Shown: one piece after another, positions 1 to 64,000 of the stretch | Layout of the letters: every line of letters starts with the position of its first letter | How positions within the stretch are numbered: position 1 is the first letter of the stretch | Source of the DNA: Limisphaerales bacterium | Lineage (GTDB): Bacteria; Verrucomicrobiota; Verrucomicrobiia; Limisphaerales; JAEYXS01 | Assembly: GCA_965283725.1 (NCBI GenBank) | Contig: CBDIPT010000002.1 | Location: forward strand, 537,354 to 601,353 | Direction of reading: 5' to 3' | Length of the DNA stretch: 64,000 nucleotides | Notes under the pieces: model-generated | Seen by the model: only the letters and a program-made list of their open reading frames with translations | Told to the model about the DNA's origin: nothing | Database searches by the model: none | Position numbers and translations under genes: made by a program

Positions 1-122
1 AGGACGTCCGTGTCCAGAAACTGAAATTGCAACAAGGCAGCGACCTGCTGGCCCACGGTGGATTTCCCCGTGCCCATGAAGCCGACTAACGACAAGTTGC
101 GGAGTTCACGTTCGTGACTCAT
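1..122 (-). CDS. aroK: shikimate kinase, N-terminal fragment (gene runs off the window start)
   Basis: Reverse translation from ATG at 122-120 gives [40 protein letters not shown]. The P-loop GxxGxGKST followed by DTD is the usual AroK N-terminus. Confidence 0.7.
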
Positions 123-244
123 TCACCGGATAGATAGGGTATAACGGTCCCCGAGGCACGCCCATTCTGCGAGTTTCGATATTAGATAAGCGCTTTGTCG
201 CAAATTCTATTTTCAAAGTGGCTAAAACAAGATAACCATGCAGC

Positions 245-2024
245 GTGCCTGAGCGTGTTCAGAAAGGTGAGCGTGCGTTCCGTGGCATCCCGGTTTCGGC
301 CGGGGTGGTTCGTGGAAAGGTCCTCGTCGTCGGCGCGTGTAAAGACACTATCCCGCAGCGCAGCATCACCCCGGAAGAATTCCCTGCGGAACTGCGCCGT
401 TTGGAACAGGCGCTGATCCAGACCCGCCAGCAAATCCTTGAAGTGCAACGCCAGGTGGCGGACAGCTTGGGCGCGGCGGATGCCAGTATCTTCGATGCCC
501 ACGTCCTCGTCCTCGAAGACCCCACTTTGCTCGATGAAACCACCCGTATGATGCGGGTGGAGTTGGTGAATATCGATTACGCCTATCACCTTGTCGCTGA
601 AAAGTATGCCGCCACGTTGGAGGCGATTGAGGATGACTACCTGCGGGAGCGGGCGGCGGACTTGCGCGACGTCAAATCCCGCGTCTTGAACAACCTTATC
701 GGTCGGGCGCCTGAGGATGTGCTGGCGCACCTGACGGAGCCTTGCCTCATCATCGCCCATGACCTGACGCCTTCCACGACGGCGCAGCTCAATAAGAAGT
801 TTGTGCTCGGGTTTGCCACCGAGATCGGGAGCAAGACCTCCCATACGGCCATCATGGCCCGGTCTTTGCAGATACCGGCCATCGTCGGGCTGAACGACAT
901 CACCTCGCATCTCGTCAGCGGCGAGTATGTGCTGCTGGATGGCTATAACGGTATCGTGGTGCTGAACCCCACGGAGCAGACGCTGTTTGAGTATGGCCAG
1001 CTCGTCCGCCGGCAGATGTCGTTGCAGGAAGAGTTAAGCGAGCTGCGGGACAAGCCTGCCGTCACTTTGGATGGCCGCAAGGTCATCCTGTCCGCGAATC
1101 TGGAAACTCCGGAAGACGTGGAGAATGTGAAACGCAGCGGGGCGGAAGGCGTGGGCCTTTACCGCACCGAATACCTCTTCATCAACCGTGACGTTCTGCC
1201 TTCAGAAGAAGATCAATTTGCGGCCTATCACAAAGTCGCTTTGGCCTTGAAAGGGCAGCCGGTCGTTATCCGCACCTTGGACTTGGGTGGTGATAAGTTT
1301 CTTTCCAGCCTCCAGATTCCGCAGGAGATGAACCCCTTTCTCGGCTGGCGGGCCATCCGGTTTTGCCTGCAGGAGACGGCCGTGTTCCGGTCGCAGCTCC
1401 GGGCCATCTTGCGCGCCAGCGCCGTCGGGAACGTGAAAATCATGTATCCCATGATTTCCGGGGTGGAAGAGTTGAATCAGGCCAATGCCTTGCTGGAAGA
1501 GTGCAAGCTGGAGCTCAAGGCCGAAGGCAAGGCGTTTGACGCCAACTTGGAGATCGGGGCGATGATCGAGATTCCCTCGGCAGCCTTGGCGGCGGATGCC
1601 TTGGCCAAGCGCGTCCAGTTCTTCAGCCTCGGCACGAATGACTTGGTGCAGTACCTCGCTCGCGGTGGACCGCATGAACGAGAAGATCGCGCATCTTTAC
1701 GAACCCTCGCATCCGGCCATCTTGCGTTTGATCCAGATGACCGTGGAAGCGGCGCATCGCAAGGGTCTTTGGGTCGGGGTCTGCGGGGAGATGGCCGGTG
1801 ATCCCGCCATGGTGCCGTTGCTGCTGGGGCTGGGCGTCGATGAACTGAGCTGTGCCCCGCCGTTGGTGCCGCAGATCAAGAAGCTCGTCCGCCAGATCAA
1901 GCAGACCGAGGCGGAAGCCTTGGTGAAACAAGCTTTCGAGTGTGATTCCGGCACGGAAATCCATGCTCTCTCGCAGCAACTTGCACGAAAAGTTGCGCCC
2001 ACGCTTTTTAACGATACAAAATAA
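245..2024 (+). pseudogene. ptsI: phosphoenolpyruvate-protein phosphotransferase (PTS enzyme I), frame broken by one extra base near 1654-1655
   Basis: ORFs 245-1801 and 1596-2024 together give a full-length enzyme I: RGIPVSAGVV..., FFSLGTNDLVQY, then in the next frame SLAVDRMNEKIAHLYEPSHPAILRLI...GVCGEMAGDP. Removing one C of the CC at 1654-1655 restores NDLVQYSLAVDR. GTG start at 245. Confidence 0.85.
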
Positions 2025-2029
2025 CCCTG

Positions 2030-2773
2030 ATGAAAGTGCTGATCCTAGCGGCTGGCTATGCCACCCGCCTTTACCCTTTGACGTTGACCCAGCCCAAGCC
2101 GCTGTTGCCAGTGGCCGGCAAGCCCATGATCGATTTCGTCATGGACAATCTCGCGGCCATTCCGGAGATCGACCATGTGTACGTCGTGACGAACGCAAAG
2201 TTCGCCGGGCATTTCCAGAAATGGGCTGACGCCTATGACTCCAAGGCGAAACTCCAGTTCACCATCATCAATGACGGCTCCACGGATGACTCCAACAAAC
2301 TGGGTGCCATCGGTGACCTGCACCTGGTGCTGACCAAGGAGAAGATCAACGATGACCTTATTGTGGTCGCTGGTGACAATCTCTTCAGCGAGAAGCTCGG
2401 CGAGTTCGGCAAATACTGCCTCGCCAAGAAAGCGCCCGTGCTTGGTCTCTACGATGTCGGCAGTCTGGAGCAGGCCAAAAAGTACGGGGTGGTGAGCATC
2501 GATAGCGAAGGCAAGCTGTCCAAGTTCGTCGAGAAGCCCGCGCAGCCCGAGAGCACCTTGATCGGCATCGCGCTCTATTACTACCCGAAGGCTACTTTGC
2601 CCTTGGTGGACCAATACATCAAAGAAGGCAACAATCCGGATCAACCGGGGCGCCTCGTGCAATGGCTCTACCCGCGTCAATCCGTCTATACGTGGACCGT
2701 GCCGGGCATCTGGTATGACATCGGTTCCAAGGAAACGTTGGAAGAAGCGAACCGGATTTTCGGCAGGCGCTGA
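2030..2773 (+). CDS. sugar-phosphate nucleotidyltransferase (NDP-sugar pyrophosphorylase family)
   Basis: N-terminus MKVLILAAGYATRLYPLTLTQPKPLLPVAGKPMIDF matches the G-x-G-T-R-L/KP-L nucleotidyltransferase signature. 247-aa ORF. Confidence 0.8.
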   Translation: MKVLILAAGYATRLYPLTLTQPKPLLPVAGKPMIDFVMDNLAAIPEIDHVYVVTNAKFAGHFQKWADAYDSKAKLQFTIINDGSTDDSNKLGAIGDLHLVLTKEKINDDLIVVAGDNLFSEKLGEFGKYCLAKKAPVLGLYDVGSLEQAKKYGVVSIDSEGKLSKFVEKPAQPESTLIGIALYYYPKATLPLVDQYIKEGNNPDQPGRLVQWLYPRQSVYTWTVPGIWYDIGSKETLEEANRIFGRR

Positions 2774-2787
2774 GTCCCATTTACAAA

Positions 2788-2828
2788 GCAAAAAGGCCGA
2801 AGAATGATTCCTTCGGCCTTTTTATTTT
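2788..2828. terminator. bidirectional intrinsic terminator hairpin between convergent genes
   Basis: Stem ggccgaag (2795-2802) pairs with cttcggcc (2811-2818). An A-run lies upstream and ttttatttt downstream. Confidence 0.75.
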
Positions 2829-2838
2829 AGCTGAAGCA

Positions 2839-3798
2839 CTACTTGATTCCCTGGGCCTTCACCTCGATCGCATAGAGCGATTTGCGCGCCGTGATGAAGA
2901 GCGTTTTCAAATCTTTGCCGCCGAAGCCCACGTTGGCCGGGCCTTCCGGCACGAGGATCTTGCCAATGAGTTCCCCGCTGGGTGCGAAGATGTGCACACC
3001 ATCACCCGCGCTGGACCACACGCGACCGGCCTTGTCGCAGCGGATACCATCGGGGCCACCCTTGTCGATTTTGCCGAACACTTTGCCATTCGAGAGCGTG
3101 CCGTCGGCATTCACATCAAATACGCGAATGTGCTTCGGCGCGCCGGAATCGGCGATGTAGAGTTTCTTTTCATCGGGCGAGAAGCATAGGCCGTTGGGCT
3201 TGTCGAAATCTTTCACCAAGGCGGTGATGGTTTTCGTTTTGGGGTCGAAGCGGAACACATAATCGTCAGCCTGCTCCTTGCCTTCTTTTTCCTTCGTGCC
3301 CGGCTTGTTTTTCAGCCCGTAATCCGGATCGGTGAAGTAAATCGTGCCGTCGGATTTCACCACCGGATCATTCGGTGAATTCAATTTCTTGCCTTCAAAC
3401 GAATCGATCAGCGTTTTGATGGTGCCGTCTTTTTCCGTCACGGACACGCGGCGTCCGCTATGCTCGGCGCTAACAAGGCGGCCTTGCAAGTCGATGGTGT
3501 TGCCGTTCGCATTCTGACTGTTCTCACGGAAGATGGTGACGCCGTCTTTCGCGGTCCATTTCTTCAGGTGATTCGCTGGAATGTCGCTGAAGATCAGATA
3601 GCCGCCGTTTTCATTGAACCACTGCGGGCCTTCCGTGAAGTTCATATCCGTTGCCAATTTCTTGAGGGGCGCGGACGTATCGACTGCGTCTTTGAAGGCC
3701 GCTTCGTTGCGGATATCGAAGATCGAGGCCGTTTCAGCGGCGGAGAGGGTTTGGGCCAAGGCCAACCCCAGCGAGGCGATAAGCAGAGTTCTCTTCAT
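2839..3798 (-). CDS. SMP-30/gluconolactonase/LRE-family beta-propeller protein, secreted
   Basis: Signal peptide MKRTLLIASLGLALAQTLSA. Family-typical strings FTEGPQWF, PNDPVVKSDGTIYFTDP and PNGLCFSPDEKKLYIADS. Confidence 0.8.
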   Translation of the reverse strand: MKRTLLIASLGLALAQTLSAAETASIFDIRNEAAFKDAVDTSAPLKKLATDMNFTEGPQWFNENGGYLIFSDIPANHLKKWTAKDGVTIFRENSQNANGNTIDLQGRLVSAEHSGRRVSVTEKDGTIKTLIDSFEGKKLNSPNDPVVKSDGTIYFTDPDYGLKNKPGTKEKEGKEQADDYVFRFDPKTKTITALVKDFDKPNGLCFSPDEKKLYIADSGAPKHIRVFDVNADGTLSNGKVFGKIDKGGPDGIRCDKAGRVWSSAGDGVHIFAPSGELIGKILVPEGPANVGFGGKDLKTLFITARKSLYAIEVKAQGIK

Positions 3799-3858
3799 AA
3801 AGATTTCGGGATGCGAAAGCTTTAACGGAATGGCTGGCCTGCGTCACGCCAAAGAAAA

Positions 3859-3886
3859 AGCCCGCTGAAGATTTTTCAGCGGGCTT
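3859..3886 (-). terminator. intrinsic terminator downstream of lysA
   Basis: Hairpin agcccgctgaa/ttcagcgggct. On the minus strand it is followed by tttttcttt. Confidence 0.7.
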
Positions 3887-3910
3887 GGCAGATCAGAGGC
3901 GTTCAACGGC

Positions 3911-5209
3911 TCACTTCAGCCATTTCGGCACGGATTCGTCGGCCAGAATATCTTTGATGGTCTGGCGCTTGCGCACCACGGCGCTTTCCTTGCCGTTCAC
4001 CAGCACTTCCGCCGTGAGCGGACGCGTGTTGTAGTTGGAGGCCATCACAAAGCCATACGCACCGGCAGAGAGCAGGGCGAGGTGATCGCCTTCGCCGACC
4101 TTCGGCAGCGGACGGTCCTTGGCGAAGTAATCACCGGATTCGCAGATCGGCCCGACGATGTCGGACGAGACCAGCGCGCCGCCTTTGGCGGTCAACGGAA
4201 CGATCTCGTGGTAGCTGTCGTAGAAGGCCGGGCGGATGAGGTCGTTCATCGCGGCGTCCACGATCACGAAGTTCTTCTTGCCCGTGCGCTTCACGTATTC
4301 CACGCGGGTGACCAGGATGCCGGCGTTGCCCACGAGGAAACGGCCCGGTTCCATCAAGATGCGCAAGCCCAGCGGCTCGAGCAAAGGCTTGAGCGTCGCG
4401 GCATAGCTCGCGGGCGTAAGAATCTTCTTCGCCTTCGGCTGCTGCCACCATTCTTCGGAGGCGCTGGCGAGCGCGGGATTGTAGATGATGCCCAGACCGC
4501 CACCGATGCTGAAGAACTCGAAGTTATACTTCGCGGCCATCTTGGCTACGAGCGGGACCATCTTCTCCACGGCGAGCTTGAACGGCTTCACTTCGGTGAG
4601 CTGCGAGCCGATATGGATCTGGATGCCGCGCAGCCAAAGGTTCTTGAGCTTGCTCGCGCGGGCATAGACGCCTTCGATCTCTTCGATGGCGATACCGAAT
4701 TTGTTCTCGTAGGTGCCCGTGGTGATCTTTGCATGCGTGCCGGCGTCCACGTTCGGGTTCACGCGCACCGCGACGGGGGCGGTCTTCTTGAGACGGCCCG
4801 CCACTTTGTTGATGCGCACGAGTTCCGCTTCGCTCTCGACGTTGAAGGAGTAGATGCCTTTCTTTAGGGCAAATTCGATCTCCGCTTCCGTTTTGCCAAC
4901 CCCGGCGAACACACACTTGCCCGGATCGCCGCCGGCTGAGATGACGCGTTGCAACTCACCTGCGCTGACGATATCGAACCCGCTGCCTTCATTCGCAAGG
5001 GTGCGGATGATGGCGATATTGGAGTTCGATTTGACGGCAAAACAGACCAAGTGGTCGAGCGGGTCCATCGCGGCATCGAGCTTGTTGAAATGCTCGGCGA
5101 TGGTGTTTTGCGAATAGACGTAAAGCGGTGTACCGTGTTCGGCGGCGAGTTTCTCAACCGCCACACCTTCACAATACAGCTTCTTTCCTACGTAACGAAA
5201 GTCATGCAT
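3911..5209 (-). CDS. lysA: diaminopimelate decarboxylase
   Basis: 432-aa ORF. N-terminus ...LAAEHGTPLYVYS and fold-type III PLP decarboxylase strings (CFAVKSN, GGGLGI, CESGD). Confidence 0.9.
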   Translation of the reverse strand: MHDFRYVGKKLYCEGVAVEKLAAEHGTPLYVYSQNTIAEHFNKLDAAMDPLDHLVCFAVKSNSNIAIIRTLANEGSGFDIVSAGELQRVISAGGDPGKCVFAGVGKTEAEIEFALKKGIYSFNVESEAELVRINKVAGRLKKTAPVAVRVNPNVDAGTHAKITTGTYENKFGIAIEEIEGVYARASKLKNLWLRGIQIHIGSQLTEVKPFKLAVEKMVPLVAKMAAKYNFEFFSIGGGLGIIYNPALASASEEWWQQPKAKKILTPASYAATLKPLLEPLGLRILMEPGRFLVGNAGILVTRVEYVKRTGKKNFVIVDAAMNDLIRPAFYDSYHEIVPLTAKGGALVSSDIVGPICESGDYFAKDRPLPKVGEGDHLALLSAGAYGFVMASNYNTRPLTAEVLVNGKESAVVRKRQTIKDILADESVPKWLK

Positions 5210-5241
5210 GGGCGGTAGTTATGCCAGAGCGTAGCGGCTTG

Positions 5242-5277
5242 AAAATAAAAAACCCGCCGGAGTTTATCCGGCGGGTT
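5242..5277 (-). terminator. intrinsic terminator downstream of the Ala/Lys/Glu-rich gene
   Basis: Stem aacccgccgg (5251-5260) pairs with ccggcgggtt (5268-5277). A T-run follows on the minus strand (plus-strand aaaataaaa, 5242-5250). Confidence 0.75.
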
Positions 5278-5293
5278 GAAGTTTGTCGGGCGA

Positions 5294-8158
5294 TTATTCG
5301 CTCAGAATCTTGGCGCGGCGCTCGTGGTATTCCTTCGGCGAGATCTTGTCCGCCTTGTAAAGGTCGAGCAGCTCTTTGAGCTTCGCTTCCTTGCCGGTAG
5401 CAGCCGGCTTGGTTTCGGAGGCCGTCTTCTTGTCCGCCTTCTTCTCCGGTTTCGGAGCTTCTGGCTTGGTGACGGTGGCAGCCGGAGCAGTGGTGGCCGG
5501 TTTCTTGACGGCAGCCGCTGCTTTCTTGGCCGCTTCTGCTTCCGCTTTAGCCTTGGCTTCAGCCGCTTTCTTCGCCGTTTCAGCATCGGCCTTGGCCTTC
5601 GCTTCCGCGTCCTTCTTGGCCTTGGCATCAGCTTTGGCTTTAGCTTCGTCTGCCTTGCGCTTCGCTTCGGCTTCTTTCTTGGCCTTTTCTTGGGCGAGCT
5701 TGGCGTCGGCTTTAGCCTTCTTGTCAGCTGCTTCCTTGGCCTTCGCGGCTTCCTGCTTGGCTTTGGCTTCTTTCTCAGCCGTCAATTTGGCGACCTTGGC
5801 CTGCTCTTCTTTTTTCTTCGCGGCTTCTGCGGCTGCTTTCTTGGCCGCTTCTTCGCGGGCTTTGGCATCCGCCTTGGCCTTCGCATCAGCCATTTCTTTG
5901 GCCTTGGCTTCGATCTTGGCTTTTTCTTCCGCCGCCTTCTTGGCGTCCGCCGAAGGGGCAGCCGGCTTCACCGGTTCAACCTTCTTAGGTTCGGCCACGG
6001 TGGCGACCACTGGCTTCTTCGGTTCTTCCACCTTCTTGACCGCCGGGGCAGGGGCCGCCGGTTTGGTCATCTTGGCCTGCTCGGCCTTCTTCGCTTCGGC
6101 TTGTGCCTTGGCGATCTTGGCTTGTTCAGCCTGACGTTTTTCGGCTTCTTCGGCCGCTTTCTTGGCCGCAGCTTCCTTGGCTTTGACCTCTTCCTTAGCC
6201 TTGGCCGCAGCGAGTTCTTTGGCCTTCGCATCCGCCTTGGCTTTCGCTTCCGCAGCTTCCTTCTGCGCCTTTAAGCGGGCCTTCTCATCCTTCAAGCGTT
6301 GTGCATCGGCCTTCTCTTTGGCTTCCGCGTCTGCTTTGGCTTTGGCCATCTGCGCTTTCTTGGCGGCGGCTTCGGCGTCCTTCTTTGCTTCGGCTTCCTT
6401 CTCGGCCTTGGCTTTCGCGAGCTTGGCCTGTTTCTCGGCTTCCGCTTTGGCTTTCTTGTCGGCCTCAGCCTTGGCTTCGGCTTCTTTCGCCGCCTTTTCC
6501 TTGGCCAGCTTGGCTTGTTTCTCCGCTTCAGCCTTGGCCTTCTTGTCCATGTCCGCTTTGGCAACGGGCTTGGTGGTCTTGGCCGCAGCGAGTTCTTTGG
6601 CCTTGGCATCCGCCTTGGCTTTTTCTTCCGCCGCTTTCTTGGCGCTCTGCGCCTTCATTTCGGCCTGGCGCTTCTCTTCAAGTTGTTTAGCTGCTTCCGC
6701 TTCAGCCTTGGCTTTGGCTTCCGGCGTGGCTGACTTCGGATCGATGACCGGAGCCTTGGCCATCTTGGCACGGGCTTCGGCGCGTTCTTTCTCGATCTGG
6801 GCCTGACGGGCTTTGGCTTCTTCGTCCGCCTTCTTGCGGGCTTCTTCACGTTCCTTGCCCTTCGCAGCGGCCATTTCATCCGCCTTCTTCTTGGCGGCGG
6901 CGCGTTCGGCATTGATACGTTCCGATTCCGTCATGAGTGCCGGGTCCTTGGTGGCCGGAGTAGGCGCAGCGACGGGCGGCTTGGCATCCGTCTTCGCCAT
7001 CTTGGCTTTCTTCTCGGCTTCCGCTTTCGCTTTCTTGTCAGCATCCGCTTTGGCCTTGGCTTCAGCTTGGGCTTTGGCTTCGGCTTCTTTCTTGGCGGTG
7101 GCGGCGGCCTTCAAACGGGCTTCTTCGGCTTTCTTGGTGTCCGCTGCGGCGGGCTTGGGCGTCGTCGTGGCGGTGGTCACCGGCTTCGAAGGTTTGCTGG
7201 CCGTAGTGGCAGGAGCAGCGACCGAAGCGCTGGTAGAATGCTGCGTCGTGGCACGCGGCACAACGGAGCGCGGCGTAGAGGTGGTCGGCGTGGTGCGCAC
7301 AGCGCGTTCACGCATCTGGGCGAGGGCGGACGCCTTAGCGTCGGCTTCAGCCTTCTGCAGTTCGGCTTCGCGCATCTTGGCGAGCAGCGACGCTTTGGCA
7401 TCGGCTTCAGACTTCAGCAAAGCCTGATTGCGATCCAGTGCGAGCACCGAAGATTTGGCTTCCGCTTCAAATTGTTGGACAGAAACACCACGATTTGCGG
7501 CCGCAGGCTTGGAAGCCGGAGCAGCAGCGGTGGTGGCCGTGGCAGGTTTGGAACCGGTGGCCGGCTTCGCCGCCGTCTTGGTCATGCCCGCCTTCTTCTG
7601 GGCTTCAGCGGCGGCTTTCTTGTCAGCGTCCGCTTTGGCCTTGGCTTGGGCTTCCGCCAATTTCTTGGCTTCGGCTTCCTTCTTCTTGGCGACTTCGGCA
7701 GCCTTCTTGTCAGCGTCGGCTTTGGCTTTCGCGGCAGCGTCGGCTTTCTTCTTGGCCTCGGCATCCGCTTTGGCTTTGGCGTCCGCGGCTTTCTTCGCTT
7801 CGGCTTCAGCCTTCTTCTTGGCTTCCGCTTCCTTCTTGGCGGCTTCTTCCTTGGCCTTGGCTTGGGCTTCTGCGGCCTTCTTGGCGGCGGCCTCAGCCTG
7901 CTTCTTCGCTTCGGCATCCGCTTTCGCTTTTGCTTCGGCTTCTTCTTTGGCTTTTTCAGCGGCCTTGGCTTTGATTTTTTCCGCTTCGCGGGCCTCGCGT
8001 TCCTGTTTGCGCTTGGCTTCGGCTTCCGCTTTCAGTTTGGCAGAAGCATCGGCCTGAGCATAAAGAACGGTCTCGGCGTAGACGGTGGTGTCCGGCGTGA
8101 CGGAGATCACTCCCCACGTAATCAGCAGGGCTAGCAGGAATAGCTTGGAAAGTCGCAT
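5294..8158 (-). CDS. Ala/Lys/Glu-rich low-complexity envelope protein (TolA-domain-II-like helical repeats) with N-terminal signal/anchor and C-terminal SHOCT-like motif
   Basis: 954-aa ORF. N-terminus MRLSKLFLLALLITWGVISV. Hundreds of residues of AKAEAEAKKKA-type sequence with Thr/Pro-rich patches. C-terminus KLKELLDLYKADKISPKEYHERRAKILSE. All other frames are open only because of the composition. Confidence 0.8.
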   Translation of the reverse strand: MRLSKLFLLALLITWGVISVTPDTTVYAETVLYAQADASAKLKAEAEAKRKQEREAREAEKIKAKAAEKAKEEAEAKAKADAEAKKQAEAAAKKAAEAQAKAKEEAAKKEAEAKKKAEAEAKKAADAKAKADAEAKKKADAAAKAKADADKKAAEVAKKKEAEAKKLAEAQAKAKADADKKAAAEAQKKAGMTKTAAKPATGSKPATATTAAAPASKPAAANRGVSVQQFEAEAKSSVLALDRNQALLKSEADAKASLLAKMREAELQKAEADAKASALAQMRERAVRTTPTTSTPRSVVPRATTQHSTSASVAAPATTASKPSKPVTTATTTPKPAAADTKKAEEARLKAAATAKKEAEAKAQAEAKAKADADKKAKAEAEKKAKMAKTDAKPPVAAPTPATKDPALMTESERINAERAAAKKKADEMAAAKGKEREEARKKADEEAKARQAQIEKERAEARAKMAKAPVIDPKSATPEAKAKAEAEAAKQLEEKRQAEMKAQSAKKAAEEKAKADAKAKELAAAKTTKPVAKADMDKKAKAEAEKQAKLAKEKAAKEAEAKAEADKKAKAEAEKQAKLAKAKAEKEAEAKKDAEAAAKKAQMAKAKADAEAKEKADAQRLKDEKARLKAQKEAAEAKAKADAKAKELAAAKAKEEVKAKEAAAKKAAEEAEKRQAEQAKIAKAQAEAKKAEQAKMTKPAAPAPAVKKVEEPKKPVVATVAEPKKVEPVKPAAPSADAKKAAEEKAKIEAKAKEMADAKAKADAKAREEAAKKAAAEAAKKKEEQAKVAKLTAEKEAKAKQEAAKAKEAADKKAKADAKLAQEKAKKEAEAKRKADEAKAKADAKAKKDAEAKAKADAETAKKAAEAKAKAEAEAAKKAAAAVKKPATTAPAATVTKPEAPKPEKKADKKTASETKPAATGKEAKLKELLDLYKADKISPKEYHERRAKILSE

Positions 8159-8195
8159 TCCGGCCTTTTAGCGGGGATACAGAGCCAAATCAATG

Positions 8196-9215
8196 CTATT
8201 CCGGCACTTTGGTAAGTTCCAGTTTAGCCAATTTTTGCCACCAAGGCGTTGGATAGAGCAAAATGGACCCCAAAATATCCTGCCAAACCTCATTCCGGGT
8301 CACTTTTACCCGGTGTTTTGGGTCCAAAACCGGCTCAATTTTCAGCCGGTTCAGCGTTCTTGCACCGATCAAGATTGGCCAGGCACAAGCCAGCCGCACC
8401 CGGGGACAAGCCCAAGGCAACGCTTGCGTATAAGCCCACCCGGCAGCCAGATGCGCATTAGCCAAGGCCAAGTAGCCGTCATACAATGGCCGGAACCTTG
8501 GCTCATTCTCAGGTTTGAGTAATTCAGCAATTTCCAGACCGTGCCGGGATAGCTGATCCGCTGGAATATAGCACCGTCCTTGCCGTAAATCGCGCGGTAA
8601 ATCGCGCAATATATTGATGAGCTGCAATCCTTTGCCAAATCGGATCCCTTGAGTCAGCAACCAAGCATCATTCAGCTGGGCCTTCGGAAAGACATGGCGG
8701 CGGCAGATCTTCGTCCAAAACTCCCCCACACACCCGGCGACCCGGTAGGTATAGTCATCCAGCTCAGCGTCATTCCGCAGGGCGATGAGCTTCTGCTCGC
8801 TTGCTTCCGCGAACCGTTCCAAGTCCAAGAGCTGCCCGCTTGTGATGACATTCAAGACCTCCCGGATGAGTTGCTTGTCCGTGGCCTCGGTCTGATCCAG
8901 CAGGGTTAAGGCCTCGGGGATGCGTTGTAACAATACTTGTTCCGCCGGGAGTCCTTGTTGCCGGGCCAGTTCGCCCAAAGCAGGCAGTTCGCTGCTTTCG
9001 CCCAAGATACGTGCCCGTAAGACGCGCAGGGCCGTCAACCGTTGTTCCAGCGAAACGATTTCCGTATCTGCAATCGTGTCCGTGGTGCGCGCCAGCAGAT
9101 AGGCGAGGCCGATCTGGGAACGCACCGCCGCCGGAAGCACGCGCAACGTCAGGTAAAACGAGCGCGAAACATCCTGCAGCAACCGGGTCAGCAATTCATC
9201 AGACCGATATTCCAT
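8196..9215 (-). CDS. squalene/phytoene synthase family protein (HpnC/HpnD-like)
   Basis: SRSFYLTLRVLPAAVRSQIGLAYLLARTTDTIADT and later DDYTYRVAGCVGEFW and NILRDLPRDLRQGRCY match the trans-isoprenyl diphosphate synthase head-to-head family. Confidence 0.8.
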   Translation of the reverse strand: MEYRSDELLTRLLQDVSRSFYLTLRVLPAAVRSQIGLAYLLARTTDTIADTEIVSLEQRLTALRVLRARILGESSELPALGELARQQGLPAEQVLLQRIPEALTLLDQTEATDKQLIREVLNVITSGQLLDLERFAEASEQKLIALRNDAELDDYTYRVAGCVGEFWTKICRRHVFPKAQLNDAWLLTQGIRFGKGLQLINILRDLPRDLRQGRCYIPADQLSRHGLEIAELLKPENEPRFRPLYDGYLALANAHLAAGWAYTQALPWACPRVRLACAWPILIGARTLNRLKIEPVLDPKHRVKVTRNEVWQDILGSILLYPTPWWQKLAKLELTKVPE

Positions 9216-9275
9216 GTTTCACCGCGAGTGAAACACGTCCCTAGGCGACCTGTCAGCAAAGGATTGTGCGGTTGT

Positions 9276-10775
9276 TCAACGGGAGGCAGCCGTATGCTTC
9301 AGCACAAAATCCACGATCGGCTTCGGATCATCCAGACCATGCACATGCCCGATGCCTGGTTTGTGGATGACCTGAATTGAGCCGCCCAATTCCTTATAGC
9401 GCTTTTCCATGATCGCCGTATTCTCTTCGACCGGCACCACCTCGTCCGCGTCTCCGACCACATGCAGGAGCGGCACCTTGGCTTTGGCGAGCGGGGCGAG
9501 GTTGTCGATCGGGTTCTTCTTCCACGCGAGTGCTTCGGCTTCATCCTTGAACTCATACATCTTCAGCACGAGTTCCCAATCTTTCGGGCTGCCTTTGGAG
9601 CGTCCTTTGCCCCCGGGCCAGCTCTTGAAGTCGCACACGGGCGCATCCGCATAGATACATGCCACCTTGTCCGGGTTCGCTTGGGCCCATGCATAGATGT
9701 AAAGCCCGCCGCGGCTCATGCCCTCCAGTGCGGGTTTGGCGTTGAAATGATGGATCGTTGTGAGATACGCGTAGAACTTGTTCCAGACTTCTACGGCAGC
9801 GGGACTGCCGATAAGCTCCGGCGCATCAATGTAAACAAGGTGGAATCCCTGTGCTAGTAAGGCTGTATCCACTTCCGGCCGATGCGCCCAGAAACGGGCC
9901 CGCCAGATCCACGGCCGTCCGGCCGCTTCCGTTTTTGGCCGCACGATGTAAGCCTTGCGCTTATCGAACTCGATCTCGTGCAGTTCAAAGCCCCTCCAAT
10001 CGGAGATTTTACCCGGGATAAGCTCTTTGCCGGTGAGCGGAGCAGGGGAAGTGGTCTTCAATTCCTTGCGCAAGGCGGGAACCGTATTCGTTAACTCACT
10101 GACCACCAGCTCCGCCATCAGTCGTGCGCCCTTCGCGGAGAAGTGAGTGCGATCCGTCGGGGCATTGCTGAGGTCCGCGCTGCCCGCATCACCTAATTTC
10201 GCGAAGACCTTGCCGCTGGCCGTGTGCAAGTCCACGAGTGTAACCTTCTTTTCCGCTGCGACCGCTTTCATGGCGTCCGCATAGGGCTTGAGGATGTCAT
10301 TCAAGGAACCGTCCGAATTGAATGTGCGCCGGTGCATCGGCGTGACGAGCACTGGTTCTGCTCCGAGCGCGCGGGATTCATCGATGTAGCGCCGCAGGAA
10401 ATCGCGATAATTCCCGTCCGCATCCGTGGCCTCCGGCTTCTCCTTGGCGTGCGAATCATTGTGACCGAACTGGATCAGCACGATGTTCGGCTTCAACGCC
10501 TTCGTCTTTTCCCATAAGCCTTCGGCGATGAAGCTCTTGGTGCTGCGCCCGCTCTTGGCCACGTTGGTGAATTGCAGCGAGCTGTTGAACCAATCTGGCA
10601 GGTAATGCCCCCAGCCGCGCACGATGGAATTCTCCGGATATTCGCAAACGGTGGAATCACCGAGGATGGCGATCTTTACGGTGGCGCTTTGACTTTCCGC
10701 CGCAGTCAGGCCATTTGCCCAAAGCAAGCCGCCGATCAAAGCCAGGAATAGAGAACGTGTCTTCATGGGAATCAT
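9276..10775 (-). CDS. secreted two-domain esterase: SGNH/GDSL (rhamnogalacturonan-acetylesterase-like) domain plus alpha/beta-hydrolase domain
   Basis: Signal peptide. ILGDSTV...GWG...FGHND are SGNH blocks. The C-terminal half has GMSRGG (GxSxG) and a GDADEVV...GHVHG triad context. Confidence 0.75.
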   Translation of the reverse strand: MIPMKTRSLFLALIGGLLWANGLTAAESQSATVKIAILGDSTVCEYPENSIVRGWGHYLPDWFNSSLQFTNVAKSGRSTKSFIAEGLWEKTKALKPNIVLIQFGHNDSHAKEKPEATDADGNYRDFLRRYIDESRALGAEPVLVTPMHRRTFNSDGSLNDILKPYADAMKAVAAEKKVTLVDLHTASGKVFAKLGDAGSADLSNAPTDRTHFSAKGARLMAELVVSELTNTVPALRKELKTTSPAPLTGKELIPGKISDWRGFELHEIEFDKRKAYIVRPKTEAAGRPWIWRARFWAHRPEVDTALLAQGFHLVYIDAPELIGSPAAVEVWNKFYAYLTTIHHFNAKPALEGMSRGGLYIYAWAQANPDKVACIYADAPVCDFKSWPGGKGRSKGSPKDWELVLKMYEFKDEAEALAWKKNPIDNLAPLAKAKVPLLHVVGDADEVVPVEENTAIMEKRYKELGGSIQVIHKPGIGHVHGLDDPKPIVDFVLKHTAASR

Positions 10776-10866
10776 GCTGTGCGAACGATGGTTTCCCGCT
10801 CGCGCTCACAAGTCAAAACGATAAGCTGCCAGCCACGGACGGAAAGTAACCGGGCAATGATGTGCT

Positions 10867-12147
10867 ATGGATGAAGTGATGCAGGCAAAAGGCTGGCTCC
10901 TCGGTGTGATGCTGGCTTGTGCGCTCGCCGCCGGTTGGACCGGTTGGCGCTGGGGCGCGCGGCTTTTCCCGTCACCTGCATGGCGGACTTGGGGGCGTGT
11001 CTTTCTCGGTGGCCTCTTGTTGCTCATCAGTTTCGATGCCTTGCGTGAGGTGATGGCTTCGCCCAGCAACAATTGGAACGGTCCACGTCTCACGCCTTCG
11101 TTCACGCTCGTCAGTTCTTATCATTCTTACTACGGCTCCGATGCCGGACCGGTGTCGGGCAATATCTATGGGCCCGGTTTGGCCATCGCTTACTTGCCTT
11201 GTGTGTTGTGTTCCAGCCCGGAGTCGGCCATCCGCTGGGGCGGAGTGCTGAGCGCCTTGTGGTTGTTTCTGCCGGCGATGCTGCTTTTGCGACGCTTTAC
11301 GAACACGCAAGTGAACGAAACGGGCCGTTGGCTTCTGCTGGCGTTGGGATTCTATTGGCTGGTGACGAATCCCTTCTGGCTGCGGCAAGTCGCCTTCAAT
11401 GTGCACGCGGATGCGCCCGCCATCGGCTTAGGTCTGTGCGCCTGTTTGTTTGCGTTGCGGCTGGCGGAGAACGGCCGGACTTCGGACCTGATTCTTACGG
11501 CGCTCTTCACCCACGCCAGTGTGGCGACCAAACAAACTCTGCTGCCGTTGCTCGTGGTCATACCGGTATGGTTGTGGTTGCGTGGTCAGCGACCGCTAGC
11601 ATTGAAGCTGCTTTGCGTCAGTGCTGTCACCGGGGCGGCGTTGTGGCTCGTGATTGCGCTGGCTTATGGCTGGTCCGCTGTGTGGTTCAATCTCGTTTAC
11701 ATTCCCGGTCATCATCCTTGGTACGAGACGGTGGGGCGTGTCTCGGGAGTGGCGAACGTGACCACGGCACATCGCATCGCGGTCTTGGGCGAAGCGTTCA
11801 TCGATTATGTCCTGTCCAATGGCTGGCTCTGGCTGGTGCTTTTCTTGGCGGCGATTTTTGGCCGCAAACATCTCTCGCTACGGCGACCCGATTTCAAATC
11901 ACCTAGTTCACTGCTCTTCCTCGCCGGTCTGCTGCTCGTTCCCATGTCTCTGTTAGGCCGGGTCAAAGTGGGGGGAGATTATAACGCCTTCAGTTATTCC
12001 GCGGTGTTTCTGTCGCTCGCCACTGTGATGCTTTTGTATTCAGCCATTTCTCGATTTACTCCGACCTTTAGCCTCTCGCTCTCGCCCAGTTCACATCGGT
12101 TGATTTTGGTCGCGACGGTTTCGGTCTTCGCTCTCAGCCCTGGTTAA
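10867..12147 (+). CDS. polytopic membrane protein (ArnT/PMT-like glycosyltransferase architecture suspected, function not established)
   Basis: 426-aa ORF with many hydrophobic spans. No catalytic motif that I can name with confidence. Confidence 0.6.
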   Translation: MDEVMQAKGWLLGVMLACALAAGWTGWRWGARLFPSPAWRTWGRVFLGGLLLLISFDALREVMASPSNNWNGPRLTPSFTLVSSYHSYYGSDAGPVSGNIYGPGLAIAYLPCVLCSSPESAIRWGGVLSALWLFLPAMLLLRRFTNTQVNETGRWLLLALGFYWLVTNPFWLRQVAFNVHADAPAIGLGLCACLFALRLAENGRTSDLILTALFTHASVATKQTLLPLLVVIPVWLWLRGQRPLALKLLCVSAVTGAALWLVIALAYGWSAVWFNLVYIPGHHPWYETVGRVSGVANVTTAHRIAVLGEAFIDYVLSNGWLWLVLFLAAIFGRKHLSLRRPDFKSPSSLLFLAGLLLVPMSLLGRVKVGGDYNAFSYSAVFLSLATVMLLYSAISRFTPTFSLSLSPSSHRLILVATVSVFALSPG

Positions 12148-12160
12148 TGGGGCGCGCAGT

Positions 12161-12508
12161 TTGCTGGCGACGGAGCGTGAAACGGTGTGTCGCGAACAAC
12201 AGGCTTTTGAGATCATGCGGAGCAGACCAGAGACGGTTTACTTTCCTTGGCAACCGCTGGCCGGGCTGATGGCGGAGGGCAAGCTCTATCACTTCTCCTA
12301 CGGCGTGTATGATCGTTGGTTGGCGGGGCGTCCGTTATCTCTGGAACATTTCCAAGCGCACTTGCCCGCGCGCATGGCAGCGGTTGGGGTGATGAAGGGC
12401 AGCAGCATCGGCTACCTGCGGATGGCGTATCTTACTAATTACGCCCCCGCCGAGATCCGCGCAGAAATGTATCTCCTCAAGCCTGTGCCGGCCCAAGCAC
12501 GGCCTTGA
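12161..12508 (+). CDS. hypothetical protein, probably the frame-displaced C-terminal soluble domain of the preceding membrane protein
   Basis: Its frame stays open upstream to at least 12122 (...RSSLSALVNGARSLLATERE...) and overlaps the end of 10867-12147. Confidence 0.5.
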   Translation: MLATERETVCREQQAFEIMRSRPETVYFPWQPLAGLMAEGKLYHFSYGVYDRWLAGRPLSLEHFQAHLPARMAAVGVMKGSSIGYLRMAYLTNYAPAEIRAEMYLLKPVPAQARP

Positions 12509-12519
12509 TCCGGTCCAGC

Positions 12520-13857
12520 CTACGTCTGTATGCCGTATTGCTTGATCTTGTTATAGAGCGTTTGCCGGCCGATACCGAGGCGCTTGGCTGTTTCCAGCTT
12601 GTTGCCGCCGGTTTCCTTGAGCATCTGGATGATCGCGTTGCGTTCGATGCCTTCCATCAACGTCAGGCTGCTTTGCTCGGCGGGGATCGAAGTTTCCGTG
12701 ATGCTCAGGTCCAGGTTGGAGATCTGGCGGCTGTCGCACATCAACACCGCGCGTTGCACTTCATTCTGCAACTGGCGAACGTTGCCCGGCCAATCGTGAT
12801 TGCGCAGGAGATCGCCCGCTTCCGGCGTGAATCCAATGATGCTGCGTGCTGCTTGGGCGGCGAAACGTTTCAAGAACGCCTCGGCCAAGGGCAGGATGTC
12901 CTCGCGGCGTTCGCGCAAAGGCGGCAGGGAAATGGAGATCGCGCCGACGCGGTAATATAGGTCCTCGCGCAGTTTGCCTTCCTTGATGGCCTCTTCCACC
13001 GGGCGGTTCGTTGCGGCGATGATGCGGCAGTTCGTCTTGTAGCTCACGCGTCCGCCCACCGGCCGGACCTCTTGCTCCTGCAACACGCGCAGCAACTTGC
13101 TCTGCGTATCGATGGGCATCTCGGAGATCTCGTCGAGGAACAGCGTGCCGCCGTCGGCTTCGCGGAACAAACCGGTGCGGTCCGCGTGCGCGCCGGTGAA
13201 GGCGCCTTTCACGGAGCCGAACAATTCGCTCTCGATCAACTCGCGCGGCAACGCGGCGCAGTTGACCTTGATCAACGGGCCGGAGGCGCGATTGCTCAAA
13301 GAATGGAGCAGGTCGGCGATGACTTCCTTGCCGGTGCCGCTCTCGCCGCACAGGAGCACGGAGACATCCGTGGGGGCGACTCGTTCCACCGTGCGCAGCA
13401 CATTCTTCATCGAAGCACTGCGGAAGACCGGGGAGCTGCCGCCGCTGATATTGGAGAGCGTGCGGCGCAAGGTGCTGGCCTGTTCGGTCAGCTTCTTGTG
13501 CTCGAGCGCCTTCTCGATGGAATGGACGAGCGATTCGTGATCGAACGGCTTTTTCTGAAAATCGTAAGCGCCCAGTTTCGTCGCCGAAACGGCGGCATCC
13601 AACGAGGCGTGACCGGTCAGCACGATGACCTCCGTGCCGGGCCATGATTTTTTGATGACGGGCAGGAGTTCCAGCCCATCCGCATCGGCCAGCTTCAAAT
13701 CCAGCAGGACGACGTCCGGTTCCTGGCCAGTCAGAGCCTGCCGCAAGGCGGAGCCGCTGGGCAGGGAGGTGGCACGGTAGCCGTGCGTCGAAAGGAGGTT
13801 TTGGAGCAGGAGACAAAGCTCCTGCTGGTCATCAACGATCAATATTCTCGCGCTCAT
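12520..13857 (-). CDS. sigma-54-dependent response regulator (NtrC family: receiver + AAA+ + Fis-type HTH)
   Basis: Receiver ILIVDDQ...DVVLLDLKL. AAA+ strings GESGTGKEV and GAFTGA, and ESELFG. C-terminal HTH ...AKRLGIGRQTLYNKIKQYGI. Confidence 0.9.
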   Translation of the reverse strand: MSARILIVDDQQELCLLLQNLLSTHGYRATSLPSGSALRQALTGQEPDVVLLDLKLADADGLELLPVIKKSWPGTEVIVLTGHASLDAAVSATKLGAYDFQKKPFDHESLVHSIEKALEHKKLTEQASTLRRTLSNISGGSSPVFRSASMKNVLRTVERVAPTDVSVLLCGESGTGKEVIADLLHSLSNRASGPLIKVNCAALPRELIESELFGSVKGAFTGAHADRTGLFREADGGTLFLDEISEMPIDTQSKLLRVLQEQEVRPVGGRVSYKTNCRIIAATNRPVEEAIKEGKLREDLYYRVGAISISLPPLRERREDILPLAEAFLKRFAAQAARSIIGFTPEAGDLLRNHDWPGNVRQLQNEVQRAVLMCDSRQISNLDLSITETSIPAEQSSLTLMEGIERNAIIQMLKETGGNKLETAKRLGIGRQTLYNKIKQYGIQT

Positions 13858-14618
13858 TTTCTCCGGTCTTTATCCACCGCACACGCAGTGACGAAACTTT
13901 GAAACAACTTTAAGTGTTCCGGATGGCGATCAAACAATCTCTCTGGGTGCGCCTGCACCGTTAATAAATACGGCAGGGCCTCAGCTTCTTGGTCGCTGAG
14001 TTCCAGTGCCTCGATCACCCCGTCTGCCGTGCGCCCGCTAACTTTTAACGGCTTGGCCACCCGGCCAACGGACTGGTGATGAGAACTGTTCGCGCCCAGT
14101 TTCGTATTTCCTACAATTCTTGCAAGCAGCGATTCTGGTGCCAATTGCACGTCGTGGACCAATTCAAACCGTGCATCAGAGCGATTATGCTCCAGAGCCC
14201 CCGGTATTTTCTGGGGGATATCCACGATCAAAGTCCCGCCTAGGGCCACATTCAGCACCTGATGCCCACGGCAGATGCCGAAGATGGGCTTTTGCTGGCG
14301 AAAGATCTCCTCGATCAGCAGGAACTCCTGCAAATCCCGCTCTGGATCGGCCAGACAAACCGTCTTTTCCAGCTCCGGCGTGAGCTTAGCCCCGTAAATG
14401 GAAGGGTTTATGTCGTCCCCGCCCGTCAGCATCAAGCCATCCGCCCGTGCGATATACTCGGCCGCCAGCTCCGGGGCGGTGAAACGCGGCATCACCCACG
14501 GCAACCCGCCGGCCGCCAGGATGGCGTTATAATAATTCTGCGCCACCGCGATCTCGGCATCATACAGTTCCTGCCCTTTGGCATATTTGCTGGGGTTGAT
14601 GAGGATCAGCGGGCGCAT
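13854..14618 (-). CDS. class I glutamine amidotransferase / gamma-glutamyl-GABA hydrolase-like (peptidase C26)
   Basis: GICRGHQVLNVALGGTL nucleophile elbow and the ...SSHHQS... motif. Its stop overlaps the regulator start by 4 nt. Confidence 0.8.
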   Translation of the reverse strand: MRPLILINPSKYAKGQELYDAEIAVAQNYYNAILAAGGLPWVMPRFTAPELAAEYIARADGLMLTGGDDINPSIYGAKLTPELEKTVCLADPERDLQEFLLIEEIFRQQKPIFGICRGHQVLNVALGGTLIVDIPQKIPGALEHNRSDARFELVHDVQLAPESLLARIVGNTKLGANSSHHQSVGRVAKPLKVSGRTADGVIEALELSDQEAEALPYLLTVQAHPERLFDRHPEHLKLFQSFVTACAVDKDRRK

Positions 14619-14620
14619 CG

Positions 14621-14899
14621 TCAGCCTTTCGGAATCTTGGCTTCGGGGTACTGTTCTTTGATCAGCCGTTTCACCTGATGTTCGTCCTCAGGTTGCAACA
14701 GCCGGCGGTTGATGCGGCGGCGGATGCCATCCAACAGCTCGAACCAGTCTTCCAACGCCGGTTCGGCGATGGCCTGCCACACGTCATTGCGGCGCTCCCG
14801 CTCGTAGAAGAGCCACTTGTCACCGGTGTGCTTCACGTAAACCTCGCGCTTCACACCCTCTTCGTTCCGGCCCTTCCAGCTGATTTCTGCTCTGCCCAT
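14621..14899 (-). CDS. hypothetical small protein
   Basis: 92-aa ORF packed between ispF and the amidotransferase gene with 1-2 nt gaps. No motif recognised. Confidence 0.55.
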   Translation of the reverse strand: MGRAEISWKGRNEEGVKREVYVKHTGDKWLFYERERRNDVWQAIAEPALEDWFELLDGIRRRINRRLLQPEDEHQVKRLIKEQYPEAKIPKG

Positions 14900-14900
14900 A

Positions 14901-15407
14901 TTATTCAGGTAAATCTACGGCCGCGACGGCCATGGCGGCGATGCCTTCTTCCCGGCCGATGAACCCCATGTGTTCATTCGTGGTCGCCTTCAAGCCGATT
15001 TTCTTCGGTTCCATGCCCAAAGCGGCGGCGATATGCAGCTTCATCGCGGGGAAATGTGGCCCCAGCTTCGGTGCCTGCGCGATCAGCGAGGCATCGATAT
15101 CGATGATGCGCCCGCCGCGCAACTTCACCTGCCGCGCCGCTTCCTCGAGGAAGATCCGGCTCGGCGCACCCTTCCAGCGCGGGTCCGTGTTCGGGAAGAA
15201 CTGCCCGATGTCCCCTTCGCCCAGCGCACCCAACACCGCATCACAGATGGCGTGCATCAAGGCATCGGCATCCGAATGCCCGTCCAAACCCTTCGTGTGC
15301 GGGATATCCACCCCGCCGAGGATCAGTTTGCGCCCTGCCACCAGTTGATGCACATCGTAACCAGTACCCACATGAATCATGCCGCTAATTTGGAGCCCAT
15401 ACGCCAT
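14901..15407 (-). CDS. ispF: 2-C-methyl-D-erythritol 2,4-cyclodiphosphate synthase
   Basis: GTGYDVHQL...GGVDIPHTKGLDGHSDADALMHAICDAVLGA is the canonical IspF zinc/substrate motif set. Confidence 0.92.
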   Translation of the reverse strand: MAYGLQISGMIHVGTGYDVHQLVAGRKLILGGVDIPHTKGLDGHSDADALMHAICDAVLGALGEGDIGQFFPNTDPRWKGAPSRIFLEEAARQVKLRGGRIIDIDASLIAQAPKLGPHFPAMKLHIAAALGMEPKKIGLKATTNEHMGFIGREEGIAAMAVAAVDLPE

Positions 15408-15431
15408 TACCGCAAGCTGTAACCTTTATTC

Positions 15432-15458
15432 GTAGCCGCCGAGGTAACGAGGCGGAAC
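15432..15458. repeat. 27-nt intergenic repeat family R1 (GTAGCYGCCGASGTRASGAGGCRGAAC)
   Basis: gtagccgccgaggtaacgaggcggaac. Related copies at 23943-23980, 24016-24043, 35846-35872 and 36345-36371, plus an inverted copy at 36391-36417. Confidence 0.8.
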
Positions 15459-15724
15459 TAACTAAGGCCCACCATCGTCCTGAACTCCGCGCCGTCAGGT
15501 CGGGGCGTGCTCGTCGTCGTCCTTCGTCCTCGAATCAAGCCGAGCGCCGGTCTCCGACCCGGCGAGTCACTTTATAACGGGAGGGACCGCGTACCGCGGT
15601 CCCATGCCAATCCTTTCCCGTTTGACGAAACACCGGCACCGGCGTAACTAAAAACCCATGAATAAGGACGTTTTTTCATCAATTGCGGGCGGAAGCCATT
15701 ACCCAACAGAGCCGACTTTTTGTG

Positions 15725-15743
15725 GTCTAACAATCTGTTAGGC
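15725..15743 (+). repeat. minimal palindromic core site gtctaac-aatct-gttaggc (possible collapsed attC or array boundary)
   Basis: GTCTAAC fits RYYYAAC and GTTAGGC fits GTTRRRY. They are 5 nt apart, 9 nt upstream of the GTG start at 15753. Confidence 0.4.
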
Positions 15744-15752
15744 CCTAATACA

Positions 15753-16196
15753 GTGAAAACCATCAGCTACGATATTGATTCCCTAGCGGTTCCGGTCTCG
15801 TCGTTAGCAGTAGTCCCAATGAACTTCGGTCAGCCACGTCTTTGGGAAGGGCGTGCGACAAGTCGCTACGTGTTACAAGTGCCAGTTGATGAGATTTACC
15901 AGATACTGTCTAAAAGCTATGCCGATTATCTAGACGACGCGCTTCGATATCCTGATCCGGATTGTCAATTGGATCAGTCCTTGTCTCGTTTGAGTTGGCC
16001 ACCGCTTGAGAAGCTTGCCGCTCAGGCCCCGGACACGTTTCAAGAGTTGATGGCATTCTATGACTACGACATTTTGCTTTCGATCGAGTCGCGACATTCT
16101 TCCCGTTCGTTTACTCACGTGATTGTTTGTGTAGACGAAGTCGTTTACAGGGATGAATGCGTTCGGTTGGCTGGTATTGTTGTTCCATTGAGATGA
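15753..16196 (+). CDS. hypothetical protein (cassette-like ORF)
   Basis: The ORF-track frame 15720-16196 is trimmed to the GTG at 15753 just after the GTTAGGC core (VKTISYDIDS...). No motif recognised. Confidence 0.55.
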   Translation: MKTISYDIDSLAVPVSSLAVVPMNFGQPRLWEGRATSRYVLQVPVDEIYQILSKSYADYLDDALRYPDPDCQLDQSLSRLSWPPLEKLAAQAPDTFQELMAFYDYDILLSIESRHSSRSFTHVIVCVDEVVYRDECVRLAGIVVPLR

Positions 16197-16206
16197 TAAA
16201 TTATAG

Positions 16207-16314
16207 ACCTAACAAATCGCTGTGGCCTACACGGGATGGCGCTGGCAGTTCCGTCCTGCACTGCGGGGTGGTTGAAATCCCAAGTCTGGCATGGCTGGGT
16301 TTGCGGCGTTAGTG
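16207..16314 (+). repeat. attC-like site (acctaac ... gttagtg)
   Basis: R''-like ACCTAACAAATCG begins 10 nt after the stop at 16194-16196. R'-like GCGGCGTTAGTG ends 12 nt before the ATG at 16327. Confidence 0.45.
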
Positions 16315-16326
16315 ATACTCAATGCC

Positions 16327-16623
16327 ATGCATCGGCTTTATCACGACTTCAACAAGCTCTTTCCGGGTAAGGCACCGGGGATGCGTTCTGCGCCACTTAT
16401 ATGCGTGGGCACGCGAGAGGACCTCGAAGCTTTAAACATCACGCTCCAAGACGGTATGGGAGTAATGCTTTATCAGCCGGATGATATTGCGTCTGACGGT
16501 TCGGCTGACTGGTTAGAGGTGCGAGCAACGATCAGGTTTGATCAGGAGGCCCAGTGCTTTATGGGTGACTTTATCTGGGACGAGTTGAAATATCGCTCCG
16601 AGGCTCAAGCAGAGAGGAAATGA
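16327..16623 (+). CDS. hypothetical protein (cassette-like ORF)
   Basis: Frame of ORF 16291-16623. The internal ATG at 16327 (MHRLYHDFNKLF...) lies just past the GTTAG core. Confidence 0.55.
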   Translation: MHRLYHDFNKLFPGKAPGMRSAPLICVGTREDLEALNITLQDGMGVMLYQPDDIASDGSADWLEVRATIRFDQEAQCFMGDFIWDELKYRSEAQAERK

Positions 16624-16627
16624 AGCC

Positions 16628-16706
16628 GCCTGACCACACGCTGCAGCGAACCCGGCGTGAGCGTCGTGTTTGCAGTTCATGTGTCTCGAGTGCCGGATCG
16701 CTAAGC
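16628..16706 (+). repeat. degenerate attC-like site (gcctgac ... gctaagc)
   Basis: Its start GCCGCCTGACCACAC is homologous to the start of the 25008 site (GCCGCCTAACCACAC). The 3' core is degenerate. Confidence 0.3.
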
Positions 16707-17020
16707 GGTTTTGTGTGATTACCAGCTTCAAGAGATCGACATCGACAGTTCGTCGTGCTGTTTTGCTAACGGCGTTGGCCTTGGTTTCGTTCGCCATTCC
16801 GATAATCTGGACTTTCGTGTTCCGACTTTACGCGCAAGGATTCGGATTGTTTGTCGTGTTATACTTCATCTTCGCCATCCCAGCAACAGTCGTATCGATC
16901 ATTGCGAGCCGACGGCGGGAGTGGCAGCACCCAGACGGAGGCAAGCGTTTGCTGCTCGCATTTTACAGCTCACCCATTATCATGATTTTATTGTTGGCAG
17001 GATGGGCTTTGAGGAGGTGA
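16670..17020 (+). CDS. small hydrophobic membrane protein, hypothetical
   Basis: Three hydrophobic spans (LLTALALVSFAIPIIWTFVF, FGLFVVLYFIFAIPATVVSIIA, LLLAFYSSPIIMILLLAGWAL). The true start is uncertain and may be the TTG inside the ORF. Confidence 0.5.
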   Translation: MQFMCLECRIAKRFCVITSFKRSTSTVRRAVLLTALALVSFAIPIIWTFVFRLYAQGFGLFVVLYFIFAIPATVVSIIASRRREWQHPDGGKRLLLAFYSSPIIMILLLAGWALRR

Positions 17021-17094
17021 GTGTTTTGCCATCAAACATTTGCGACAATCCCTTACATTCAAGACATTAAATTCTCAAACGGCTGCCGGATAAC

Positions 17095-17595
17095 ATGACG
17101 TTCCCCACGACCCAATTCACCTACCGCGTGACCAGCGCCGAGAGCCTGGACGCCATCCGCCCGCTGTGGGAACAGCTCCGGGCTTATCATGGGCAACTAG
17201 CCTCGCCTTTCGCCGATGAGATGGGGCGTGTTACATTCGAGGCGCGCAAACAGGAACTGCTCACCAAATCCACCAATGGGACGCTGCAGATCGAATTAGT
17301 CAGCACGGCTTCAGATGCAATAGACATCGCCTACTGTGTCAGCACCGTCTCGGCAGGAGGGCGAGGGGAGATTGATTCGCTCTTTGTGGATGCCCGTTTT
17401 CGCGGGCAAGGGATTGGCAGCGAACTCATTCGTCATGCGTTGACTTGGCTGGATGGCATGGGCGCGATGACAAAGGTCGTGTCCGTTGCCTATGCCAATG
17501 AAGAGGCGCTCGCGCTTTACCGCCGTTTTGGTTTTCAACCCCGCACGGTTTTGCTGCAACAGCTGCAGAAAGGCGGACAAACCGTTACGCAATGA
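17095..17595 (+). CDS. GNAT family N-acetyltransferase
   Basis: 166-aa ORF with the acetyl-CoA motif A: FVDARFRGQGIGSELIRHALTWL. Confidence 0.8.
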   Translation: MTFPTTQFTYRVTSAESLDAIRPLWEQLRAYHGQLASPFADEMGRVTFEARKQELLTKSTNGTLQIELVSTASDAIDIAYCVSTVSAGGRGEIDSLFVDARFRGQGIGSELIRHALTWLDGMGAMTKVVSVAYANEEALALYRRFGFQPRTVLLQQLQKGGQTVTQ

Positions 17596-17629
17596 AACCT
17601 AAAGGTATCTTAAATCTAGGGCGTGCTTT

Positions 17630-17909
17630 ATGAGAGCTTTAGCGCGCATATTGGTGGTGATTGGAATACTGAATTTCGCCAGTTTTTGGATAATTAGTTT
17701 GCTCCTTGGTGGAGATGCCACAGGCACCAAGATAGTCGATGGGAAGTATTTTGTCTCCGAGCATGGTCGTCAGAGAGGTGTCGCGTGCCTTCTATGAGTA
17801 TAGTCTGTTTCATACTCGTTCTGTCTGGGTTACCCATCCGTTGGCGTTGATTGGTGTTTGTCTTTTGCTGCAAGAGAATCAAGGACAGAAAACCAAACCT
17901 GCGGCATAG
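17630..17909 (+). pseudogene. small membrane protein gene split by a frame change near 17770-17780
   Basis: ATG 17630 gives MRALARILVVIGILNFASFWIISLLLGGDATGTKIVDGKYFVSEHGRQ..., with a stop at 17795-17797. The +1 frame continues [32 protein letters not shown] to a stop at 17907-17909. Confidence 0.35.
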
Positions 17910-18022
17910 CTATTTGCTGTGGTGATTACCGGTTGTCGAAGTCTCCATCTTTCGTCTCTCCCGCCATTGACTTGAGGGCTTCTTCATCCATAGTAACCCC
18001 CACTTTAAATTTGGAGAAAATT

Positions 18023-19159
18023 ATGGCGGCGAAAACGATTGAAAAGAATCCCCCGGCGGAAACTAAAGCAACGGAAAAAGCGGTAGAGAAAGCAGACAAG
18101 GCAGCCGATAAAGCCGCCGAAAAAGCGCTCGAAAAGACCGCCGAAGACAGCAAGTTGAAAGCGGCCCGCAATCGCGAGCTGGATGCCGCGATCGCGACGA
18201 TCACCAAGACTTTCGGCGAAGGCAGCATCATGCGTCTCGGCGATGCCCGCGCGCAGACGAAGATTGATGTCATTCCTACGGGCGCTTTGGCGCTCGACCT
18301 CGCCCTCGGCGTCGGCGGTTTGCCGCGCGGTCGTATCATCGAGATCTACGGTCCGGAATCCTCCGGTAAGACGACGCTCATGTTGCACGTCATCGCCAAT
18401 GCCCAAAAGGCCGGCGGTCTCGCGGCGTTCATCGATGCGGAACATGCCTTGGACCCCGCTTACGCCAAGAAGCTCGGCGTGAACTTGGACGACCTCCTCG
18501 TTTCGCAGCCGGACAGCGGTGAAGAAGCGCTGACCATTTGCGAAACCTTGGTCCGTTCCAACGCGCTCGACGTCATCGTCATCGACTCCGTTGCCGCGCT
18601 TGTGCCCAAGTCCGAACTCGAAGGCGAGATGGGCATGGCCACGATGGGTATGCAGGCGCGGTTGATGCAGGCGCTGCGCAAGCTCACGGCCATCCTGAGC
18701 AAAGCCAAGACGACGTGTATCTTCATCAACCAGCTCCGCGAAAAAGTCGGCGTCATGTTCGGCAGCCCCGAGACGACCACAGGCGGTAAGGCACTGAAGT
18801 TCTACGCCTCTGTGCGTATCGATATCCGTCGCAAAGACGCGTTGAAGGATGCCGCTGGCGCGGCCATCGGTAACCACGTGAAGTGCAAGATCGTGAAGAA
18901 CAAGATGTCCCCGCCGTTCACCGAAGCGGAGTTCGATATCATGTTCAACCACGGTATCAACAAGGAAGGCTCCATCCTGCAAGTGGGCACGGACTTGGGC
19001 GTCATCGAGAAGAAGGGCGCGTGGCTCCAATTCAATGGCGAACTTATCGGCCAAGGCAAAGATGCCGCCGCGAAGGCACTCGCTGAGAAGCCTGACCTGC
19101 AGAAGAAGATCGTGGAAGCCATCTTGGTCAAGCACACCGAGAACAAGAAGGTGGCCTAA
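18023..19159 (+). CDS. recA: recombinase RecA
   Basis: GGAG lies 7 nt before the ATG at 18023. [10 protein letters not shown], Walker [11 protein letters not shown], and the L1/L2 region [19 protein letters not shown]. Confidence 0.93.
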
Positions 19160-19172
19160 GCCAACTCTTTCT

Positions 19173-19216
19173 AAAAACAAAAAAGGCCGCGCTGAGTGAT
19201 CAGCGCGGCCTTTTGC
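19173..19216. terminator. bidirectional intrinsic terminator between recA and the convergent gene
   Basis: Stem ggccgcgctg (19185-19194) pairs with cagcgcggcc (19201-19210). It is flanked by an A-run and ttttgc. Confidence 0.8.
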
Positions 19217-19229
19217 TTTCAGAAATAAC

Positions 19230-20000
19230 TTACTTCTTAAACAGGCTCTTGATGCCTTCGGTGGCCTTCTTCGTGGTGTCCTTCGCGGCTCCGCCCACGT
19301 CCTTCACGGCATCCACGCCGATCTTGCCCAGCTTGCTTACGGAATCCGTGACCACCGTGGTGGTCTGGCCGAGGACTTCCTCGAACACGCGCTTGATCAA
19401 GTCACCCGGCGTGATGCCTTCCGGGCCAGTGCCGAGGTTGCTCAGCTTGATTTCCGGCACGGTAACCGTCATCGGCTTGCCACCGAGCATCGACATCGCC
19501 ACAGTTACCTTGGCGTTCTTGATGATAAATTCATCCACTTGCAGTTTGCGTGAAACCCCTTTGCCTTTGACACCATCCGGCGCGGCCTTGTTCTCGGAGC
19601 TGCCGACGAACTCATCAATGTTCTTCAGGATTTGCGTCAGGTTGTTCTCCTTCAAGCCGCCTTCCAACGTGATCTCCGGTGCTTCTACATTGATGGATTT
19701 CACCACGATCTTATCGGACATCAGCGAGCCGAGGCTGACTGACAAGCTGGCCTTGCCGACCTTGATGGCGTGATCTGTGTTGTAGCCCTTCGGATTGCCC
19801 ACGATCAAACCCTTCACCGAACCGCCACCGGAAAGGGGCATGACAGCGACACTGTCCAAATTGATGGTCACCTGGGTGACTTTCGGGCCGACGGTTTCCA
19901 CGCCCTTTTTGATGATGCTATTGATGGAGAGGGCGACCACCACGAGGGCGACCACCAGCAACACCACCAATCCGATAATGATTTTGACCGATTTCTTCAT
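19230..20000 (-). CDS. membrane-anchored protein, AsmA/DUF748-like (weak assignment)
   Basis: N-terminal TM segment KIIIGLVVLLVVALVVVAL followed by beta-rich repeats. Family call is from general resemblance only. Confidence 0.6.
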   Translation of the reverse strand: MKKSVKIIIGLVVLLVVALVVVALSINSIIKKGVETVGPKVTQVTINLDSVAVMPLSGGGSVKGLIVGNPKGYNTDHAIKVGKASLSVSLGSLMSDKIVVKSINVEAPEITLEGGLKENNLTQILKNIDEFVGSSENKAAPDGVKGKGVSRKLQVDEFIIKNAKVTVAMSMLGGKPMTVTVPEIKLSNLGTGPEGITPGDLIKRVFEEVLGQTTTVVTDSVSKLGKIGVDAVKDVGGAAKDTTKKATEGIKSLFKK

Positions 20001-20363
20001 ACTTTAATCCTCTGGCTCAACCTGCTGAAACCAACTTACCCGCCGTTCTGTGGGTGTAAAGCGGGCAGATTTCCCTAGCTGGCCCTAACCTCCGGTCAGA
20101 TTGGCGATTAGGTTCGTTGCATTCTGCAAAATCTGGCTTTCGGCCGGTTAAAATTAGCCAGAGTGGGAATGGTTATCCTAGCTGATGTGTGAGTTATTTT
20201 TCAGATTGTATAAAAGTGTATAACATTCTTATTTGCAGTGATTTGTGATTATTTTTTTGTTAAAGCTTCTACCAAATACTGCCGATGGCCGAGTGGGTGC
20301 AAAAGCGTCTTAACCTTCAGGGGATTGGGGAAGGGGCGCCAACCCTGCACTCACTGATGTTGT

Positions 20364-21518
20364 ATGAGTCATCTTGCTGTGCCTGATTTGCCGGGAACCT
20401 TTGCTTCTTCCGGCAGTATATCGTCGTTTCGCCCACCGGCCGCGGCCATAGATACCAATGGGGTTCAAGGTGGGTTGCAGCACATCGATGTGCTGGCGCA
20501 TTCGATGTCCGAGCAATTGCGGAAAGCCATCCGCGAGATCGATGACATCAACTTGCAAACGCGGATACTCGCCTTCAATGCCCAGATCGAAGCCGCGCGG
20601 GCGGGGACCCAAGGTGCCGCTTTCGGTGTGGTCGCCAGCGAGATGGTTCGTCTCTCGCAAAATACTACTGCCACGGCCACAACCATGGGTGCGGAGACGA
20701 ACCGGAGCATCAGCGAAATGACCCGGCTGATCGGTGAGGTGGGCGCGGCCATGCGTGGCACCCGGCTTTCCGATCTGGCGCTCACAAATATCGAGCTGGT
20801 GGATCGCAATCTCTATGAGCGCTCCTGCGATGTCCGCTGGTGGGCCACAGACAGCAGTGTGGTGGACGCTTTGGAAAAAGAGGACGAAGCCACGCGCCGG
20901 TTCACTTGCAAGCGGCTGGGTGTCATTTTGGATTCCTACACCGTTTATTATGATTTGGTGGTGTGTGATCTGAAAGGCCAGGTGGTTGCCAATGGCCGGC
21001 CAGACCGTTACGGCTCCATCGGCAGCAACCAATCTACCACCACTTGGTTTCAAGCTGCCCTCGGCACGCGTGACGGTACCCAGTTCGGCTTTCAATCCGT
21101 CCACCGGTCTTCGTCCCTCGCCGGTGGTGAGTTCATTTTGGTTTACTCCTGCGCCATCCGGGAAGAAGGCAAAGTGAATGGCCGGCCGATTGGGGTGCTG
21201 GGCATCGTCTTCAATTGGGAAAGCCTCGCCCAGACCATCGTGCGCAATACCCAGATCAGTGCAGCGGAGAAATCGTGCACCCGTGTGTGCATGGTGGATG
21301 ATACCGGGCTGGTCTTGGCCGATACCGCGAATAAATTGGTCACTGAGAAGCTGACGCTGCCGGATCAAAGCAACCTCTTCCGGCAGAAAAAGTCCTTTTG
21401 CACAGTCAGTTACCAAGGGCGCCCGCACATCATCGCTCACGCGTTGTCCCCGGGCTTTGAGACCTACGCTACAGGCTGGCATTCTTTGGTCATCCAGCCG
21501 GTAACTTTGGGCCATTGA
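20364..21518 (+). CDS. soluble protein with a short MCP signalling-hairpin segment followed by a PAS/Cache-like sensor region
   Basis: INLQTRILAFNAQIEAARAGTQGAAFGVVASEMVRLSQNT matches the conserved MCP hairpin tip. No TM segment seen. The start codon is uncertain. Confidence 0.6.
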   Translation: MSHLAVPDLPGTFASSGSISSFRPPAAAIDTNGVQGGLQHIDVLAHSMSEQLRKAIREIDDINLQTRILAFNAQIEAARAGTQGAAFGVVASEMVRLSQNTTATATTMGAETNRSISEMTRLIGEVGAAMRGTRLSDLALTNIELVDRNLYERSCDVRWWATDSSVVDALEKEDEATRRFTCKRLGVILDSYTVYYDLVVCDLKGQVVANGRPDRYGSIGSNQSTTTWFQAALGTRDGTQFGFQSVHRSSSLAGGEFILVYSCAIREEGKVNGRPIGVLGIVFNWESLAQTIVRNTQISAAEKSCTRVCMVDDTGLVLADTANKLVTEKLTLPDQSNLFRQKKSFCTVSYQGRPHIIAHALSPGFETYATGWHSLVIQPVTLGH

Positions 21519-23938
21519 CGCCAGCCGTTAATTCGCTGCCCCTGCTTGTGTTTTGCCACCGTACGCGTATGGTGGCGGAGCATGTTATCCAAGGTTTTTG
21601 CCGCCAGTCGTATCGCGTTCGTTTGCGGCGCGCTGTTGTTAAGCGTTCCGGCCAGGCTCAGACCACTGAGCCGCTGGCGGGAACGAAGGCCTTGACCCTG
21701 CAAGGCGACCTCTCGGAGCAGATGGTCGCCGGCATCAGCAAATACCTGGATCGCGAAGCCGCTGCTTCCATCGAAGGCCGCGCCCGCTTCTGGAAACCGG
21801 ATTTCTCCAACCGCGCCTTCTACAACCAGTCGGTGCAAGCCAATCGCGACAAACTGGCGGAGATCATCGGGGCCGTGGATCAACGGGTGCCCAAGGTGAA
21901 CCTCGAATACGTCGCCACGACTTCTTCCCCGGCCAAGGTCGCTGAGACAGATCGCTTTGTCGTTTATGCGGTCCGGTGGCCGGTGTTCGATGACGTCACG
22001 GGCGAGGGGTTGCTCTTGCTTCCCAAAGGGCGGCTGGCCGCGCGCATCGTCGCGATTCCCGATGCGGATCAAACGCCCGAGATGATTGCCGGGCTGGCAC
22101 CGGGTCTGCCCGTCGAGCTGCAATACGCGCGCCGGCTGGCGGAGAATGGCTGCCAGGTGTTGATCCCCACGCTCATCAGCCGTTCGGACACCTTCTCGGG
22201 CAACCCGCGTTTGAACCGCTTTACCAACCAGCCGCATCGCGAATGGATTTACCGGCAGGCCTACGAACTCGGCCGTCATATCATCGGCTACGAAGTGCAG
22301 AAAGTGCTCGCGGCCGCCGATTGGCTGACCAGTCAGGCGAAGGACCAGAAGTCCGATGTGGAACTCGGCGTGATGGGTTACGGCGAAGGCGGGTTGATCG
22401 CGTTTTACAGCGCGGCCCTTGATACCCGGTTCAACGCCAGCTTCGTCAGCGGCTACTTCGGCAAACGCGAGAAACTCTGGAACGAACCGATTTACCGGAA
22501 TCTCCACGGCTTGCTGCCACAGTTCGGTGATGCCGAGATCGCGACCCTCATCGTTCCCCGTGTGTTCATGGCCGAGCATTCGCCCACGCCAGACGTCAAA
22601 GGCCCGCCCGCGGAACGCCCCGGTCGCGCCGGTGCCGCTCCCGGCAAGATCGAGCCGCTGGAATTCAATGACGTGGACGCCGAGATGAATCGCGCCCGGC
22701 AATTGGTCTCCGAAGCGTTCCGTCCCGCACTCATCTTTTTCTACGGCAACGAAGGCAAGACCATGGGGCCGATCGGCGAGATCGGCGTGCTGGGCATGCT
22801 GCAAGCCCTGCGCATCAACACGGACACCTTGCGTCCGCCGGGCTCGCAGCCGACGGAAGGCCGCCCCAATTTCAACCCGGAAGAACGGCAGGAACGCCAG
22901 GTGCGCGAACTGGAACGCCACACGCAACGTCTGCTGCAACTCGCCGGCAGTGTGCGGGAAGATTTTCTGTGGAACCGCGTGAAGCCGAATTCCACCAACG
23001 AGTGGCAAGCCGCCATGCGTCCGTTTCAAGCCAAGCTCTGGGATGACGTCATCGGCCGCCTGCCCAAAGGCACCAACGACCTGAACCCGCGCTCGCGCAA
23101 GATCTACGACAAACCGAAATGGACCGGCTACGAAGTCGTGCTGGATGTCGCGCCAGATATCTACGCGTGGGGTTATCTGCTTTTGCCCAAAGGCCTGAAG
23201 CCCGGTGAGAAACGGCCCGTCGTGGTTTGCCAGCACGGGCTCGAGGGCGTGCCGGAAGATGTCTTGAACGAGAACTTGGAGAGCAAACCCTACGGCTACT
23301 ACAAGGCCTTCGCCGCCCGCCTGGCCGAGCGCGGCTTCATCGTCTTCGCACCGCATAATCCCTATCGCGGCAAGGACGCCTTCCGCGAGTTGCAACGCAA
23401 AGCGAACCCGCTCGGCAAGTCACTCTTCTCCGTCATCCTCGCCCAGCATGATCGCATCCTGGACTGGCTCAGCACCCAGCCGAACGTGGACCCGCAACGC
23501 ATCGCCTTCTACGGCCTCTCCTACGGTGGCAAGACCGCCATGCGCGTGCCCGCTTTGCTGGACCGTTACTGCCTCTCCATCTGCTCTGGTGACTTCAACG
23601 AATGGATCTGGAAAAACGTCACCACCGATTGGCGCAGCAGCTATATGTTCACTGGCGAATACGAGATGCCCGAATTCAACCTCGGCTCCACCTTCAACTA
23701 CGCCGAGATGGCCGCCCTGATCGCGCCGCGCCCGTTCATGGTCGAACGCGGTCATAACGACGGCGTCGGCTTGGACGAATGGGTGAGCTTCGAATACGCG
23801 AAGGTGAAACGCCTCTACGACAAGCTGAAGATCCCGCAAGCCACCGAGATCGAATACTTCGATGGCCCGCACACCATCAACGGGCAGGGGACATTCAAAT
23901 TCCTGCACCGGCAACTGAACTGGCCGGAACCGAAGTAG
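21515..23938 (+). CDS. tandem alpha/beta-hydrolase (dienelactone hydrolase / S9-like) protein; signal peptide encoded in a different frame (21582-21653)
   Basis: The second domain has YGLSYGGKTA (GxSxG). The first domain has GYGEGG at the equivalent elbow. ATG 21582 encodes MLSKVFAASRIAFVCGALLLSVPA, one base out of frame with QAQTTEPLAG.... Confidence 0.8.
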   Translation: MTPAVNSLPLLVFCHRTRMVAEHVIQGFCRQSYRVRLRRAVVKRSGQAQTTEPLAGTKALTLQGDLSEQMVAGISKYLDREAAASIEGRARFWKPDFSNRAFYNQSVQANRDKLAEIIGAVDQRVPKVNLEYVATTSSPAKVAETDRFVVYAVRWPVFDDVTGEGLLLLPKGRLAARIVAIPDADQTPEMIAGLAPGLPVELQYARRLAENGCQVLIPTLISRSDTFSGNPRLNRFTNQPHREWIYRQAYELGRHIIGYEVQKVLAAADWLTSQAKDQKSDVELGVMGYGEGGLIAFYSAALDTRFNASFVSGYFGKREKLWNEPIYRNLHGLLPQFGDAEIATLIVPRVFMAEHSPTPDVKGPPAERPGRAGAAPGKIEPLEFNDVDAEMNRARQLVSEAFRPALIFFYGNEGKTMGPIGEIGVLGMLQALRINTDTLRPPGSQPTEGRPNFNPEERQERQVRELERHTQRLLQLAGSVREDFLWNRVKPNSTNEWQAAMRPFQAKLWDDVIGRLPKGTNDLNPRSRKIYDKPKWTGYEVVLDVAPDIYAWGYLLLPKGLKPGEKRPVVVCQHGLEGVPEDVLNENLESKPYGYYKAFAARLAERGFIVFAPHNPYRGKDAFRELQRKANPLGKSLFSVILAQHDRILDWLSTQPNVDPQRIAFYGLSYGGKTAMRVPALLDRYCLSICSGDFNEWIWKNVTTDWRSSYMFTGEYEMPEFNLGSTFNYAEMAALIAPRPFMVERGHNDGVGLDEWVSFEYAKVKRLYDKLKIPQATEIEYFDGPHTINGQGTFKFLHRQLNWPEPK

Positions 23939-23942
23939 CAAT

Positions 23943-24043
23943 GTAGCCGTCCCTCATACGGAATCAGGAGGCGGAACTGACTAACCGTGTGGGAAGCTTA
24001 GCTGAAACGTCCCCCTTAGCTGCCGAGGTGACGAGGCTCAAAC
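23943..24043. repeat. two R1-family repeat copies
   Basis: gtagccgtccctcatacggaatcaggaggcggaactgac at 23943-23980, and tagctgccgaggtgacgaggctcaaac at 24016-24043. Confidence 0.7.
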
Positions 24044-24112
24044 CTGCTACCCTCAAGTGTCACCCATCTCCTCGGAACGTGCCGTAGCAATCGGCATCCT
24101 GGAGGGATGAAA

Positions 24113-24322
24113 GAAAGTAGCCGGTTGGTTGAGCGAGGCACGAGCGATACCACCGGTTAGCTGGCAAAAAGAACAGCACTCTGAAGGAGTGCTAGAAATC
24201 AGGATGATAGGAGATGTTCTGGCATCCCTTCAGGATGCGGTTTCTAGAGCACAGTTTTCCGGAGGTATCACCCGTAAAACGGGTTCAACCTCCTGCTACT
24301 TTCTCTCAACCCTCCGGGTTGA
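24113..24322. repeat. ~190-nt multi-hairpin structured element, copy A (possible ncRNA or MITE-like repeat)
   Basis: Closing helix 24113-24121/24295-24303. gatacc/ggtatc 24146-24151/24264-24269. Hairpins at 24175-24193, 24222-24238, 24270-24284 and 24306-24322. Same order as copy B at 32531-32714. Confidence 0.6.
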
Positions 24323-24449
24323 AAACGTATCAGGGTAGTCAGTACCAGTACGCCCGCCGCCACTCCTAATCCTTTTATAATCTTCCCGGCCATCAAACCC
24401 ATTTGACGAACTCCCCGCCCCATGGCTTATTAAGCCCTGTGACCAAGGC

Positions 24450-24526
24450 GCTTAACATCGATACAGTAACCCATATCCCATATGGAACAATGCCGAATCA
24501 TTTCCCCCGCTATTAGCATGTTAGGC
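24450..24526 (+). repeat. attC-like site (gcttaac ... gttaggc)
   Basis: GCTTAAC fits RYYYAAC and GTTAGGC fits GTTRRRY. The site ends 21 nt before the ATG at 24548. Internal pairing is weak. Confidence 0.35.
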
Positions 24527-24547
24527 GTTTTCTCGCGTGCTGTGAGA

Positions 24548-25000
24548 ATGAAGAGTCTGAGTATTGCTGTTGTTGTTTTGCTCGCGACATGGTCGGTGTT
24601 TGCCGCCGAGTCGACAGCTCAGATTCGCCTGGGTGCTCCTGCTCACATCAAAGCCCCGCCTGGTAGCGCGACTGCTGGCAGCACTTGGATTGAGTTTTCA
24701 GTAAGCGTAACGAATATCACGAAGCGATCCATATGGTTTCATGGCTATTCACTTAGTTCCCCCTTCTACAGCCTTTTCACCCGCCAGATTAATTCTGCCA
24801 ATTGGACTGACCGAGGCGTAGGTTTCTGCGGCACTGGTGCTGGCATTTTTGAGCTTCCGGCTGGCGCTGCCACATCTTTCACCGTCGCTGTACCCGAGCG
24901 CTACGTCGGCGAGCAGCTTCGGGTCGAGTTGGCCGTTCTGGCTTCACCGAAGGATTTGAAGGGTATTTCTGTCTCCAGCGAGGCAGCCTCTATCAAATGA
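24548..25000 (+). CDS. secreted hypothetical protein (cassette-like ORF)
   Basis: Internal ATG of ORF 24482-25000. Signal peptide MKSLSIAVVVLLATWSVFAAES. Confidence 0.6.
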   Translation: MKSLSIAVVVLLATWSVFAAESTAQIRLGAPAHIKAPPGSATAGSTWIEFSVSVTNITKRSIWFHGYSLSSPFYSLFTRQINSANWTDRGVGFCGTGAGIFELPAGAATSFTVAVPERYVGEQLRVELAVLASPKDLKGISVSSEAASIK

Positions 25001-25007
25001 CACCGCC

Positions 25008-25109
25008 GCCTAACCACACACCGCCATGTCTTGCCAACGTGTCCGCTGAAGCCTTGAGCGCAGGCGGATGGGTCGGGGTTCCCGCGGCTGCGGGATTGGG
25101 TCGTTAGCT
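25008..25109 (+). repeat. attC-like site (gcctaac ... gttagct)
   Basis: Begins 7 nt after the stop at 24998-25000 and ends 13 nt before the ATG at 25123. gcctaaccac pairs with gggtcgttagc leaving one bulged base. Confidence 0.5.
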
Positions 25110-25122
25110 CGCATCACGTGCC

Positions 25123-25524
25123 ATGAGAAACCGAAAGAGTTCACTACTTTTCTCGTTCATTGCTGCTGGCTTGGTAGTCGTTGGCGTTGGAGTGTGGCTT
25201 TTCTTTGGTGATTCCATTCGTGAGCGATTGAGTCGTCAGCGGTTTGACCCGGTGGCGTGGAAGACGGACGACCGCAGCTACACGAACGCGGTCAGGATTC
25301 GGATGGTGGATGATCTCTTGCAGCGCCACAGTTTTCGAGGCATGACACGTGAGCAGGTTGTTGCCCTAGTTGGAGAGCCAGACAAGACGGAGTATTTCAA
25401 AGAGTGGGACTTGGTTTACTGGCTGGGTCCAGAGCACGGATTCATCAGCATGGATTCGGAATGGCTGGTTTTCCACCTCGACAGCCAGAAGAAAGTCACA
25501 GACTTGAGGATTGTGGGGGATTAA
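25123..25524 (+). CDS. membrane-anchored small protein, BamE/SmpA-OmlA-like (weak)
   Basis: N-terminal TM segment SLLFSFIAAGLVVVGVGVWLFF. GMTREQVVALVGEPD resembles the BamE-like fold signature. Confidence 0.6.
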   Translation: MRNRKSSLLFSFIAAGLVVVGVGVWLFFGDSIRERLSRQRFDPVAWKTDDRSYTNAVRIRMVDDLLQRHSFRGMTREQVVALVGEPDKTEYFKEWDLVYWLGPEHGFISMDSEWLVFHLDSQKKVTDLRIVGD

Positions 25525-25532
25525 ATGATGAC

Positions 25533-25643
25533 ACCTAAACATACACCGCCATGTCTTGCCAACGTATCCGCTGAAGCCTTGGAGAAAGTGGAAGCTCTGA
25601 GCGCAGGCGGATGGGCCCGGCCGCTGTGCTGTTATCGTTAGAC
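25533..25643 (+). repeat. attC-like site (acctaaac ... gttagac)
   Basis: Begins 8 nt after the stop at 25522-25524. GTTAGAC fits GTTRRRY, 18 nt before the ATG at 25662. The internal acaccgccatgtcttgccaacgtatccgctgaagccttg is shared with the 25008 site. Confidence 0.5.
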
Positions 25644-25661
25644 CGATCAAGCACCACCACT

Positions 25662-26186
25662 ATGGACGATAAAGAGAAAATCGAAGCACAGATTACCTCG
25701 GCATTTGCGGTTGTGGAGTATCCTGGTGATTGGTGCTTGCGAGACAGCAACGAGGGAGATGAGCCTTACTTGGTGGAGAAAGAGTTCAGAGGAAAGACCG
25801 ACTGGCGTGTTCTTGACCCGAAGTTTCTCGACCAAGCGCCCGACGGATACGGTTCGGCACTCAGCTTCTTTTCGGACGAGGCATTTCACTTCTACCTTCC
25901 GGCTTACATGATTGCCGACGTTCGCGGACAGTTGGAGCGGGTCGACCCGGTTCACCACCTGACTCACGGTCTTGACGAGGCGTCGAGATGCGAGCGCATC
26001 AACCCACGCCGCTATGGCGAGCGGACGTGGTTCGAACATGCGCGGCACAAGTTTGCCATTTTCAGCCGCGAAGAGACGGCAGCGATTATCGGCTACCTCA
26101 CCCTACGAAAAGATGCTTACGACTTCGAGCACCAGAGGATTGATGAGGCGTTGAAAAACTATTGGCATGAACGGGCGGCCTCCTGA
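25662..26186 (+). CDS. hypothetical protein (cassette-like ORF; resembles immunity-type DUF proteins)
   Basis: Internal ATG of ORF 25611-26186 (MDDKEKIEAQITSAF...). The string ALSFFSDEAFHFYLPAYMIADV recalls DUF6714-type proteins, from memory only. Confidence 0.6.
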   Translation: MDDKEKIEAQITSAFAVVEYPGDWCLRDSNEGDEPYLVEKEFRGKTDWRVLDPKFLDQAPDGYGSALSFFSDEAFHFYLPAYMIADVRGQLERVDPVHHLTHGLDEASRCERINPRRYGERTWFEHARHKFAIFSREETAAIIGYLTLRKDAYDFEHQRIDEALKNYWHERAAS

Positions 26187-26235
26187 GCAACTACCCGCGC
26201 CACTCAACTCTCAACCATCATCTATCAACCAATCC

Positions 26236-27408
26236 TCACCCCGTGATCACCCCAAACACCCCCGTGGAACCAAACACCCGCGCGTGTTCGATCTGCACAT
26301 ACCGATCCGTCATGCCCGCCAGATAGTCACAGACAGTGCGCTGCCAGCCTAGTTTGCGGGCGCGCTTGCGAAACTGCTCGCCGATCTCTTTGTGATGCTT
26401 GAGGTAGTGGTGGAACAACTCCTCCAGCATCGCCACGGCGCGCATGTTGGGCTTATGGACGACCGGGTTGTAATAAAGATTCGTGTAAAGATACTCGCGC
26501 AGCTCGATGTTCAGGTCGCGCCGTTCCTCGCTGTAACGCACCAGCGGGTTTTCCTGCAAGCGCACGTCATCCGCTGACTTCACACCCGCTGAGGTGATCA
26601 ATTCCTCCGCCATCGTCACCACATCCCGCACCTGGTCATCAATGATACAGCGAATAGTGAAATAACGGCGCCGTTCGTCATCGAGCGACCCGTGCAATTT
26701 CTTCACGACCTTCGCCGCCTGCGCCCACACACGCACGTTCTTCTTCAGATCTTTCTCGTTCAGCAAACCCGCTTCCAGCCCATCATCCAGATCGTGGCTG
26801 TAATACGTGATCTCATCCGCGAGATTCGCCACCTGTGCTTCGAGCGAAGACGACTTCGCATCGAACCCCTTACGTTTGCTCGGGTGATCGTAGCTGGTGT
26901 AATGCTTCACTAACCCCTCGCGCACTTCCCACGTCAGATTCAGTCCAGGAAAGCCCGGATACTTGTGCTCCAGCTCCTCGACGATGCGCAGGCTGTGGCG
27001 ATTGTGCTCAAACCCGCCGTGATCTTTCATCAGGCGGTTCAACACATCTTCGCCTTTATGGCCGAAAGGGGAGTGGCCGAGGTCGTGGGCGAGGGCGATG
27101 GTCTCCGCGAGGTCTTCGTTGATCTGGAGGGCGCGTGCGATGTTACGGCTGATGGCCGCCACTTCCATCGTATGCGTCAGCCGCGTGCGATAGTGATCGC
27201 CCTGTCCATTGAGGAAAACTTGGGTCTTATATTCGAGGCGACGAAACGCGCGGGAATGGATGACGCGATCGCGATCCCGCTGATATTGGGTGCGCCATTC
27301 GGGCGGGGCTTCCCTGTATTTCCTCCCCCGGCTGTCGGCGGAGAATTGCGCGTAAGGTGCCAGCACCAGCTTTTCGCGCTTTTCCAGATCCTGAAGGCTG
27401 CAAGCCAT
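26236..27408 (-). CDS. dgt: dGTPase-like HD-domain triphosphohydrolase
   Basis: RDRDRVIHSRAFRRLEYKTQVF, DHYRTRLTHTMEV and LAHDLGHSPFGH are the canonical dGTPase family motifs. Confidence 0.9.
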   Translation of the reverse strand: MACSLQDLEKREKLVLAPYAQFSADSRGRKYREAPPEWRTQYQRDRDRVIHSRAFRRLEYKTQVFLNGQGDHYRTRLTHTMEVAAISRNIARALQINEDLAETIALAHDLGHSPFGHKGEDVLNRLMKDHGGFEHNRHSLRIVEELEHKYPGFPGLNLTWEVREGLVKHYTSYDHPSKRKGFDAKSSSLEAQVANLADEITYYSHDLDDGLEAGLLNEKDLKKNVRVWAQAAKVVKKLHGSLDDERRRYFTIRCIIDDQVRDVVTMAEELITSAGVKSADDVRLQENPLVRYSEERRDLNIELREYLYTNLYYNPVVHKPNMRAVAMLEELFHHYLKHHKEIGEQFRKRARKLGWQRTVCDYLAGMTDRYVQIEHARVFGSTGVFGVITG

Positions 27409-27431
27409 AGCCCTAGACTACCCTCAAATCC

Positions 27432-28670
27432 TTAAGGAGCCAACAACTGCTGCACTGCCACGCCTTTGAGTTCAAAGATGCGACGGATGGTGTCCTCGAT
27501 CAAATTGTTCGGGCAGGAAGCGCCGGCCGTGATGCCTACGGTGATCTCGCCTTCGGGCAACCAGTTCTTCGTCTCCACTTCCTGGCTGATGTGCTGGTCC
27601 CAATGGCTGATAAGCGCGGCGGATTCCATCTTGGCCGCGTTCTTGATGAAGTATGTCGGCAAGACTTTTTCACCCATCTCCGCCAAGTGCGAGGTGTTGG
27701 AGGAGTTGTAACCGCCCACCACGATGAGCAGGTTCATCGGTTCCTTCAACATGCGCTGCAAGGCGTCCTGACGGTCTTGGGTCGCACCACAAATCGTATC
27801 AAAGAAACGGAAGTGCTGGGCCAAATTGTTGATACCGTATTTCTTTTCCAGCGCGGCCCGGATGCGGCGTTGCACTTCTTCCGTCTCACCGCGCAACATC
27901 GTGGTCTGGTTCGCGACCCCGACCGTTTGTAAATGTTTCTCCGGATCAAAGCCCGGCGAGTAAGCGCCCTTGAACTTCTCCAGAAACTCTTCTTTGCTGC
28001 CGCCGTTCAAGATGTAGTTGCAGACGTAGTCCGTCTCTTCCAGCGTGAACACCACGAGGTAATGACCAGTGCCATAAGCCGTCGCCTGCGAGGTCGTCGC
28101 CTTCGTCTCTTCGTGCTTGGCTTTGCCGTGGATGATGCTGGTGACGGCTTCCTTCGAATATTGCCGCACGCGCTTCCACACACTCATCACGTCACCGCAG
28201 GTCGTGTCGACGATTTGGCAGCCCTTGGCCACGATCTTGTTACGCGTGACCACTTCCGTACCGAAAGCGGGGATGATGACCACGTCGTCCGCCGAGAGCA
28301 TCGTGATGTCGGCATCCGTGGGATGCGGCGAGATCGACTTGATGCCCAGATTGCGGATCTGGTCGTTCACTTCCGGGTTATGGATGATCTCACCGAGAAG
28401 GTAGATGTTACGCGGTTCCGGGAAGACCTGACGCGCGGCGTAGGCCAGATCAATGGCGCGTTCCACGCCGTAGCAAAAGCCGAACTCCTTCGCGAGCTTG
28501 ATGGTCAGCATGCCCGGAGCAGAGAGGACCCCGCCATTGGCGCGGATGCGGTCCACCAGTTCGCTACGGTAATGCGTGATCACCTGTGCTTGGACGGCTT
28601 CCATCACATCGGGCCGGCGCAGGTTGATCTTGCCGGGGGCGGCTGGAGCGGTCGGAGCTTGCGTTGACAT
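27432..28670 (-). CDS. ispH: 4-hydroxy-3-methylbut-2-enyl diphosphate reductase, long (cyanobacterial/plant-type) form; in frame with upstream argF without an intervening stop
   Basis: Internal ATG at 28670 (MSTQAPT...). YRSELVDRIRANGG...KLAKEFGFCYGVERAIDLAY, later VVGGYNSSNTSHL. Confidence 0.85.
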   Translation of the reverse strand: MSTQAPTAPAAPGKINLRRPDVMEAVQAQVITHYRSELVDRIRANGGVLSAPGMLTIKLAKEFGFCYGVERAIDLAYAARQVFPEPRNIYLLGEIIHNPEVNDQIRNLGIKSISPHPTDADITMLSADDVVIIPAFGTEVVTRNKIVAKGCQIVDTTCGDVMSVWKRVRQYSKEAVTSIIHGKAKHEETKATTSQATAYGTGHYLVVFTLEETDYVCNYILNGGSKEEFLEKFKGAYSPGFDPEKHLQTVGVANQTTMLRGETEEVQRRIRAALEKKYGINNLAQHFRFFDTICGATQDRQDALQRMLKEPMNLLIVVGGYNSSNTSHLAEMGEKVLPTYFIKNAAKMESAALISHWDQHISQEVETKNWLPEGEITVGITAGASCPNNLIEDTIRRIFELKGVAVQQLLAP

Positions 28671-29615
28671 ATCAGGGGATACTTTAGCAGGCTGCGACGG
28701 AACGTCCAGTGAAGGTGCGACCATCCAGTTCATGATCGCCTTCTGCGTGTGCAGCCGGTTCTCCGCCTGGTCGAAGATGGTCTGGGCATGGGCTTCCATC
28801 GTGGCATCATCGATTTCCTTACCGCGATAGGCCGGCAGGCAATGCATCACCAAGGCACCCGGCTTGGCCACCTTAACCAGTTCAGCATTAATCTGATAGC
28901 CCGTGAGATCTTTGATGCGCTGGGCGGCTTCCGCTTCCTTGCCCATGGAGACCCAGACATCCGTATAAAGCATATCGGCGCCCGTGGCTGCGGCCTTCAA
29001 ATCTTCTGTGCAAACGACCTTGCCGGGGCCAACCGCCCGTTTGAGCAATTCCGCGCTCGGCTGATACGCCTTCGGTGCTGCAATACGCAATTCAAAGCCC
29101 AACTTGGCCGCCGCGAAGACCCAGCTTGCCGGAACGTTGCACGCGCCATCGCCCACGAAGGTGACGACCTTGCCTTGGATCGGCCCGTTCTTTTCCTGGA
29201 ACGTAAAGATATCAGTCAGGATCTGGCAGGGATGCTCGTCATCCGTCAACGCATTGACCGTGGGGATATTGGAAAACTTGGCGAACTCTTCCACATCACT
29301 CTGCGCAAACGTGCGGATGACCGCACCGTGGATCATGCGGCCCAGCACGCGGGCGGTGTCCTTGATGGGTTCGCCGCGACCGAGCTGGATATCGTTGGCA
29401 TTGAGGAACAGGGCGTTACCGCCAAGTTCACGGATGCCGACTTCAAAAGAGACGCGAGTGCGCGTGGAAGATTTGGAGAAGATGAGCGCCCAAGTCTGGC
29501 CCGCGAGTGGCTGCGTGGCATGCTTGCCGCGCGTCTGTTTAAAGACCGCCGCATCACGCAACACAAGTTCCATGTCCTCGCGGGACATCGTCTCCAGACT
29601 CAACAGATGCTTCAT
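28671..29615 (-). CDS. argF: ornithine carbamoyltransferase (no stop codon before ispH in this assembly)
   Basis: ATG at 29615 (MKHLLSLETMSRED...). STRTRVSFE, HPCQILTD and HCLPAYRGKEI motifs. The ORF track shows one 748-aa ORF at 27432-29678. Confidence 0.85.
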
Positions 29616-29801
29616 GTTCGCTTGCCTAAAAAAGCAAATTCGCGGGTCGTAAGCCGCCCGCCTGCCTCCCCTTTTCAACGAGGGGAAAACGCAGTTTATA
29701 GGGAAGTCACCCGTGGTTTGTCCACGGGTTTTTACAGAAATTTACGATAACGTAACGGGGCGAAATCGTGCTCGTCCTCGTCCTCGATTGTTTTTCCCGG
29801 C

Positions 29802-31096
29802 TTACGCCACCGCCTTGATGGCCTTTTCAATGATGGCGAGACCCTCTTCCGCATCGCTCTTGGTGAGATTGAGGGAAGGCAGCAAACGCACCACTTGTGC
29901 GCCGGACGGAATGGTCATCAAGCCCATGCTGTGCAGGCGATTGACGAACTGGATGGAGGCAGCCTTGTCACTCGTCTTGAACGCCGGCAGATCAGCCGAC
30001 AACTCAAAACCAAGCATGAAGCCCAGACCCGCACATTGTTCACCACGTGCGGATACGTCTTGGCCATGTGTTCCAACCCGGTCTTGAGGAAGGCGCCCAA
30101 ATTCCGTGCGTTGTCCGCTAGGCCTTCTTTCTCAATGACCTCGATGACCTTCAACGCCACCGCGCAACCCAGCGGCGTGCCGCCGTACGTCGTGCCGTGT
30201 GTGCCGGGGCCAAGGATGTTTTCAAGCTGCACGCCGTGAACCTCGCTCCGCACCCAGAAGGCACCCATTGGGAAACCGCCGCCGAGCGACTTCGCCATGG
30301 AGATGACATCCGGCAGGAACTTCTCGCCGCCGGGAACGAATTCGAGAATCCGCTGAAAACTCTGGAACCGGCCGGTGCGGAAGTGCCCGCACTGCACGCC
30401 ATCCATCATGAGCAGCAACTTCTTCTCATCGCACAACTGCCGCAGACCGAGCAGATATTCAACCGTCGCCGGCGTGATGCCGCCTTCACCTTGGATTCCC
30501 TCGATCAAGATCGCCGCCGTGGCAGGGGAGATAGCCGCCTTCATCGCTTCCAGATCATTGAACGGCACATGCCGGAAGCCGGGAGTCATCGGCTCGAAAC
30601 CCTTCTTCACTTTCTCCTGACCGGTGGCAGAGATGCCCGCAAGCGTCCGGCCATGGAAAGAGTTAACTGCCGTGATGACCTCGAACCGGCCCTCATCATG
30701 ACCGAACTTCCGCGCGATCTTGTAAAGCCCTTCGTTCGCCTCGGCACCGCTATTTGCGAAGAACACCTTGCCGGGCGCGATATAGCTCACGATCTTCTGG
30801 GCCAAACGCCCTTGCGATTCGTGGTGGTCCAGATTGGAGATATGCACTAACCGCTTGGATTGCTCAATGAGCGCCTCCGTGACCGCCGGATGCGCGTGCC
30901 CAAGCGAGCACACCGCGATACCGCTGCCCAGATCCAAGTAACGCTTGCCGTTCACATCCCACAAATGGCTGCCCGCGCCATGGCTGAACACGAGTTCAAA
31001 ACGGCCATAGCTCGGCACCACGTTGCGCTGGAATAATTCCAGAACGGCTTGCTGCTGGTTCTGCACGATCGGCGCTGGCGGAACGATTTCTTTCAT
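29802..31096 (-). pseudogene. argD: acetylornithine aminotransferase, frame broken at a G-run (plus-strand ccc 30028-30030)
   Basis: ORF 29918-31096 is class-III aminotransferase-like through ...YPHVVNNVR. The authentic C-terminus (G)LGFMLGFELSADL...AIKAVA is in ORF 29802-30017. One extra G restores VRGLGFMLGFEL. Confidence 0.85.
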
Positions 31097-31161
31097 TTTT
31101 GTAAATCAGGAAAACAAATCCCAACTGTCAGAGGAAAAGCATTACTCCTATTCAAGACGGT

Positions 31162-31518
31162 TTATGCCGCCACCTTACGAGGAAAGCAATCAGCCACTGT
31201 TTTCGAAATGCCAGCAGCTAAGGAAATCAGGAAAGCGCTCCATCTCCCTCGCCCCTCGGAGGGGAGAGGGCCGGGGTGAGGGGTGCCCCCTTTCCCATTG
31301 CCGCTTTCAAAATTCGCGAACTCCAAAACCGTAACCGCCTGCTCACGGGTGACATCAGGAAAGCACTTCAAGTAATCGTCGAGGCTCAGGCCGCTTTCGA
31401 GGTTGGAAAAAAGGCTCTCCACCGGAACGCGCGTGCCCACGAAGCAAGGCGCTCCGCTCATCCGTTGCGGGTCCACCCACACCGGCAATCCTGCTGGCAC
31501 TGTCCAGTTCGTATCCAT
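31162..31518 (-). CDS. DUF433-domain protein (antitoxin-like HTH), 3' end reads through a GC-rich palindromic repeat
   Basis: VDPQRMSGAPCFVGTRVPVESLFSNLESGLSLDDYLKCFPDVTREQAVTVLEFA matches the DUF433 pattern. The last ~40 codons (…PHPGPLPSEGRGR…) overlap the repeat at 31244-31285. Confidence 0.65.
   Translation of the reverse strand: MDTNWTVPAGLPVWVDPQRMSGAPCFVGTRVPVESLFSNLESGLSLDDYLKCFPDVTREQAVTVLEFANFESGNGKGGTPHPGPLPSEGRGRWSAFLISLAAGISKTVADCFPRKVAA
31244..31285. repeat. GC-rich palindromic repeat (ctccctcgcccctcggaggggagagggccggggtgaggggtg)
   Basis: An imperfect hairpin at 31246-31270 followed by ccggggtgagggg. This sequence type recurs in many bacterial intergenic regions (from memory). 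Confidence 0.6.
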
Positions 31519-31567
31519 GATTTACTTCTAACACGTTCCAGCTCCGAACGCTAGAGCGCTGTTTGAC

Positions 31568-32443
31568 TCAGAGAACGACCTCAGTGCCCACGCCGGCATC
31601 CGTGAAAACCTCCACGATGACCGCGTGATTCATGCGGCCATCCACGAAGGACACCTTGTCCACGCCTGCCTTCACGGCGGCCACGGCGCTGTCGACCTTG
31701 GGGATCATGCCTTTGTCGATGATACCCGCTTTCTTGAGGTCGGCGACTTCCTTGGTGGCGAGATGTGAGATAACCGTGCTCGGATCTTTGAAGTCACGCA
31801 TCAATCCCGGCACATCGCTCATGAAGATGAGCCGCTTCGCCTTGAGCGCGATGGCCACCATCGCCGCCGCCACGTCGGCGTTGCAGTTGTAAACCTTGCC
31901 GTCTGTGCCGAGCGCCGTCGGGCTGATGATGGGCGTCACGCCGCGGTCGATGCATTCCAGCAACGGCTCCACGTTCACTTTCACCACTTCGCCGACATAG
32001 CCGATATCGATCTTCTGACCGTCGGGTCCATCAAGAAGCAGCTTCTTGCAGGTGAAAATTTCTGTGCCAGCGAAACCTTGTGCGACACCGCCGAGACGAT
32101 TGATCGTCCGCACGATCTCTGGATTGATTTCGCGCGAGAGCACTTGGTCCACCACGGCAACGGTTTGTTCGTCCGTCACGCGCTGGCCTTGGATGAACTC
32201 CGCCTTGAGGCCGGACTTGTCCATGGCGCGGGTGATGGCCTTGCCGCCGCCATGCACCACCACGGGGTTGATCTCCACGGCCTCGAGGAACACGATGTCG
32301 CGCGCCACGCCATTGCGCACCGCCTCATCGGGCGAGTCCATGAAGCTGCCGCCGTATTTCACGACAAACGTCGTGCCGCTGAATTTCTGGATGTAAGGCA
32401 ACGCTTCCAGCAACGTCGCCGCTTTAGAGATCAAATCCTGCAC
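31568..32443 (-). CDS. argB: acetylglutamate kinase
   Basis: FVVKYGGSFM..., VVVHGGG and NCNADVAAA are amino-acid kinase family / ArgB motifs. Confidence 0.92.
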   Translation of the reverse strand: MQDLISKAATLLEALPYIQKFSGTTFVVKYGGSFMDSPDEAVRNGVARDIVFLEAVEINPVVVHGGGKAITRAMDKSGLKAEFIQGQRVTDEQTVAVVDQVLSREINPEIVRTINRLGGVAQGFAGTEIFTCKKLLLDGPDGQKIDIGYVGEVVKVNVEPLLECIDRGVTPIISPTALGTDGKVYNCNADVAAAMVAIALKAKRLIFMSDVPGLMRDFKDPSTVISHLATKEVADLKKAGIIDKGMIPKVDSAVAAVKAGVDKVSFVDGRMNHAVIVEVFTDAGVGTEVVL

Positions 32444-32530
32444 GGCGGAATAAAAGGAACTCAGGGCAAACTTGGCAATAACGATTGTTGCCTATCAGGA
32501 TGTTTGTGCATCACGAAGTGATGCCAGAGA

Positions 32531-32714
32531 GCAGCCGGAGGTTGAGCGACCCAGGAGCGATACCTTCGGGCCGCGTGATAATAAGAAGCACTCTGAAGGA
32601 GTGCCAGAAATCTGCGATCCCGTAGGAATCGTTGGTTCCCTATAAACAGTTACGGAGGTATCGGCGTAGAACGCCTCAACCTCCGGCTACTGTCTGGCAA
32701 CCCTCTCGGGTTGC
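32531..32714. repeat. ~190-nt multi-hairpin structured element, copy B
   Basis: Closing helix 32531-32546/32675-32690. gatacc/ggtatc 32559-32564/32657-32662. Hairpins at 32588-32604, 32614-32631, 32663-32675 and 32697-32714. The last hairpin abuts the argJ stop codon. Confidence 0.6.
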
Positions 32715-34074
32715 TATGGCGCAAATATCTTTACCCCCAACGTCGTCGGGTCCGTCACATCACCCTTGTTGAAATCCACGTAATGCTCCGTCAGGTCGGC
32801 GGCATACATGAATGTCCCGGCCTTGCCGAGGTTCAGGTTGATGTGCAGTTCAAACTCTTTTGGTAACGCAGCGGCGCACAGGTCTTTGTAAGTCGCCTTC
32901 GTCGGCTGGCCGCGCTTGAGGCTCCAGAGAACTTTCTTCGCACCCGGCGCGCTGTAGCCGATGTCCACCTTCTCCTCCACGATCTTCGCCGAGCTGTAGC
33001 CGAGCGCATCGATAATACGGCCCCAGTTCGGGTCGCCACCGTGCCAGCTCGTCTTTACCAGCGCACTGTTCGCCACCGCACGCGCAGCCGCATCCGCATC
33101 CTGGATATTCTTCGCGCCATTCACGCGGACGGTTACCACGCGATGCACGCCTTCACCATCGCGCACGATCATCTTGGCAAGTTCGAGGCAAACATGATTC
33201 AAGGCCGCTTGGAACGTCTGGAAATCTTCGCTCTTTGTGCCCTTGATCAATTTGTTCTCCGCCAGACCATTCGCGAGGACGAGCACCGTGTCGTTCGTGC
33301 TCATGTCACCATCCACCGTGATGCGATTGAAACTGCCTGCCGTGGCTTCTTCCAAAGCGGCTTGTAGCGTCTTTGCTTCGATCGCCGCATCCGTAGTGAT
33401 GAAGCAGAGCATCGTGGCGTGGAGACCTGCGGGTATCCTTTAGGCAATGCCGCCGGACGCGCACCCGTCGCGCTCATACCCGGCTGGATCATGCCTGCGC
33501 CCTTGCACATGCCGCCCATGCGCACTTTCTTGCCGCCGAGCTTGAATTCGATCGCCACCTGCTTCGGCTTCGTATCGCTGGTCATGATGGCTTCCGCGGA
33601 TTCCGCCGCGTGTTGCACCTCGCTGCCGAGCAGTTGCAGAGCGTCATGGATGCCCGTGCGCACATTCTCCATCGGCATATTCACGCCGATACGGCCGGTG
33701 GAGCCGACCAAAACATGTTCCACCGGTAAGTGGAGCTGGCCCGCGACGAGCTTGGTCATGTCCAGCGCGTCCTTCATCCCTTGGCGACCGGTGCAAGCGT
33801 TCGCATTGCCAGAGTTCACCACCACGGCCTGGGCGATGCCCTTCTGCACACGCGGCACGCAGACCTTCACCGGCGCGGCGCAGATCTGGTTCGTCGTGAA
33901 CATGCCTGCCACGGTGCAGGGCACTTCGGAGACGATCACGGTGAGATCGCGCTTCTGACCTTTGTTGGAGCCTTTGCCGGTGCCGAGACGTTTGATGTCG
34001 CAGAACACGCCGGAGGTGAGAAAGCCTTGCGGCGCGACGATGGCGCCTTCCACTTGCTTGAACGATTTCTTCAT
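32714..34074 (-). pseudogene. argJ: bifunctional glutamate N-acetyltransferase/amino-acid acetyltransferase, frame broken within 33424-33439
   Basis: The N-terminal part is in ORF 33301-34161 (start MKKSFKQVEGAIVAPQGF at 34074; ...KGAGMIQPGM). The C-terminal part is in ORF 32714-33412, starting at the ATML self-cleavage motif (…LHATMLCFITTDA). Confidence 0.85.
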
Positions 34075-34153
34075 TAACTTTTTCTGCCGGTCGAAACCAG
34101 CGGGCGCAACGGAATCATGACGGGGCTCGGGTGTCAATGGGTGTGCAGAAGGT

Positions 34154-34188
34154 TTAACCACAGATTAACACAGATGGACGCGGATTAC
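34154..34188. repeat. GTTAACC-headed intergenic repeat (ttaaccacagattaacacagatggacgcggattac)
   Basis: Related to 51478-51512 (gttaaccgcagattgacatagatgaacacagattag). Confidence 0.7.
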
Positions 34189-34227
34189 GGAGGGCCGATC
34201 TCCGAATCGGCGGAAGCTGGTACGAGG

Positions 34228-34358
34228 AGCGCGGCCTTCAGGCCGCTTCAACATCCGCAAGCCAGCAGACAAAAAAACGCCTAACGGTTTCCCAATCATC
34301 CTTAACATCTTCAGACCGGGTGGTAATTTTCACCTTGAAGCGGCCTGAAGGCCGCGCT
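34228..34358. repeat. perfect 24-nt inverted repeat pair flanking an 83-nt spacer
   Basis: agcgcggccttcaggccgcttcaa (34228-34251) is the exact reverse complement of ttgaagcggcctgaaggccgcgct (34335-34358). Each arm contains its own gcggcc-tgaa-ggccgc palindrome. Confidence 0.85.
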
Positions 34359-34415
34359 TCTTTGACCTGCTGTTCCACTAAAGACAAAATCGAGCGACTC
34401 TGCCATACTGCCGGG

Positions 34416-35840
34416 ATGAGCCAGTATCAGTCGTATAAGTATCTCCCGGCACTCGCAGGCATCTGCACGATGGATGAAGCGCAGCGGACCGGCCTTTCGG
34501 TGGAGGAATGCGTCCACCGGCTCAAACGTTTTCACTACGCCTTCAAACGGCTGCACCATATCTTTACCGCGCGTATCACCGCAGAGCCGGTCTATGAGCT
34601 AAAGATGGCCTTCAGCTACCACTCGCACCTCTGCGCCGAGCATGTCAGTGCCTTGCGCAAGCGTGTGGGTGAGATGCGCGAGCCACCACTTGGATTAGAT
34701 GCCGTACCGGACAAGAGTCTGGAACTCTTCTTCAACGAAATCCTCAGTGCTACAACGACGGAAGAGTTATTGCTAGGTGTTTATGAGAAAGCCGTGCCTG
34801 CATTGAAAGCCGGACTGGAACGCCATCTCGCGGAAACGAATCCGCTGGTGGATCACCCGTCCGTGCGCGTCGTGCGGCATGCGTTGCTGGAGCTGAATGA
34901 CCTTCTAGATTACGGTACGACGGCGATTGCCTGCATTGTTTCCAGTCAAGCGCGTGATGCAGCCAAAGGCTGGCTCACGTTGCTGGATGATTGTCTTGCT
35001 GTAGCCGGTGGATTGGATGGGGCGACGGAAGCGGTGCAAAAGAATCTGCCGCTAAAGCATTCGGCCAAGCCTTACAAGTTCGATGGTTTTCCGAAACGAG
35101 ACGAGCGGTTCCCGGACCCTTACAACATGGGCGTGAACGCCGAGGTATTCCTGTATGACCAGCAGTTCTTGCCGGACCCGAAGACGCTGATGATGTTCTA
35201 CAAGCGCCTGCGCGAGATCGATGTGCCGGAGATGATGGCGAGCATCATCGCGGAGACGCCGGACAAGCCGTGGGGTTATTATCACGACATGACGCGGCAG
35301 CTCTGGGACGAAGCGCGCCATGCCATGATGGGCGAAGTCGGCTTCGTGAACCTCAATATCAACTGGCCGGAAAAAGTGATGGTGAACTTCACGTGGTCGA
35401 TGGCGCTCAATACGCAGTTGAAGCCTATCGAGCGGCATGCGGTGTTGTATTTCATCGAGCAAGGGTTGATGCCCAAGACGGGCAAACGCTTTGAGTGGGA
35501 AGTGGGCTTGGCCTCGCACAATCCGCTGGCGGGCCTGTTCCAAGATTACGATTGGGCGGATGAAGTGCTGCACGCGCGCGTCGGTCGTGACTGGTATGTG
35601 AGCCAGATCGGTGATGCCAAACAGGCCGTGCAATATGGCGACGAATGCTGGTCCAAGGTGATGATGGGTTGGAGCACGTGGCGCGATGAAGGCCACACCC
35701 AACACCGCAACTGGTGGCCGGGACTTTACACGGCGGCATGCCAGACTTGGGGCATCGAGCCTGATCCCAAGGTGCTCGCCTACAACGTGAGTTATGAGAA
35801 CGTGCGGGCGGATTTGAAGGATTTGAGTGCTTCGGCCTGA
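34416..35840 (+). CDS. ferritin-like (di-iron carboxylate) superfamily protein, DUF455-like
   Basis: ATG at 34416 (MSQYQSYKYLP...). Two ExxH-type strings: LWDEARHAMMGE and WADEVLHARVG. Confidence 0.65.
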   Translation: MSQYQSYKYLPALAGICTMDEAQRTGLSVEECVHRLKRFHYAFKRLHHIFTARITAEPVYELKMAFSYHSHLCAEHVSALRKRVGEMREPPLGLDAVPDKSLELFFNEILSATTTEELLLGVYEKAVPALKAGLERHLAETNPLVDHPSVRVVRHALLELNDLLDYGTTAIACIVSSQARDAAKGWLTLLDDCLAVAGGLDGATEAVQKNLPLKHSAKPYKFDGFPKRDERFPDPYNMGVNAEVFLYDQQFLPDPKTLMMFYKRLREIDVPEMMASIIAETPDKPWGYYHDMTRQLWDEARHAMMGEVGFVNLNINWPEKVMVNFTWSMALNTQLKPIERHAVLYFIEQGLMPKTGKRFEWEVGLASHNPLAGLFQDYDWADEVLHARVGRDWYVSQIGDAKQAVQYGDECWSKVMMGWSTWRDEGHTQHRNWWPGLYTAACQTWGIEPDPKVLAYNVSYENVRADLKDLSASA

Positions 35841-35845
35841 TTAAG

Positions 35846-35872
35846 GTAGCCGCCGAGACACGGAGGCGGAAC
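35846..35872. repeat. R1-family repeat copy
   Basis: gtagccgccgagacacggaggcggaac. Confidence 0.75.
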
Positions 35873-35916
35873 TTGCCAAAACAGCGAGGGATAGGCACTT
35901 TATAGACGTGCCCACG

Positions 35917-36291
35917 ATGAACATCCAAGGTGGATACTGGCTCAACCATTGGTCGAGGCTTTTGCAGGTCTGCTCAAAGATGATTCTTGCCAAAGTGATT
36001 CGACCAATTGGCTTTCAAGCCTCAATGCGGGCAGCTTTTTTGTTCCAGCCGATGCTTGGCATTGTAATCACAAAGCTACTGCTAGTTTTCCCTCAGAACC
36101 GGCTAGTTGATGTTTTGCATAGCTTGGTTGGCGTGATTTATGTTCTCGGGCCGTTGATTACGATCTGCCGTTGTCATTGTCTGGAAGAGACAGATTTTGT
36201 GCTAAGATCCGTGAAAATAATCTGCACACTTTTTGTTTGGTGGCTTTGGATGGCGTTTTTATTGGCCATATTTCTGCCAATGAGCATGTGA
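35917..36291 (+). CDS. small hydrophobic hypothetical protein in an AT-rich islet
   Basis: ATG at 35917 inside ORF 35908-36291. Visibly AT-richer than its neighbours and flanked by R1 repeats on both sides. Confidence 0.45.
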   Translation: MNIQGGYWLNHWSRLLQVCSKMILAKVIRPIGFQASMRAAFLFQPMLGIVITKLLLVFPQNRLVDVLHSLVGVIYVLGPLITICRCHCLEETDFVLRSVKIICTLFVWWLWMAFLLAIFLPMSM

Positions 36292-36344
36292 CCGTGATGC
36301 AACGGAGTCGCAGCAGCGGCGCCTTGCCTAGATAAGATTTCGGC

Positions 36345-36417
36345 GTAGCCGATGACGTAATGAGGCGGAACTTGCATAAAAAAGAGGTCAGTTCTGCCTC
36401 CTTACGTCGGCAGCTAC
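36345..36417. repeat. R1 repeat plus inverted copy forming a long imperfect hairpin
   Basis: gtagccgatgacgtaatgaggcggaac (36345-36371), a 19-nt loop, then gttctgcctccttacgtcggcagctac (36391-36417). Confidence 0.75.
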
Positions 36418-36468
36418 GTTGTAGTGGCACTTGCTTTCGGGTAACGCGCGTATGATGTTACCCGCCAA

Positions 36469-37398
36469 GTGGCACGTGGTATCTCCATGTTGGTTTTGCT
36501 CTGGGCGTTTGCGCTGACCGGTTACACGCAATCGGTCCAGACCTTGCAGTGGCCGACCAAGTATGCGGCCAAACCGCCAACCAATCTTGATGCCCGCTGG
36601 CTGGCCACCTTTCGCGTGGGGCTATCCAGCATCACTGAGGCGCAAGCGGTGGGCCTGAGCGGTCCGGCGGCGCAGGCGTTAGGTTTGCCGCAGGAACAGG
36701 CGGGGCGCTTGCAGCGGTTGCTCGTGCCGCTCTACGACCAGATCAAGCAGGACGACGTCTTCAAGTCCACCCGTTCCGCGCTGCCGTTTTGCTACTCGGA
36801 GGCCACGCCGACGAACGGGTTTGCCACGGTCTATTTCCCGGAGAAGCTGGATACAAACAAGGCACCCATAATTTTTCTGCACGGTTATGGCGGCAGTTTC
36901 CTGTGGCCGGTCTACCTGCTGGCACGGACGTTTCCGGACCGCCTTATCATCGCGCCCGCTTTTGGGCTGAGCGGAGCGAATATCCATCCGCTCTATTTGC
37001 AACAGGCCATGCGCGCCACCCAGGAGGCGTTGAAACTGGATGAGTTGCCGGGGAAACCCGTTCTCATCGGCCTCTCTGCTGGCGGCACAGGCGTGATGCA
37101 GATCTATGGTGCGCGGGCGATCAACTACACGGGGGCTATCTGTCTCGCGACGTATCCGCCGAGTGAGATGACGCGCTCTTTCCGGGCCGGGCACAAGCTG
37201 GGTTTCATCTGCGGAAGCAAGGAGTTCTATGTGCAGAACCAGATGCTCGCGAAAGGGATTGATGCTTTGCAGCAACGGGGTGCCAGCGTTACCCATCAGG
37301 TTTTGAAGAATGCCGATCATTTTTTCTTCGCCGAGTTTCCCTTGGCGACCGAGGAGTTGTTGCAAGCCGCCGTAAAACGATTGGAAACGGAAAAATAG
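36469..37398 (+). CDS. secreted alpha/beta hydrolase
   Basis: N-terminal signal-like segment. IIFLHGYGGSF and the nucleophile elbow IGLSAGGTG. Confidence 0.75.
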   Translation: MARGISMLVLLWAFALTGYTQSVQTLQWPTKYAAKPPTNLDARWLATFRVGLSSITEAQAVGLSGPAAQALGLPQEQAGRLQRLLVPLYDQIKQDDVFKSTRSALPFCYSEATPTNGFATVYFPEKLDTNKAPIIFLHGYGGSFLWPVYLLARTFPDRLIIAPAFGLSGANIHPLYLQQAMRATQEALKLDELPGKPVLIGLSAGGTGVMQIYGARAINYTGAICLATYPPSEMTRSFRAGHKLGFICGSKEFYVQNQMLAKGIDALQQRGASVTHQVLKNADHFFFAEFPLATEELLQAAVKRLETEK

Positions 37399-37578
37399 CC
37401 ATTGCCCGGCTGGCAGCTACCTTCTTGGTGCGGATGGGGCGCAAGGTCATCCCGCGCATCGCTTCCCAGCGCAAGCCGGTGGCTTAGGTGGCGGGCAATT
37501 CAGCGTTGCAAGTTTTGTTCCGCTGCCTTTCCCTTTCGGCAGCACTGGCCGTAAATCACAAGCGAGAGGGCTAAGCGG

Positions 37579-38331
37579 ATGGAATTGACGGGGGATACCA
37601 TAGGAATTATCGGACTAGGGAGTTTGCTTTATAGCATCTTCTGGCTGGTGATGGTCATTGATGCCTTCCGCCGGGAGGAGTGGGTCTGGTTTGTGTTTTT
37701 GTTGATCGCCTGGCCGGTCACAGCCTTTCTCTACTACTTCCAAATTTACCGTGATGGCGGCGGTGGCTTGAATCAAGGTTTTGAACTTCCCGGTGCGCAT
37801 GACCGGCGGCGCATCAAGGAGTTGCAGGCGCAGATCCATCATCTCGACAAAGCGCATCATTATTCCCAGTTGGCCGACATCTATTTTCAACAAGGCAAGC
37901 TGGATAAGGCCGAGGTGAACTACAAGCTGGCCATGGAACGTGATGCGGCGGATCCCGACACGCGTGCGCATTACGGCCAATGCCTCTTGCGCTTGAAACG
38001 GCCGAACGATGCCTTGCCATTGCTGGACGCGGTTTGCCGGGAGGTGCCCAAGCACGATTACGGGCATACGCGGATGGCGCTGGCAGAAACCTTGGCAGCG
38101 TTGGGGCGGCGGGATGAGGCGATCCAGACATTTGAGCAAGTCTTGCAGGCGAATGGTTACGCCCGGGCCAAGGTGCAAGTCGCGGAGCTCTATTTGCAGG
38201 CCAACCGCTTGGAAGAAGCGCGCGGGATGGTGCGGGAAGTCATCGAGGATGATGCCCATGCGCCGGGGTTTCAACGCAAGCGTGATCGTGTCTGGGTGCG
38301 CCGCGCCAAGAAAATGCGCGGCAAAGTTTGA
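37579..38331 (+). CDS. membrane protein with PLD-nuclease-N-terminal-type (PLDc_N) TM hairpin and TPR repeats
   Basis: VIDAFRREEWVWFVFLLIAWPVTAFLYYF, followed by TPR-like AHHYSQLADIYFQQGKLDKAEVNYKLAMERD.... Confidence 0.7.
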   Translation: MELTGDTIGIIGLGSLLYSIFWLVMVIDAFRREEWVWFVFLLIAWPVTAFLYYFQIYRDGGGGLNQGFELPGAHDRRRIKELQAQIHHLDKAHHYSQLADIYFQQGKLDKAEVNYKLAMERDAADPDTRAHYGQCLLRLKRPNDALPLLDAVCREVPKHDYGHTRMALAETLAALGRRDEAIQTFEQVLQANGYARAKVQVAELYLQANRLEEARGMVREVIEDDAHAPGFQRKRDRVWVRRAKKMRGKV

Positions 38332-38376
38332 ATCCGGGGGGATTTGCAGGCACATTGACCCCAAGCCATTTTTAGC

Positions 38377-40932
38377 ATGAGGACAATGAACCTGTTCCAG
38401 TTCGCGTCGGTGGTGGTCGCCAGTCTGCTGGTCACCGCCGGTTTGTCTGCCCAGACCGTCATCGAGCCGGCCGCCGGCCGCTACTTCATCTCCAGCACGG
38501 GGAATGATCAATGGAGCGGGAAGCAGGTGGGCCCCAATGCCACCCGTACCGATGGTCCATTTGCCACCGTGGGTCGCGCGCTGGAGGAGATGCGCAAGCA
38601 ACCGCTGAAGTGCGTCACCTATGTGCGTGGCGGTATCTATCATCTTTCCGCCCCGATCGAGATCAAACCGGAAGACTCCGGTCACAAGCTGGAGGCATAT
38701 CCGGGCGAGAAACCGGTGATCAGCGGTGGCATTCCAGTGCGTGGCTGGGCTCCGGCTCCGAACAATAACAACCTGTGGGTGGCGAAGGTGCCTGAGGTGC
38801 AGACGAAACGGCTTTTCGCCGGGCAGTTCTGGGTGGACACGGAATTGCAGACGCGGGCGCGATATCCCAACGTTGACCCGGCCAACCCGGCGACGAGCGG
38901 CTGGAACTTCGTCATCAATGAGGGACCGGGCATCGGCGCGTTTGGGGCGGTGATCGCCAAGATCAACAACGCCGGGGACTGGGTGGAGTGGACCGTGAAC
39001 GCACCCGCAGAGGGGGCGTACAAGGTGGCGTTCTATTACAGCACACAGAATTCGCAGGCGGGCTTTAACAACATGGCTGGCCGCACTTCCATCCAAGTGG
39101 GAACGCAGCCGCCGGTCACCGTGCAAAACCTGCCCGAGAGCGCCGGCGGGTTGAGCTTCTACCAATGGCGGGTGGTGGCGACGGTGCAGTTGAGCCAAGG
39201 GCCGCAGGCCTTGCGCTGGAACAATCTGCAAGGAGGTTTCATCAACCTGGACGCCATCGCGCTGAGCGATGATCCCGCGTGGAATCCGGCGGGCAGTGCG
39301 CTGGCGCGTCCCGCCACGCCGGGCAAACAATTGATCGTCATCCAGGCAGAATCGTTTTCCGCCGCGAATGCGAAAGACATGGTAAAGCCCGCCACGGGGA
39401 TGGCGACGTCCAAGGGCAAGTTCCAGTTCCGCGCGGGTAACGTGAAGGACTACCCCAAGTCACCCGAGGTGGAGGTCAATATGTTCACCGGGCCGGGTTG
39501 GCTGAACACCATCATGCAGGTGCGCAGCATCGATCAGGAGAAGCGCACGCTGACCTTGCAGCCGACGATCAGTGCGGCGTTTGATATCCTGCCGGGCAAC
39601 CGCTATTACATCGCCAATGCGTTTGAAGAGCTGGACACGCCGGGCGAGTGGTATCTGGACCGTGCTTCCGGCAATCTTTACTTCTGGCCGCCCAAGCCGG
39701 GTTCCAGGACCGGGGGACGTTCCTGCCGGTGCTGGATCGCTTGATCGAGTTCAAGGGCAGTCCGGCGCAGAACAAGTGGGTGGAGGAATTCACCATCAAA
39801 GGCTTTGAGTTCCGGCACACGACGTATTCACGCACCGTCCAGCCATCCGCGGCAAACGATGCGGCCGTCTGGCTCATCGGTGCGCGCAAGTGTGTGCTGG
39901 AGGGGAACCGCTTCGTGAACCTGGGCGGGCATGCCATCAAGCTCGAGAACAAATCCGCCGGCAACGAGATCGTGGGCAATGAACTGACGGGACTTGGGGA
40001 GGGTGGCATTATTTTCACCGGATCGGCGGCCACGCAAGCCACGGGCAATCTCATCGCGGGGAATTGGATCCACCACATTGGTGATGTTTACAAACACGTG
40101 GCCGGGGTGATGGTGAACACCGGTGGCGGCAACCGCATCGCCAACAATCTGTTCGAGCACTTGCCGCGCATGGCCGTCTCGCTCAAGAGCATGGATGCCG
40201 GTAATTACTCGCACACGAACGTGGTGGAGTTGAATGACATCCAGTTCGTGAACTTGGAGACAGGTGATAGCGGGGCGATCGAATCGCAAGGCCGCCACCG
40301 CAAGGACACCGGCAATGTCATCCAATACAATCGTATCCGGGACACGGGCGGCCTGACGGCGGATACCGAGGGCAAGTTGCGCGGGCCGTACGCCACGTGG
40401 GGCATCCGCCTGGATGATTACACCAGCGGCACGTTGGTGAAGGGGAACATTGTGATCCGTTCCGTGCGCGGTGGGGTCGGGGTGATCGGCGGCCGGAACA
40501 ATCTCATCGAGAACAACATTTTCATAGATGGCGCGGAATACAGGCGGCCTATGTGGTCGGAGACGCCAACACCACGAGCAACCGGTTCATCCGCAATATT
40601 GTGATGTTCAAAGATCCGCAGGCCGCCTTGTTCCATGCAGGGGGGACATGGGCCAACTCCGTGCTCTCGCAATCAGACCGCAACCTCTACTGGCACAGCC
40701 AGGAGCCGCGTATTTCACCGGCGCGAAGATCACGCCCAAGGGAACGCTGAAAACCTGGCAGGCGAGCGGGTTTGATCAGAATTCCATGCTGGCCGATCCC
40801 ATGTTCATGAATGCCGCGCAGGATAATTATCAGCCCGCGAACGCATCCCCCGCGAAGCAACTTGGCTTTGAGGAGATTCCCTTCGCGAAGATCGGATTGC
40901 AGGGATTTGACCGGTCGTGGAAAAAGAAATGA
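38377..40932 (+). pseudogene. secreted right-handed parallel beta-helix protein with CBM-like insert, interrupted by three single-base frame changes
   Basis: Signal peptide MRTMNLFQFASVVVASLLVTAGLSAQT. The sequence continues across ORFs 38377-39744, 39648-40604, 40553-40750 and 40528-40932. Breaks near 39698-39704, 40537-40539 and 40705-40710. Confidence 0.75.
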
Positions 40933-40936
40933 GCTG

Positions 40937-42379
40937 ATGAAGGGGCTCCGCCAGTTGTGGTTCGGCTGGTTGCTGCTGGCGCAGGCGGTATCTGTTCAAG
41001 CGGTGGAACAGCTCGTTGCCACGGTAAAGGAGTTCGCGGCCTTTCAGCGCGCGGCCAAGCCGGGAGACATCCTCATCCTCAAAGATGGTGTGTGGGCGGA
41101 TACCGAGTTGCTGTTCGATGCGCAGGGCGAAGCGGGCCAGCCCATCACACTGCGGGCGCAGACGCCGGGCAAGGTGGTGCTGACGGGCAAGTCGCGGTTG
41201 CGTATTGGCGGGCAGCATCTGGTGGTGGAAGGGTTGTGGTTCAAGGAGGCGAAAGAGCGCCAGCATGACGTCATCGAGTTCCGTGCCACTTCGGTCAAAC
41301 CAGCGCTGAATTGCCGTCTGACCGGTTGCGCTATCACGAGTTTGAATCCGCCAGATAAAAAGCGGGATTACAAGTGGGTCTCCCTCTATGGCGTCAGCAA
41401 TCGCGTGGATCACTGTTACTTCGGCGGGAAGCAGCATGCGGGCACGACGTTGGTGGTGTGGGTGGGAGACAAGCCGAATTACCATCAGATAGACCACAAT
41501 CACTTCGGGCCGCGTCCGCGTTTGGGCGAGAACGGGGGCGAGACCATTCGCGTGGGCACGAGCGAGGTGTCCATGAACAACTCCCGCACGGTCGTGGAGT
41601 TCAATCTCTTTCAGGAATGCAATGGTGAGGTGGAGATCGTGTCCAACAAGTCCTGCGAGAACATCTATCGGCACAATACGTTCTTGAACTGCGAAGGAGC
41701 GATGACATTGCGGCATGGCAACCGGTGCGTGGTGGAGGCGAATTACTTTCTCGGCAATCACCGCAAGAACACGGGCGGCGTGCGGGTTATCGGGGAAGAT
41801 CATCGCGTGGTGAACAATTTGTTCTCCGAGTTGGAGGGAGTGGAGGCAAGGTCGGCTCTGACGTTAATGAACGGGCTGAAGGATTCGCCGCTGCACGGCT
41901 ATTTTCAGGTGAAGCGGGCGGTGATCGCGTTCAATACGTTCTCCAACTGCCAATCTTCGGTGTTGATCGGCTATGTGAGTGATAATCCGAAGGGCGGAGA
42001 TTTACCGCCGTTGGATTGTGTGTTTGCGAACAACTTGCTGGAGTCAGCCAAGGTGCCTTTGATCAAGGTGGAGACGGTGCCGCAAAACTGGAAGTGGCAG
42101 GGGAATATCGCGATTGGAGATGCTGGCATGGCGATTTCCGCTGGAATTGACCAGATTGATGCGAAGGGCAAAGACTGGCGTCCTGCTGGTGCTCCGATGG
42201 ACTACAGTCGCACAGTTGGTAAAGGGGTGGCCGGTTTTCCTGAGGTTGAGGAGGATATCGAAGGTCAGCCGCGATATGCGGTGAAAGATGTTGGTTGCGA
42301 CCAGAAGTCTGTGGCACCCGTAAAGTATAAGATTCTGACAAAAGAGACGACGGGGCCGGGATGGTTGAAGGAGAGGTGA
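40937..42379 (+). CDS. polysaccharide lyase family 6-like (chondroitinase B / alginate lyase fold) protein
   Basis: ATG at 40937 with signal peptide MKGLRQLWFGWLLLAQAVSVQA. ILILKDGVWADTELLFDAQGEAGQPITLRAQTPGKVVLTGKSRLRIGGQHLVVEGLWFK resembles PL6 N-termini. Confidence 0.7.
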   Translation: MKGLRQLWFGWLLLAQAVSVQAVEQLVATVKEFAAFQRAAKPGDILILKDGVWADTELLFDAQGEAGQPITLRAQTPGKVVLTGKSRLRIGGQHLVVEGLWFKEAKERQHDVIEFRATSVKPALNCRLTGCAITSLNPPDKKRDYKWVSLYGVSNRVDHCYFGGKQHAGTTLVVWVGDKPNYHQIDHNHFGPRPRLGENGGETIRVGTSEVSMNNSRTVVEFNLFQECNGEVEIVSNKSCENIYRHNTFLNCEGAMTLRHGNRCVVEANYFLGNHRKNTGGVRVIGEDHRVVNNLFSELEGVEARSALTLMNGLKDSPLHGYFQVKRAVIAFNTFSNCQSSVLIGYVSDNPKGGDLPPLDCVFANNLLESAKVPLIKVETVPQNWKWQGNIAIGDAGMAISAGIDQIDAKGKDWRPAGAPMDYSRTVGKGVAGFPEVEEDIEGQPRYAVKDVGCDQKSVAPVKYKILTKETTGPGWLKER

Positions 42380-42383
42380 AGAG

Positions 42384-42420
42384 GTTAACCGCGAAATACG
42401 CTAAATACACGAAAAGGGGA
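42384..42420. repeat. GTTAACC-headed intergenic repeat R3 (gttaaccgcgaaatacgctaaatacacgaaaagggga)
   Basis: Near-identical copy at 49084-49119. A truncated copy is at 54132-54164. Confidence 0.8.
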
Positions 42421-42425
42421 AAGAC

Positions 42426-42447
42426 GCGCCGAACTGGAATTCGGCGC
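42426..42447. terminator. hairpin between convergent genes (weak T-run)
   Basis: gcgccgaa (42426-42433) pairs with ttcggcgc (42440-42447). Confidence 0.45.
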
Positions 42448-42454
42448 TCCGCTT

Positions 42455-43882
42455 TTAGAAACGGGCGACTTCGGTGAAGGCAGTGTGATTCAAGCTAAAG
42501 CCATTCCCGAACGGGGCATGGTTGATGGTTTTTAAAGCGATGCGACCGTCTTGAATGGTCAGGCTGGGCCAGCCTTGCGCGGTTGGGTGATAAAGATCGG
42601 GATGGGCGGTGAGCATTTGCTGCTGCACTTCTGCGGAATACGCTGAGAGGCCGGCGACGTAGTGGTGGCCGTTACGTTCTACGCTTTCGATACCGAGCGC
42701 GCCGGTCACGGCGAGGTCTTGCAGGAGCGCGATGGGGCCTTGGTTGCAGAGGTCTTCGCCGCTCATGAGCCATGGACGACTGGGTTGGATTTGCGCGCGG
42801 TGCAGCAGGAGGCAGCGGTTCGCGATTCCCTTGAAAACGCCCTTGCAATTCTTATGGCTCGTGCCCGCGTAGCCGAGGCTGAGGGCACGTGGCAAGCTGC
42901 CGAGCTCGCCATCGGATTCATCAATGATGATGGGCGGGTGATCGGGCCAGGCGGCGAGTGCGTGGCCGACAGCCTCGGTCAGCGCGTAGTCGCGGTGCAG
43001 CGGTTGTTCAACGAAAAGGAGATGCTGCAGAAAAAATCTTAGTGAAGGCTCGTCATGCAAGGATTCCCAGAAGGTGCGAAAGGCTTCGATGGTCTTGAAC
43101 TGCTCGTTGCCATCCAGACTGAAGGCGTAATCGGCCGGCGCGTGCTGGTCTAGAATGGTGGCGATTTGCTGGAGACGGGTGAGGTCGGTAGCGGGTTGGC
43201 CATTTACTTTGAGCTTGAAATGGCGCAGGCCGTAGGTGCGGATGCAGTCCTCAAGCGATTGTGGCAGGCCATCGTGCAAACGACTGGCTTCGGTGATTTC
43301 ACTAGCGGCGAGCGGGTCCGCGAGGCCGACGGTGTGACGGGCGATGATGGAAGGGAGCGGTTGTGACGGTAGCAGGTCACGTGGCGCCACACCGGCCAGC
43401 TCGGGATGGATGGCGGCGAGGTGAATACCGAGTCTTCCATCGTGCAAGAGCGTGGCAAAGGGTTTGCCGGTGGCGCGGCAGGCGGCATCAATCAAAGCGC
43501 GCTCAACGAGCGAAGTGCCGAAGTGGGCGAGCAAAGGCGGGGTGTTCTGCTGTGCTGCCCAGTTGCCTTGTTGCTGGTAGAGTTCAAACAATAGTGCGAA
43601 CGCGTTCTGAGCCTGCTTGTTCACGGCCAGCGAAATGGCGTGCTGGATGACGTGGAGCATCTCCGCGATCTCCAACTGCGGGTCTTTCTCAGGGATTTTC
43701 GTGAACCATTTTGGTGGGAGCAAATCAGACGAGATGCCTTCGCTGCGGCGACCATCCACCTCGCAAACCAGGCGCACGAAGACTTGCGGCATGTGCATCA
43801 TCGTGGCGATGCCATAGCGGAACGGCATGCGCGTATGCAGGTCGATGCGATGGATGCTGCCTTCGAGGATGCGGATGTTCAT
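42455..43882 (-). CDS. enolase-superfamily enzyme (mandelate racemase/muconate lactonizing enzyme-like)
   Basis: RHFKLKVNG (KxK), LDGNEQF, LLFVEQPL and IIIDESD line up with the MR-subgroup metal-ligand pattern. Confidence 0.7.
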   Translation of the reverse strand: MNIRILEGSIHRIDLHTRMPFRYGIATMMHMPQVFVRLVCEVDGRRSEGISSDLLPPKWFTKIPEKDPQLEIAEMLHVIQHAISLAVNKQAQNAFALLFELYQQQGNWAAQQNTPPLLAHFGTSLVERALIDAACRATGKPFATLLHDGRLGIHLAAIHPELAGVAPRDLLPSQPLPSIIARHTVGLADPLAASEITEASRLHDGLPQSLEDCIRTYGLRHFKLKVNGQPATDLTRLQQIATILDQHAPADYAFSLDGNEQFKTIEAFRTFWESLHDEPSLRFFLQHLLFVEQPLHRDYALTEAVGHALAAWPDHPPIIIDESDGELGSLPRALSLGYAGTSHKNCKGVFKGIANRCLLLHRAQIQPSRPWLMSGEDLCNQGPIALLQDLAVTGALGIESVERNGHHYVAGLSAYSAEVQQQMLTAHPDLYHPTAQGWPSLTIQDGRIALKTINHAPFGNGFSLNHTAFTEVARF

Positions 43883-43976
43883 GCTGGTTTGCCTAAACTA
43901 TACTAACCTTGCTTTCAAAGTCTCAAGGCTGCAACGTCTATTAGATTCTCACAACGACTGCTGAAAACGCCAAGGC

Positions 43977-45005
43977 ATGAATATTGAACAAGGGCATAAG
44001 TGGCTATTTGAGCTCACAAATTTTCGCGTCCACATGTGTGATGAGAAAACCATCTCGCCGGTTCCTGGCGACGCTCCCAAAGGGACATTGCCTGGTTGGA
44101 AAAGGAACCTTATCTCGTTCGATTTACCTGATAGGCAGTGGACTCTGATTGATTACACGATTCCCGATAGGCCTACCCGTGATGAAATTGAAGGTAGTAC
44201 GTTAATTAGCGGCGAACTTTTCACGGAAATTAAACCGCACGACAACTTAGATGAGATTCTGGAGACCGTTGACATTTTATGCATGTTACTCTCTTTTGCG
44301 TTAGGTCGAGGCATTGCTGCTCCTGATTGTTATAAGCAGTCAGATGAAAATGTAACTTTTGTTCGCAGCCGCAGTATGCGAATGGATTTGTATGCTGACG
44401 GCGGGTATGCTCTCATCGAAAACTCGCGAAAAGGACAGTTACGTTCGTTTCTGGAATGTGCCTATCCTATCGTTTTAAAAAAGAAGGGATGGTGGCTTAA
44501 AACTCTAGATTTCTCAATTCAGGCTCGGATGAGTGTGTTTCTCGAAATTCAAGCATCTCTTTCGAATGTTCTTTTGGATAGGATAGCCGCGTTCTATCCA
44601 GAAAATCGTGTTGGAGGGGAAATCGACGAGACTTTAGATGAGGTAATCAATGATCCACAATTCAAGAGGCAGATAACGGAATTAATCGAAGAGTATTGCG
44701 CTGGTTGGACTCAAAAACGGACTGAGGAATACATAATCCAGCACCTTGCTAACTGTAATAAACGCCCTTCATTCGCTAATGGCATCAAACGGGTCCACCG
44801 TCTGAACAATTTGGAAGAGCCTAAAGGCAAATTTTTGAGTCAACGTCACAAACTACTTCACGAAGGCGATTTGACTGACGGAGATGATGATGCCGCTAAA
44901 TACGTTAATCAACTCTTTGCAATGACCGGGCGATTGCTGCTCAAAATGCTCGGCTATTCTGGTCGTTACTATGACATATCCAGTGGCGCATATGCTTTAA
45001 TTTAA
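43977..45005 (+). CDS. hypothetical protein with C-terminal HEPN-like Rx4H motif (candidate ApeA/Abi-type RNase)
   Basis: 342-aa ORF in AT-rich DNA. SQRHKLLHEG is encoded at 44838-44867 (R 44844-44846, H 44859-44861), followed by the helix AAKYVNQLFAMTGRLLLKML. Confidence 0.75.
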   Translation: MNIEQGHKWLFELTNFRVHMCDEKTISPVPGDAPKGTLPGWKRNLISFDLPDRQWTLIDYTIPDRPTRDEIEGSTLISGELFTEIKPHDNLDEILETVDILCMLLSFALGRGIAAPDCYKQSDENVTFVRSRSMRMDLYADGGYALIENSRKGQLRSFLECAYPIVLKKKGWWLKTLDFSIQARMSVFLEIQASLSNVLLDRIAAFYPENRVGGEIDETLDEVINDPQFKRQITELIEEYCAGWTQKRTEEYIIQHLANCNKRPSFANGIKRVHRLNNLEEPKGKFLSQRHKLLHEGDLTDGDDDAAKYVNQLFAMTGRLLLKMLGYSGRYYDISSGAYALI

Positions 45006-45081
45006 TTTGTCCTGACCTGGGTCGAAATCTTTCGATTGCCTGCCCTTTGACAATTCGCCGCGCCTTGTTAGGTTGCAGGGT

Positions 45082-45573
45082 ATGGATGCGTTGCACGCCC
45101 CTTGGCGGATTGACTATATCCTCGGGCCGAAAGGACCGAAGGATGGGCGCTCCATTTTCACGCAGATCGCCGAGTCGAGTGACGATGTGGCGAATTACGT
45201 CATCGCGCGGGGCAAGTCGTGCTACGCGGTGCTGAACCGTTACCCCTACAATGGCGGGCACATCATGACGGTGCCGTACAAGCAGGTGCCGGACTTCAAT
45301 GGCCTCACGGACGCGGAGATGCTGGAGCTGATGCAGCTCACGCGGCGTTGCCAGGCGGCGTTGACGCAGGTGATGAAGCCGCATGGGTTCAACATCGGGG
45401 TGAACCTTGGGCAGGTCGCGGGGGCGGGGATCGTGGAACACTTGCACATCCATATTGTGCCGCGGTGGAACGGAGATGTGAACTTCATGCCGGTCATCGG
45501 GAGCACGGCGATCATTCCGGAAGCATTGACGGATACGGCGGCGAAGCTCCGGGCCGCCTTGTTAACCCTCTGA
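45082..45573 (+). CDS. HIT (histidine triad) family hydrolase
   Basis: HLHIHIVPRW histidine-triad motif. ATG at 45082 (MDALHAPWRIDYI). Confidence 0.88.
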   Translation: MDALHAPWRIDYILGPKGPKDGRSIFTQIAESSDDVANYVIARGKSCYAVLNRYPYNGGHIMTVPYKQVPDFNGLTDAEMLELMQLTRRCQAALTQVMKPHGFNIGVNLGQVAGAGIVEHLHIHIVPRWNGDVNFMPVIGSTAIIPEALTDTAAKLRAALLTL

Positions 45574-45587
45574 CGAATCATTTTCTT

Positions 45588-46553
45588 ATGGCCGACGAAA
45601 CTATTCATTTTGAGAACCCTCGTCTCGTGCAGCAGCTCTTCGGTGCGGATTCGCCGAACCTGAAGTCGCTCGAAGACCAATTGCACGTGAAGGCGACAGC
45701 GCGCGACGGCTGGATCAAGCTGGAGGGCGAGCCGGATAACATTGGGCGGGCGAAGCAATTGTTCACAATCCTTGAGGATTCCATCAAGGCGGGCGGGCAG
45801 GTGCGGAATCGCGAGTTCATGTCCGCGCTCGGCGTGGTGAAGGCGGACGGCGTGGAGGCGTTGCGCAACCTGATGAGCGAGCGCATCCAGACATCCGCCG
45901 GCAAACCTTCCATTATGCCCAAGACGCCGGGGCAGAAGAAATATGTGGAAGCGATCCGGGAGCACGACGTGACGTTCGGCATCGGCCCGGCGGGCACGGG
46001 CAAGACGTATCTGGCGATGGCGATGGCGGCTTCAGCTTTGAAGGCAGGCAAGATCAGCCGGATCATTTTGACACGTCCGGCGGTGGAAGCGGGCGAAGCG
46101 CTGGGTTTCCTGCCGGGTGATCTGCACGAGAAGCTGACGCCGTATCTGCGGCCGCTTTACGATGCCTTGCACGATATGATGTCGCCGGAAGAACTGGCAA
46201 AGCATATCGAGCGCGGGGTAATCGAGATCGCGCCATTGGCTTATATGCGCGGGCGTACGTTGAACCACGCGTTCATCGTGCTGGATGAATCGCAGAACGC
46301 GACGATGGAGCAGATGTTCATGTTCCTCACGCGCTTGGGCTACAGCTCTAAGGCGGTCATCACGGGTGACCCGACACAGGTGGATTTGCCGGGGCATAAG
46401 AAGTCTGGCCTAGTGGAAGCGATCACGGCCTTGAAGAAGATCCCGGGCATCGCCTTCCACGAGTTCACGAAGCAGGATGTGGTGCGGCATCAACTGGTGC
46501 AGCGGATCATCGAGGCGTACGAGAAGCATCGCGGCACGGGACGGAACGAATGA
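45588..46553 (+). CDS. phoH: PhoH-family ATPase
   Basis: ATG at 45588 (MADETIHFENPRL...). Walker A GPAGTGKTYLA and the DESQN Walker B context. Confidence 0.9.
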   Translation: MADETIHFENPRLVQQLFGADSPNLKSLEDQLHVKATARDGWIKLEGEPDNIGRAKQLFTILEDSIKAGGQVRNREFMSALGVVKADGVEALRNLMSERIQTSAGKPSIMPKTPGQKKYVEAIREHDVTFGIGPAGTGKTYLAMAMAASALKAGKISRIILTRPAVEAGEALGFLPGDLHEKLTPYLRPLYDALHDMMSPEELAKHIERGVIEIAPLAYMRGRTLNHAFIVLDESQNATMEQMFMFLTRLGYSSKAVITGDPTQVDLPGHKKSGLVEAITALKKIPGIAFHEFTKQDVVRHQLVQRIIEAYEKHRGTGRNE

Positions 46554-47041
46554 GCAACGAGCTGCAATTGCGGAACCGGCAGAAGACGCGAGCGATCGAT
46601 ACGAAGTTGCTGAAGGCGGCGACGCGCGCCTTGCTGGTGGAAGAGCTGGCGTTGAAGACGTATCAACTGGGCATCCATCTGGTGGAGCCGGAGGAGATGG
46701 CGCAAGTGAACTGGGATTATCTGCAACACGAGGGTTCCACGGATGTCATCACTTTTGATTACCGCCCAGAGGTGCCGCCGGGTGAAGAAGTGCCGGAGCT
46801 TTATGGCGAGCTGTATATCTGTGTAAACGATGCGCTGAAGCAGGCGAAGGAGTTCAAGCAGCATTGGACGGAGGAACTGGCGCGCTATGTGGTGCACGGG
46901 GTGCTGCACTTGCGCGGGTTTGATGACCTGGAGCCGGCCAAGCGGCGGGTGATGAAACGGGAGGAGAACCGGCTGGTGAAAGCTTTGGCCGGGCGTTTTG
47001 CTTTGAGAAAACTGGCGGGTGGGGTTAAGGTGCGCCCGTGA
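46550..47041 (+). CDS. ybeY: rRNA maturation endoribonuclease YbeY
   Basis: HGVLHLRGFDD zinc motif. ATGA overlap with phoH. Confidence 0.9.
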   Translation: MSNELQLRNRQKTRAIDTKLLKAATRALLVEELALKTYQLGIHLVEPEEMAQVNWDYLQHEGSTDVITFDYRPEVPPGEEVPELYGELYICVNDALKQAKEFKQHWTEELARYVVHGVLHLRGFDDLEPAKRRVMKREENRLVKALAGRFALRKLAGGVKVRP

Positions 47042-47739
47042 AAAGATATTTCGGCCACTGGCAGGCCAATTTCTTCACCGGTCTCGCGGTGATCTTGCCG
47101 GCGGTCCTTTCTCTGGCGCTGGTGCACTGGCTGTTTGGCACCATTGCCAACCTGACTGACACGTTGCTCATCTTTATCCCGGCCCACATCACCCATGCAG
47201 AACATGGCAAGGGGCCGATGCACTGGTATTGGAGCGTGTTCGCGCTGGTGCTGGCGGTGGGGTTGGTGGCGCTCATCGGCACGGTGACTCGGCTATATCT
47301 GGGACGGCAAATCATCCAGGCAATGGACCGGCTGATGTTGCAGGTGCCCTTGCTGAACAAGATCTATGGCGCGATCAAACAGGTGAATGATGCGTTTGCC
47401 ACGAGCAAGAATTCCTCGTTCAAGCAGGTGGTAATGGTGGAGTTTCCGCGGGATGGGGTGTATTCCATCGGGTTCATCACGGGGGATCAGCATAAGGAAG
47501 TGGAAGCCAAGACGCGGGAAAAGATGGTGAGCGTGTTCATCCCTACGACGCCGAACCCGACGTCGGGCTATCTCATCTTGGTGGCGGAGGCGAAGCTGAC
47601 GAAGCTGGATATGCCGGTCTCGGATGGTATCAAGTTCATCATCAGTTTGGGCTCGGTGGCACCGGAGTATCAAGGGAAGCCAGCGGGTGCACCGAATGTG
47701 AAGATCGCACAACCGGTGGGGACCGAGCCAACTATCTGA
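47038..47739 (+). CDS. DUF502-domain membrane protein
   Basis: N-terminal TM pair FFTGLAVILPAVLSLALVHWLF and a later ...PTTPNPTSGYLILV string typical of DUF502. Confidence 0.7.
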   Translation: MKRYFGHWQANFFTGLAVILPAVLSLALVHWLFGTIANLTDTLLIFIPAHITHAEHGKGPMHWYWSVFALVLAVGLVALIGTVTRLYLGRQIIQAMDRLMLQVPLLNKIYGAIKQVNDAFATSKNSSFKQVVMVEFPRDGVYSIGFITGDQHKEVEAKTREKMVSVFIPTTPNPTSGYLILVAEAKLTKLDMPVSDGIKFIISLGSVAPEYQGKPAGAPNVKIAQPVGTEPTI

Positions 47740-47809
47740 ACGCGCTTCAGGGGGCTTCTTGCACACACGGCGACCAGGCCGCAGATACTGTTTGGAGTGA
47801 TTGTTGAGA

Positions 47810-48238
47810 ATGAAAATATCATACCATGGTATTGTGCTGTGTTTCTTGTGTTTCTTTTTTGCGTGTAGCAAGGCTGAGAGAATTAGCAAGGCGGATGCTA
47901 CAGCTTCTATAATCAAAACCACGTATTTTAATGTTGAATTTGAGCCGGATGGGTTTTCCCGATTGAAATGGCTTCGTTCCAAAGGTGTTTCGGATTCGGA
48001 GTTGGTTGTTTTTGTGAGTGATTGGAGTCGTAACCCTCAGAAAACGATTGAGGAATTGGATAAAAACGCGCCGCCGAGAAAAGACCTATGGGGGCATGAT
48101 TTAAGAGTAAGGTGGCGATCAAAAGAGGATCCTGAGACTTTGCTGCCGGGCAAAAATCTGATCATTTGGTCGGTTGGTCCAAATGGAATTAATGAAAATT
48201 GCTCAGGAGATGATGTTGTGGTTTCTTGGAAGTTGTAA
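47810..48238 (+). CDS. AT-rich lipoprotein-like hypothetical (pseudopilin-GspG-C-terminus-like tail)
   Basis: ATG at 47810. MKISYHGIVLCFLCFFFAC has a lipobox-like FFAC. The C-terminal IIWSVGPNGINENCSGDDVVVSW recalls the type II pseudopilin tail. Confidence 0.55.
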   Translation: MKISYHGIVLCFLCFFFACSKAERISKADATASIIKTTYFNVEFEPDGFSRLKWLRSKGVSDSELVVFVSDWSRNPQKTIEELDKNAPPRKDLWGHDLRVRWRSKEDPETLLPGKNLIIWSVGPNGINENCSGDDVVVSWKL

Positions 48239-48437
48239 AATGATATGATATGTTTTTTTAGGTTCTTGTTGGAGTCTTCTGGTTTACTTTAAGTTACTCT
48301 ATATAGGCATGCGATTTGAGTTCACAGGCAGTAGTGCGATTGGTGAAATCGACCCTTCCCTTTCTGTGGATATATGTGGAGAACTGCACCTTTGGATCTT
48401 TGGTGACTGTGGGTTGCATTCTCAGTTGGGGGTGTGA

Positions 48438-49088
48438 ATGGATGAGCGAGCCTCAGGAATTATTTTGCGGACGCGGCCGTTGACGGAGACGAGCCTCATT
48501 GTGCATTGGCTCACGCCAGAGTTGGGGCGCATCGCGGTGGTGGCGAAGGGGGCGCGGCGGCCGAAGTCGGTGTTTCGCGGGAAGCTGGACATCTTCTATC
48601 AGGCGGATTTTTCGTTTCAACGTAGCCGACGATCCGATCTGCATAATCTCCATGAAGTGAGTTTGCGGGAGACGCATGAGGCGTTGCGGTCGGACATCGG
48701 GCGGGTGCAGCAGGCGGCGTATGCGGTGGCGATGATCGAGCAGACGACGGAGACGGAGACGCCCATCGCGGAGGTGTATGATCTTATGCTCGGTTTCTTG
48801 CAGCATCTGGTGCAAGTGGGAGCGAAGCCGGTGAATGTGCTCGCGTTCGAGCTGAAGCTGCTGGAGGCATTGGGTCAAAGTCCATTGTCGGAGGAAATCA
48901 AGCTGGGGAAGACGGCGCAGGCATTGATGGAGGCGTTACAGGATTGCGAGTGGGCGCAGTTGGCGGAGGCGGAACTGACGCTGCAGCACATCACTGAGCT
49001 GCGGCAGTTCCTGCATGGGTTCCTGATCTTTCATCTGGACAAGCTTCCGCGGGGGCGGAATGCGGCGATTGAGGCGGGAAATGGTTAA
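48438..49088 (+). CDS. recO: DNA repair protein RecO
   Basis: MDERASGIILRTRPLTETSLIVHWLTPELGRIAVVAKGARRPKS is a canonical RecO OB-fold N-terminus. Confidence 0.88.
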   Translation: MDERASGIILRTRPLTETSLIVHWLTPELGRIAVVAKGARRPKSVFRGKLDIFYQADFSFQRSRRSDLHNLHEVSLRETHEALRSDIGRVQQAAYAVAMIEQTTETETPIAEVYDLMLGFLQHLVQVGAKPVNVLAFELKLLEALGQSPLSEEIKLGKTAQALMEALQDCEWAQLAEAELTLQHITELRQFLHGFLIFHLDKLPRGRNAAIEAGNG

Positions 49089-49177
49089 CCGCGAAATACG
49101 CTAAAGACGCGAAAGGGGAATTCGACGTGCCAAGGCACGTCATGGGGAAAGCGGAGGCTGGCTTTCGCACTCCAAAG
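49084..49177. repeat. composite intergenic repeat: R3 module plus two-hairpin module R7
   Basis: gttaaccgcgaaatacgctaaagacgcgaaagggga (49084-49119). Then gacgtgccaaggcacgtc...cactccaaag (49124-49177), which is homologous to 54617-54668. Confidence 0.75.
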
Positions 49178-49359
49178 TTCAGACTATGCGCAGGCAGGGA
49201 TGCCTGCGGGGACGGCCCGCGGGACGCGGGCGTTACGATCTCATGGTGTGAGTTTGAGAGCGCCGTTGATGGTTGGGTGCTCGGTGGTGAAGGCCTTGGT
49301 TTGGGCGTTGCGGCAGCAACGCCCTACCGGGAGAGGGTAAGGCGCGTGGTCCTGCGGGA

Positions 49360-51426
49360 TCAGAACGGGTTGCTTTTGCCGCTCTTGCCGAATTTGCGGT
49401 TGCCCTTTTTGCCTTTGCCGTAGCTGGTGGGTTTTCCGGAGCCAGAGTCTTTGCCTTCGCCGCCGAGGAAAGTGCGTTTGAGTTCGTTGATCTGGTCGCG
49501 GAGCAGGGCGGCTTTCTCGAATTCCAAATTGTTCGCAGCGTCGAGCATCTCGCCTTCGAGCTGTCGGATGGTCTCGGTGACATCGAATTCGGGCTGTTTG
49601 TCGCGCAGGAAGGCGGTGGCTTTCGCGGTGACTTCCTTTTGCGAGGACAGGCTGTCTTCCACCGCGCGGCTGACACCTTTGGGCGTGATGTTGTGCTCGA
49701 GGTTGTAGGCGAGCTGGCGTTTGCGGCGGTACTCCGAGGTGGCGAGGAATTTCTGGATGCTCTGGGTCATCACGTCCGCATAAAGAATGACGAAGCCGTT
49801 CAAGTGACGGGCGGCGCGACCAGCGGTCTGGATGAGGCTGGTGGTGGAGCGCAGGTAGCCTTCCTTATCCGCATCGAGAATGGCGACGAGCGAGACTTCC
49901 GGTAGATCGAGGCCTTCGCGCAGGAGGTTGATGCCCACGAGGACGTCGAAGTCGCCTTTGCGCAAGGCGCGCAGGATCTCGACGCGTTCGATGGCGTCGA
50001 TCTCGCTGTGCAGGTAGCGGATGTTAATGCCGATATCGCGCAAGTAATCGGTGAGTTCCTCGGCGCTGCGCTTGGTGAGCGTGGTGACAAGCACGCGCTC
50101 TTTCAGTTCTACCCGCTTACGGACTTCTTCGAGGAGATCATCGATCTGGCCTTTCAGCGGGCGGATGCTGATGGGCGGGTCTACAAGACCAGTCGGGCGC
50201 ACGATGAGTTCTGCGACGCGCTGGCCGGACCATTGTAGCTCCTGTGCGGCGGGCGTGGCGCTGACGTAGATGACCTGGTCGTGCAACTTCTGGAATTCGT
50301 CGAAATTCAACGGGCGATTGTCCAGGGCGCTGGGCAGACGGAAACCATGGTCCACGAGCACGCTCTTGCGGGAGCGGTCCCCGGCATACATGCCGCCGAT
50401 CTGCGAGACGGTGGCGTGGGATTCATCGATGACGAGCAGAAAATCGGGCGGAAAGAAATCGATGATCGTGGCCGGGCGCGAACCGGGCGGGCGCTTGGCG
50501 ATGTGGCGTGAGTAATTCTCGATGCCGGAACAGAAGCCCATCTCTTCCATCATCTCCAGATCGTATTCCGTGCGCATCTTGATGCGTTGGGCTTCGAGCA
50601 GTTTGCCTTCCTTCTCGAACCACGCGATGCGTTCACCGAGTTCCTCGCGGATGCTCAGGATGGCGCGTTTCAATTTGTCAGCGGGGGTGACGAATTGTTT
50701 GCCGGGATAGACGGTGATGGCCTCGAATTGTTCCAACGGATCGCCGAGCAAGGGATCGAAGCGCGTGATGCGGTCGATCTGGTCGCCGAAGAATTCGATA
50801 CGCAGGCCGTCTTCCGTGTAGCCGGGGCGGAGCTCCACAGTGTCGCCGCGCACACGGAATTCGCCGCGTTCGAAGGCGATGTCGTTACGTCGGTATTGGA
50901 TGTCCACGAGGCGGCTGAGGAATTGGTCGCGCGAGATCTCCATGCCGACCTTCAACGGAATGACCATGGCCTCGTAGTCTTCCTTGCTGCCGGTGCCGTA
51001 GATACAAGAGACGCTGGCCACCACGATGACATCGCGCCGGGCGAAGAGCGAACTCATGGAGGAGAGGCGCATGCGCTCGATCTCCTCGTTGATGCTGGAA
51101 TCCTTCTCGATGAAGGTGTCCGTGCGCGGGATGTAGGCCTCGGGTTGGTAGTAATCGAAGTAGCTGACGAAGTATTCGACGGCGTTGTCCGGGAAGAAGC
51201 TCTTGAACTCGGCGTAGAGCTGGGCAGCGAGCGTCTTGTTATGCGAGATGACGAGCGTGGGGCGGTTCACCTCTTTGATGATGTTCGCGATGGTGTAGGT
51301 CTTGCCGGAGCCGGTGACGCCGAGGAGCGTCTGATGCTTCGCGCCCGCGCGCAACCCTTCGGTCAGCTTCGCAATGGCTTGCGGCTGATCTCCGGCAGGT
51401 TCGTAGGGTGCGACGAGTTTGAACAT
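49360..51426 (-). CDS. uvrB: excinuclease ABC subunit B
   Basis: 688-aa [16 protein letters not shown] Walker A, helicase motifs, and a UVR domain [17 protein letters not shown]. Gly/Lys-rich C-terminal tail. Confidence 0.95.
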
Positions 51427-51477
51427 GTGGCGGGGAAAGTACGGCGTGAGGCGGGGAGTGTCAAATGGGGGAAGGAG

Positions 51478-51553
51478 TTAACCGCAGATTGACATAGATG
51501 AACACAGATTAGCTGAAACATCGAACATCCAACATCGAACTCCGAACATCGAG
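51478..51553. repeat. composite intergenic repeat: GTTAACC-headed module plus aacatcgaac-type module R4
   Basis: gttaaccgcagattgacatagatgaacacagattag, then aaacatcgaacatccaacatcgaactccgaacatcgag. Confidence 0.75.
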
Positions 51554-51694
51554 AGGTGGCGGAGAGGCCCTGAATAGGGTTGCGGTGCGACTTGCTAAAA
51601 ATGTGAACTGCGGCTAAGAATATGGTGAGTCAGGAAGGCTTTTGACCAGGACTTAGCAGGTTTATGCGGGCGCCACCATGTGGAATGCGATTAA

Positions 51695-53002
51695 CTACGC
51701 TGGTTCTTCTTTAAATTTCTTTTTCTGCTTGAGAAGATATGCTAGATGTTTGCGAATTTGCTTCAAATCCTCCCCATCTCTGTTCCTGAATTGATAATAG
51801 AGATCGAGATCGTCTAGCGTCCGGATTCTCTTAATGTGTGTGAAAATGAAAGCGAAAGTCGTCTCGCATATCAATTTTAGAAATTGAACATCCACGTCTT
51901 TAATCTCGCTGTATTCTCCTCGATGAACTGCATTGTTTCTCTTGTCGGCGATTTCATTTAGAGCCAGTTTCAGGCCGATTCCGTCGGGAAGGAATATTTG
52001 TTTGTAAGCGGCTAACCTTTCACAAACAACATCAGTTTTGCCTGATGTTCGATCTGAAAGCGTTAGCAGTTCTGCCAATTGCCAGAAGCCGACTAAGCGC
52101 CTATGAATCATCGTTTCGCTTAAAGCTTGAGAGTAAAGACGAAGGGCTGTTGCAAGGAGATCTTTCGTGGAACCTTTTTGGGGTATAGCTTTAAAGAAAA
52201 CAGCATTTTTAAGTATGGCTGCGAAGGTTTGTTCGTTAAGAGTTTGTGTTTTTTCCGGTTCTGTTGAATCGACTAGAATATGAGCGACCTTCTTTGTTTT
52301 TTCTGAAACTGCTACAATCCATCTAGCAGCTTCTGAATAGCAAGCGGACTTGGGGTATATAGACCAACCAAATTGCCGATTCCCAAATCCTTGTGTTAAT
52401 TCGAAAATACCTTTTAGGGTTTCATAGGCTGCGTCGATTTCCAGCCATGCTTTGTACCAGTCTTTCCCTTTAACATGCACTCGCCAAAAAGTTGGAGGCG
52501 AAGTTCTTAAGCGAATTCCATACTGCAAAATATCTGCCTTGTAATGTTCGAGCTCATGCTTGGCAGATTCTCCTTCCAACATCTGAAATGAAGTTCCCAA
52601 CACCTGCAGGCGCTTTGGGGCTTTGCTGTGTGTTTTGAAAAAGGCGGGTATCAGGAAAGTCCAAGTCGTTTCTTGTCTTTTTTGTGCGTCAGAGGGTGTT
52701 CGAGAAATGGTGGAGTAAACATTCTCGAAATCTTCAATACTTGAGAGTTCGGATTCTGCCATCATGGTTAATGCCTTGGCCAAATTCGCTTCCGTAATCC
52801 TAGGGCGGTCACAAATTTTTCTAAGAGCAAGTGCGCCTACTTGGAGTATCAAGTCAAAGGAGCAATTCTCATCAGCCGACGTGGATTTTGAGCTGGGACA
52901 ATGCTTAATCAAATTTTGGATTATATGGCTTGCAGCTTTGCGGTTGCTGCTTGCTTTTGATTGCTCAGATCCAAGCCATCTAAATTGAGGGTTTTTGCTC
53001 AC
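51695..53002 (-). CDS. hypothetical protein with C-terminal HEPN-like Rx4H motif (candidate Abi/defence RNase)
   Basis: 435-aa ORF in AT-rich DNA. DKRNNAVHRGE is encoded on the minus strand (R 51938-51940, H 51923-51925), flanked by predicted helices LLATALRLYSQALSE, LVGFWQLAELL and VQFLKLICETTFAFIF. Confidence 0.75.
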   Translation of the reverse strand: MSKNPQFRWLGSEQSKASSNRKAASHIIQNLIKHCPSSKSTSADENCSFDLILQVGALALRKICDRPRITEANLAKALTMMAESELSSIEDFENVYSTISRTPSDAQKRQETTWTFLIPAFFKTHSKAPKRLQVLGTSFQMLEGESAKHELEHYKADILQYGIRLRTSPPTFWRVHVKGKDWYKAWLEIDAAYETLKGIFELTQGFGNRQFGWSIYPKSACYSEAARWIVAVSEKTKKVAHILVDSTEPEKTQTLNEQTFAAILKNAVFFKAIPQKGSTKDLLATALRLYSQALSETMIHRRLVGFWQLAELLTLSDRTSGKTDVVCERLAAYKQIFLPDGIGLKLALNEIADKRNNAVHRGEYSEIKDVDVQFLKLICETTFAFIFTHIKRIRTLDDLDLYYQFRNRDGEDLKQIRKHLAYLLKQKKKFKEEPA

Positions 53003-53116
53003 CTGTTCGTGAAGTTACGCTCAGCTTTATGAATGCCAAGTCAAACGTGAGGTGGTGGTTTTTAAATACGATTTGCTTCAATGATTTTTGTGATTAAGGT
53101 AAAACACATCAATCCT

Positions 53117-54010
53117 ATGAAGATTCGCACAGCACTTTGTTTGATGGCTTTGGCCATTTCGGCGGTTTCAGTCAATGCACAGCAGCGGTTGCCGCGGGAG
53201 CCGTTCCCGCTTTGGCCGGAGGGCGCGCCGGGGGCTTTGGGCAAGGAGGACAAGGATGTGCCGACGTTGTCGCCCTATTTTGCGAATCCGGAGAAGGCGA
53301 CGGGGGCGGCCATCGTGATCTGTCCGGGCGGTGGTTATGGCGGACTGGCGCCGCATGAGGGGCGGGATTATGCGATGTGGCTGAATGAGCAAGGCGTGTC
53401 GGCGTTCGTGCTGAAGTATCGGTTGGGCTCAGCGGGTTATCGGCATCCGGTGATGTTGAATGATGTGTCGCGCGCGTTGCGGTATGTGCGGGCGAAGGCG
53501 GGCGAGTGGAAGCTGGACGCGAAGCGCATCGGGATCATGGGGTCCTCGGCGGGCGGGCATCTGGCGTCCACGTTGCTGACGCATTTCGATGCGGGTGATG
53601 CGAATGCGAAGGATCCGATCGATCAGGTGAGTTCACGGCCGGACATCGGCATCTTGTGCTATCCGGTGATCAGCATGGGGCCGCTGACGCATGGCGGGTC
53701 GAAGAAGAATCTCTTGGGCGATAATCCGTCGCCGGAATTGGTGGAGCTGCTCTCGAACGAGAAGCAGGTGAAGAAGGATACTCCGCCGACGTTCATGTTC
53801 CACACGTTCGAGGATTCGGCGGTGAAGGTGGAGAACACGTTGGAGTTCGCGGCGGCGTTGCGGAAGAACGGGGTGCCGTTCTCGCTGCATATCTATCCGA
53901 AGGGTCCGCACGGGATCGGGCTGGGCAAGGCGCAGTGGGATCCGACGGCGCGGCATCCGTGGACGGGCGAGTGTGTTGGGTGGTTGAAGGAGCAGGGGTT
54001 TATCAAATAA
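53117..54010 (+). CDS. secreted alpha/beta-hydrolase esterase/lipase
   Basis: ATG at 53117 with signal peptide MKIRTALCLMALAISAVSVNA. ICPGGGYGG oxyanion region and the GSSAGGHLA elbow. Confidence 0.8.
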   Translation: MKIRTALCLMALAISAVSVNAQQRLPREPFPLWPEGAPGALGKEDKDVPTLSPYFANPEKATGAAIVICPGGGYGGLAPHEGRDYAMWLNEQGVSAFVLKYRLGSAGYRHPVMLNDVSRALRYVRAKAGEWKLDAKRIGIMGSSAGGHLASTLLTHFDAGDANAKDPIDQVSSRPDIGILCYPVISMGPLTHGGSKKNLLGDNPSPELVELLSNEKQVKKDTPPTFMFHTFEDSAVKVENTLEFAAALRKNGVPFSLHIYPKGPHGIGLGKAQWDPTARHPWTGECVGWLKEQGFIK

Positions 54011-54013
54011 CGA

Positions 54014-54058
54014 GAAACATCGAACATCGAACGCCCAACTTTGAACATCGAAAGAGAG
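54014..54058. repeat. R4 repeat copy (gaaacatcgaacatcgaacgcccaactttgaacatcgaaagagag)
   Basis: About 90 percent identical by eye to 54521-54566. Confidence 0.8.
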
Positions 54059-54092
54059 TGAGAGGGCGGGAAAGTGGGAGTGGGAGAATTTG

Positions 54093-54128
54093 GCACCCGT
54101 CTGGCTGAGAGGCTGGGCGGGTGTTTTT
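54093..54128 (+). terminator. intrinsic terminator downstream of the esterase gene
   Basis: cacccg (54093-54098) pairs with cgggtg (54117-54122), followed by tttttt. Confidence 0.7.
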
Positions 54129-54131
54129 TCT

Positions 54132-54195
54132 GCCCGCGAAATACGCTAAAGACACGAAATGGGAGTGACGCGAATTGCGCGAATTTGCGCTAATT
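54132..54195. repeat. R3-type repeat plus cgcgaattgcgcgaatttgcgctaatt module
   Basis: cccgcgaaatacgctaaagacacgaaatgggag matches the 42384 and 49084 copies. Confidence 0.7.
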
Positions 54196-54520
54196 AGGTA
54201 TCCGATCTTTGGAAGTGGTTCTGTTTCAGTGAGTTTTGGAGGGTGAGGATTATTTCGAGGAAATTGGGGGTTGGACAGCAGATGTCCTACCCCCTTCCGC
54301 ATAGTGGATGCAGAAACTAACAAAGGTTCACTATGAAACTGACAGAACAAAGTGAGTTGAAGATGGAAACAGGATGTCGGCCGGTGGCGCGGCGGTATCG
54401 GCGGATATCGCAGTCGAACTGGTGGTTTTCGCAGATGCGGCGGGCAGTGAATGGGGCGTGTCCGACGGAGCAGGGGCCGGAACGGCGGGTGGTGCAGAAG
54501 GTGTTGCCTTTAGGTTAAGG

Positions 54521-54566
54521 GGAAACATCGAACATCCAACGCCCAACTTCCAACATCGAAAGGGGG
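54521..54566. repeat. R4 repeat copy
   Basis: ggaaacatcgaacatccaacgcccaacttccaacatcgaaaggggg. Confidence 0.8.
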
Positions 54567-54616
54567 ATTGGTCGCAAAAAGGCACAAGAGGCACAAAGAG
54601 AAGAATAGATAGGGGC

Positions 54617-54668
54617 GACGCGCCAAGGCGCGTTCGGGAAAGCTTTGGCAAGCCAAAGCACTCCAAAG
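54617..54668. repeat. two-hairpin module R7
   Basis: gacgcgccaaggcgcgt and gctttggcaagccaaagc are palindromes, ending in cactccaaag. Homologous to 49124-49177. Confidence 0.7.
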
Positions 54669-54792
54669 GGGAAGCCGAGCAAGGGCAAAGAAATTGTTGG
54701 GAACGGCGGCACGCCGTCCCTCCCGGGATTTGGGCGGGAAGGGGTTTGCATTCTGGCGGGCGGGGGGCAATCTTGGGGGATAATTTGTGAGC

Positions 54793-57390
54793 ATGATTAC
54801 GACTGAAGCGGGAAAGACGAATGGGGCGGGTGGAGCAGGTGCAGCGTCCATCCCGGCGATGCCGCCGGGGGTGGAGCTGACGACGTTGCCGAATGGGCTG
54901 ACGATCATCGTGCGGGAGGATCACAGCGCGCCGGTGGTTTCCGCGCAGGCATGGGCGAAGACAGGGAGCATCCATGAGGGTAAATGGATGGGGGCGGGGC
55001 TTTCGCACGTGTTGGAGCACATGCTTTTCAAGGGGACGACGACGCGCACGGGGAGTCGCATCGATCAGGAGGTTCAAGAGGCGGGCGGTTACATGAACGC
55101 CTACACGTCGTTTGATCGCACGGTGTATTGGATCAATGTGCCGAACACGGGCGGGAAGGTGGCGATCGATATCTTGTGCGACATCATGCAGAACGCCTCG
55201 CTGCCGCCGGATGACTTGGCGAAGGAGCTGGACGTGATCCGCCGCGAGATGGATATGGGGCAGGATGATCCGGGACGGCGGTCGGGGCGCAGACTTTTTG
55301 AGACGGCGTATACGCGGAGTCCGTACCGGTATCCGATCATCGGGTATCTCGATATTTTCAACGAACTGAAGCCGGAAGATATCCGTGGCTATTACCATCA
55401 GCGTTACGCGCCGAACAATGTGTTCTATGTGGTCGTTGGCGATGTGAATGCGGCGGAGGTGGTGGAGCAGATCAAGGCAGCGTGGGCGAATTCCAAGGCG
55501 CGGCCCTTGCCGGACATCGTGTTACCAGTGGAGCCGCGACAGATCGCGGAACGGATCACCGTGGAAGAGGCGACGGTGGAGCTGGTCCACTCGCACATGA
55601 GCTGGCATATCCCGGACCTGCGGCATGTGGATGTGCCCTTGCTGGATGTGCTGGGCACAGTGCTAGGTGCGGGGCGGAGTTCGCGGCTGTATCGCGAAGT
55701 GCGCCAGAAGCAGGCGGTGGTGAATCATGTGGATGCGTGGACGTATAGTCCGGGCAATCCGGGGCTCTTCGGCATGAGCATCGTGTGCGAAGGCGAGAAG
55801 CTGGAGAAGGCGCAGGCGGCGGTGCTGGCACAGCTCGATCTCGTGAAAGAAAAGGGCATCACGGAAGCGGAGTTCGCCAAGGCGGTGAAGCAATTCACGG
55901 CGGCGACCCTTGCGACGCGCAAGACGATGCAAGGTCAGGCGCAAGATCTCGGCGGCAGTTGGCTCGCAGCGAATGATCTGAATTTCTCGGAGCGTTATCT
56001 GGAAGCAGTGCGCAAGGCGTCGCCAGCCGATCTGCAACGGGTGGCGAAGCAGTATCTCACGACGGAGAACCGCACGGTTTACTCGCTGGTGCCGACGGGA
56101 TTGGCACCGAAGGCGAGCAAGGCGGCACAACAGCATCAGACGAATGCCATCCAGTTGTTCACGCTGGCGAACGGGTTGAAGCTGCTGGTGAAGGAAGATC
56201 ATCGGCTGCCGTTCGTAGAGTTTCGCGCGGTGTTCCAGGGCGGCGTGCTGGCGGAGACGGCGGAGAACAATGGCGTGACGCAATTGCTCGCGCGGATGCT
56301 CCTGCAAGGCACGAAGAAGCGCACGGCGGACCAGATCGCGGAAGAGATTGAGTCTGTGGGCGGAAGCATTGATGCCTATGGCGGGAACAATAGTTTCGGG
56401 CTTTCGGCGGAGACGTTGAACAGCGATTTTGCGCTGGGGATGGAATTGATTACGGATGTGCTGCTGCACGCGGCGTTTCCGGCGGATGCGCTGGCGCGCG
56501 AACGCGAGATGCAGTTAGCGGCGATCCGGTCGCGCCGGGATCATCTGTTGCAGAGCTGCAGTTCGCTGATGCGGCGGACGTTGTTCGGGCCGAGCGGTTA
56601 TGGCTTTGACGGCACGGGCACGGAGGAGAGTGTGGGGCGTTTGGACGAAGCGGCGTTGCGGAGCTTTTTCCATAAGGTCATCGCGCCCTCGAATTGCGTG
56701 CTGGCGATCTACGGTGATGTGAAGGCCCCGGCGGTGTTAGCGGCGGTGGAGCAGGCGTTGGGTGGGTGGAAGGATGCGGTGAGCGGTCACTCCTTCGTGA
56801 ATGCGTTGCCGAAGCCGGAAGCGAGCGAGCTGCGGCATGTTTTCGAGGCGCGCGACAAGAAGCAGGCGGTGGTGGTGATCGGGTTTCCGGGGACGACGCT
56901 TCGGGCGCCCGACCGTTATGCGATCGAGCTGCTGGCGGAGGCGTGCAGTGATTTGGGCTCGCGCTTGTTCATCCGCATCCGCGATCAACTGGGGCTCGCT
57001 TACTACGTGGGCGCGCAGAGTTTCCCGGGATTGGTTCCGGGCGGGTTCTGGTTCTACGTGGGCACGGCACCGGAAAAGGTGGCTCTGGTGGAGGAAGAAT
57101 TGCTGAAGGAAGCGGCCTTGCTCGTGAAGGAAGGGCTGACGCCGGAAGAATTGAAACGCGCGAAGGCGAAGATCATCGGGCAGAAGAAGATCGGGCGGCA
57201 GGAGTTGGGCGGTTATGCGCAGACGACAGCGCTGGATGAGCTTTACGGAATGGGCTACGCGAACAATGAGACGGAAGACCAGCACTATGAGGCCGTCACA
57301 GTGGAAGAGGTGAAGGCCGTCGCGGCGAGGTATTTGAAGCCAGAACAGGCGGTGGTGGCGGTGGTGGGGCCAGAAAAGAATGGGGAGTAA
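54793..57390 (+). CDS. M16 (pitrilysin/insulinase) family zinc peptidase, double-length
   Basis: HVLEHMLFKGT inverted zinc motif (HxxEH). Two M16 active/inactive domain pairs in 865 aa. Confidence 0.9.
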   Translation: MITTEAGKTNGAGGAGAASIPAMPPGVELTTLPNGLTIIVREDHSAPVVSAQAWAKTGSIHEGKWMGAGLSHVLEHMLFKGTTTRTGSRIDQEVQEAGGYMNAYTSFDRTVYWINVPNTGGKVAIDILCDIMQNASLPPDDLAKELDVIRREMDMGQDDPGRRSGRRLFETAYTRSPYRYPIIGYLDIFNELKPEDIRGYYHQRYAPNNVFYVVVGDVNAAEVVEQIKAAWANSKARPLPDIVLPVEPRQIAERITVEEATVELVHSHMSWHIPDLRHVDVPLLDVLGTVLGAGRSSRLYREVRQKQAVVNHVDAWTYSPGNPGLFGMSIVCEGEKLEKAQAAVLAQLDLVKEKGITEAEFAKAVKQFTAATLATRKTMQGQAQDLGGSWLAANDLNFSERYLEAVRKASPADLQRVAKQYLTTENRTVYSLVPTGLAPKASKAAQQHQTNAIQLFTLANGLKLLVKEDHRLPFVEFRAVFQGGVLAETAENNGVTQLLARMLLQGTKKRTADQIAEEIESVGGSIDAYGGNNSFGLSAETLNSDFALGMELITDVLLHAAFPADALAREREMQLAAIRSRRDHLLQSCSSLMRRTLFGPSGYGFDGTGTEESVGRLDEAALRSFFHKVIAPSNCVLAIYGDVKAPAVLAAVEQALGGWKDAVSGHSFVNALPKPEASELRHVFEARDKKQAVVVIGFPGTTLRAPDRYAIELLAEACSDLGSRLFIRIRDQLGLAYYVGAQSFPGLVPGGFWFYVGTAPEKVALVEEELLKEAALLVKEGLTPEELKRAKAKIIGQKKIGRQELGGYAQTTALDELYGMGYANNETEDQHYEAVTVEEVKAVAARYLKPEQAVVAVVGPEKNGE

Positions 57391-57488
57391 GCTCCAAATC
57401 CAAAGCTCAAAGCTCCAGAGAATGACCAAGCTCCAAACACCAATGGCCCGCCCGCAAGAGTTGGGGCTTGGTGCTTTGGATTTGGGAT
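57391..57488. repeat. long imperfect hairpin built from ctccaaa/ccaaagc-type repeats
   Basis: gctccaaatccaaagc (57391-57406) pairs with gctttggatttggg (57473-57486). Confidence 0.6.
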
Positions 57489-57569
57489 TTCGTTCAGAGG
57501 GTGGGCTATTGGCTGGCAACAATTCCTCAAAAAGGGTCTTGATGCCGGTGAGTTCGTTCTGCTTAATCA

Positions 57570-57672
57570 CGCGCGTCAGGGCCCATGGAATGCGGACTTA
57601 CGAACCCCGCCAGGGCCGGAAGGCAGCAACGGTAGTTTGCTCTACATCTGCCGTGGTGTCCCTGACACTTCC
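57570..57672 (+). ncRNA. ffs: signal recognition particle RNA (small bacterial 4.5S type)
   Basis: ccagggccGGAAggcagcaacgg matches the SRP helix-8 apex (E. coli caggtccggaaggaagcagcc). The closing helix gtcaggg (57575-57581) pairs with ccctgac (57660-57666), and ccatgg pairs with ccgtgg. Confidence 0.75.
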
Positions 57673-57843
57673 CCTTCGTGCAGTGTGACATTTCCCTTAA
57701 GCGATGCAGCAAAGCGCGGCTCTGTTCGGATAACGCGGGCCTGAGGATAAGTTCCTTATGCCGAAAAGTTATAACCGAGATGCCTAATTGCTATTTCCAT
57801 AATAGTGCTTTAGGGGTTACGAACAACGGATACGAGGATTGGC

Positions 57844-59001
57844 ATGGCAGTAAACGTTGATCCAGTACCCAACATGATAAGTATGAGAAGCATGGCGATG
57901 CGTTTATTTTTACCGGTCGTTTCCGCGGTCATCCTTGGCTTGGCCGGGTGCGGAAAAAAGGATGCTCCCGCCGTATCTTCCAATAAGATCCGGGTCGGCT
58001 ACGTGGGCATCACTTGTGAGGCACCGATCTTCACCGCGGTCGAAAAAGGCTTTTTCAAAGAAGAAGGGCTGGAGGTGGAGCTGGTCCGGTGTGAGTGGAA
58101 GAACTACAAGGACGTGCTGGCGCTGGGCGGTTATGACATCACGCACCATCTGGTGATGTATTTCCTGAAGCCGATCGAGCAAGGGCTGGATGTGAAGTTC
58201 ACGGCGGGCATACATCGCGGTTGTCTCCGGGTGCAAGCCCCAGTGAACAGCCCAATCAAGAGTGTCAAAGATTTGAAAGGCAAACGGATCGGGGTGCCGG
58301 GCATGGGAACGCCGCCGTTCATTTTTGCCAACCGGGTGCTCGGGGCCAATGGCATCGATGCCAGCAAAGACATCACCTGGCTGGTGTATCCAGCGGGCGA
58401 ACTGAGCTTGGCACTGGAGAAGGGCGAGGTGGATGCCATCGCGGACTCGGAGCCGATCGGCAGCATGCTCGTTGCCCAAGGCAAAGTGAAAAACATCGCC
58501 GATCAGGCCAATGATGCGCCTTACAGTGAGGAGTATTGCTGTGCGGTGATCGTGAGCGGCAAATACCTCAAGGCGAACCCGAAGAACGCCGCCGCCGCGA
58601 CCCGCGCTCTTTTGAAGGCGGCCAAGTGGGTGGAGACCAATCCCAAAGCAGCGGCGGAATTATCGGTCAAAGGGAAGTATCTGGCCTCGACCGCGGAACA
58701 GAATACCGTTGCCATTTCACATCTCCGTTATATCCCCAGTGTCAGCGGCGCCCAAAAAGCGGTGATCTCGGCGACGCAGGAGATGAAGATCGCCGGGATG
58801 CTGAGTCCCTCGACCGATGTGGCGAAGCTGGCAGAGAAAGCGTTTGTGCAGTTGGACGGTGTCTCGGACGAATGGGTCAAATCGCTGAAAGTGGAAACGA
58901 TCGCCGGAGCGCAGGTCACCCCATCATGGTTGCGCTGGCAGTATGCCCAGATGAATCCGGCGGATGTGTTTTGCGGCTTGTGTCTATCGCCGGTTAATTG
59001 A
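57844..59001 (+). CDS. ABC transporter substrate-binding lipoprotein (NitT/TauT, NMT1-like)
   Basis: Lipobox ILGLAGCGKK. NMT1-like IRVGYVGITCEAPIFTAVEKGFFKEEGLEVELV. The true start is probably one of the internal ATGs at 57874-57898. Confidence 0.8.
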   Translation: MAVNVDPVPNMISMRSMAMRLFLPVVSAVILGLAGCGKKDAPAVSSNKIRVGYVGITCEAPIFTAVEKGFFKEEGLEVELVRCEWKNYKDVLALGGYDITHHLVMYFLKPIEQGLDVKFTAGIHRGCLRVQAPVNSPIKSVKDLKGKRIGVPGMGTPPFIFANRVLGANGIDASKDITWLVYPAGELSLALEKGEVDAIADSEPIGSMLVAQGKVKNIADQANDAPYSEEYCCAVIVSGKYLKANPKNAAAATRALLKAAKWVETNPKAAAELSVKGKYLASTAEQNTVAISHLRYIPSVSGAQKAVISATQEMKIAGMLSPSTDVAKLAEKAFVQLDGVSDEWVKSLKVETIAGAQVTPSWLRWQYAQMNPADVFCGLCLSPVN

Positions 59002-60056
59002 CGAGGAACATGACTGTGGATGTAAGCCAGAAAGAAGCCGGAAAGAGCGGGCTGCCAGACGATCAAAAAACCAGCGGGCAAATTGCTGGCAAAGGTTCGC
59101 CGGTCAAGGAGAAGACGCGTTGGCGGGCATTGCTGGCGTTGCCGATCGCGTCCGTCACAGCACTGATCGTGCACTTGGCGATTTCCAAAGAAGAACCCGC
59201 CGCGCAGACAGCTTCTTACACCGTTTTTCTGGCGGTGGTGATCGCGTTGTCGGTCCTGGCCGGGGGCGTGCATTTCGTCTGGCCAGCGTTCCGGCGCTGG
59301 CTGCAGCACATGAACCCCATCTTTGCTGCCGCAGTGTTTCTTTTGTGCGGCTGGGAAGTGATTACGACGGGCTTTCGCTGGTTGCCGATGCCCTATTTCC
59401 CAGGCCCGGCTGGTGTGCTGCAAAGCATGATCGATGACCGCAAGCTGCTGCTTGATTGCACCTGGAATTCGCTGGTCCTGTTGCTCGCCGGTTATCTGGT
59501 CGGTGTGTTCATCGGGGTGACGGCGGGGATCTGCATCGGCTGGTTCCGTGAAGCCCGTTATTGGGGTATGCCTCTGCTGAAGATCGTCGGGCCGATACCC
59601 GCGACGGCATGGGTGCCGTTGGCGATGGTCGTTGCGCCGAACGGAAAAGTTTCAGCCATCGGGCTGGTGGCGTTGGCGGTGTGGTTTCCGGTGAGCATGC
59701 TGACCATCTCTGGTATCGCGAATGTCAAATCCAGTTATCTGGATGTCGCGCGAACGCTGGGGGCCAAACCTTCTTTCCTCATCTTTCGCGTCGCCGTGCC
59801 AGCGGCCATGCCGAGCATCTTCATCGGTTTGTTCATGGGGCTGGGCACATCGTTCTTGACCTTGATCGTAGCGGAAACGGTCGGGGTGAAGTCCGGGCTT
59901 GGCTGGTATGTGGGGTGGGCGCAAGGCTGGGCGGAATACGGCAAGGTTTACGCCGCTTTGATCATCATGGCGGCTTTCTTCTCCACCATCATGACGTTGC
60001 TTTTCAAGATCCGTGACCGCGTGCTGGACTGGCAAAAAGGAGTGATCAAATGGTAG
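58998..60056 (+). CDS. ABC transporter permease (NitT/TauT family)
   Basis: Multiple TM spans. EAA-like region LDVARTLGAKPSFLIFRVAVPAAMPSIF. The start is TTG 58998 or ATG 59010. Confidence 0.85.
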   Translation: MTRNMTVDVSQKEAGKSGLPDDQKTSGQIAGKGSPVKEKTRWRALLALPIASVTALIVHLAISKEEPAAQTASYTVFLAVVIALSVLAGGVHFVWPAFRRWLQHMNPIFAAAVFLLCGWEVITTGFRWLPMPYFPGPAGVLQSMIDDRKLLLDCTWNSLVLLLAGYLVGVFIGVTAGICIGWFREARYWGMPLLKIVGPIPATAWVPLAMVVAPNGKVSAIGLVALAVWFPVSMLTISGIANVKSSYLDVARTLGAKPSFLIFRVAVPAAMPSIFIGLFMGLGTSFLTLIVAETVGVKSGLGWYVGWAQGWAEYGKVYAALIIMAAFFSTIMTLLFKIRDRVLDWQKGVIKW

Positions 60057-60883
60057 CCGCTACCCCGTCATCACCCGCCCCTGACTTCAGTCATGAAGGC
60101 TCTTCCTTGCGGGTCGAGGGCGTCAGCAAGTTTTTCCCGGCGCCGGACGATCCGGAAGGCCGCATGGTGGCGTTACAAAACGTGTCATTATCGATCGCTC
60201 CCGGCGAGTTTGTCTCGCTCATTGGTCCGAGCGGTTGCGGGAAATCCACACTGCTCCGGTTGATTGCCGGTTTGGAAGCTCCCGATGCTGGCGGGCTTTG
60301 GGTGGGAGAACAGGCCATCGTGGCGCCGAGTGCAGAACGGGGCTTGGTGTTCCAGGATCCTAATCTGTTCCCGTGGCTGACTGTCCGCCGGAATATCGAG
60401 GCCGGGTTGGTCGCGCGCGATGTCTTGCAGCAAAAGCGGCACGAGGTGGATGAGTATATGCACTTGGTGGGGCTGGATGGCTTTCAAGATGCCTATCCGC
60501 ATCATCTCTCTGGTGGTATGGCTCAACGGGCAGCGCTGGCCAGGGCGCTGATCAATCATCCCAAGGTGCTTTTGCTGGATGAACCGCTCGGGGCGCTGGA
60601 TGCCTTTACCCGGATGCGGATGCAACACGAAGTTTTGCGCATGTGGAAGGCGCGGGGAACGACGATGGTGCTGGTGACCCATGACATCGATGAGGCCATC
60701 TACATGAGCTCGCGGATCGTCATCATGACGCCCCGGCCCGGCAAGATTGAGCGGGTCATCCCGGTGGACCTGCCATTCCCCCGGGAGCGCAACAGCCCGG
60801 AATTCTTACAGCTTCGTGTGGATATCTTGGAGTTTCTGCATTTTGCCGGCCATGCGAAGCCCGATGAGGCGGCCGCAGAATAG
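60050..60883 (+). CDS. ABC transporter ATP-binding protein
   Basis: Walker A GPSGCGKSTLLR, signature LSGGMAQR, Walker B LLLDEP. Confidence 0.92.
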   Translation: MVAATPSSPAPDFSHEGSSLRVEGVSKFFPAPDDPEGRMVALQNVSLSIAPGEFVSLIGPSGCGKSTLLRLIAGLEAPDAGGLWVGEQAIVAPSAERGLVFQDPNLFPWLTVRRNIEAGLVARDVLQQKRHEVDEYMHLVGLDGFQDAYPHHLSGGMAQRAALARALINHPKVLLLDEPLGALDAFTRMRMQHEVLRMWKARGTTMVLVTHDIDEAIYMSSRIVIMTPRPGKIERVIPVDLPFPRERNSPEFLQLRVDILEFLHFAGHAKPDEAAAE

Positions 60884-61027
60884 TCCAGAACGAGGCGCTT
60901 TTTCTCCTTCTCCCGGTATCGTGCGGCTATCCTCCGCCGGTCGAACCCTTTCCTTGCCTGAAGCCTTGGCGAGATGTGAAAAACTTGGGCTCGTAAATCG
61001 CAAATCCTGAACCATACTTTCCCCGTC

Positions 61028-62923
61028 ATGTCATACCAGGTCATAGCCCGGAAGTATCGTCCGCAAAAGTTTGAGGATGTGGTGGGGCAGGAGCACGTCT
61101 CCCAGACGCTCGCCAATGCCATCAAGGCGGGGCGCATTGCGCACGCGTATCTCTTCTGCGGTCCGCGCGGCACGGGCAAGACCACGATGGCGCGCATCTT
61201 CGCCAAAGCCCTGAACTGCACGGGCGGGCCGAAGGCGGATTTTGACGTGAATGACCCGAAGTGCCAAGAGATTGCCGACGGACGTTCGCTGGACGTGATC
61301 GAGATCGACGGTGCGAGCAATAACGGCGTGGAACAGGTGCGCGAACTGCGTGATACCTGCCGCTTCGCCCCGGCTTCGAGCAAGTTCAAGATCTACATCA
61401 TTGACGAAGTGCACATGCTCTCGACGGCAGCGTTCAACGCGCTGTTGAAGACGCTGGAAGAACCACCCGCGCATGTGAAGTTCCTTTTCGCCACAACGGA
61501 CCCGGAGAAGGTGCTGCCGACGATCCTTTCCCGTTGCCAACGCTTCGACCTGCGCCGCATTCCGGCGAATCTCATCGTGAAACAGCTCAGCTTCATCGCG
61601 AAGGAAGAGGGCGTGGAGATCGATGACGGTGCGCTTTTCGCGATCGCCCGTGCAGCGGATGGCGGGATGCGTGATGCGGAGTCCACGCTGGATCAATTGA
61701 TCAGTTTTTGCGGCACGAAGATTGAGGAGGGCGACGTGCTCTCCATGTTCGGTCTCACGGCTCGGAGCCAGTTGCTGGCGCTCTCGCAAGGTGTTTTGGC
61801 GGGAGAAGTGGATGGGGCGTTGCGCGAACTCAATGCGTTGGCCAAGAGCGGCAAGGACCTCGGCCGGTTGCTGAGCGATCTGCTCAGCCACATCCGCAAC
61901 TTGATGATTTTCCAGGTGTCCTCGGGCGATCTCTCCCTGCTGGAAGTTTCCGAGGCGGAAGCGACCATGCTGAAAGAGCAAGCCGGGTTGGTGAATGTGG
62001 AAGCGCTCAGCCGCATCCTCGAAGTGTTGACGGATTGCGAAGGCCGGTTGCGCGAGGCGGTGTCGAAGAAGATTTTGATCGAAGTAGCGTTGCTGCGGGC
62101 CATTCAGGCGCGCAATGCTGTGAGCATTGATTCGGTGTTGAAGACTTTGAATCAATTGCGTGGCAGTGGGGGCGCTCCGACAGCGGCGGCTGCTCCTTCT
62201 GCTCCTGTGGCGGAACCTGCGAAAGCAGCGGCTGCGCCCGCCCCGCGTCCGGCGTTCACTTCGTTGCGCGAGGCAGCGGCGGCCGTGCTCTCGGCTCCTC
62301 CGGTTGCGGCAACACCTGCGCCAACGCCGGTGCCGGCACCCGCACCGAAAGTGGAAGCGCCCAAACCAGTCGCGGCTCCCGCTCCGGCACTTTTCCCGAT
62401 ACCGGACGAAGACAAACCAGCTCCGACTCCGGTTGCAGTGTCGGCTTCCAGCGCGGATTTGCGACCGCTCTGGGATCAGGTGGTGGAAGCGGTTTCCCGG
62501 GTGAGCCCGTTCACGCGCTCGTACCTGCTGGAAGCCCATCCGGTATCCTTCCAGAACGGTGTGTTCATCATCGGGTATGACCCGGAATTTTCGCATCACT
62601 TGAGCCTGGTGGACAACTCCAAGAACCACGCGCTGCTGCAGACGAAGTTCAAGGAACTCGGGCAGGGTGAAGTGCGGGTGAAGTTCATCGAGTCGGCCGA
62701 GCCTGAAGGCTGGCAACGGCGTCCAGCCACAGTTCTGACGCCCGCTCCTGAGCCGGCCAAGGCCGCGCCATCCGCGGGCAACGGCGCACCCGCAGCGAAG
62801 GGGGAAGAGAAAAAGCCGAAGACTTCGGTGGAACCGGTGCGGATTGAAGATTTCAAGAACGATCCCTTGATCAAGAAAGCCCTCGAGATTTTTAAGGGAC
62901 AGATCGTGGATGTGAGGGCATAA
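61028..62923 (+). CDS. dnaX: DNA polymerase III subunits gamma/tau
   Basis: YRPQKFEDVVGQEHV, GPRGTGKTT and IIDEVHMLS motifs. Pro/Ala-rich linker, then a tau-type C-terminal domain. Confidence 0.93.
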   Translation: MSYQVIARKYRPQKFEDVVGQEHVSQTLANAIKAGRIAHAYLFCGPRGTGKTTMARIFAKALNCTGGPKADFDVNDPKCQEIADGRSLDVIEIDGASNNGVEQVRELRDTCRFAPASSKFKIYIIDEVHMLSTAAFNALLKTLEEPPAHVKFLFATTDPEKVLPTILSRCQRFDLRRIPANLIVKQLSFIAKEEGVEIDDGALFAIARAADGGMRDAESTLDQLISFCGTKIEEGDVLSMFGLTARSQLLALSQGVLAGEVDGALRELNALAKSGKDLGRLLSDLLSHIRNLMIFQVSSGDLSLLEVSEAEATMLKEQAGLVNVEALSRILEVLTDCEGRLREAVSKKILIEVALLRAIQARNAVSIDSVLKTLNQLRGSGGAPTAAAAPSAPVAEPAKAAAAPAPRPAFTSLREAAAAVLSAPPVAATPAPTPVPAPAPKVEAPKPVAAPAPALFPIPDEDKPAPTPVAVSASSADLRPLWDQVVEAVSRVSPFTRSYLLEAHPVSFQNGVFIIGYDPEFSHHLSLVDNSKNHALLQTKFKELGQGEVRVKFIESAEPEGWQRRPATVLTPAPEPAKAAPSAGNGAPAAKGEEKKPKTSVEPVRIEDFKNDPLIKKALEIFKGQIVDVRA

Positions 62924-62945
62924 TCACTTTTAACGCAATTTTACT

Positions 62946-63257
62946 ATGTCGAGCATTGGCAAACTCATGAAACAGGCTGCGCGTATGCAGCAGCAGATCG
63001 AACAAACCCAAGCAGCGCTGGCCGCCAAGACGGTCGAAGCCTCGAGCGGCGGCGGAGCCGTGAAGGTCGTGGCGCGTTGCGACGGCACAGTGGCCTCCAT
63101 CAAGATTGATCCGCAGGCGTGCAATCCGGCGGATGCGCAATTGCTGGAAGACCTCGTGCTGGCGGCGACGAACAATGCGCTGAACCAGGCCAAGGAAATC
63201 TCCAACGCGGAGATGGGCAAGATCACCCAGGGCCTGAACATGCCGGGCATGTTCTAA
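62946..63257 (+). CDS. ybaB: nucleoid-associated protein YbaB/EbfC
   Basis: 103 aa. KLMKQAARMQQQIEQTQ...GGGAVKVV...IDPQ pattern and the conserved dnaX-ybaB-recR order. Confidence 0.88.
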   Translation: MSSIGKLMKQAARMQQQIEQTQAALAAKTVEASSGGGAVKVVARCDGTVASIKIDPQACNPADAQLLEDLVLAATNNALNQAKEISNAEMGKITQGLNMPGMF

Positions 63258-63275
63258 CGAACTCGTTTTATTTTC

Positions 63276-63312
63276 GGGAGCCAGTGGACACTTGTTCGCT
63301 GGCTCCTTTTCT
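63276..63312 (+). terminator. possible intrinsic terminator/attenuator between ybaB and recR
   Basis: ggagccag (63277-63284) pairs with ctggctcc (63299-63306), followed by ttttctt. Confidence 0.5.
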
Positions 63313-63316
63313 TACC

Positions 63317-63916
63317 ATGGCTTCACTGCCGCAACCTCTGACGGATCTCATCGCTTCACTGAGCAAGCTGCCGGGCATCGGCCCACGCTCGGCGGAACGG
63401 TTGGCATTGCACTTGGTGCAAGCGGATATGGATGGCGTGAAGCGGCTCGCTCAGGCATTGGTGCAGGCGCGGGAACGAGTGCAAAGCTGCAAGGTCTGCG
63501 GCGCGTTGACGGAAGAACAGCCATGTAACATTTGCTCAGATGACCGTCGCGATGGCTCGATCCTGTGCGTGGTGGAACGCGCGGTGGATATCCTGCCCTT
63601 CGAGAAATCCGGTGTGTTCAAGGGCAAGTATCATGTGCTGGGCGGGCGCATCTCGCCGTTGAACGGTGTTGGGCCTGAAGATTTGCGCATCGCGGAACTG
63701 GAAGAGCGTGCAGGGGCAGAGGCGATCAAGGAAGTCATCCTCGCGCTGGGCACGGATGTGGAAGGGGATGCGACGGGGAATTATCTCTCCAAGCGGCTCG
63801 CGGCCAAGGGCGTGAAGGTGTCGCGGCTGGCGCAGGGATTGCCGGTGGGGAGCGGGTTGGAATTTGCGGATGAACTGACCCTGTCGCGGGCGATGGAAGG
63901 GCGTCGGGAGGTTTAG
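63317..63916 (+). CDS. recR: recombination protein RecR
   Basis: ATG at 63317 (MASLPQPLTDLIASLSKLPGIGPRSAERLALHL). Zn finger CKVCGALTEEQPCNIC and a Toprim region. Confidence 0.92.
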   Translation: MASLPQPLTDLIASLSKLPGIGPRSAERLALHLVQADMDGVKRLAQALVQARERVQSCKVCGALTEEQPCNICSDDRRDGSILCVVERAVDILPFEKSGVFKGKYHVLGGRISPLNGVGPEDLRIAELEERAGAEAIKEVILALGTDVEGDATGNYLSKRLAAKGVKVSRLAQGLPVGSGLEFADELTLSRAMEGRREV

Positions 63917-63921
63917 AGGAT

Positions 63922-64000
63922 ATGAGCAAACCCTCAGTTGTAGTCTTTGATTTGGGGAAGGTGCTGCTGGATTTCGATTATGGCATCATGACGCGGCAGT
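63922..64000 (+). CDS. HAD-superfamily hydrolase, N-terminal fragment (runs off the window end)
   Basis: MSKPSVVVFDLGKVLLDFDYGIMTRQ contains HAD motif I (hhhDxGxV). Confidence 0.55.
   Translation, partial: MSKPSVVVFDLGKVLLDFDYGIMTRQ

What the first reader, a model, noticed from the sequence alone, without database searches (positions are those of the whole stretch)
15725..17595. Cassette-like array 1: small same-strand ORFs separated by RYYYAAC...GTTRRRY sites, without a recognisable integrase
Seen in sequence. GTCTAAC-aatct-GTTAGGC (15725-15743) lies 9 nt before the GTG at 15753. ACCTAACAAATCG starts 10 nt after that ORF's stop, and GCGGCGTTAGTG ends 12 nt before the next ATG at 16327, giving a 108-bp site. 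GCCGCCTGACCACAC starts 4 nt after the next stop. Established knowledge: integron attC sites are 60-140-bp imperfect palindromes bounded by R'' (RYYYAAC) and R' (GTTRRRY), each sitting just after a promoterless cassette ORF. As I recall, the aadA attC ends are GTCTAACAATTCG...GCGTTAGAT, which is very close to what is seen here. Downstream come a small membrane ORF, a GNAT acetyltransferase and a frame-broken small membrane gene, all typical cassette cargo but without clear attC sites. Inference: a short CALIN-type array (attC cluster lacking an integrase) or the remnant of a chromosomal integron.
Basis: partly seen in the sequence, partly recalled or inferred. Interest (0 to 1): 0.6.

Follow-up and report, generated by a model that had tools for sequence, protein, structure and literature searches.

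The report
Eroded integrase-less integron cassette array
Between the housekeeping genes ispF and recA of a Verrucomicrobiota genome lies a small, partly decayed array of integron-type gene cassettes with no integrase nearby: a known kind of element, preceded here by an unusual conserved "head" sequence that ends in an attI-like insertion core.

Summary
16625-16722 is a real attC homolog. It scores 62.5 bits (E about 1e-16) against a covariance model built from 113 sites of an attC family that lies beside confirmed integron integrases in other genomes. Its R boxes are mutated (GCCTGAC; GTG instead of GTT). The 108-bp "site" 16207-16314 keeps only family-like ends and forms no hairpin, so it is at best an eroded attC. 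The 19-nt palindrome 15725-15743 is not an attC. It is the end of a roughly 150-nt lineage-specific head element, and it resembles the attI core of related complete integrons. Homology among head copies stops exactly at its GTTAGGC.

The ispF-recA interval is hypervariable. Relatives with RecA about 87-99% identical give five different same-strand small-ORF arrays and three empty sites. No integrase or integrase remnant is in the 64-kb window. A second such array lies at 24.4-26.2 kb.

Verdict: an integron-derived, integrase-less (CALIN/SALIN-like) cassette array that is mostly fossilised and is remodelled by homologous recombination between head copies. It is a new member of a known kind. The head element is the only possibly new part.

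The parts
15598..15760 (+). Head element 'B' (type 1), a conserved ~150-nt non-coding module directly before the first cassette ORF
   Evidence: An nhmmer profile of the B copies scores it 3.1e-43. Copies head or lie inside every array of the lineage: L001 x3, L004 x2, L002, and window 24381-24538. None occurs in the 118 loci from other genomes. No Rfam match.
15622..15650 (+). Promoter-like TTGACG - 17 nt - TAACTA inside B (inferred and weak)
   Evidence: TTTGACGAA is invariant in all B copies. The -10 hexamer is poor, and the sigma-70 consensus scan does not call it.
15725..15743 (+). attI-like core: inverted repeat GTCTAAC / GTTAGGC (L and R boxes). The junction with the first cassette is at G|TTAGGC.
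   Evidence: Homology among B copies ends exactly at this core: 58-61% identity in the 30 nt before it and 21-38% after it. It resembles attI ends of complete integrons that carry the same attC family, such as GGCCTACTCACTGTTCGG in L126 and CCGAATACCTGTTAGGG in L127.
15753..16196 (+). Cassette ORF1 (147 aa from the GTG; the public annotation aa from an internal ATG), an ORFan
   Evidence: Only itself among 5.8 billion proteins. No Pfam match. Present in L004 but absent from L001 and L002.
16207..16314 (+). Eroded attC-like site. Its ends (ACCTAAC-AAAT-CGCTG ... TTTGCGGC-GTTAGTG) match the family, but there is no hairpin.
   Evidence: R1 scores it 7.1 bits, E 0.55 in 2.8 kb, matching only the R boxes and spacers. 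DNA fold z is +0.4 (top strand) and +2.0 (bottom strand). By eye, its 5' arm looks related to a site in L002.
16327..16623 (+). Cassette ORF2 (98 aa), a real small-protein family of unknown function
   Evidence: Exhaustive phmmer finds 58 homologs of about 100 aa. They align from query residue 13, which fixes the start at ATG 16327. No Pfam match.
16625..16722 (+). attC of the widespread PVC-type family. The L boxes and both bulged bases are intact. The R boxes are degenerate: R'' is GCCTGAC and the R' core is GTG instead of GTT.
   Evidence: Covariance model R1 scores it 62.5 bits (E 9.6e-17) on the + strand and 13.6 bits on the - strand. The fold keeps the L stem with two bulges but has no R pairing.
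16715..17020 (+). Cassette ORF3, a small membrane protein (101 aa from the GTG that overlaps the decayed R' box)
   Evidence: ORF list. The orthologous gene call is L004 8479-8784. Weak DUF2721 match only.
17095..17595 (+). GNAT acetyltransferase with no attC after it. It is the only cargo shared by three array variants.
   Evidence: Pfam PF00583, 4.5e-15. 89.9% identical to L001 8390-8836, and present in L004.
17630..17909 (+). Frame-broken small membrane gene, a strain-specific distal segment
   Evidence: Two overlapping ORFs, 17630-17797 and 17739-17909. No match in L001, L002 or L004.
17950..17994 (+). Right boundary of the variable region, with the recA promoter-like site
   Evidence: Homology with all relatives, including the empty sites, resumes here. 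TTGACT-16-CATAGT is called at 17967-17994.
24381..26186 (+). Second integrase-less array, outside the finding: B type 2 (24381-24538, core GTTAGGC at 24520-24526), ORFs 24551-25000, 25123-25524 and 25662-26186, and sites 25005-25112 and 25533-25648
   Evidence: nhmmer scores B at 4.5e-34. R1 scores 25005-25112 at 11 bits, E 0.03 in 2.5 kb. ORFs and Pfam DUF6714. The same locus in L001 holds six different small ORFs and four family attC sites.

Best explanation
The 2.4-kb stretch 15.6-17.95 kb is an integron-derived cassette array with no integrase of its own. It lies between divergent ispF and recA in a Verrucomicrobiota chromosome.

Shown:
- Its content differs between close relatives, and some relatives have the site empty.
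- It holds one clear attC of a family that elsewhere flanks cassettes next to genuine integron integrases.
- That family has the canonical attC geometry and the circular-cassette junction signature.

Inferred mechanism:
- Cassettes (ORF plus attC) were excised as circles and inserted one at a time by an IntI-type tyrosine recombinase.
- Insertion was at the G|TT of the GTTAGGC core that ends the head element B. B therefore acts like an attI, or a preferred genomic 'attG' landing site, and probably supplies transcription from a conserved TTGACG-containing region.
- The integrase was supplied from elsewhere in the genome or from a transient element, or has since been lost.

In this strain the sites have since decayed: AAC and GTT are lost at 16625-16722, the hairpin is lost at 16207-16314, and no site follows the distal ORFs. 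The present array is therefore largely frozen. Its recent changes came from homologous recombination between B copies. The window equals the L004 array minus 2.6 kb lying between two B copies.
For: attC identity.
- A genome-collection scan found at least 118 loci with the motif, and 113 of 136 matches have an identical 63-nt span. Most are from Verrucomicrobiota and Planctomycetota.
- The consensus is GCCTAAC-CATG-CGCTGCAGCGAACCCGGC...GCCGGGTCGCTGAGC-TTGGGTC-GTTAGGC.
- Model R1 hits the window at 16625-16722 with 62.5 bits, and the hit is strand-specific.

The family is a genuine attC family.
- Integron integrases score above the TIGR02249 cut-off beside such sites in six loci. Two further complete integrons are L126 and L127.
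- The reverse complement of each site's R'' flank matches the R' flank of the preceding site at 6.68 of 10 positions. The match to its own R' is 4.7 and the random value is 4.6; 0 of 20,000 permutations reach the observed value.
- 81% of sites start within 40 nt of a same-strand ORF stop, against 17% of random positions. The stop codon is often the TAA of R'' itself.
- The bottom-strand fold is R box, unpaired spacer, then an L stem with two single-base bulges 6 bp apart on the '' arm. The verified aadA1 attC has the same layout.

Locus variability.
- L001, L002, L004, L128 and the window carry five different arrays of same-strand small ORFs.
- L003, L124 and L125 have ispF directly beside recA.
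- GC is lower inside the array, and ORF1 is an ORFan.

No integrase.
- phmmer and tblastn find none in the window or within 10 kb in relatives.

Head element.
-.
- The B1/B2 recombinant structure is shown.
Against: - Only one site in the finding passes a model, and its R boxes lack the invariant AAC and GTT, so it is probably not recombinable now.
- The second site is statistically indistinguishable from chance under the model (E 0.55).
- The distal ORFs (the membrane ORF, the GNAT and the broken gene) have no attC at all.
- The GNAT is shared by three relatives, so not all the content need have arrived as cassettes.
- IntegronFinder's generic attC model could not be run.
- Whether this genome has an intI anywhere is unknown. 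The best 120 of at least 7,952 IntI homologs include none on the source contig or on the 5.7-Mb relative, and the rest were not listed.
- B has no integrase-binding direct repeats like those in L126, and it is never seen next to an intI.
- The consensus scan does not call its promoter.
Confidence: 0.75

Rival explanations
1. A distributed but still active integron. An intI elsewhere in this genome acts in trans on several B-headed arrays, at least the two in this window. B would be a portable attI-plus-promoter platform, and the decayed sites would simply be old cassettes.
For: - Two B-headed arrays lie 8.6 kb apart in the window, and both loci vary between relatives.
- Some sites in relatives are well preserved: L004 5227-5325 scores 91.9 bits and L001 18858-18956 scores 84.5 bits with intact GCTTAAC/GTTAGGC.
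- Every distinct B copy is followed by a different cassette immediately after GTTAGGC.
- Integron integrases are common in Verrucomicrobiota and Limisphaerales.
Against: - No intI could be tied to this lineage.
- All sites in the window's array 1 are damaged.
- The one recent rearrangement that could be reconstructed is homologous (B-B), not site-specific.
- B lacks recognisable IntI-binding direct repeats.
Confidence: 0.2
2. B is not an attI analogue but an ORF-less, promoter-bearing cassette. Arrays then appear to start with it because promoter-led arrays are the ones retained.
For: - Three of the four type-2 B copies begin 3-4 nt after an R'-like core: GTTAAAC in L001 (twice, once directly following a partial attC) and GTTAATC in L123. 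The window's copy has ATCAAAC, read here as a decayed core.
- Type 2 contains GCTTAAC 77 nt before its terminal GTTAGGC. This is the only strict RYYYAAC...GTTRRRY pair in the window.
- The 5' boundary and the R'' share the minority TTAA variant.
- B copies occur inside arrays.
- Promoter-active ORF-less cassettes are documented (PMC6557892).
Against: - The 77-nt interval has no L-box stem and folds no better than shuffles (z -1.2 and -0.5).
- Type 1 B, the copy in this finding, lacks the distal R'' and the 5' R' core.
- Internal copies are equally well explained by homologous recombination.
Confidence: 0.2
3. A generic hypervariable intergenic islet built by ordinary horizontal transfer and homologous recombination of the flanking core genes. 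The single attC would then be a stray isolated cassette (SALIN), and the other motifs would be chance.
For: - Only one model-positive site is present.
- recA-flanking regions are natural homologous-recombination anchors.
- The GNAT, the Band_7 gene and the multi-gene block in L004 (235, 138 and 137 aa) have no attC.
Against: - Strict same-strand orientation of 3 to 11 small ORFs in five variants.
- Family attC sites in three of the variants.
- The same head element with a GTTAGGC breakpoint at two independent loci.
- Enrichment of CTAAC...GTTAG pairs in the arrays.
Confidence: 0.1
4. Chance matches to a short degenerate motif in front of ordinary conserved genes; not a real feature.
For: RYYYAAC and GTTRRRY are short motifs. 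The window holds 37 and 40 copies of them per strand.
Against: - A 62.5-bit covariance-model hit.
- Empty sites in three relatives and different content in the others.
- ORF1 is an ORFan.
Confidence: 0.02

Closest known systems
CALIN / SALIN elements (clusters of attC sites, or single attC sites, lacking an integron integrase; Cury et al. 2016, PMC4889954; Loot et al., bioRxiv 10.1101/2022.09.11.507474)
   Same: - Same-strand promoterless small ORFs followed by attC sites.
- No intI or intI pseudogene within 10 kb, as for 95% of published CALINs.
- Small size and no flanking transposable element.
- A plausible origin by IntI-mediated insertion at a genomic G|TT site next to a resident promoter.
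   Different: - Only one attC is model-positive here, and it is degenerate.
- The array sits at a fixed, lineage-conserved position.
- It is headed by a repeated, conserved ~150-nt element with an attI-like core. That element recurs at a second locus and inside arrays. I found no description of such a feature for CALINs or for attG sites, which are reported as sequence-poor (GWT).
Sedentary chromosomal integrons (for example Vibrio, or Xanthomonas next to ilvD)
   Same: - Chromosomal, at a conserved site between core genes.
- Homogeneous attC family, cargo of ORFans and small proteins, strain-to-strain variation, and decay of sites.
   Different: - No intI and no demonstrable Pc/attI platform adjacent to an integrase.
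- Arrays are short (3-11 ORFs).
- There are at least two separate arrays per genome.
Complete integrons of Verrucomicrobiota and other phyla carrying the same attC family (loci L016, L059, L113, L115, L116, L118, L126, L127)
   Same: - The same attC family.
- The same cassette start layout (GTTAGGC, then 5-20 nt, then the start codon).
- attI ends of the form A/T-rich followed by TGTTAGG(C), with an upstream GGCCTA-type L box.
   Different: Those loci have a TIGR02249 integrase divergently transcribed next to attI, and L126 has integrase-binding direct repeats. The window has neither.
Class 1 integron aadA1 attC (59-base element)
   Same: - R''/R' boxes GTCTAAC and GTTAGAT.
- The bottom strand folds with two single-base bulges 6 bp apart on the '' arm, then 3 bp, a spacer and the R box. 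The PVC family has the same geometry.
   Different: - 60 nt against about 93 nt, with no sequence similarity outside the R boxes.
- The bulged bases on the bottom strand are T and C here rather than T and G.

Membership tests
Integron attC site (applied to window 16625-16722) | Terminal inverse core R'' = RYYYAAC and core R' = GTTRRRY | tested here: not met
   R'' is GCCTGAC and the R' region is GTGTGAT, so GTT has become GTG (GTA in L004). Three of the 7 R pairs are non-standard in the R1 alignment. The family consensus itself meets the criterion: GCCTAAC / GTTAGGC.
Integron attC site (applied to window 16625-16722) | Imperfect palindrome with an L''/L' stem and extrahelical bases on the R''-L'' arm | tested here: met
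   The L stem is retained, with both single-base bulges on the 5' arm. 13 of the 15 L pairs are standard in the R1 alignment.
Integron attC site (applied to window 16625-16722) | Lies immediately 3' of a same-strand ORF, with length 55-140 nt | tested here: met
   It starts 1 nt after the ORF2 stop and is 98 nt long, and the next ORF starts inside its 3' end. Across the family, 81% of sites follow an ORF stop, against 17% of random positions.
Integron attC site (applied to window 16625-16722) | Homology or model match to sites that flank cassettes next to an integron integrase | tested here: met
   R1 was built without the window and its relatives and scores 62.5 bits, E about 1e-16. Integrases beside family sites pass TIGR02249.
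Integron attC site (applied to window 16625-16722) | Detected by IntegronFinder's generic attC covariance model; recombined by IntI as a folded bottom strand | not testable with these tools
   The IntegronFinder model is not available here, and no experiment was possible.
   The ends CTAAC/GTTAG pair, but the fold is no better than shuffles (z +0.4 top strand, +2.0 bottom strand). R1 scores 7.1 bits, E 0.55. R' is GTTAGTG, which fails GTTRRRY.
CALIN (IntegronFinder definition) | At least two model-positive attC sites within about 4 kb | tested here: inconclusive
   One clear but degenerate site and one eroded candidate in array 1. The generic model could not be run.
CALIN (IntegronFinder definition) | No integron integrase nearby | tested here: met
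   No tyrosine recombinase ORF in the 64-kb window by phmmer at E<1e-3. tblastn with six IntI proteins gives a best E of 0.23.
Complete integron | intI gene with the IntI-specific domain adjacent to attI and the array | tested here: not met
   The only integrase near relatives' loci is XerD-like, in L003 and L125.
attI site (applied to 15725-15743, the end of element B) | Sits at the head of the array, with the first cassette joined at G|TT of the core | tested here: met
   Eight distinct B copies are each followed by a different ORF. Identity drops from 58-61% to 21-38% exactly at GTTAGGC.
attI site (applied to 15725-15743, the end of element B) | Simple site made of inverted L and R boxes around the crossover | tested here: met
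   GGTCTAAC-AATCT-GTTAGGCC here (9-bp stem), which compares with GGCCTA-CTCAC-TGTTCGG in the Limisphaerales integron L126.
attI site (applied to 15725-15743, the end of element B) | Adjacent to intI, with upstream integrase-binding direct repeats | tested here: not met
   No intI is present. By inspection of the alignment, I saw no direct repeats of the L/R box inside B, unlike L126, L059 and L118.
ORF-less promoter cassette (applied to element B) | Bounded by an R' core at the 5' end and carrying its own attC at the 3' end | tested here: inconclusive
   Type 2 copies have GTTAAAC or GTTAATC at the 5' end and GCTTAAC 77 nt before GTTAGGC, but no L stem. The type 1 copy in this finding has neither feature.

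The most novel reading that the evidence does not exclude
Element B is a portable platform: an attI-like core plus a promoter, without an integrase. It is present in several copies per chromosome, so that one trans-acting or transient IntI could feed multiple integrase-less arrays at fixed positions. B would also act as a homology patch that shuffles whole array segments. The result would be a 'distributed integron' in Verrucomicrobiota.
Probability: 0.2. Interest if true: 0.65.

Novelty: new member of a known kind. Interest (0 to 1): 0.4.

Why it matters
Integrase-less attC clusters are common, but their origin is debated. They could be decayed integrons, or cassettes inserted at genomic sites. 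This locus offers a natural series: three empty sites, five array variants, a conserved head element whose homology stops exactly at a GTTAGGC core, and a reconstructable homologous rearrangement. That series could help distinguish the two routes in a phylum where integrons are barely studied.

The work also documents a very sequence-conserved, roughly 93-nt attC family. It is found mostly in Verrucomicrobiota and Planctomycetota, and it has the same bulge geometry as the clinical aadA attC. That makes it useful as a search model for environmental cassettes.

In itself, the finding is an ordinary, mostly fossil cassette array.

Tried and rejected
- **Strict pattern.** RYYYAAC...GTTRRRY finds nothing in the finding.
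- **Folding.** Intergenic spacers folded as DNA on both strands gave no significant hairpins except the L stem of 16625-16722.
- **Rfam.** At gathering and at E<=1 it explains neither the sites nor B.
- **tRNA or tmRNA as an integration target.** None in the window.
- **RNAalifold on the family alignment.** It recovered only the L box, and there is no covariation there because the search pattern fixed those columns. Within-site R-box covariation is absent, as expected if the R' end belongs to the next cassette. I therefore used the neighbour-junction test instead.
- **Exact-protein look-ups.** Three exact look-ups (two window proteins and the public ORF1 call) failed. Relatives were reached through cluster members instead.
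- **Metagenome scan for B.** One short contig only.
- **Link between an IntI and this lineage.** I compared contig lengths among IntI homologs. This was inconclusive because only 120 of at least 7,952 were listed.
- **Sigma-70 scan.** It does not support the B promoter.
- **Whole island as an integrative element.** I set this aside. There is no integrase, and I did not search for flanking direct repeats.
- **B as ancestral ispF-recA intergenic sequence.** Rejected, because nhmmer finds no B in the empty sites even at E<=100.
Full report
**Setting.** The finding lies between ispF (14901-15407, minus strand) and recA (18023-19159, plus strand). The ORFs in between are all on the plus strand:
- ORF1, 15753-16196
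- ORF2, 16327-16623
- a small membrane ORF, 16715-17020
- a GNAT acetyltransferase, 17095-17595 (Pfam PF00583, 4.5e-15)
- a frame-broken small membrane gene, 17630-17909

GC falls to 0.47-0.54 here against about 0.59-0.60 in the flanks. The closest named RecA proteins are from Verrucomicrobiota at 80-87% identity. The source is a 748,172-bp NCBI contig.

**Checking the observation.** The strict consensus pair RYYYAAC...GTTRRRY at 50-160 nt occurs only once in the whole window, at 24450-24526, and not in the finding. The relaxed pair CTAAC...GTTAG within 15-160 nt occurs five times against 1.25 expected. Only 2 of 200 shuffles reach that count, and four of the five pairs lie in two small-ORF arrays.

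**A real attC family.** I dumped the intergenic spacers of related loci. A pattern taken from it, CAGCGAACCCGG N30-60 TCGYTRAGC, matched at least 118 loci in the genome collection. Of 136 matches, 113 have an identical 63-nt span, and most come from Verrucomicrobiota and Planctomycetota.

The 113-sequence alignment has this consensus: GCCTAAC-CATG-CGCTGCAGCGAACCCGGC-(about 34 variable nt)-GCCGGGTCGCTGAGC-TTGGGTC-GTTAGGC. These are canonical R'' and R' boxes.

Four independent tests show that these are integron attC sites.
1. Six of the loci carry an ORF above the curated cut-off of TIGR02249 'integron integrase' (273-414 bits against a cut-off of 265) next to such sites. Two more complete integrons, L126 from a Limisphaerales MAG and L127, were retrieved through IntI homologs.
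2. The reverse complement of each site's R'' flank matches the R' flank of the preceding site at 6.68 of 10 positions (n=25). The match to its own R' is 4.7 and the random value is 4.6. None of 20,000 permutations reach the observed value, and the signal extends beyond the 7-nt box. This is the classical signature of cassettes that circularise and re-insert at G|TT.
3. 81% of sites begin within 40 nt of a same-strand ORF stop, against 17% of random positions. In about a third of sites the TAA inside GCCTAAC is the stop codon.
4. The bottom strand folds as a 7-bp R box, an unpaired spacer, and an L stem with two single-base bulges 6 bp apart on the '' arm. The aadA1 attC has the same geometry. 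I verified its sequence in 1,962 plasmid records at >=99% identity.

**The three sites of the finding.** A covariance model (R1) was built from the 113 sites, excluding the window and its relatives.
- **16625-16722.** R1 hits it at 62.5 bits (E 9.6e-17) on the plus strand and 13.6 bits on the minus strand. The L stem and both bulges are intact, but R'' is GCCTGAC and the R' core is GTG (GTA in the relative L004). The site has therefore probably lost recombination competence.
- **16207-16314.** R1 scores it 7.1 bits (E 0.55 in 2.8 kb). Only its ends match (ACCTAAC-AAAT-CGCTG ... TTTGCGGC-GTTAGTG). It does not fold (z +0.4 top strand, +2.0 bottom strand). By eye, its 5' arm looks related to a site in L002. 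I read it as an eroded attC, but that is an inference.
- **15725-15743.** This palindrome is something else, described next.

**The head element B.** The roughly 150 nt before the first ORF (15598-15760) belong to a conserved non-coding element (nhmmer 3e-43).
- It heads every array of this lineage and also occurs inside arrays. Copies are at L001 7095, 16357 and 17263; L004 4789 and 7372; L002; and window 24381-24538.
- It is absent from the 118 loci of other genomes, from the empty sites and from Rfam.
- It has two subtypes, each specific to one locus.
- It starts with an invariant TTTGACGAA followed 17-18 nt later by an A/T-rich hexamer. This looks like a promoter, but the consensus scan does not call it.
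- It ends in GGYCTA-N5/6-TGTTAGGC. Among copies that head different cassettes, identity is 58-61% in the 30 nt before this core and 21-38% after it. The variable DNA therefore starts exactly at the core.
- The attI ends of complete integrons that carry the same attC family look alike: GGCCTACTCACTGTTCGG in L126, CCGAATACCTGTTAGGG in L127, TTAATATACTGTTAGGC in L059 and CACTTAACTGTTAGGC in L118.

It is not next to any integrase, however, and it lacks the direct repeats seen in L126.

Type-2 copies raise an alternative. Three of the four begin just after an R'-like GTTAAAC or GTTAATC, and the type contains GCTTAAC 77 nt before its terminal core. B could then be an ORF-less promoter cassette, a class known from oral metagenomes (PMC6557892). 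The 77-nt interval has no L stem, and the type-1 copy in this finding lacks these features.

**Comparative evidence.** Relatives were reached through RecA and IspF clusters and RecA homologs, with RecA about 87-99% identical.

| Locus | Content between ispF and recA |
|---|---|
| Window | B, ORF1 (147 aa), ORF2 (98 aa), membrane ORF (101 aa), GNAT, broken gene |
| L004 | B, 96, 114, 235, 138, 137 aa, then a second B, 147, 103, 101 aa, GNAT, 96, 67 aa |
| L001 | B, 215, 109 aa, GNAT, Band_7 |
| L002 | B, 103 aa, a degenerate B-like element, 91 aa |
| L128 (contig starts inside the interval) | degenerate B-like element, Band_7, 91 aa |
| L003, L124, L125 | empty: ispF directly beside recA |

- Window 15608-17562 equals L004 7373-9326 at 96.4% identity, against 98% in the flanks. 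The window's B combines the upstream context of L004's first B with the body of the second. The two strains therefore differ by homologous recombination between B copies, a change of 2.6 kb.
- ORF1 is an ORFan.
- ORF2 belongs to a small family of about 100-aa proteins, whose alignment fixes its start at 16327.
- Other cargo mostly lacks Pfam matches.

**No integrase.** No tyrosine recombinase ORF or fragment is in the 64-kb window or within 10 kb in relatives. The integrase near L003 and L125 is XerD-like. I could not determine whether the genome has an intI elsewhere.

**Interpretation.** The locus is an integron-derived cassette array lacking an integrase, so it belongs to the CALIN/SALIN kind (PMC4889954; bioRxiv 10.1101/2022.09.11.507474). 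It is largely fossilised in this strain.
- The capture mechanism is inferred from the family's properties, not shown for this array. The proposal is IntI-mediated insertion of circular cassettes at the G|TT of the B core.
- The role of B as an attI analogue with a promoter is a hypothesis that I put at about 45%.
- A second, similar array at 24.4-26.2 kb shows that this is a recurrent feature of the genome.

**Verdict.** The finding is a new member of a known kind, of moderate interest because of the head element and the clean comparative series.

Noticed in passing
window 24381-26186: A second integrase-less array. It has head element B type 2 (core GTTAGGC at 24520-24526), three same-strand ORFs (one DUF6714, one weak BamE-like), and two related ~110-nt sites at 25005-25112 and 25533-25648. 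Those sites keep family-like ends but have a different interior. In L001 the same locus holds six other small ORFs and four family attC sites.
   Followed up: partly
window 25030-25075 and 25555-25620; L001 17854-17997 and 18356-18526: An inner block ACGTRTCCGCTGAAGCCTTG...AGCGCAGGCGGATGGG recurs inside four attC-like sites. It looks like a small insertion or module within the variable part of the attC. I have no explanation for it.
   Followed up: no
window 24060-24340 (also L001 16071-16350): A conserved, hairpin-rich non-coding stretch of about 280 nt lies between the esterase gene and B type 2. It has no Rfam match at E<=0.01. It could be an ncRNA or a decayed element.
   Followed up: partly
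window 15420-15459, 24004-24043, 35834-35873, 36333-36372: A REP-like intergenic hairpin repeat, GTAGCCGCCGAG..GAGGCGGAACT (family D14). One copy lies between ispF and element B and is absent from L004.
   Followed up: no
window 51509-51555, 54008-54054, 54516-54562; and 42371-42418, 49071-49118, 54116-54163: Two further short intergenic repeat families: AAACATCGAACATCCAACGCCCAAC..GAACATCGAAAG and CCGCGAAATACGCTAAAGACACGAAA. Their nature is unknown.
   Followed up: no
window 52012-52066: The fifth CTAAC...GTTAG pair in the window, spanning 55 nt. It lies outside both arrays and was not examined.
   Followed up: no
window 5294-8158 (- strand): A 954-aa ORF made almost entirely of phased GC-rich repeats (families D1-D13). 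It appears to encode a low-complexity Ala/Lys-rich protein.
   Followed up: no
loci L005-L122 (PVC attC family): This ~93-nt attC family is unusually conserved in sequence (mean column identity 80%) across MAGs labelled as several phyla. In about a third of sites the TAA of the R'' box GCCTAAC is the cassette's stop codon. Some taxon labels, such as 'uncultured Klebsiella', look like binning errors.
   Followed up: partly
window 16327-16623 (ORF2) and proteins P0271, P0286, P0300: The ORF2 domain recurs 4-8 times inside large proteins of 599-1,897 aa. It may therefore be a repeat or immunity-type module rather than a stand-alone enzyme.
   Followed up: no
L004 5227-5325 and L001 7889-7986: Two otherwise well-preserved family attC sites end their R'' box in AAT instead of AAC. 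In L004 the R' also begins ATT instead of GTT, a complementary double change. In L001 the R' end reads GTCTAGAC, with neither GTT nor ATT.
   Followed up: no

Follow-up and report, generated by a model that had tools for sequence, protein, structure and literature searches.

The question raised by this locus is whether the small genes standing in a row between an esterase gene and dgt, on a Verrucomicrobial (Pedosphaera-like) chromosome, are integron gene cassettes, and how they could have come to stand there when no integrase is encoded around them. We analysed a window of 64,000 nucleotides, by which we mean the whole stretch of DNA under study. It holds this short same-strand set, here called array 2, and a second set, array 1, which lies 9 kb away, is headed by the same type of leader, and likewise adjoins core genes. 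Our reading, to which we give a probability of about 0.8, is that array 2 is an integrase-less cassette array of the CALIN type with degenerate attC sites. A CALIN is a cluster of attC sites without an integron integrase, and in 95% of cases no intI pseudogene can be recognised within 10 kb (Cury et al. 2016, PMC4889954; IntegronFinder 2, PMC9024848). Array 2 resembles them in its small, promoterless, same-strand ORFs of function not known, in having at least two cassette-associated sites within 4 kb, and in the lack of both intI and an intI pseudogene nearby. It differs in that its two sites, A and B, are without the L-box stem, in that it is headed by an attI-like leader, and in that membership, normally set by the IntegronFinder attC covariance model, was assigned here by other comparisons.

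Array 2 is enclosed on its left by the esterase gene (21515-23938, + strand) and on its right by the conserved dGTPase gene dgt (26236-27408, - strand; Pfam HD and HD_assoc). Its cassettes carry three ORFs, all on the + strand: ORF1 (24548-25000, 150 aa, stop codon 24998-25000), ORF2 (25123-25524, 133 aa, ATG at 25123, stop codon 25522-25524) and ORF3 (25662-26186, 174 aa, ATG at 25662), the last of which encodes a DUF6714 protein. The preliminary description had placed two homologous sites between these ORFs, and their coordinates and shared blocks are confirmed in the sequence. Site A runs on the + strand from GCCTAAC (25008-25014) to GTTAGCT (25103-25109), and site B, in the same orientation, from ACCTAAAC (25533-25540) to GTTAGAC (25637-25643). 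One site thus lies directly 3' of ORF1 and one directly 3' of ORF2, each starting 7-8 nt past the stop codon and ending 13-18 nt ahead of the next ATG. ORF3 has only an R''-like remnant, GGCCTCCTGAGCAAC (26177-26191, + strand), which spans its stop codon and forms the right end of the array, with neither a 3' half-site nor CCTAAC after the ORF. The claim that every ORF is bounded by GTTAG and CCTAA(A)C is accordingly correct for ORF1 and ORF2 and wrong for ORF3. A motif of the remnant type also begins site s1 of a relative, L001 (GCCGCCTCCTGAGAAAC), and closes the last cassette of the integron locus L020 (GGCCTCCTGAGTAAC). The expected preference of the repeat for ORF boundaries is borne out in the window as a whole: GTTAG[GAC] occurs 14 times on its + strand, five of them at ORF starts within arrays 1 and 2, and three of the six occurrences of CCTAA(A)C come right after ORF stops within the arrays, far more than chance would give.

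The two sites are closely related to one another, with 94% identity over 48 nt (25009-25056 against 25534-25581) and 87% over 30 nt in a second block (25048-25077 against 25591-25620), B carrying an 18-nt insert. Inverse core sites (R'' RYYYAAC, R' GTTRRRY) are found at the ends of both, with two departures from the consensus: the sixth R' base of A is C, a non-purine, and the R'' of B has one extra A. Between these ends, site A reads R'' GCCTAAC, a shared inner stretch that we call the X-block, a local hairpin TCCCGC-GGCT-GCGGGA, a spacer TTGGGTC and R' GTTAGCT, and the L''/L' stem is missing. Site B reads R'' ACCTAAAC, the X-block with the 18-nt insert, an L'-like CCGCTGTGC, a spacer TGTTATC and R' GTTAGAC, and here the L'' arm is missing. 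Neither site forms the attC hairpin of R box, unpaired spacer and L box with extrahelical bases. The terminal pairing proposed for A and B proved weak, with 5-6 of 7 positions paired in the R boxes, and the single-strand attC fold is lacking: bottom-strand folds are no better than shuffles (z +0.2 for A, +0.7 for B), and top strands are no better. A 7-codon uORF (ATGTCTTGCCAACGTRTCCGCTGA) is conserved between A and B; we dropped it as a candidate feature, since it is absent from the L001 copies.

What these sites descend from becomes clear in array 1. The start of the sites in array 2, CCGCCTAACCACAC, matches 16626-16639 with one mismatch, and the array-1 site there (16628-16719, + strand) belongs to a widespread 93-nt attC family; its R' is degenerate and its fold z is -0.01. 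Covariance model R1 aligns to it over its full length, 1-93, with 52.7 bits (E 9.9e-13), which upholds the earlier view that one site family serves both arrays. When the motif in the 5' arm of this site was used as a probe, the 93-nt family turned up in more than 118 genome stretches, mostly of Verrucomicrobiota and Planctomycetota, its members aligning at 93% mean column identity. Their bottom strands form canonical attC hairpins (z -2.2 to -2.3): the R box pairs over 7 bp, a 7/5-nt spacer stays unpaired, and a long stem is interrupted on the '' arm by two bulges of one base each. RNAalifold on 95 members, which are too conserved to covary, gave 0 compensatory pairs, so that the structural support for the family consists of the energy z-scores and the architecture. 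We discarded an ad hoc score for an L stem of eight positions with a single bulge, as even canonical sites did not stand out from shuffles under it. Strong IntI homologues adjoin the arrays at 15 of the loci, and all five that were checked pass TIGR02249 with 386-447 bits (cutoff 265). The homologues were found with an IntI1 query, and its matches were verified independently with NCBIfam. When neighbouring attC sites are compared, the bases that follow GTT in the first are the reverse complement of those that begin the second in 19 of 21 pairs. In the informative pairs this signature of crossover between G and TT (G/TT) is present in 6/6, whereas a site's own head fits in 0/6 (permutation p ~2e-4). 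With TIGR02249 integrases beside the family elsewhere and with this crossover signature, the proposal that the elements are integron gene cassettes stands.

Sites A and B are tied to this family by their ends. Model R1 aligns to site A at exactly 25008-25109, through the termini only, with 13 bits (E 0.77), and leaves site B undetected. The two termini of A, which are all that it retains, agree with the family for 17 and 24 nt, exactly at the predicted boundaries, and B retains the 3' arm. Intermediates are present in L001, where s3 (89% identical to A over 47 nt) and s4 (85% identical to B over 95 nt) both keep the L'' arm. On their sequences, A and B are divergent, degenerate attC relatives of the 93-nt family with a lineage-private inner block. 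One might object that they are ordinary intergenic repeats, REP/MITE-like or regulatory RNA, that have nothing to do with integrons and end in CTAAC and GTTAG by coincidence. Such a reading fits their failure to fold like attC, and repeats of other families do occur in the window, among them a self-complementary element of 227 nt at 24095-24321, which has a second copy at 32508-32713. We regard it as very improbable and already largely refuted by the match of both A termini at exact boundaries, by the L001 intermediates with a full L'' arm, by the strict position of the sites after ORFs, and by a break of synteny at GTTAGGC in front of the first cassette. No relevant Rfam match came up, whether by gathering or by E-value thresholds, and Rfam contains no attC family.

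Array 1 contains one more site, 16207-16314 (+ strand, ACCTAAC...GTTAGTG; fold z +1.6), a degenerate representative of a second attC subfamily, whose core is GGATGGCGCTGGCAG. The same core is found in an attC of canonical architecture in the large array of L082, and in array 1 of L005. The cargo of array 1 (15753-17595, + strand) consists of ORFa (15753-16196), ORFb (16327-16623), a small ORF with a TM segment (~16714-17020) and a GNAT acetyltransferase (17095-17595; Pfam GNAT, E 4.5e-15). The acetyltransferase is 62% identical to an ORF of the integron locus L020, where the GNAT-like ORF sits past the last recognisable attC.

Each array is headed by a conserved leader. That of array 2 has its left edge at 24392-24410 (+ strand) with ATCAAAC, a degenerate R'-like box that reads GTTAAAC in L001. 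ATCAAAC overlaps the conserved box CCCATTTGACGAA, which contains the -35-like TTGACG. Further copies of this box stand at 15617 in the window and, two each, in L001 and L005, always heading cassettes. The TTGACG box may have a promoter role; a sigma-70 promoter scan called no promoter at the array-2 leader. The leader of array 1 (15617-15743, + strand) extends from its box CCCGTTTGACGAA (15617-15629) through GGTCTAACAATCTGTTAGGC, whose GTTAGGC lies at 15737-15743. Within the array-2 leader lies the third site of the preliminary description, from GCTTAAC (24450-24456) to GTTAGGC (24520-24526), on the + strand. It exists as described, and a related contig has two conserved copies of it. The architecture of its 3' end, GCCGAATCATTTCCCCCGCTATTAGCATGTTAGGC, is attI-like, with the crossover point between G and TTAGGC at 24520-24526. 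The layout of the leader, a palindrome, TAyTWAAn and then TGTTAGGC, is the same as in the attI regions beside intI of L097, L083, L093, L054 and L022. The leader also behaves as an insertion point, synteny breaking at 24538 in array 2 and at 15744 in array 1; intI adjacency, the other trait of an attI, is lacking.

The comparison with relatives shows what happens at this point. In L001, whose flanks share 87% nucleotide identity with ours, homology stops at 24538, ~12 nt past the leader GTTAGGC, and resumes at 26226, with no cassette ORF in common. Cassette turnover at the array-2 spot between these relatives is complete. Array 1 and L005 are homologous from 15300 to 15744, stopping at the leader GTTAGGC, and a different ORF comes next in L005. 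The esterase and dgt flanks of array 2 enclose different small ORFs in L001, L003 and L005, and the expected variation between strains is present. It is conceivable that these differences arose mainly by homologous recombination in the flanks, which swapped whole islets with no integrase role here, the cassettes being passive passengers. The variable ORFs of L003 and L005 at the dgt spot have no recognisable attC, which means that the spot varies by other means too, and in L001 an extra ORF is flanked by 142 nt duplicated from the 3' end of dgt, at a junction that is not of integron type. Against this stand the position of the left break, within ~12 nt of GTTAGGC for either array, as two separate comparisons show, and the recurrence of the leader inside the L001 array directly after the R' box GTTAAAC. 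On balance we hold exchange of the flanks to be a doubtful but not negligible account.

The search for an integrase was negative throughout the locus and its relatives. The cognate integrase that the preliminary description called for is absent from the 64-kb window, where no ORF of at least 70 aa matches Phage_integrase or IntI and a tblastn search with 11 IntI proteins has no match below E 0.3, and neither intI nor a remnant of it is found in the window, L001, L003 or L005. The absence of intI nearby is as in a CALIN, and the one statistically clear family member under model R1 is the array-1 site at 16628-16719. From the lack of attC features in the folds of A and B, together with the lack of an integrase in the window, the copies look degenerate and at best served in trans. 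In the integrase-less cassette array that we favour, the conserved leader ends in an attI-like site, ...TGTTAGGC, with crossover at G/TT, and is followed by three promoterless cassettes, presumably inserted at its GTTAGGC by an IntI encoded elsewhere. A and B descend from the 93-nt attC family of true integrons across Verrucomicrobiota and Planctomycetota. They lack the 5' L'' arm, which has been lost, and contain the private inner block, and the bulged hairpin recognised by IntI no longer forms. As they now stand, they are probably relics with little or no activity.

The opposite possibility, that A and B are still functional, non-canonical attC sites whose truncated R''/X-block/R' form is recombined by a cognate IntI in trans, is one that we consider unlikely. 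It would explain why one truncated form serves two unrelated ORFs: A and B share a 5' deletion junction, ...CA(C/T)AC followed by ACCGCCATG, yet follow unrelated ORFs, and across two genomes, sites with an X-block go with four different cassettes. The crossover signature from the leader to A is perfect too (4/4), the leader tail AGGC and the head of A, GCCT, being exact reverse complements of each other. Between A and B it holds at 3/4 positions with a 1-nt indel, and after B it fails, no GTCTAAC following ORF3. However, the hairpin is limited to the R boxes, with z of zero or above and the L'' arm absent, and gene conversion between neighbouring sites would account for the shared junction as well. 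The X-block, moreover, is found nowhere else: a 22-mer of the A/B-specific block had 0 matches in genome and metagenome collections, and a degenerate X-block pattern 0 in the metagenome scan. A bolder extension of the functional reading, about as improbable in our view, would make the leader, with its TTGACG box and attI-like ...TGTTAGGC, an integrase-less 'satellite' platform of the Limisphaerales/Pedosphaera lineage, fixed in the core genome at ispF-recA and at esterase-dgt and loaded in trans by a distant IntI gene's product, with the truncated X-block sites as working attC variants without an L-box stem.

Sedentary chromosomal integrons, such as those with the Vibrio cholerae repeats or those of Xanthomonas, have homogeneous attC families. 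The 93-nt family is like them in using one attC type for many unrelated cassettes and in its R''-L''...L'-R' order, extrahelical bases on the '' arm and G/TT crossover, but it spans several phyla at ~93% identity and not one genus, and, read from alignment and folds, its L-box extrahelical base on the bottom strand is C where the usual one is G. Taxon-specific attC models have been described (PMC8352920). The leader resembles an attI beside intI in ending ...TGTTAGGC after a short palindrome and an AT-rich spacer. Unusual delta-attI-type cassettes are known from mobile integrons (PMC12901181); as in an attI or delta-attI, new cassettes start immediately after the leader and a copy of it lies within the L001 array. 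Unlike an attI, it has no intI adjoining it and heads two separate arrays 9 kb apart. Cassettes can also insert at genomic attG sites, isolated ones being termed SALIN (Loot et al., bioRxiv 10.1101/2022.09.11.507474). The array-2 cassettes are similar in lying outside a complete integron, on a chromosome and beside housekeeping genes, but their insertion point is a conserved attI-like module common to relatives and not an arbitrary genomic site.

The array is thus a known and fairly ordinary kind of element, and the general understanding of integrons is unchanged by it. The phylum had been called poorly described for integrons, which is only partly apt, since integrons in Verrucomicrobia were already reported (PMC4889954). 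What is gained is a record of such arrays in a further lineage, a Pedosphaera-like Verrucomicrobial one, and exact breakpoints for a core-genome spot whose cassette content was fully replaced between relatives. By-products are the 93-nt attC family, conserved across phyla, with its IntI partners, and a candidate attI-like leader without an adjacent integrase. Standard attC models were trained mostly on Proteobacteria, and the family and leader could aid integron annotation in PVC bacteria.

The cargo of array 2 is varied. PDB and PADLOC searches of it gave nothing significant, and an exact-protein search with ORF2, ORF3 and the dGTPase matched no contig. The ORF1 product has an N-terminal hydrophobic, signal-like segment and no match in Pfam, PADLOC or PDB. 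That of ORF2 has a TM segment at its N-terminus and resembles BamE weakly over one stretch (Pfam PF04355, E 0.0018, 18.5 bits, under the cutoff of 23.2), with all PDB matches at E > 0.2. ORF3 matches Pfam PF20461 with 48.8 bits (E 9.9e-13, cutoff 27) and has 801 homologues, the best among the matches listed being 60-88% identical and named in several phyla. In two of the genome stretches with homologues of ORF3, L124 and L128, GTTAGGC likewise lies ~22 nt ahead of the ATG.

Array 2 is best read as an integron cassette array of the CALIN type, that is, a cluster of attC sites lacking an integron integrase, in which an attI-like leader precedes attC sites that are degenerate. To go by named homologues of the dGTPase, the genome is that of a Pedosphaera-like Verrucomicrobial bacterium. 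The array lies between an esterase gene (21515-23938) and dgt (26236-27408, minus strand), and on re-reading the sequence its coordinates in the preliminary description were correct. Behind ORF1, with its best start at 24548 and its stop at 25000, comes site A, which opens with GCCTAAC at 25008 and closes with GTTAGCT at 25109; ORF2 (ATG 25123, stop 25524) has site B behind it, opening with ACCTAAAC at 25533 and closing with GTTAGAC at 25643; and ORF3 begins with the ATG at 25662 and stops inside GGCCTCCTGAGCAAC (26177-26191). The proposed homology of the two sites holds over two blocks, one of 48 nt with 94% identity and one of 30 nt with 87%; B has an insert of 18 nt. Half-sites had been said to flank every ORF, which is true of ORF1 and ORF2 and fails for ORF3, whose stop is followed by no site-like sequence. 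GTTAG[GAC] occurs 14 times on the plus strand of the window, five of them at ORF starts of the two arrays, and three of the six copies of CCTAA(A)C follow ORF stops in the arrays; chance is excluded for this placement at ORF boundaries. Cassette ends share a recurrent motif, GCC(G)CCTCCTGAG-N-AAC, seen at 26177-26191 in the window, at about 14387 in the syntenic locus L001 and at about 1105 in the integron locus L020. The L001 copy is where a short hairpin site begins (GAGAAAC...GTTTCTC), possibly a second attC type of smaller size.

Contigs of relatives were picked via near-identical dGTPases. L001, whose dGTPase is 98% identical to that of the window, carries six small ORFs in the gap between esterase and dgt, different from those of the window, and behind each is a site that starts with RYYTAAC and ends with (G/A)TTAGRC or GTTAAAC. 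One of these sites, s5, is 93 nt long (GCTTAACCATGCGCTGCAGCGAACCCGGCG...GTCGCTGAGCTTGGGTCGTTAGGC) and folds end to end. Two others, s3 and s4, hold both arms of s5 together with the inner block of A and B, the X-block (GCCGACGTGTCCGCTGAAGCCTTG...AGCGCAGGCGGATGGG), and therefore A and B are variants of the larger family in which the 5' arm with the L'' box is gone, an arm still present in the array-1 site at 16628. No cassette ORF is common to the window and the compared relatives. At the dgt spot, the syntenic loci L003 and L005 contain unrelated ORFs without attC sites, and the sequences indicate that this spot also varies by routes other than integron cassettes. In L001 the 3' end of dgt is duplicated (11662-11801 against 11039-11180, window 26230-26369; 142 nt, 90% identity), the duplicates bracketing an extra ORF of about 100 aa with a junction that is not integron-like.

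The 93-nt family is a real attC family. A scan of a genome collection with the arm motif TRACCANNNNCTGCAGCGAACCCGGCG matched more than 118 stretches, mostly from Verrucomicrobiota and Planctomycetota, with some from Acidobacteriota and others; the matches include contigs longer than 100 kb and the Planctomycete isolate Botrimarina hoheduenensis. Some family loci come from MAGs with titles such as Klebsiella or Bifidobacterium, apparently mislabelled. Arrays hold up to seven copies spaced 300-900 bp apart, and 95 non-identical sites align with a mean column identity of 93%, a conservation too high for covariation, so that no compensatory pairs were found. In the fold of the bottom strands, an R box of 7 bp is followed by a spacer of 7/5 unpaired nt and by a long stem whose '' arm has two bulges of one base each; of 200 shuffles, only 4-5 folded equally well. 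Strong IntI homologues adjoin the arrays at 15 loci, and all five of those checked matched the NCBIfam model TIGR02249 'integron integrase' (cutoff 265 bits) at 386-447 bits; where the layout was checked, intI is divergent from the array with the attI region between. The four bases after GTT are the reverse complement of the next site's head in 19 of 21 neighbouring pairs, and in the informative pairs they match the next head in six of six and the site's own head in none, the trace that integron crossover at G|TT leaves. The 93-nt sequence itself had no match in the searchable literature.

A covariance model built from the family sites, R1, placed the sites of the window within it to differing degrees. 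L001 s5 scored 77.8 bits and s3 33.3 bits, with a 45-nt insert at the position of the X-block. In array 1, which has ispF (14901-15407, minus strand) and recA (17858-19159) as its neighbours, the site at 16628-16719 reached 52.7 bits (E 1e-12), and this score and its L'' arm bear out the proposal that both arrays use one site family. R1 hit site A at exactly 25008-25109, with 13 bits (E 0.77) and aligned only via the termini, 17 nt on the 5' side and 24 nt on the 3' side; it did not detect B. By BLAST, B matched s4 at 85% over 95 nt and A matched s3 at 89% over 47 nt. The other array-1 site, 16207-16314, shares its core with an attC of canonical architecture in the large array of locus L082.

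As isolated single strands of DNA, A and B fold poorly, with z 0 or higher on either strand and no long hairpin, and judged by this folding alone the attC idea looked weak. None of the four window sites has a fold energy better than shuffles (z of -0.01 for 16628-16719, +1.6 for 16207-16314, +0.2 for A and +0.7 for B), so we regard them as degenerate copies, and the present activity of A and B is probably low or nil. What speaks against full decay is that the two have one common deletion junction although the ORFs they serve are unrelated, and that across two genomes four different cassettes have X-block sites; function or gene conversion could account for this.

Both arrays are headed by a homologous leader of about 130 nt. 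It has a box CCCRTTTGACGAA, then ...GCCGAnT...CTATTAnCATGTTAGGC about 100 nt downstream, and at its 3' end a short palindrome, TAyTWAAn and TGTTAGGC, the layout found in attI regions beside intI of the family's complete integrons. We read TTGACG in the box as a putative promoter element; a promoter scan of the leader did not call it. In the attI regions of L097, L083, L093, L054, L022, L123 and L077 the palindrome varies in sequence between integrons with its palindromy kept. It precedes TGTTAGGC by 8-10 nt, and the start of intI is only 40-100 nt away. Homology between the window and L001 (87% at the nucleotide level) spans the esterase and leader, ends at 24538, about 12 nt past GTTAGGC, and restarts at 26226 beside dgt; in array 1, homology with L005 ends at 15744, at the local GTTAGGC. 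Site A opens with GCCT, to which AGGC at the tail of the leader is exactly complementary. Because copies of the leader recur directly behind the R' box GTTAAAC inside the L001 array and behind GTTAACC in L005, it acts as a recombination-competent unit.

Family membership, IntI-linked relatives and the GTTAGGC breakpoints thus uphold the original interpretation as integron gene cassettes. No tyrosine-recombinase domain was found among ORFs of at least 70 aa across the 64-kb window, and tblastn of eleven integron integrases against the window and three syntenic loci gave nothing below E 0.3. Most likely, the cassettes were delivered at the leader G|TTAGGC by an integrase encoded elsewhere. Complete integrons with the 93-nt family exist in the same taxonomic order (L097), and in the assembly of a relative whose dGTPase is 92% identical, canonical sites lie on other contigs (L107, L117). 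Cury et al. (PMC4889954) described both the CALIN class and integrons in Verrucomicrobia, Loot et al. (10.1101/2022.09.11.507474) the spread of cassettes outside integrons, and Ghaly et al. (PMC8352920) the link of attC types to taxon and environment; the novelty here is modest and lies in attI-like leaders without integrase and truncated X-block sites.

As for cargo, ORF3 is a DUF6714 protein with 801 homologues; the best hits listed have identities of 60-88%, and their names span several phyla. Homologues in two unrelated contigs likewise have GTTAGGC about 22 nt before the ATG, and one homologue sits within a long run of small same-strand ORFs. The GNAT protein of array 1 is 62% identical to an ORF of an integron locus that lies beyond the last clear attC there. 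ORF2 had been called BamE-like, a similarity that fell below threshold; ORF1 had no match, nor did the cargo match defence systems or PDB.

Just upstream of the array-2 leader, at 24095-24321, is a repeat of about 227 nt, 68% identical to its reverse complement, with copies at 32508-32713 between argB and argJ, in L005 (4678-4883) and in locus L089 (5565-5626). It gave a weak, sub-threshold match to the Acido-Lenti-1 RNA of Rfam (21.7 bits, E 0.049) and may represent either a MITE or some structured RNA. The argJ region (32443-34161) has an ORF of only 286 aa, covering Pfam profile positions 10-167 of 377, against 448 aa for ArgJ of L001; this could reflect a frameshift, a pseudogene or disruption beside the repeat copy at 32508-32713. 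A DUF433 gene lies at 31162-31518 between an aminotransferase gene and argB. The arg clusters of relatives contain either a Uma2 gene, a methyltransferase or nothing of the kind, which makes this another small variable spot. A hairpin motif, GCCGCCGAGGTRACGAGGCGG, recurs behind convergent or terminal genes (15425-15465 and 24010-24045 in the window, and gene ends of L001 and L005), possibly as a REP-like element or as a terminator that lacks a T-run. At 57574-57670 the window encodes a bacterial small SRP RNA (Rfam RF00169, 70.5 bits).

Follow-up and report, generated by a model that had tools for sequence, protein, structure and literature searches.

The gene described here lies in the window, by which we mean the whole 64,000-nucleotide stretch of Limisphaerales DNA that was analysed, and it reads on the minus strand between uvrB and an alpha/beta-hydrolase gene of esterase type that probably starts at 53117 (Table 1). 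A preliminary description had noted a 435-aa minus-strand ORF at this junction, AT-richer than its surroundings, and the coordinates, the domains of the neighbours and the base composition (GC 0.415-0.445 over 51600-53199 vs 0.57-0.65 on either side) all agree with it. The same description had the gene bounded by repeat-filled spacers, which holds for the uvrB side but not for the other; moreover, the ACATCGA heptamers on the uvrB side are a host repeat that is also found in relatives without the gene, with further copies at 54017-54053 and 54525-54561 (33 matches vs 14.4 expected). Rfam, promoter and terminator scans of the locus gave nothing informative.

Table 1. Features of the uvrB-esterase junction, with positions in the window (AF2, structure model; L001-L006, loci of related genomes)
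Feature	Position	Strand	Description and basis
uvrB	49360-51426	-	UvrB_inter, UvrB and UVR domains
ACATCGA heptamer repeat, host intergenic	51513..51556		adjoins the cassette, outside it; same block in L004/L006 without the gene
Accessory cassette, ~1.55 kb	51553..53103		absent from L002-L006, common only to L001; blastn synteny
HEPN-family gene	51695..53002	-	GTG start, 435 codons and stop, intact ORF; ORF list and translation
C-terminal helical extension, residues 391-435, and stop	51695..51832	-	AF2 helices 396-405, 410-432
Predicted HEPN core, residues 273-390	51833..52186	-	AF2, conservation, ApeA blocks
Predicted catalytic motif R355-N356-N-A-V359-H360 (Rx4H)	51923..51940	-	followed by G362 at 51917-51919
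Helix-2 signature W307-Q308-L-A-E311	52070..52084	-	family conservation, ApeA alignment
Middle alpha/beta domain, residues 109-272	52187..52678	-	AF2 secondary structure
N-terminal helical domain, residues 1-108	52679..53002	-	AF2 helices 14-33, 51-63, 71-83, 89-101, 104-108
Internal ATG, Met80	52763..52765	-	start of the public 356-aa gene call (MMAESEL)
Cassette upstream region, presumed promoter and 5' UTR	53003..53103	-	aligns only with L001; L002-L004 share other sequence
Esterase, alpha/beta-hydrolase	53081/53117-54010	+	BD-FAE, Abhydrolase_3

We regard the GTG at 53002 as better supported than the database call, because the 79 residues that the latter omits are conserved and confidently helical, and because of the lengths of relatives. 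The representatives retrieved by profile search are typically ~418 aa long (interquartile range 409-426 aa), and the match of the 356-aa query begins near residue 60-70 of family members. The 79 residues themselves match a conserved segment at the N-terminus of relatives, in which a conserved Trp lies a median of 5 residues from the start (77 members), and AF2 models them as helices with pLDDT 74-96. The ATG at 52765 is thus probably not the true start. In the one close orthologue, at L001, the N-terminal extension is in frame and conserved, and the codon that matches the GTG start is GTA. Upstream of the GTG no Shine-Dalgarno-like spacing was found, nor was a sigma-70-like promoter consensus found upstream of the gene, a consensus that may not be this phylum's.

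An esterase-anchored retrieval returned 32 loci, mostly Verrucomicrobiota MAGs, and the closest of them share 95-98% (uvrB) and 88-91% (esterase) amino-acid identity with the window. The preliminary description had proposed to look in related genomes for an empty uvrB-esterase junction, and it is indeed empty in L002 (227 bp) and in a more distant relative, L018 (398 bp). Elsewhere it is filled in other ways: by a rhomboid gene only in L003, by the rhomboid gene and an AT-rich ORF of 103-114 aa in L004 and L006, by the rhomboid gene and an unrelated 168-aa AT-rich ORF in L005, where uvrB lies beyond the retrieved flank, and by the rhomboid gene and a gene of the HEPN family in L001, where the uvrB side is not covered. 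The window carries the HEPN-family gene without the rhomboid gene, which is absent from the whole window. Because the junctions of relatives are empty or otherwise filled, the reading of the gene as a core gene is rejected. Homology in blastn ends at 51520 (L002) or 51552 (L004/L006) and restarts at 53104-53107, and the cassette aligns end to end with L001. Since homology to the non-carriers begins ~13 bp before the esterase ATG, the cassette brings its own upstream region and displaces the native one. Hallmarks of a mobile element (integrase, transposase, tRNA-type attachment site, convincing terminal repeats) were looked for at the cassette and not found; a 13-nt imperfect direct repeat (51550-51562/53046-53058) is not kept in L001 and was discounted as a chance match.

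The alleles of the window and of L001 sit in one and the same slot, share its right boundary and are both of low GC (~0.40-0.43) in hosts of ~0.59 GC. Between them the gene gives pN=0.28 and pS=0.83 (saturated), with pN/pS ~0.34, whereas the adjacent esterase of the same two genomes gives pN=0.08 and pS=0.44. In the core as well as in the N-terminal extension pN/pS stays under 1, and the gene is evidently under purifying selection, as judged from these substitution patterns. Given that the gene is more diverged than the esterase, either the two alleles long predate the split of the flanking core gene or they evolve much faster than it does; the simplest reading is that old alleles may have been exchanged by recombination through conserved flanks. 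The earlier suggestion that this region accepts small insertions is strengthened by a third AT-rich stretch, 47716-48437 (ORF 47801-48238), which is window-specific when compared with L004 and L006 and so supports a region that gathers small insertions. The product of the other AT-rich loner in the window, 43977-45005, shows nothing significant when compared with that of our gene (BLASTP E=0.24; hhalign probability 0.4%), and kinship of the two proteins was rejected at the sequence level on the basis of these two comparisons. The sole stretch that aligns between them pairs RHKLLH with RNNAVH.

The protein belongs to an unnamed, widespread family, most of whose members are from uncultured bacteria of the environment, Verrucomicrobiota among them. 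When 1.84 billion representatives were searched exhaustively with HMMER, 414 passed E<=1e-3, of which 222 also passed E<=1e-10 and 63 passed E<=1e-30; the 414 are clusters at 50% identity. A word-indexed search of 5.8 billion clusters returned the protein itself and one relative of 56% identity, an indexed homologue search with the family alignment as query found five, and an indexed search seeded with a fragment of Ec4ApeA gave short fragments only. No relative was found in a scan of genome contigs with a two-sequence alignment or in a scan of viral contigs, the latter of which rests on exact patterns; the broad family alignment was too diverse to design search patterns from. Names for family members were absent from the sources checked, where the labelled members that we examined are called "hypothetical protein", and scans of the window protein, 41 members and the family consensus against Pfam, NCBIfam and PADLOC gave no match above threshold. 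A literature search for a link to MauJ or for RiboL-PSP-HEPN found nothing.

An AF2 model built with a two-sequence alignment had a pLDDT of 40 and was discarded, and the model built with 125 sequences (pLDDT 91.7, pTM 0.88) forms the basis of the domain boundaries in Table 1. The middle domain comprises strands (112-143, 171-179, 228-255) and helices (144-160, 182-205, 257-269). The preliminary description could recognise nothing in the N-terminal part of the protein, and this impression persists: neither the N-terminal domain, searched with a domain consensus, nor the middle domain has a Pfam match or any recognisable relatives, while the last ~40 residues of the middle domain fall inside the collinear ApeA alignment given below. 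In the C-terminal part, the four helices that had been read off the sequence all appear in the model (H1 279-295, H2 299-313, H3 342-361, H4 369-388), but the length of ~130 residues that had been given for this part has to be raised to ~160. HEPN domains carry Rx4-6H at the end of helix 3, with N, D or H usually following the Arg, a conserved acidic residue in helix 2, and inserts between helices 2 and 3 (PMC3710099). In the model H3 ends at G362, before a loop of residues 362-368, which places RN..H at the helix end as in HEPN domains. N356 after the Arg, E311 within helix 299-313 and an insert at 316-341, which holds short helices at 316-319 and 323-330, agree with the remaining rules, and E311 is a candidate for the acidic residue that is conserved in HEPN active sites. 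Foldseek found no HEPN structure.

Arithmetic on the translation confirms that the Arg and His codons singled out earlier, 51938-51940 and 51923-51925, are those of R355 and H360. A bare Rx4-6H is weak on its own, since a second match, RKAASH at residue 21, occurs in the same protein; what gives the predicted RNxxxH motif its significance is its conservation across the family, beyond chance. In the 125-sequence alignment, W307 and H360 are present in 125/125 sequences, R355 and E311 in 124/125, Q308 and G362 in 122/125, Y290 and R329 in 121/125, and V359 in 120/125. The residue after R355 is N in 117/125 and H in 2/125, and R-[NDH]-x3-H stands in register in 118 of the 125. Every nearly invariant residue of the family is intact in the window protein. 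Residues 273-390 are the family's most conserved part, with 2.06 bits per column and 41 of 117 columns above 2.5 bits, compared with 1.32 bits for residues 1-108 and 1.27 for 109-272. A conserved core behind variable N-terminal and middle domains fits an effector with variable sensor or accessory domains.

When the 125-sequence profile was compared with 177,635 distinct PDB sequences, the top two matches were Ec4ApeA (9hxm, E=1.9e-4) and Ec3ApeA (9hxj, E=0.021), each in two collinear blocks. The first covers the end of the middle domain and helices 1-2 (LRLYaqAmd...f.LglWQlaEaitL vs FRFFRNGIE...FTAYWSALESLTL) and sets the helix-2 signature against YWSALE of Ec4ApeA and LWIALE of Ec3ApeA. The second covers helix 3 (aLaekRNdiVHrG vs LYLLRNTIVHNaG) and sets the catalytic motif against RNTIVH and RNNIVH, respectively. 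The best and second-best hhalign alignments to full-length Ec4ApeA and a 44%-identical relative, both from plasmids, are the same two collinear blocks, namely family 236-317 vs ApeA 308-387 (E=0.0046, with a low probability of 7.6%) and family 345-403 vs ApeA 498-556 (E=0.021, with a low probability of 2.3%), the catalytic motifs being aligned in the latter. The Pfam model PF18735 (RiboL-PSP-HEPN) matches residues 334-374 of the window protein at 14.9 bits (E=0.026), short of its gathering threshold of 28.4 bits. Further sub-threshold matches to this model occur in 11 of 41 members (best E=0.0065), and a sub-threshold DUF4145 match falls on the same motif. The silence of Pfam on the family means little, since Ec4ApeA, which has been solved with its HEPN domain, has no Pfam match either. 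Taken together, the C-terminal domain is very probably a HEPN domain, and the marginal similarity suggests that the family is a distant relative of ApeA.

The surroundings of other family members were examined as well. Their neighbours include TIR and a C5 DNA methylase (L037), PIN (L041), HNH (L043), a Dam-type methylase (L045), a reverse transcriptase (L051), DUF3800 (L057), HicAB with RAMA and Fic (L065/L066), Mrr with DUF4365 (L067), and a Schlafen/AlbA_2 ATPase with a PLD-SNF2 helicase and an AAA_23/21 ATPase (L068). At least one neighbour of defence or mobile type is present in ~10 of the 16 loci with usable flanks, and at L034, L047 and L063 the gene is a lone insertion among housekeeping genes, as in the window. 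No partner gene is conserved, since each locus examined has different neighbours. The gene is also much poorer in GC than its flanks in several hosts (0.45 vs 0.62, 0.48 vs 0.65, 0.45 vs 0.58 and 0.40 vs 0.53).

The preliminary description had proposed a stand-alone HEPN nuclease of Abi or defence type, and the conserved motif, the AF2 layout, the ApeA matches, the accessory status, with GC at 0.42-0.44 vs 0.59-0.61, and the defence-type neighbours lend it support. Because the C-terminal part resembles the HEPN domain of ApeA, a single-gene phage-defence RNase appears the most likely function. Defence is the probable role, and we also consider it reasonably probable that the gene encodes, in full, a stand-alone three-domain HEPN ribonuclease of an ApeA-related unnamed family, carried as accessory cargo in a variable slot and serving against phage. 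From HEPN biology (PMC3710099) and the preprints on ApeA and DARNA, we infer how such a protein might act. Two copies would pair through their HEPN domains and form a composite, metal-independent RNase site, which the variable N-terminal and middle domains would keep inactive until an infection cue is sensed. Once activated, the enzyme would cleave RNA. Its target, like that of ApeA, PrrC and DARNA, would most plausibly be the anticodon loops of tRNAs, with phage RNA as another possibility, and translation would then stop and the spread of the phage be blocked. The details borrowed from ApeA by analogy, that is, ligand gating and a tRNA target, may apply here, although we put them forward tentatively and would sooner expect them to differ.

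Several other explanations have to be weighed. The gene might act as the toxin within an addiction or toxin-antitoxin module, with a small protein or RNA antitoxin that escaped recognition, stabilising its cassette rather than acting against phage. HEPN toxins that are countered by a protein or an RNA are familiar (HepT/MNT, AbiF; bioRxiv 10.64898/2026.02.22.705581), a small ORF lies directly downstream in a few loci (85 aa in L035/L036, 132 aa in L041, 124 aa in L051), and HicAB and PIN modules are near the gene in some family loci. However, no partner ORF fits into the 1.55-kb cassette, which leaves 142 bp downstream and 101 bp upstream of the gene, no tandem-repeat RNA was found inside it and Rfam returned nothing, the neighbours change from one family locus examined to the next, and 272 residues of extra domains suit a self-regulated sensor-effector better than a toxin, all of which makes such a module unlikely. 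To the same degree we doubt that the C-terminal domain is an unrelated helical domain with a conserved R-N-x3-H and a function other than that of a nuclease. The Foldseek result, the Pfam HEPN matches that all stay under cut-off and the low hhalign probabilities would be expected in that case, but the best two of 177,635 PDB sequences would hardly both be ApeA, in ordered blocks that cover helices 1-2 and the catalytic helix, nor would three independent HEPN families (ApeA, RiboL-PSP and DUF4145) match one motif region and four separate rules of HEPN topology fit the model (AF2 vs PMC3710099); the missing Pfam match is shared by Ec4ApeA with its solved HEPN domain.

A role in host physiology, as an RNase for RNA processing or stress response and not for phage defence, is slightly more improbable than either of these. 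Housekeeping HEPN RNases do exist, such as Las1 and the KEN domains of Ire1/RNase L type (PMC3710099, bioRxiv 10.64898/2026.02.22.705581), and the neighbours in the window, L034, L047 and L063 are housekeeping genes. Yet a gene of the host would be expected neither to be patchily present among near-identical relatives nor to show foreign composition in several hosts and synonymous divergence that is saturated relative to the flanking core gene, and the recurrence of defence-type neighbours (~10/16 loci) speaks against it too. Very improbable, finally, is a decaying remnant or over-called ORF that makes only the 356-aa product, or none. It would account for the shorter public call, for the GTA at the start in L001 and for the missing Shine-Dalgarno-like spacing and promoter consensus, but not for 79 N-terminal residues that are conserved and helical at pLDDT 74-96, for nearly invariant residues that are all intact, or for a pN/pS below 1 in both the core and the N-terminal extension.

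If the favoured reading of a defence ribonuclease is right, the effector itself is familiar, as HEPN RNases turn up repeatedly as effectors of prokaryotic immunity; recent studies of ApeA and DARNA place the interesting biology in what the non-catalytic domains sense. The family would add a compact ApeA-like scaffold whose two unrecognised N-terminal domains are a candidate for a new module of trigger recognition, and most of it is found in uncultured bacteria of the environment, Verrucomicrobiota included, in which defence systems are poorly charted. The locus, for its part, can be seen as a small integrase-less hotspot between core genes, in which unrelated AT-rich cargo genes replace one another. 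It would be tempting to go further and to regard the protein as a "mini-ApeA", the first representative of a new anti-phage system that consists of one protein and is widespread in environmental bacteria. Residues 1-272, modelled with confidence but lacking relatives in structure or sequence, would then be a new sensor gating the HEPN RNase, and old, highly diverged AT-rich alleles would turn over in fixed slots by recombination of the flanks. This idea is speculative, and we think it rather doubtful as a whole. Even if the HEPN prediction fails, the invariant W/Q/E and R-N-x3-H residues still need explaining. The unrecognised N-terminal two-thirds of the protein and the integrase-less hotspot with its very old alleles are what seems most worth following.

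Among known HEPN systems, HEPN-MNT/HepT toxin-antitoxin modules, which pair a minimal HEPN protein with a neighbouring nucleotidyltransferase antitoxin gene, were discarded as a match, as our protein is longer by 272 residues at its N-terminus and neither the window nor the family loci have a partner gene next to it. Like the HEPN superfamily at large (PMC3710099), the family closes helix 3 with an Rx4H in which Asn follows the Arg, offers E311 as a candidate acidic residue in helix 2, has an insert between helices 2 and 3 and occurs in defence or mobile contexts. It differs from PF18735 and PF13643 (DUF4145) in scoring under every Pfam gathering threshold, and its W-Q-x-x-E signature and N-terminal portion of ~270 residues are not described for them. 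With PrrC/RloC and with AbiD/F, AbiJ, AbiU2 and AbiV it would share the logic of a latent toxin and a sensor, these being accessory HEPN RNases triggered by phage; unlike the family, PrrC and RloC contain an ABC-ATPase domain and are linked to RM systems, and the Abi families have Pfam models of their own, none of which matched the window protein, the members or the consensus. DARNA/PD-T7-3 has 456 aa, with an N-terminal HEPN domain (R117x4H122) followed by a Pds5-like C-terminal domain (bioRxiv 10.64898/2026.02.22.705581). It is likewise a single-protein HEPN defence RNase, of similar size and with a large non-catalytic domain, which cuts tRNA anticodon loops when activated. However, the order of domains is reversed, the HEPN domain of our family being C-terminal, and DARNA was therefore set aside as the closest relative; no sequence similarity to it was detected.

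The closest comparison is with ApeA, a single-gene system represented by Ec1-Ec4ApeA, whose protein is 570-620 aa long and is built from an N-terminal, a Mid and a split HEPN domain; it forms rings of HEPN dimers, is activated through a ligand pocket between its N-terminal and HEPN domains, and then cuts tRNA anticodon loops or phage RNA; its authors define membership by >80% coverage in PSI-BLAST (bioRxiv 10.64898/2026.01.26.701840, 10.64898/2026.03.20.713152). The alignment of our protein to Ec4ApeA spans ~140 of 435 residues, and the PADLOC model of ApeA matches neither the 41 members nor the consensus. Membership in ApeA was rejected, and the family is not filed there, because it is ~200 residues shorter (~420 aa vs 570-620), because only ~30 residues separate the two conserved blocks where ApeA has ~110, and because the N-terminal domain, like most of the middle domain, does not align. 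Both proteins stand alone and, as far as the AF2 layout of the family goes, place a C-terminal HEPN domain behind an N-terminal helical and a middle domain, with extra helices after H4. Their collinear similarity runs from the last part of the middle domain through helices 1-2 (W..[LA]E..TL) to helix 3 (RNxIVH.G), and both occur without a conserved partner gene in neighbourhoods of defence type.

The uvrB-esterase junction, which in our window holds the gene of the HEPN family, is occupied differently in related genomes. In most relatives it carries a gene for a rhomboid protease with a Zn-ribbon, which is absent both from L002, one of the relatives' loci, and from the whole 64-kb window. In the loci L004, L006 and L005, this slot is filled, immediately upstream of the esterase gene, by small AT-rich ORFs; those of L004 and L006 are orthologous to each other, while that of L005 is unrelated to them and has a hydrophobic N-terminus, and none of the three has a Pfam match. 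The L002 record (CALRJY020000010.1) bears the title of a Chitinophaga pinensis MAG. Its DNA is 85-91% identical to the window and it is syntenic with Verrucomicrobiota MAGs; this bin is probably mislabelled.

Positions of the features discussed, in the window or in the comparison loci (L-numbers)
Feature	Position	Strand	Remarks
AT-rich loner gene	window 43977-45005	+	
DUF502 gene	window 47038-47739		between ybeY and recO
Third AT-rich stretch	window 47716-48437		GC ~0.42
ORF in third AT-rich stretch	window 47801-48238	+	145 aa
Tandem ACATCGA-type heptamers	window 51513-51556, 54017-54053, 54525-54561		intergenic spacers
Imperfect direct repeat, CGAGAGGTGGCGG / CGTGAGGTGGTGG	window 51550-51562 and 53046-53058		13 nt
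ORF beyond the esterase gene	window 54331-55398	-	355 aa; overlaps start of M16 peptidase ORF
Zn-ribbon and rhomboid protease gene	L003:4766-5896, L004:4396-5574, L006:4343-5599, L005:4222-5361, L001:3561-4691		uvrB-esterase junction
Small AT-rich ORFs	L004:5593-5937, L006:5628-5939, L005:5426-5932		GC 0.46-0.48; just upstream of esterase gene
Ec4ApeA gene	L060:1604-3433		plasmid NZ_LC556211.1
P0085 gene (family member)	L068:2209-4044		611 aa

The left copy of the direct repeat starts at the left boundary of the cassette, the segment that holds the HEPN-family gene. This repeat is probably due to chance, since its right copy has no conserved counterpart in L001, the locus of the only close orthologue. 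The ACATCGA-type heptamers look like a lineage-specific intergenic repeat: ACATCGAAC, when allowing at most one mismatch, was matched 33 times against 14.4 expected, and the tract on the uvrB side is also found in L004 and L006. Within the gene itself, the N-terminal extension is conserved and in frame in the orthologue (L001:2200-2490). Because the window's GTG start is GTA in L001, and the first canonical start downstream is the TTG at 2365, the L001 gene may encode a truncated protein or rely on a non-canonical start codon.

Other parts of the window are also AT-rich. The protein encoded at 43977-45005 has a HEPN-like motif of its own, RHKLLH, near residues 289-294, which hhalign aligns with the RNNAVH of the 51695-53002 protein; no significant homology was found between the two proteins. 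The third AT-rich stretch is specific to the window when compared with L004 and L006, where DUF502 is followed by recO after a gap of only ~30 bp, and its ORF has no match in Pfam, PADLOC or NCBIfam. The DUF502 gene itself is found in L004 and L006 and missing from L002 and L003, so that the 'housekeeping' stretch around ybeY-recO is itself variable. A further GC dip (0.49) lies just past the esterase gene, at 54000-54400; the 355-aa ORF has no Pfam match.

Ec4ApeA, an anti-phage RNase whose solved structure contains a HEPN domain, has no Pfam match at E≤0.01. 62 plasmid records, most of them from Enterobacter and Klebsiella, carry it at ≥99% identity under the label 'hypothetical protein', and on NZ_LC556211.1 its gene adjoins the anti-phage gene ppl. 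The family member P0085 is extended by about 90 residues at the N-terminus and by about 150 at the C-terminus, and may represent a fused form; its neighbourhood is a dense defence-type cluster with a Schlafen/AlbA_2 ATPase, a PLD-SNF2 helicase and an AAA_23/21 ATPase.
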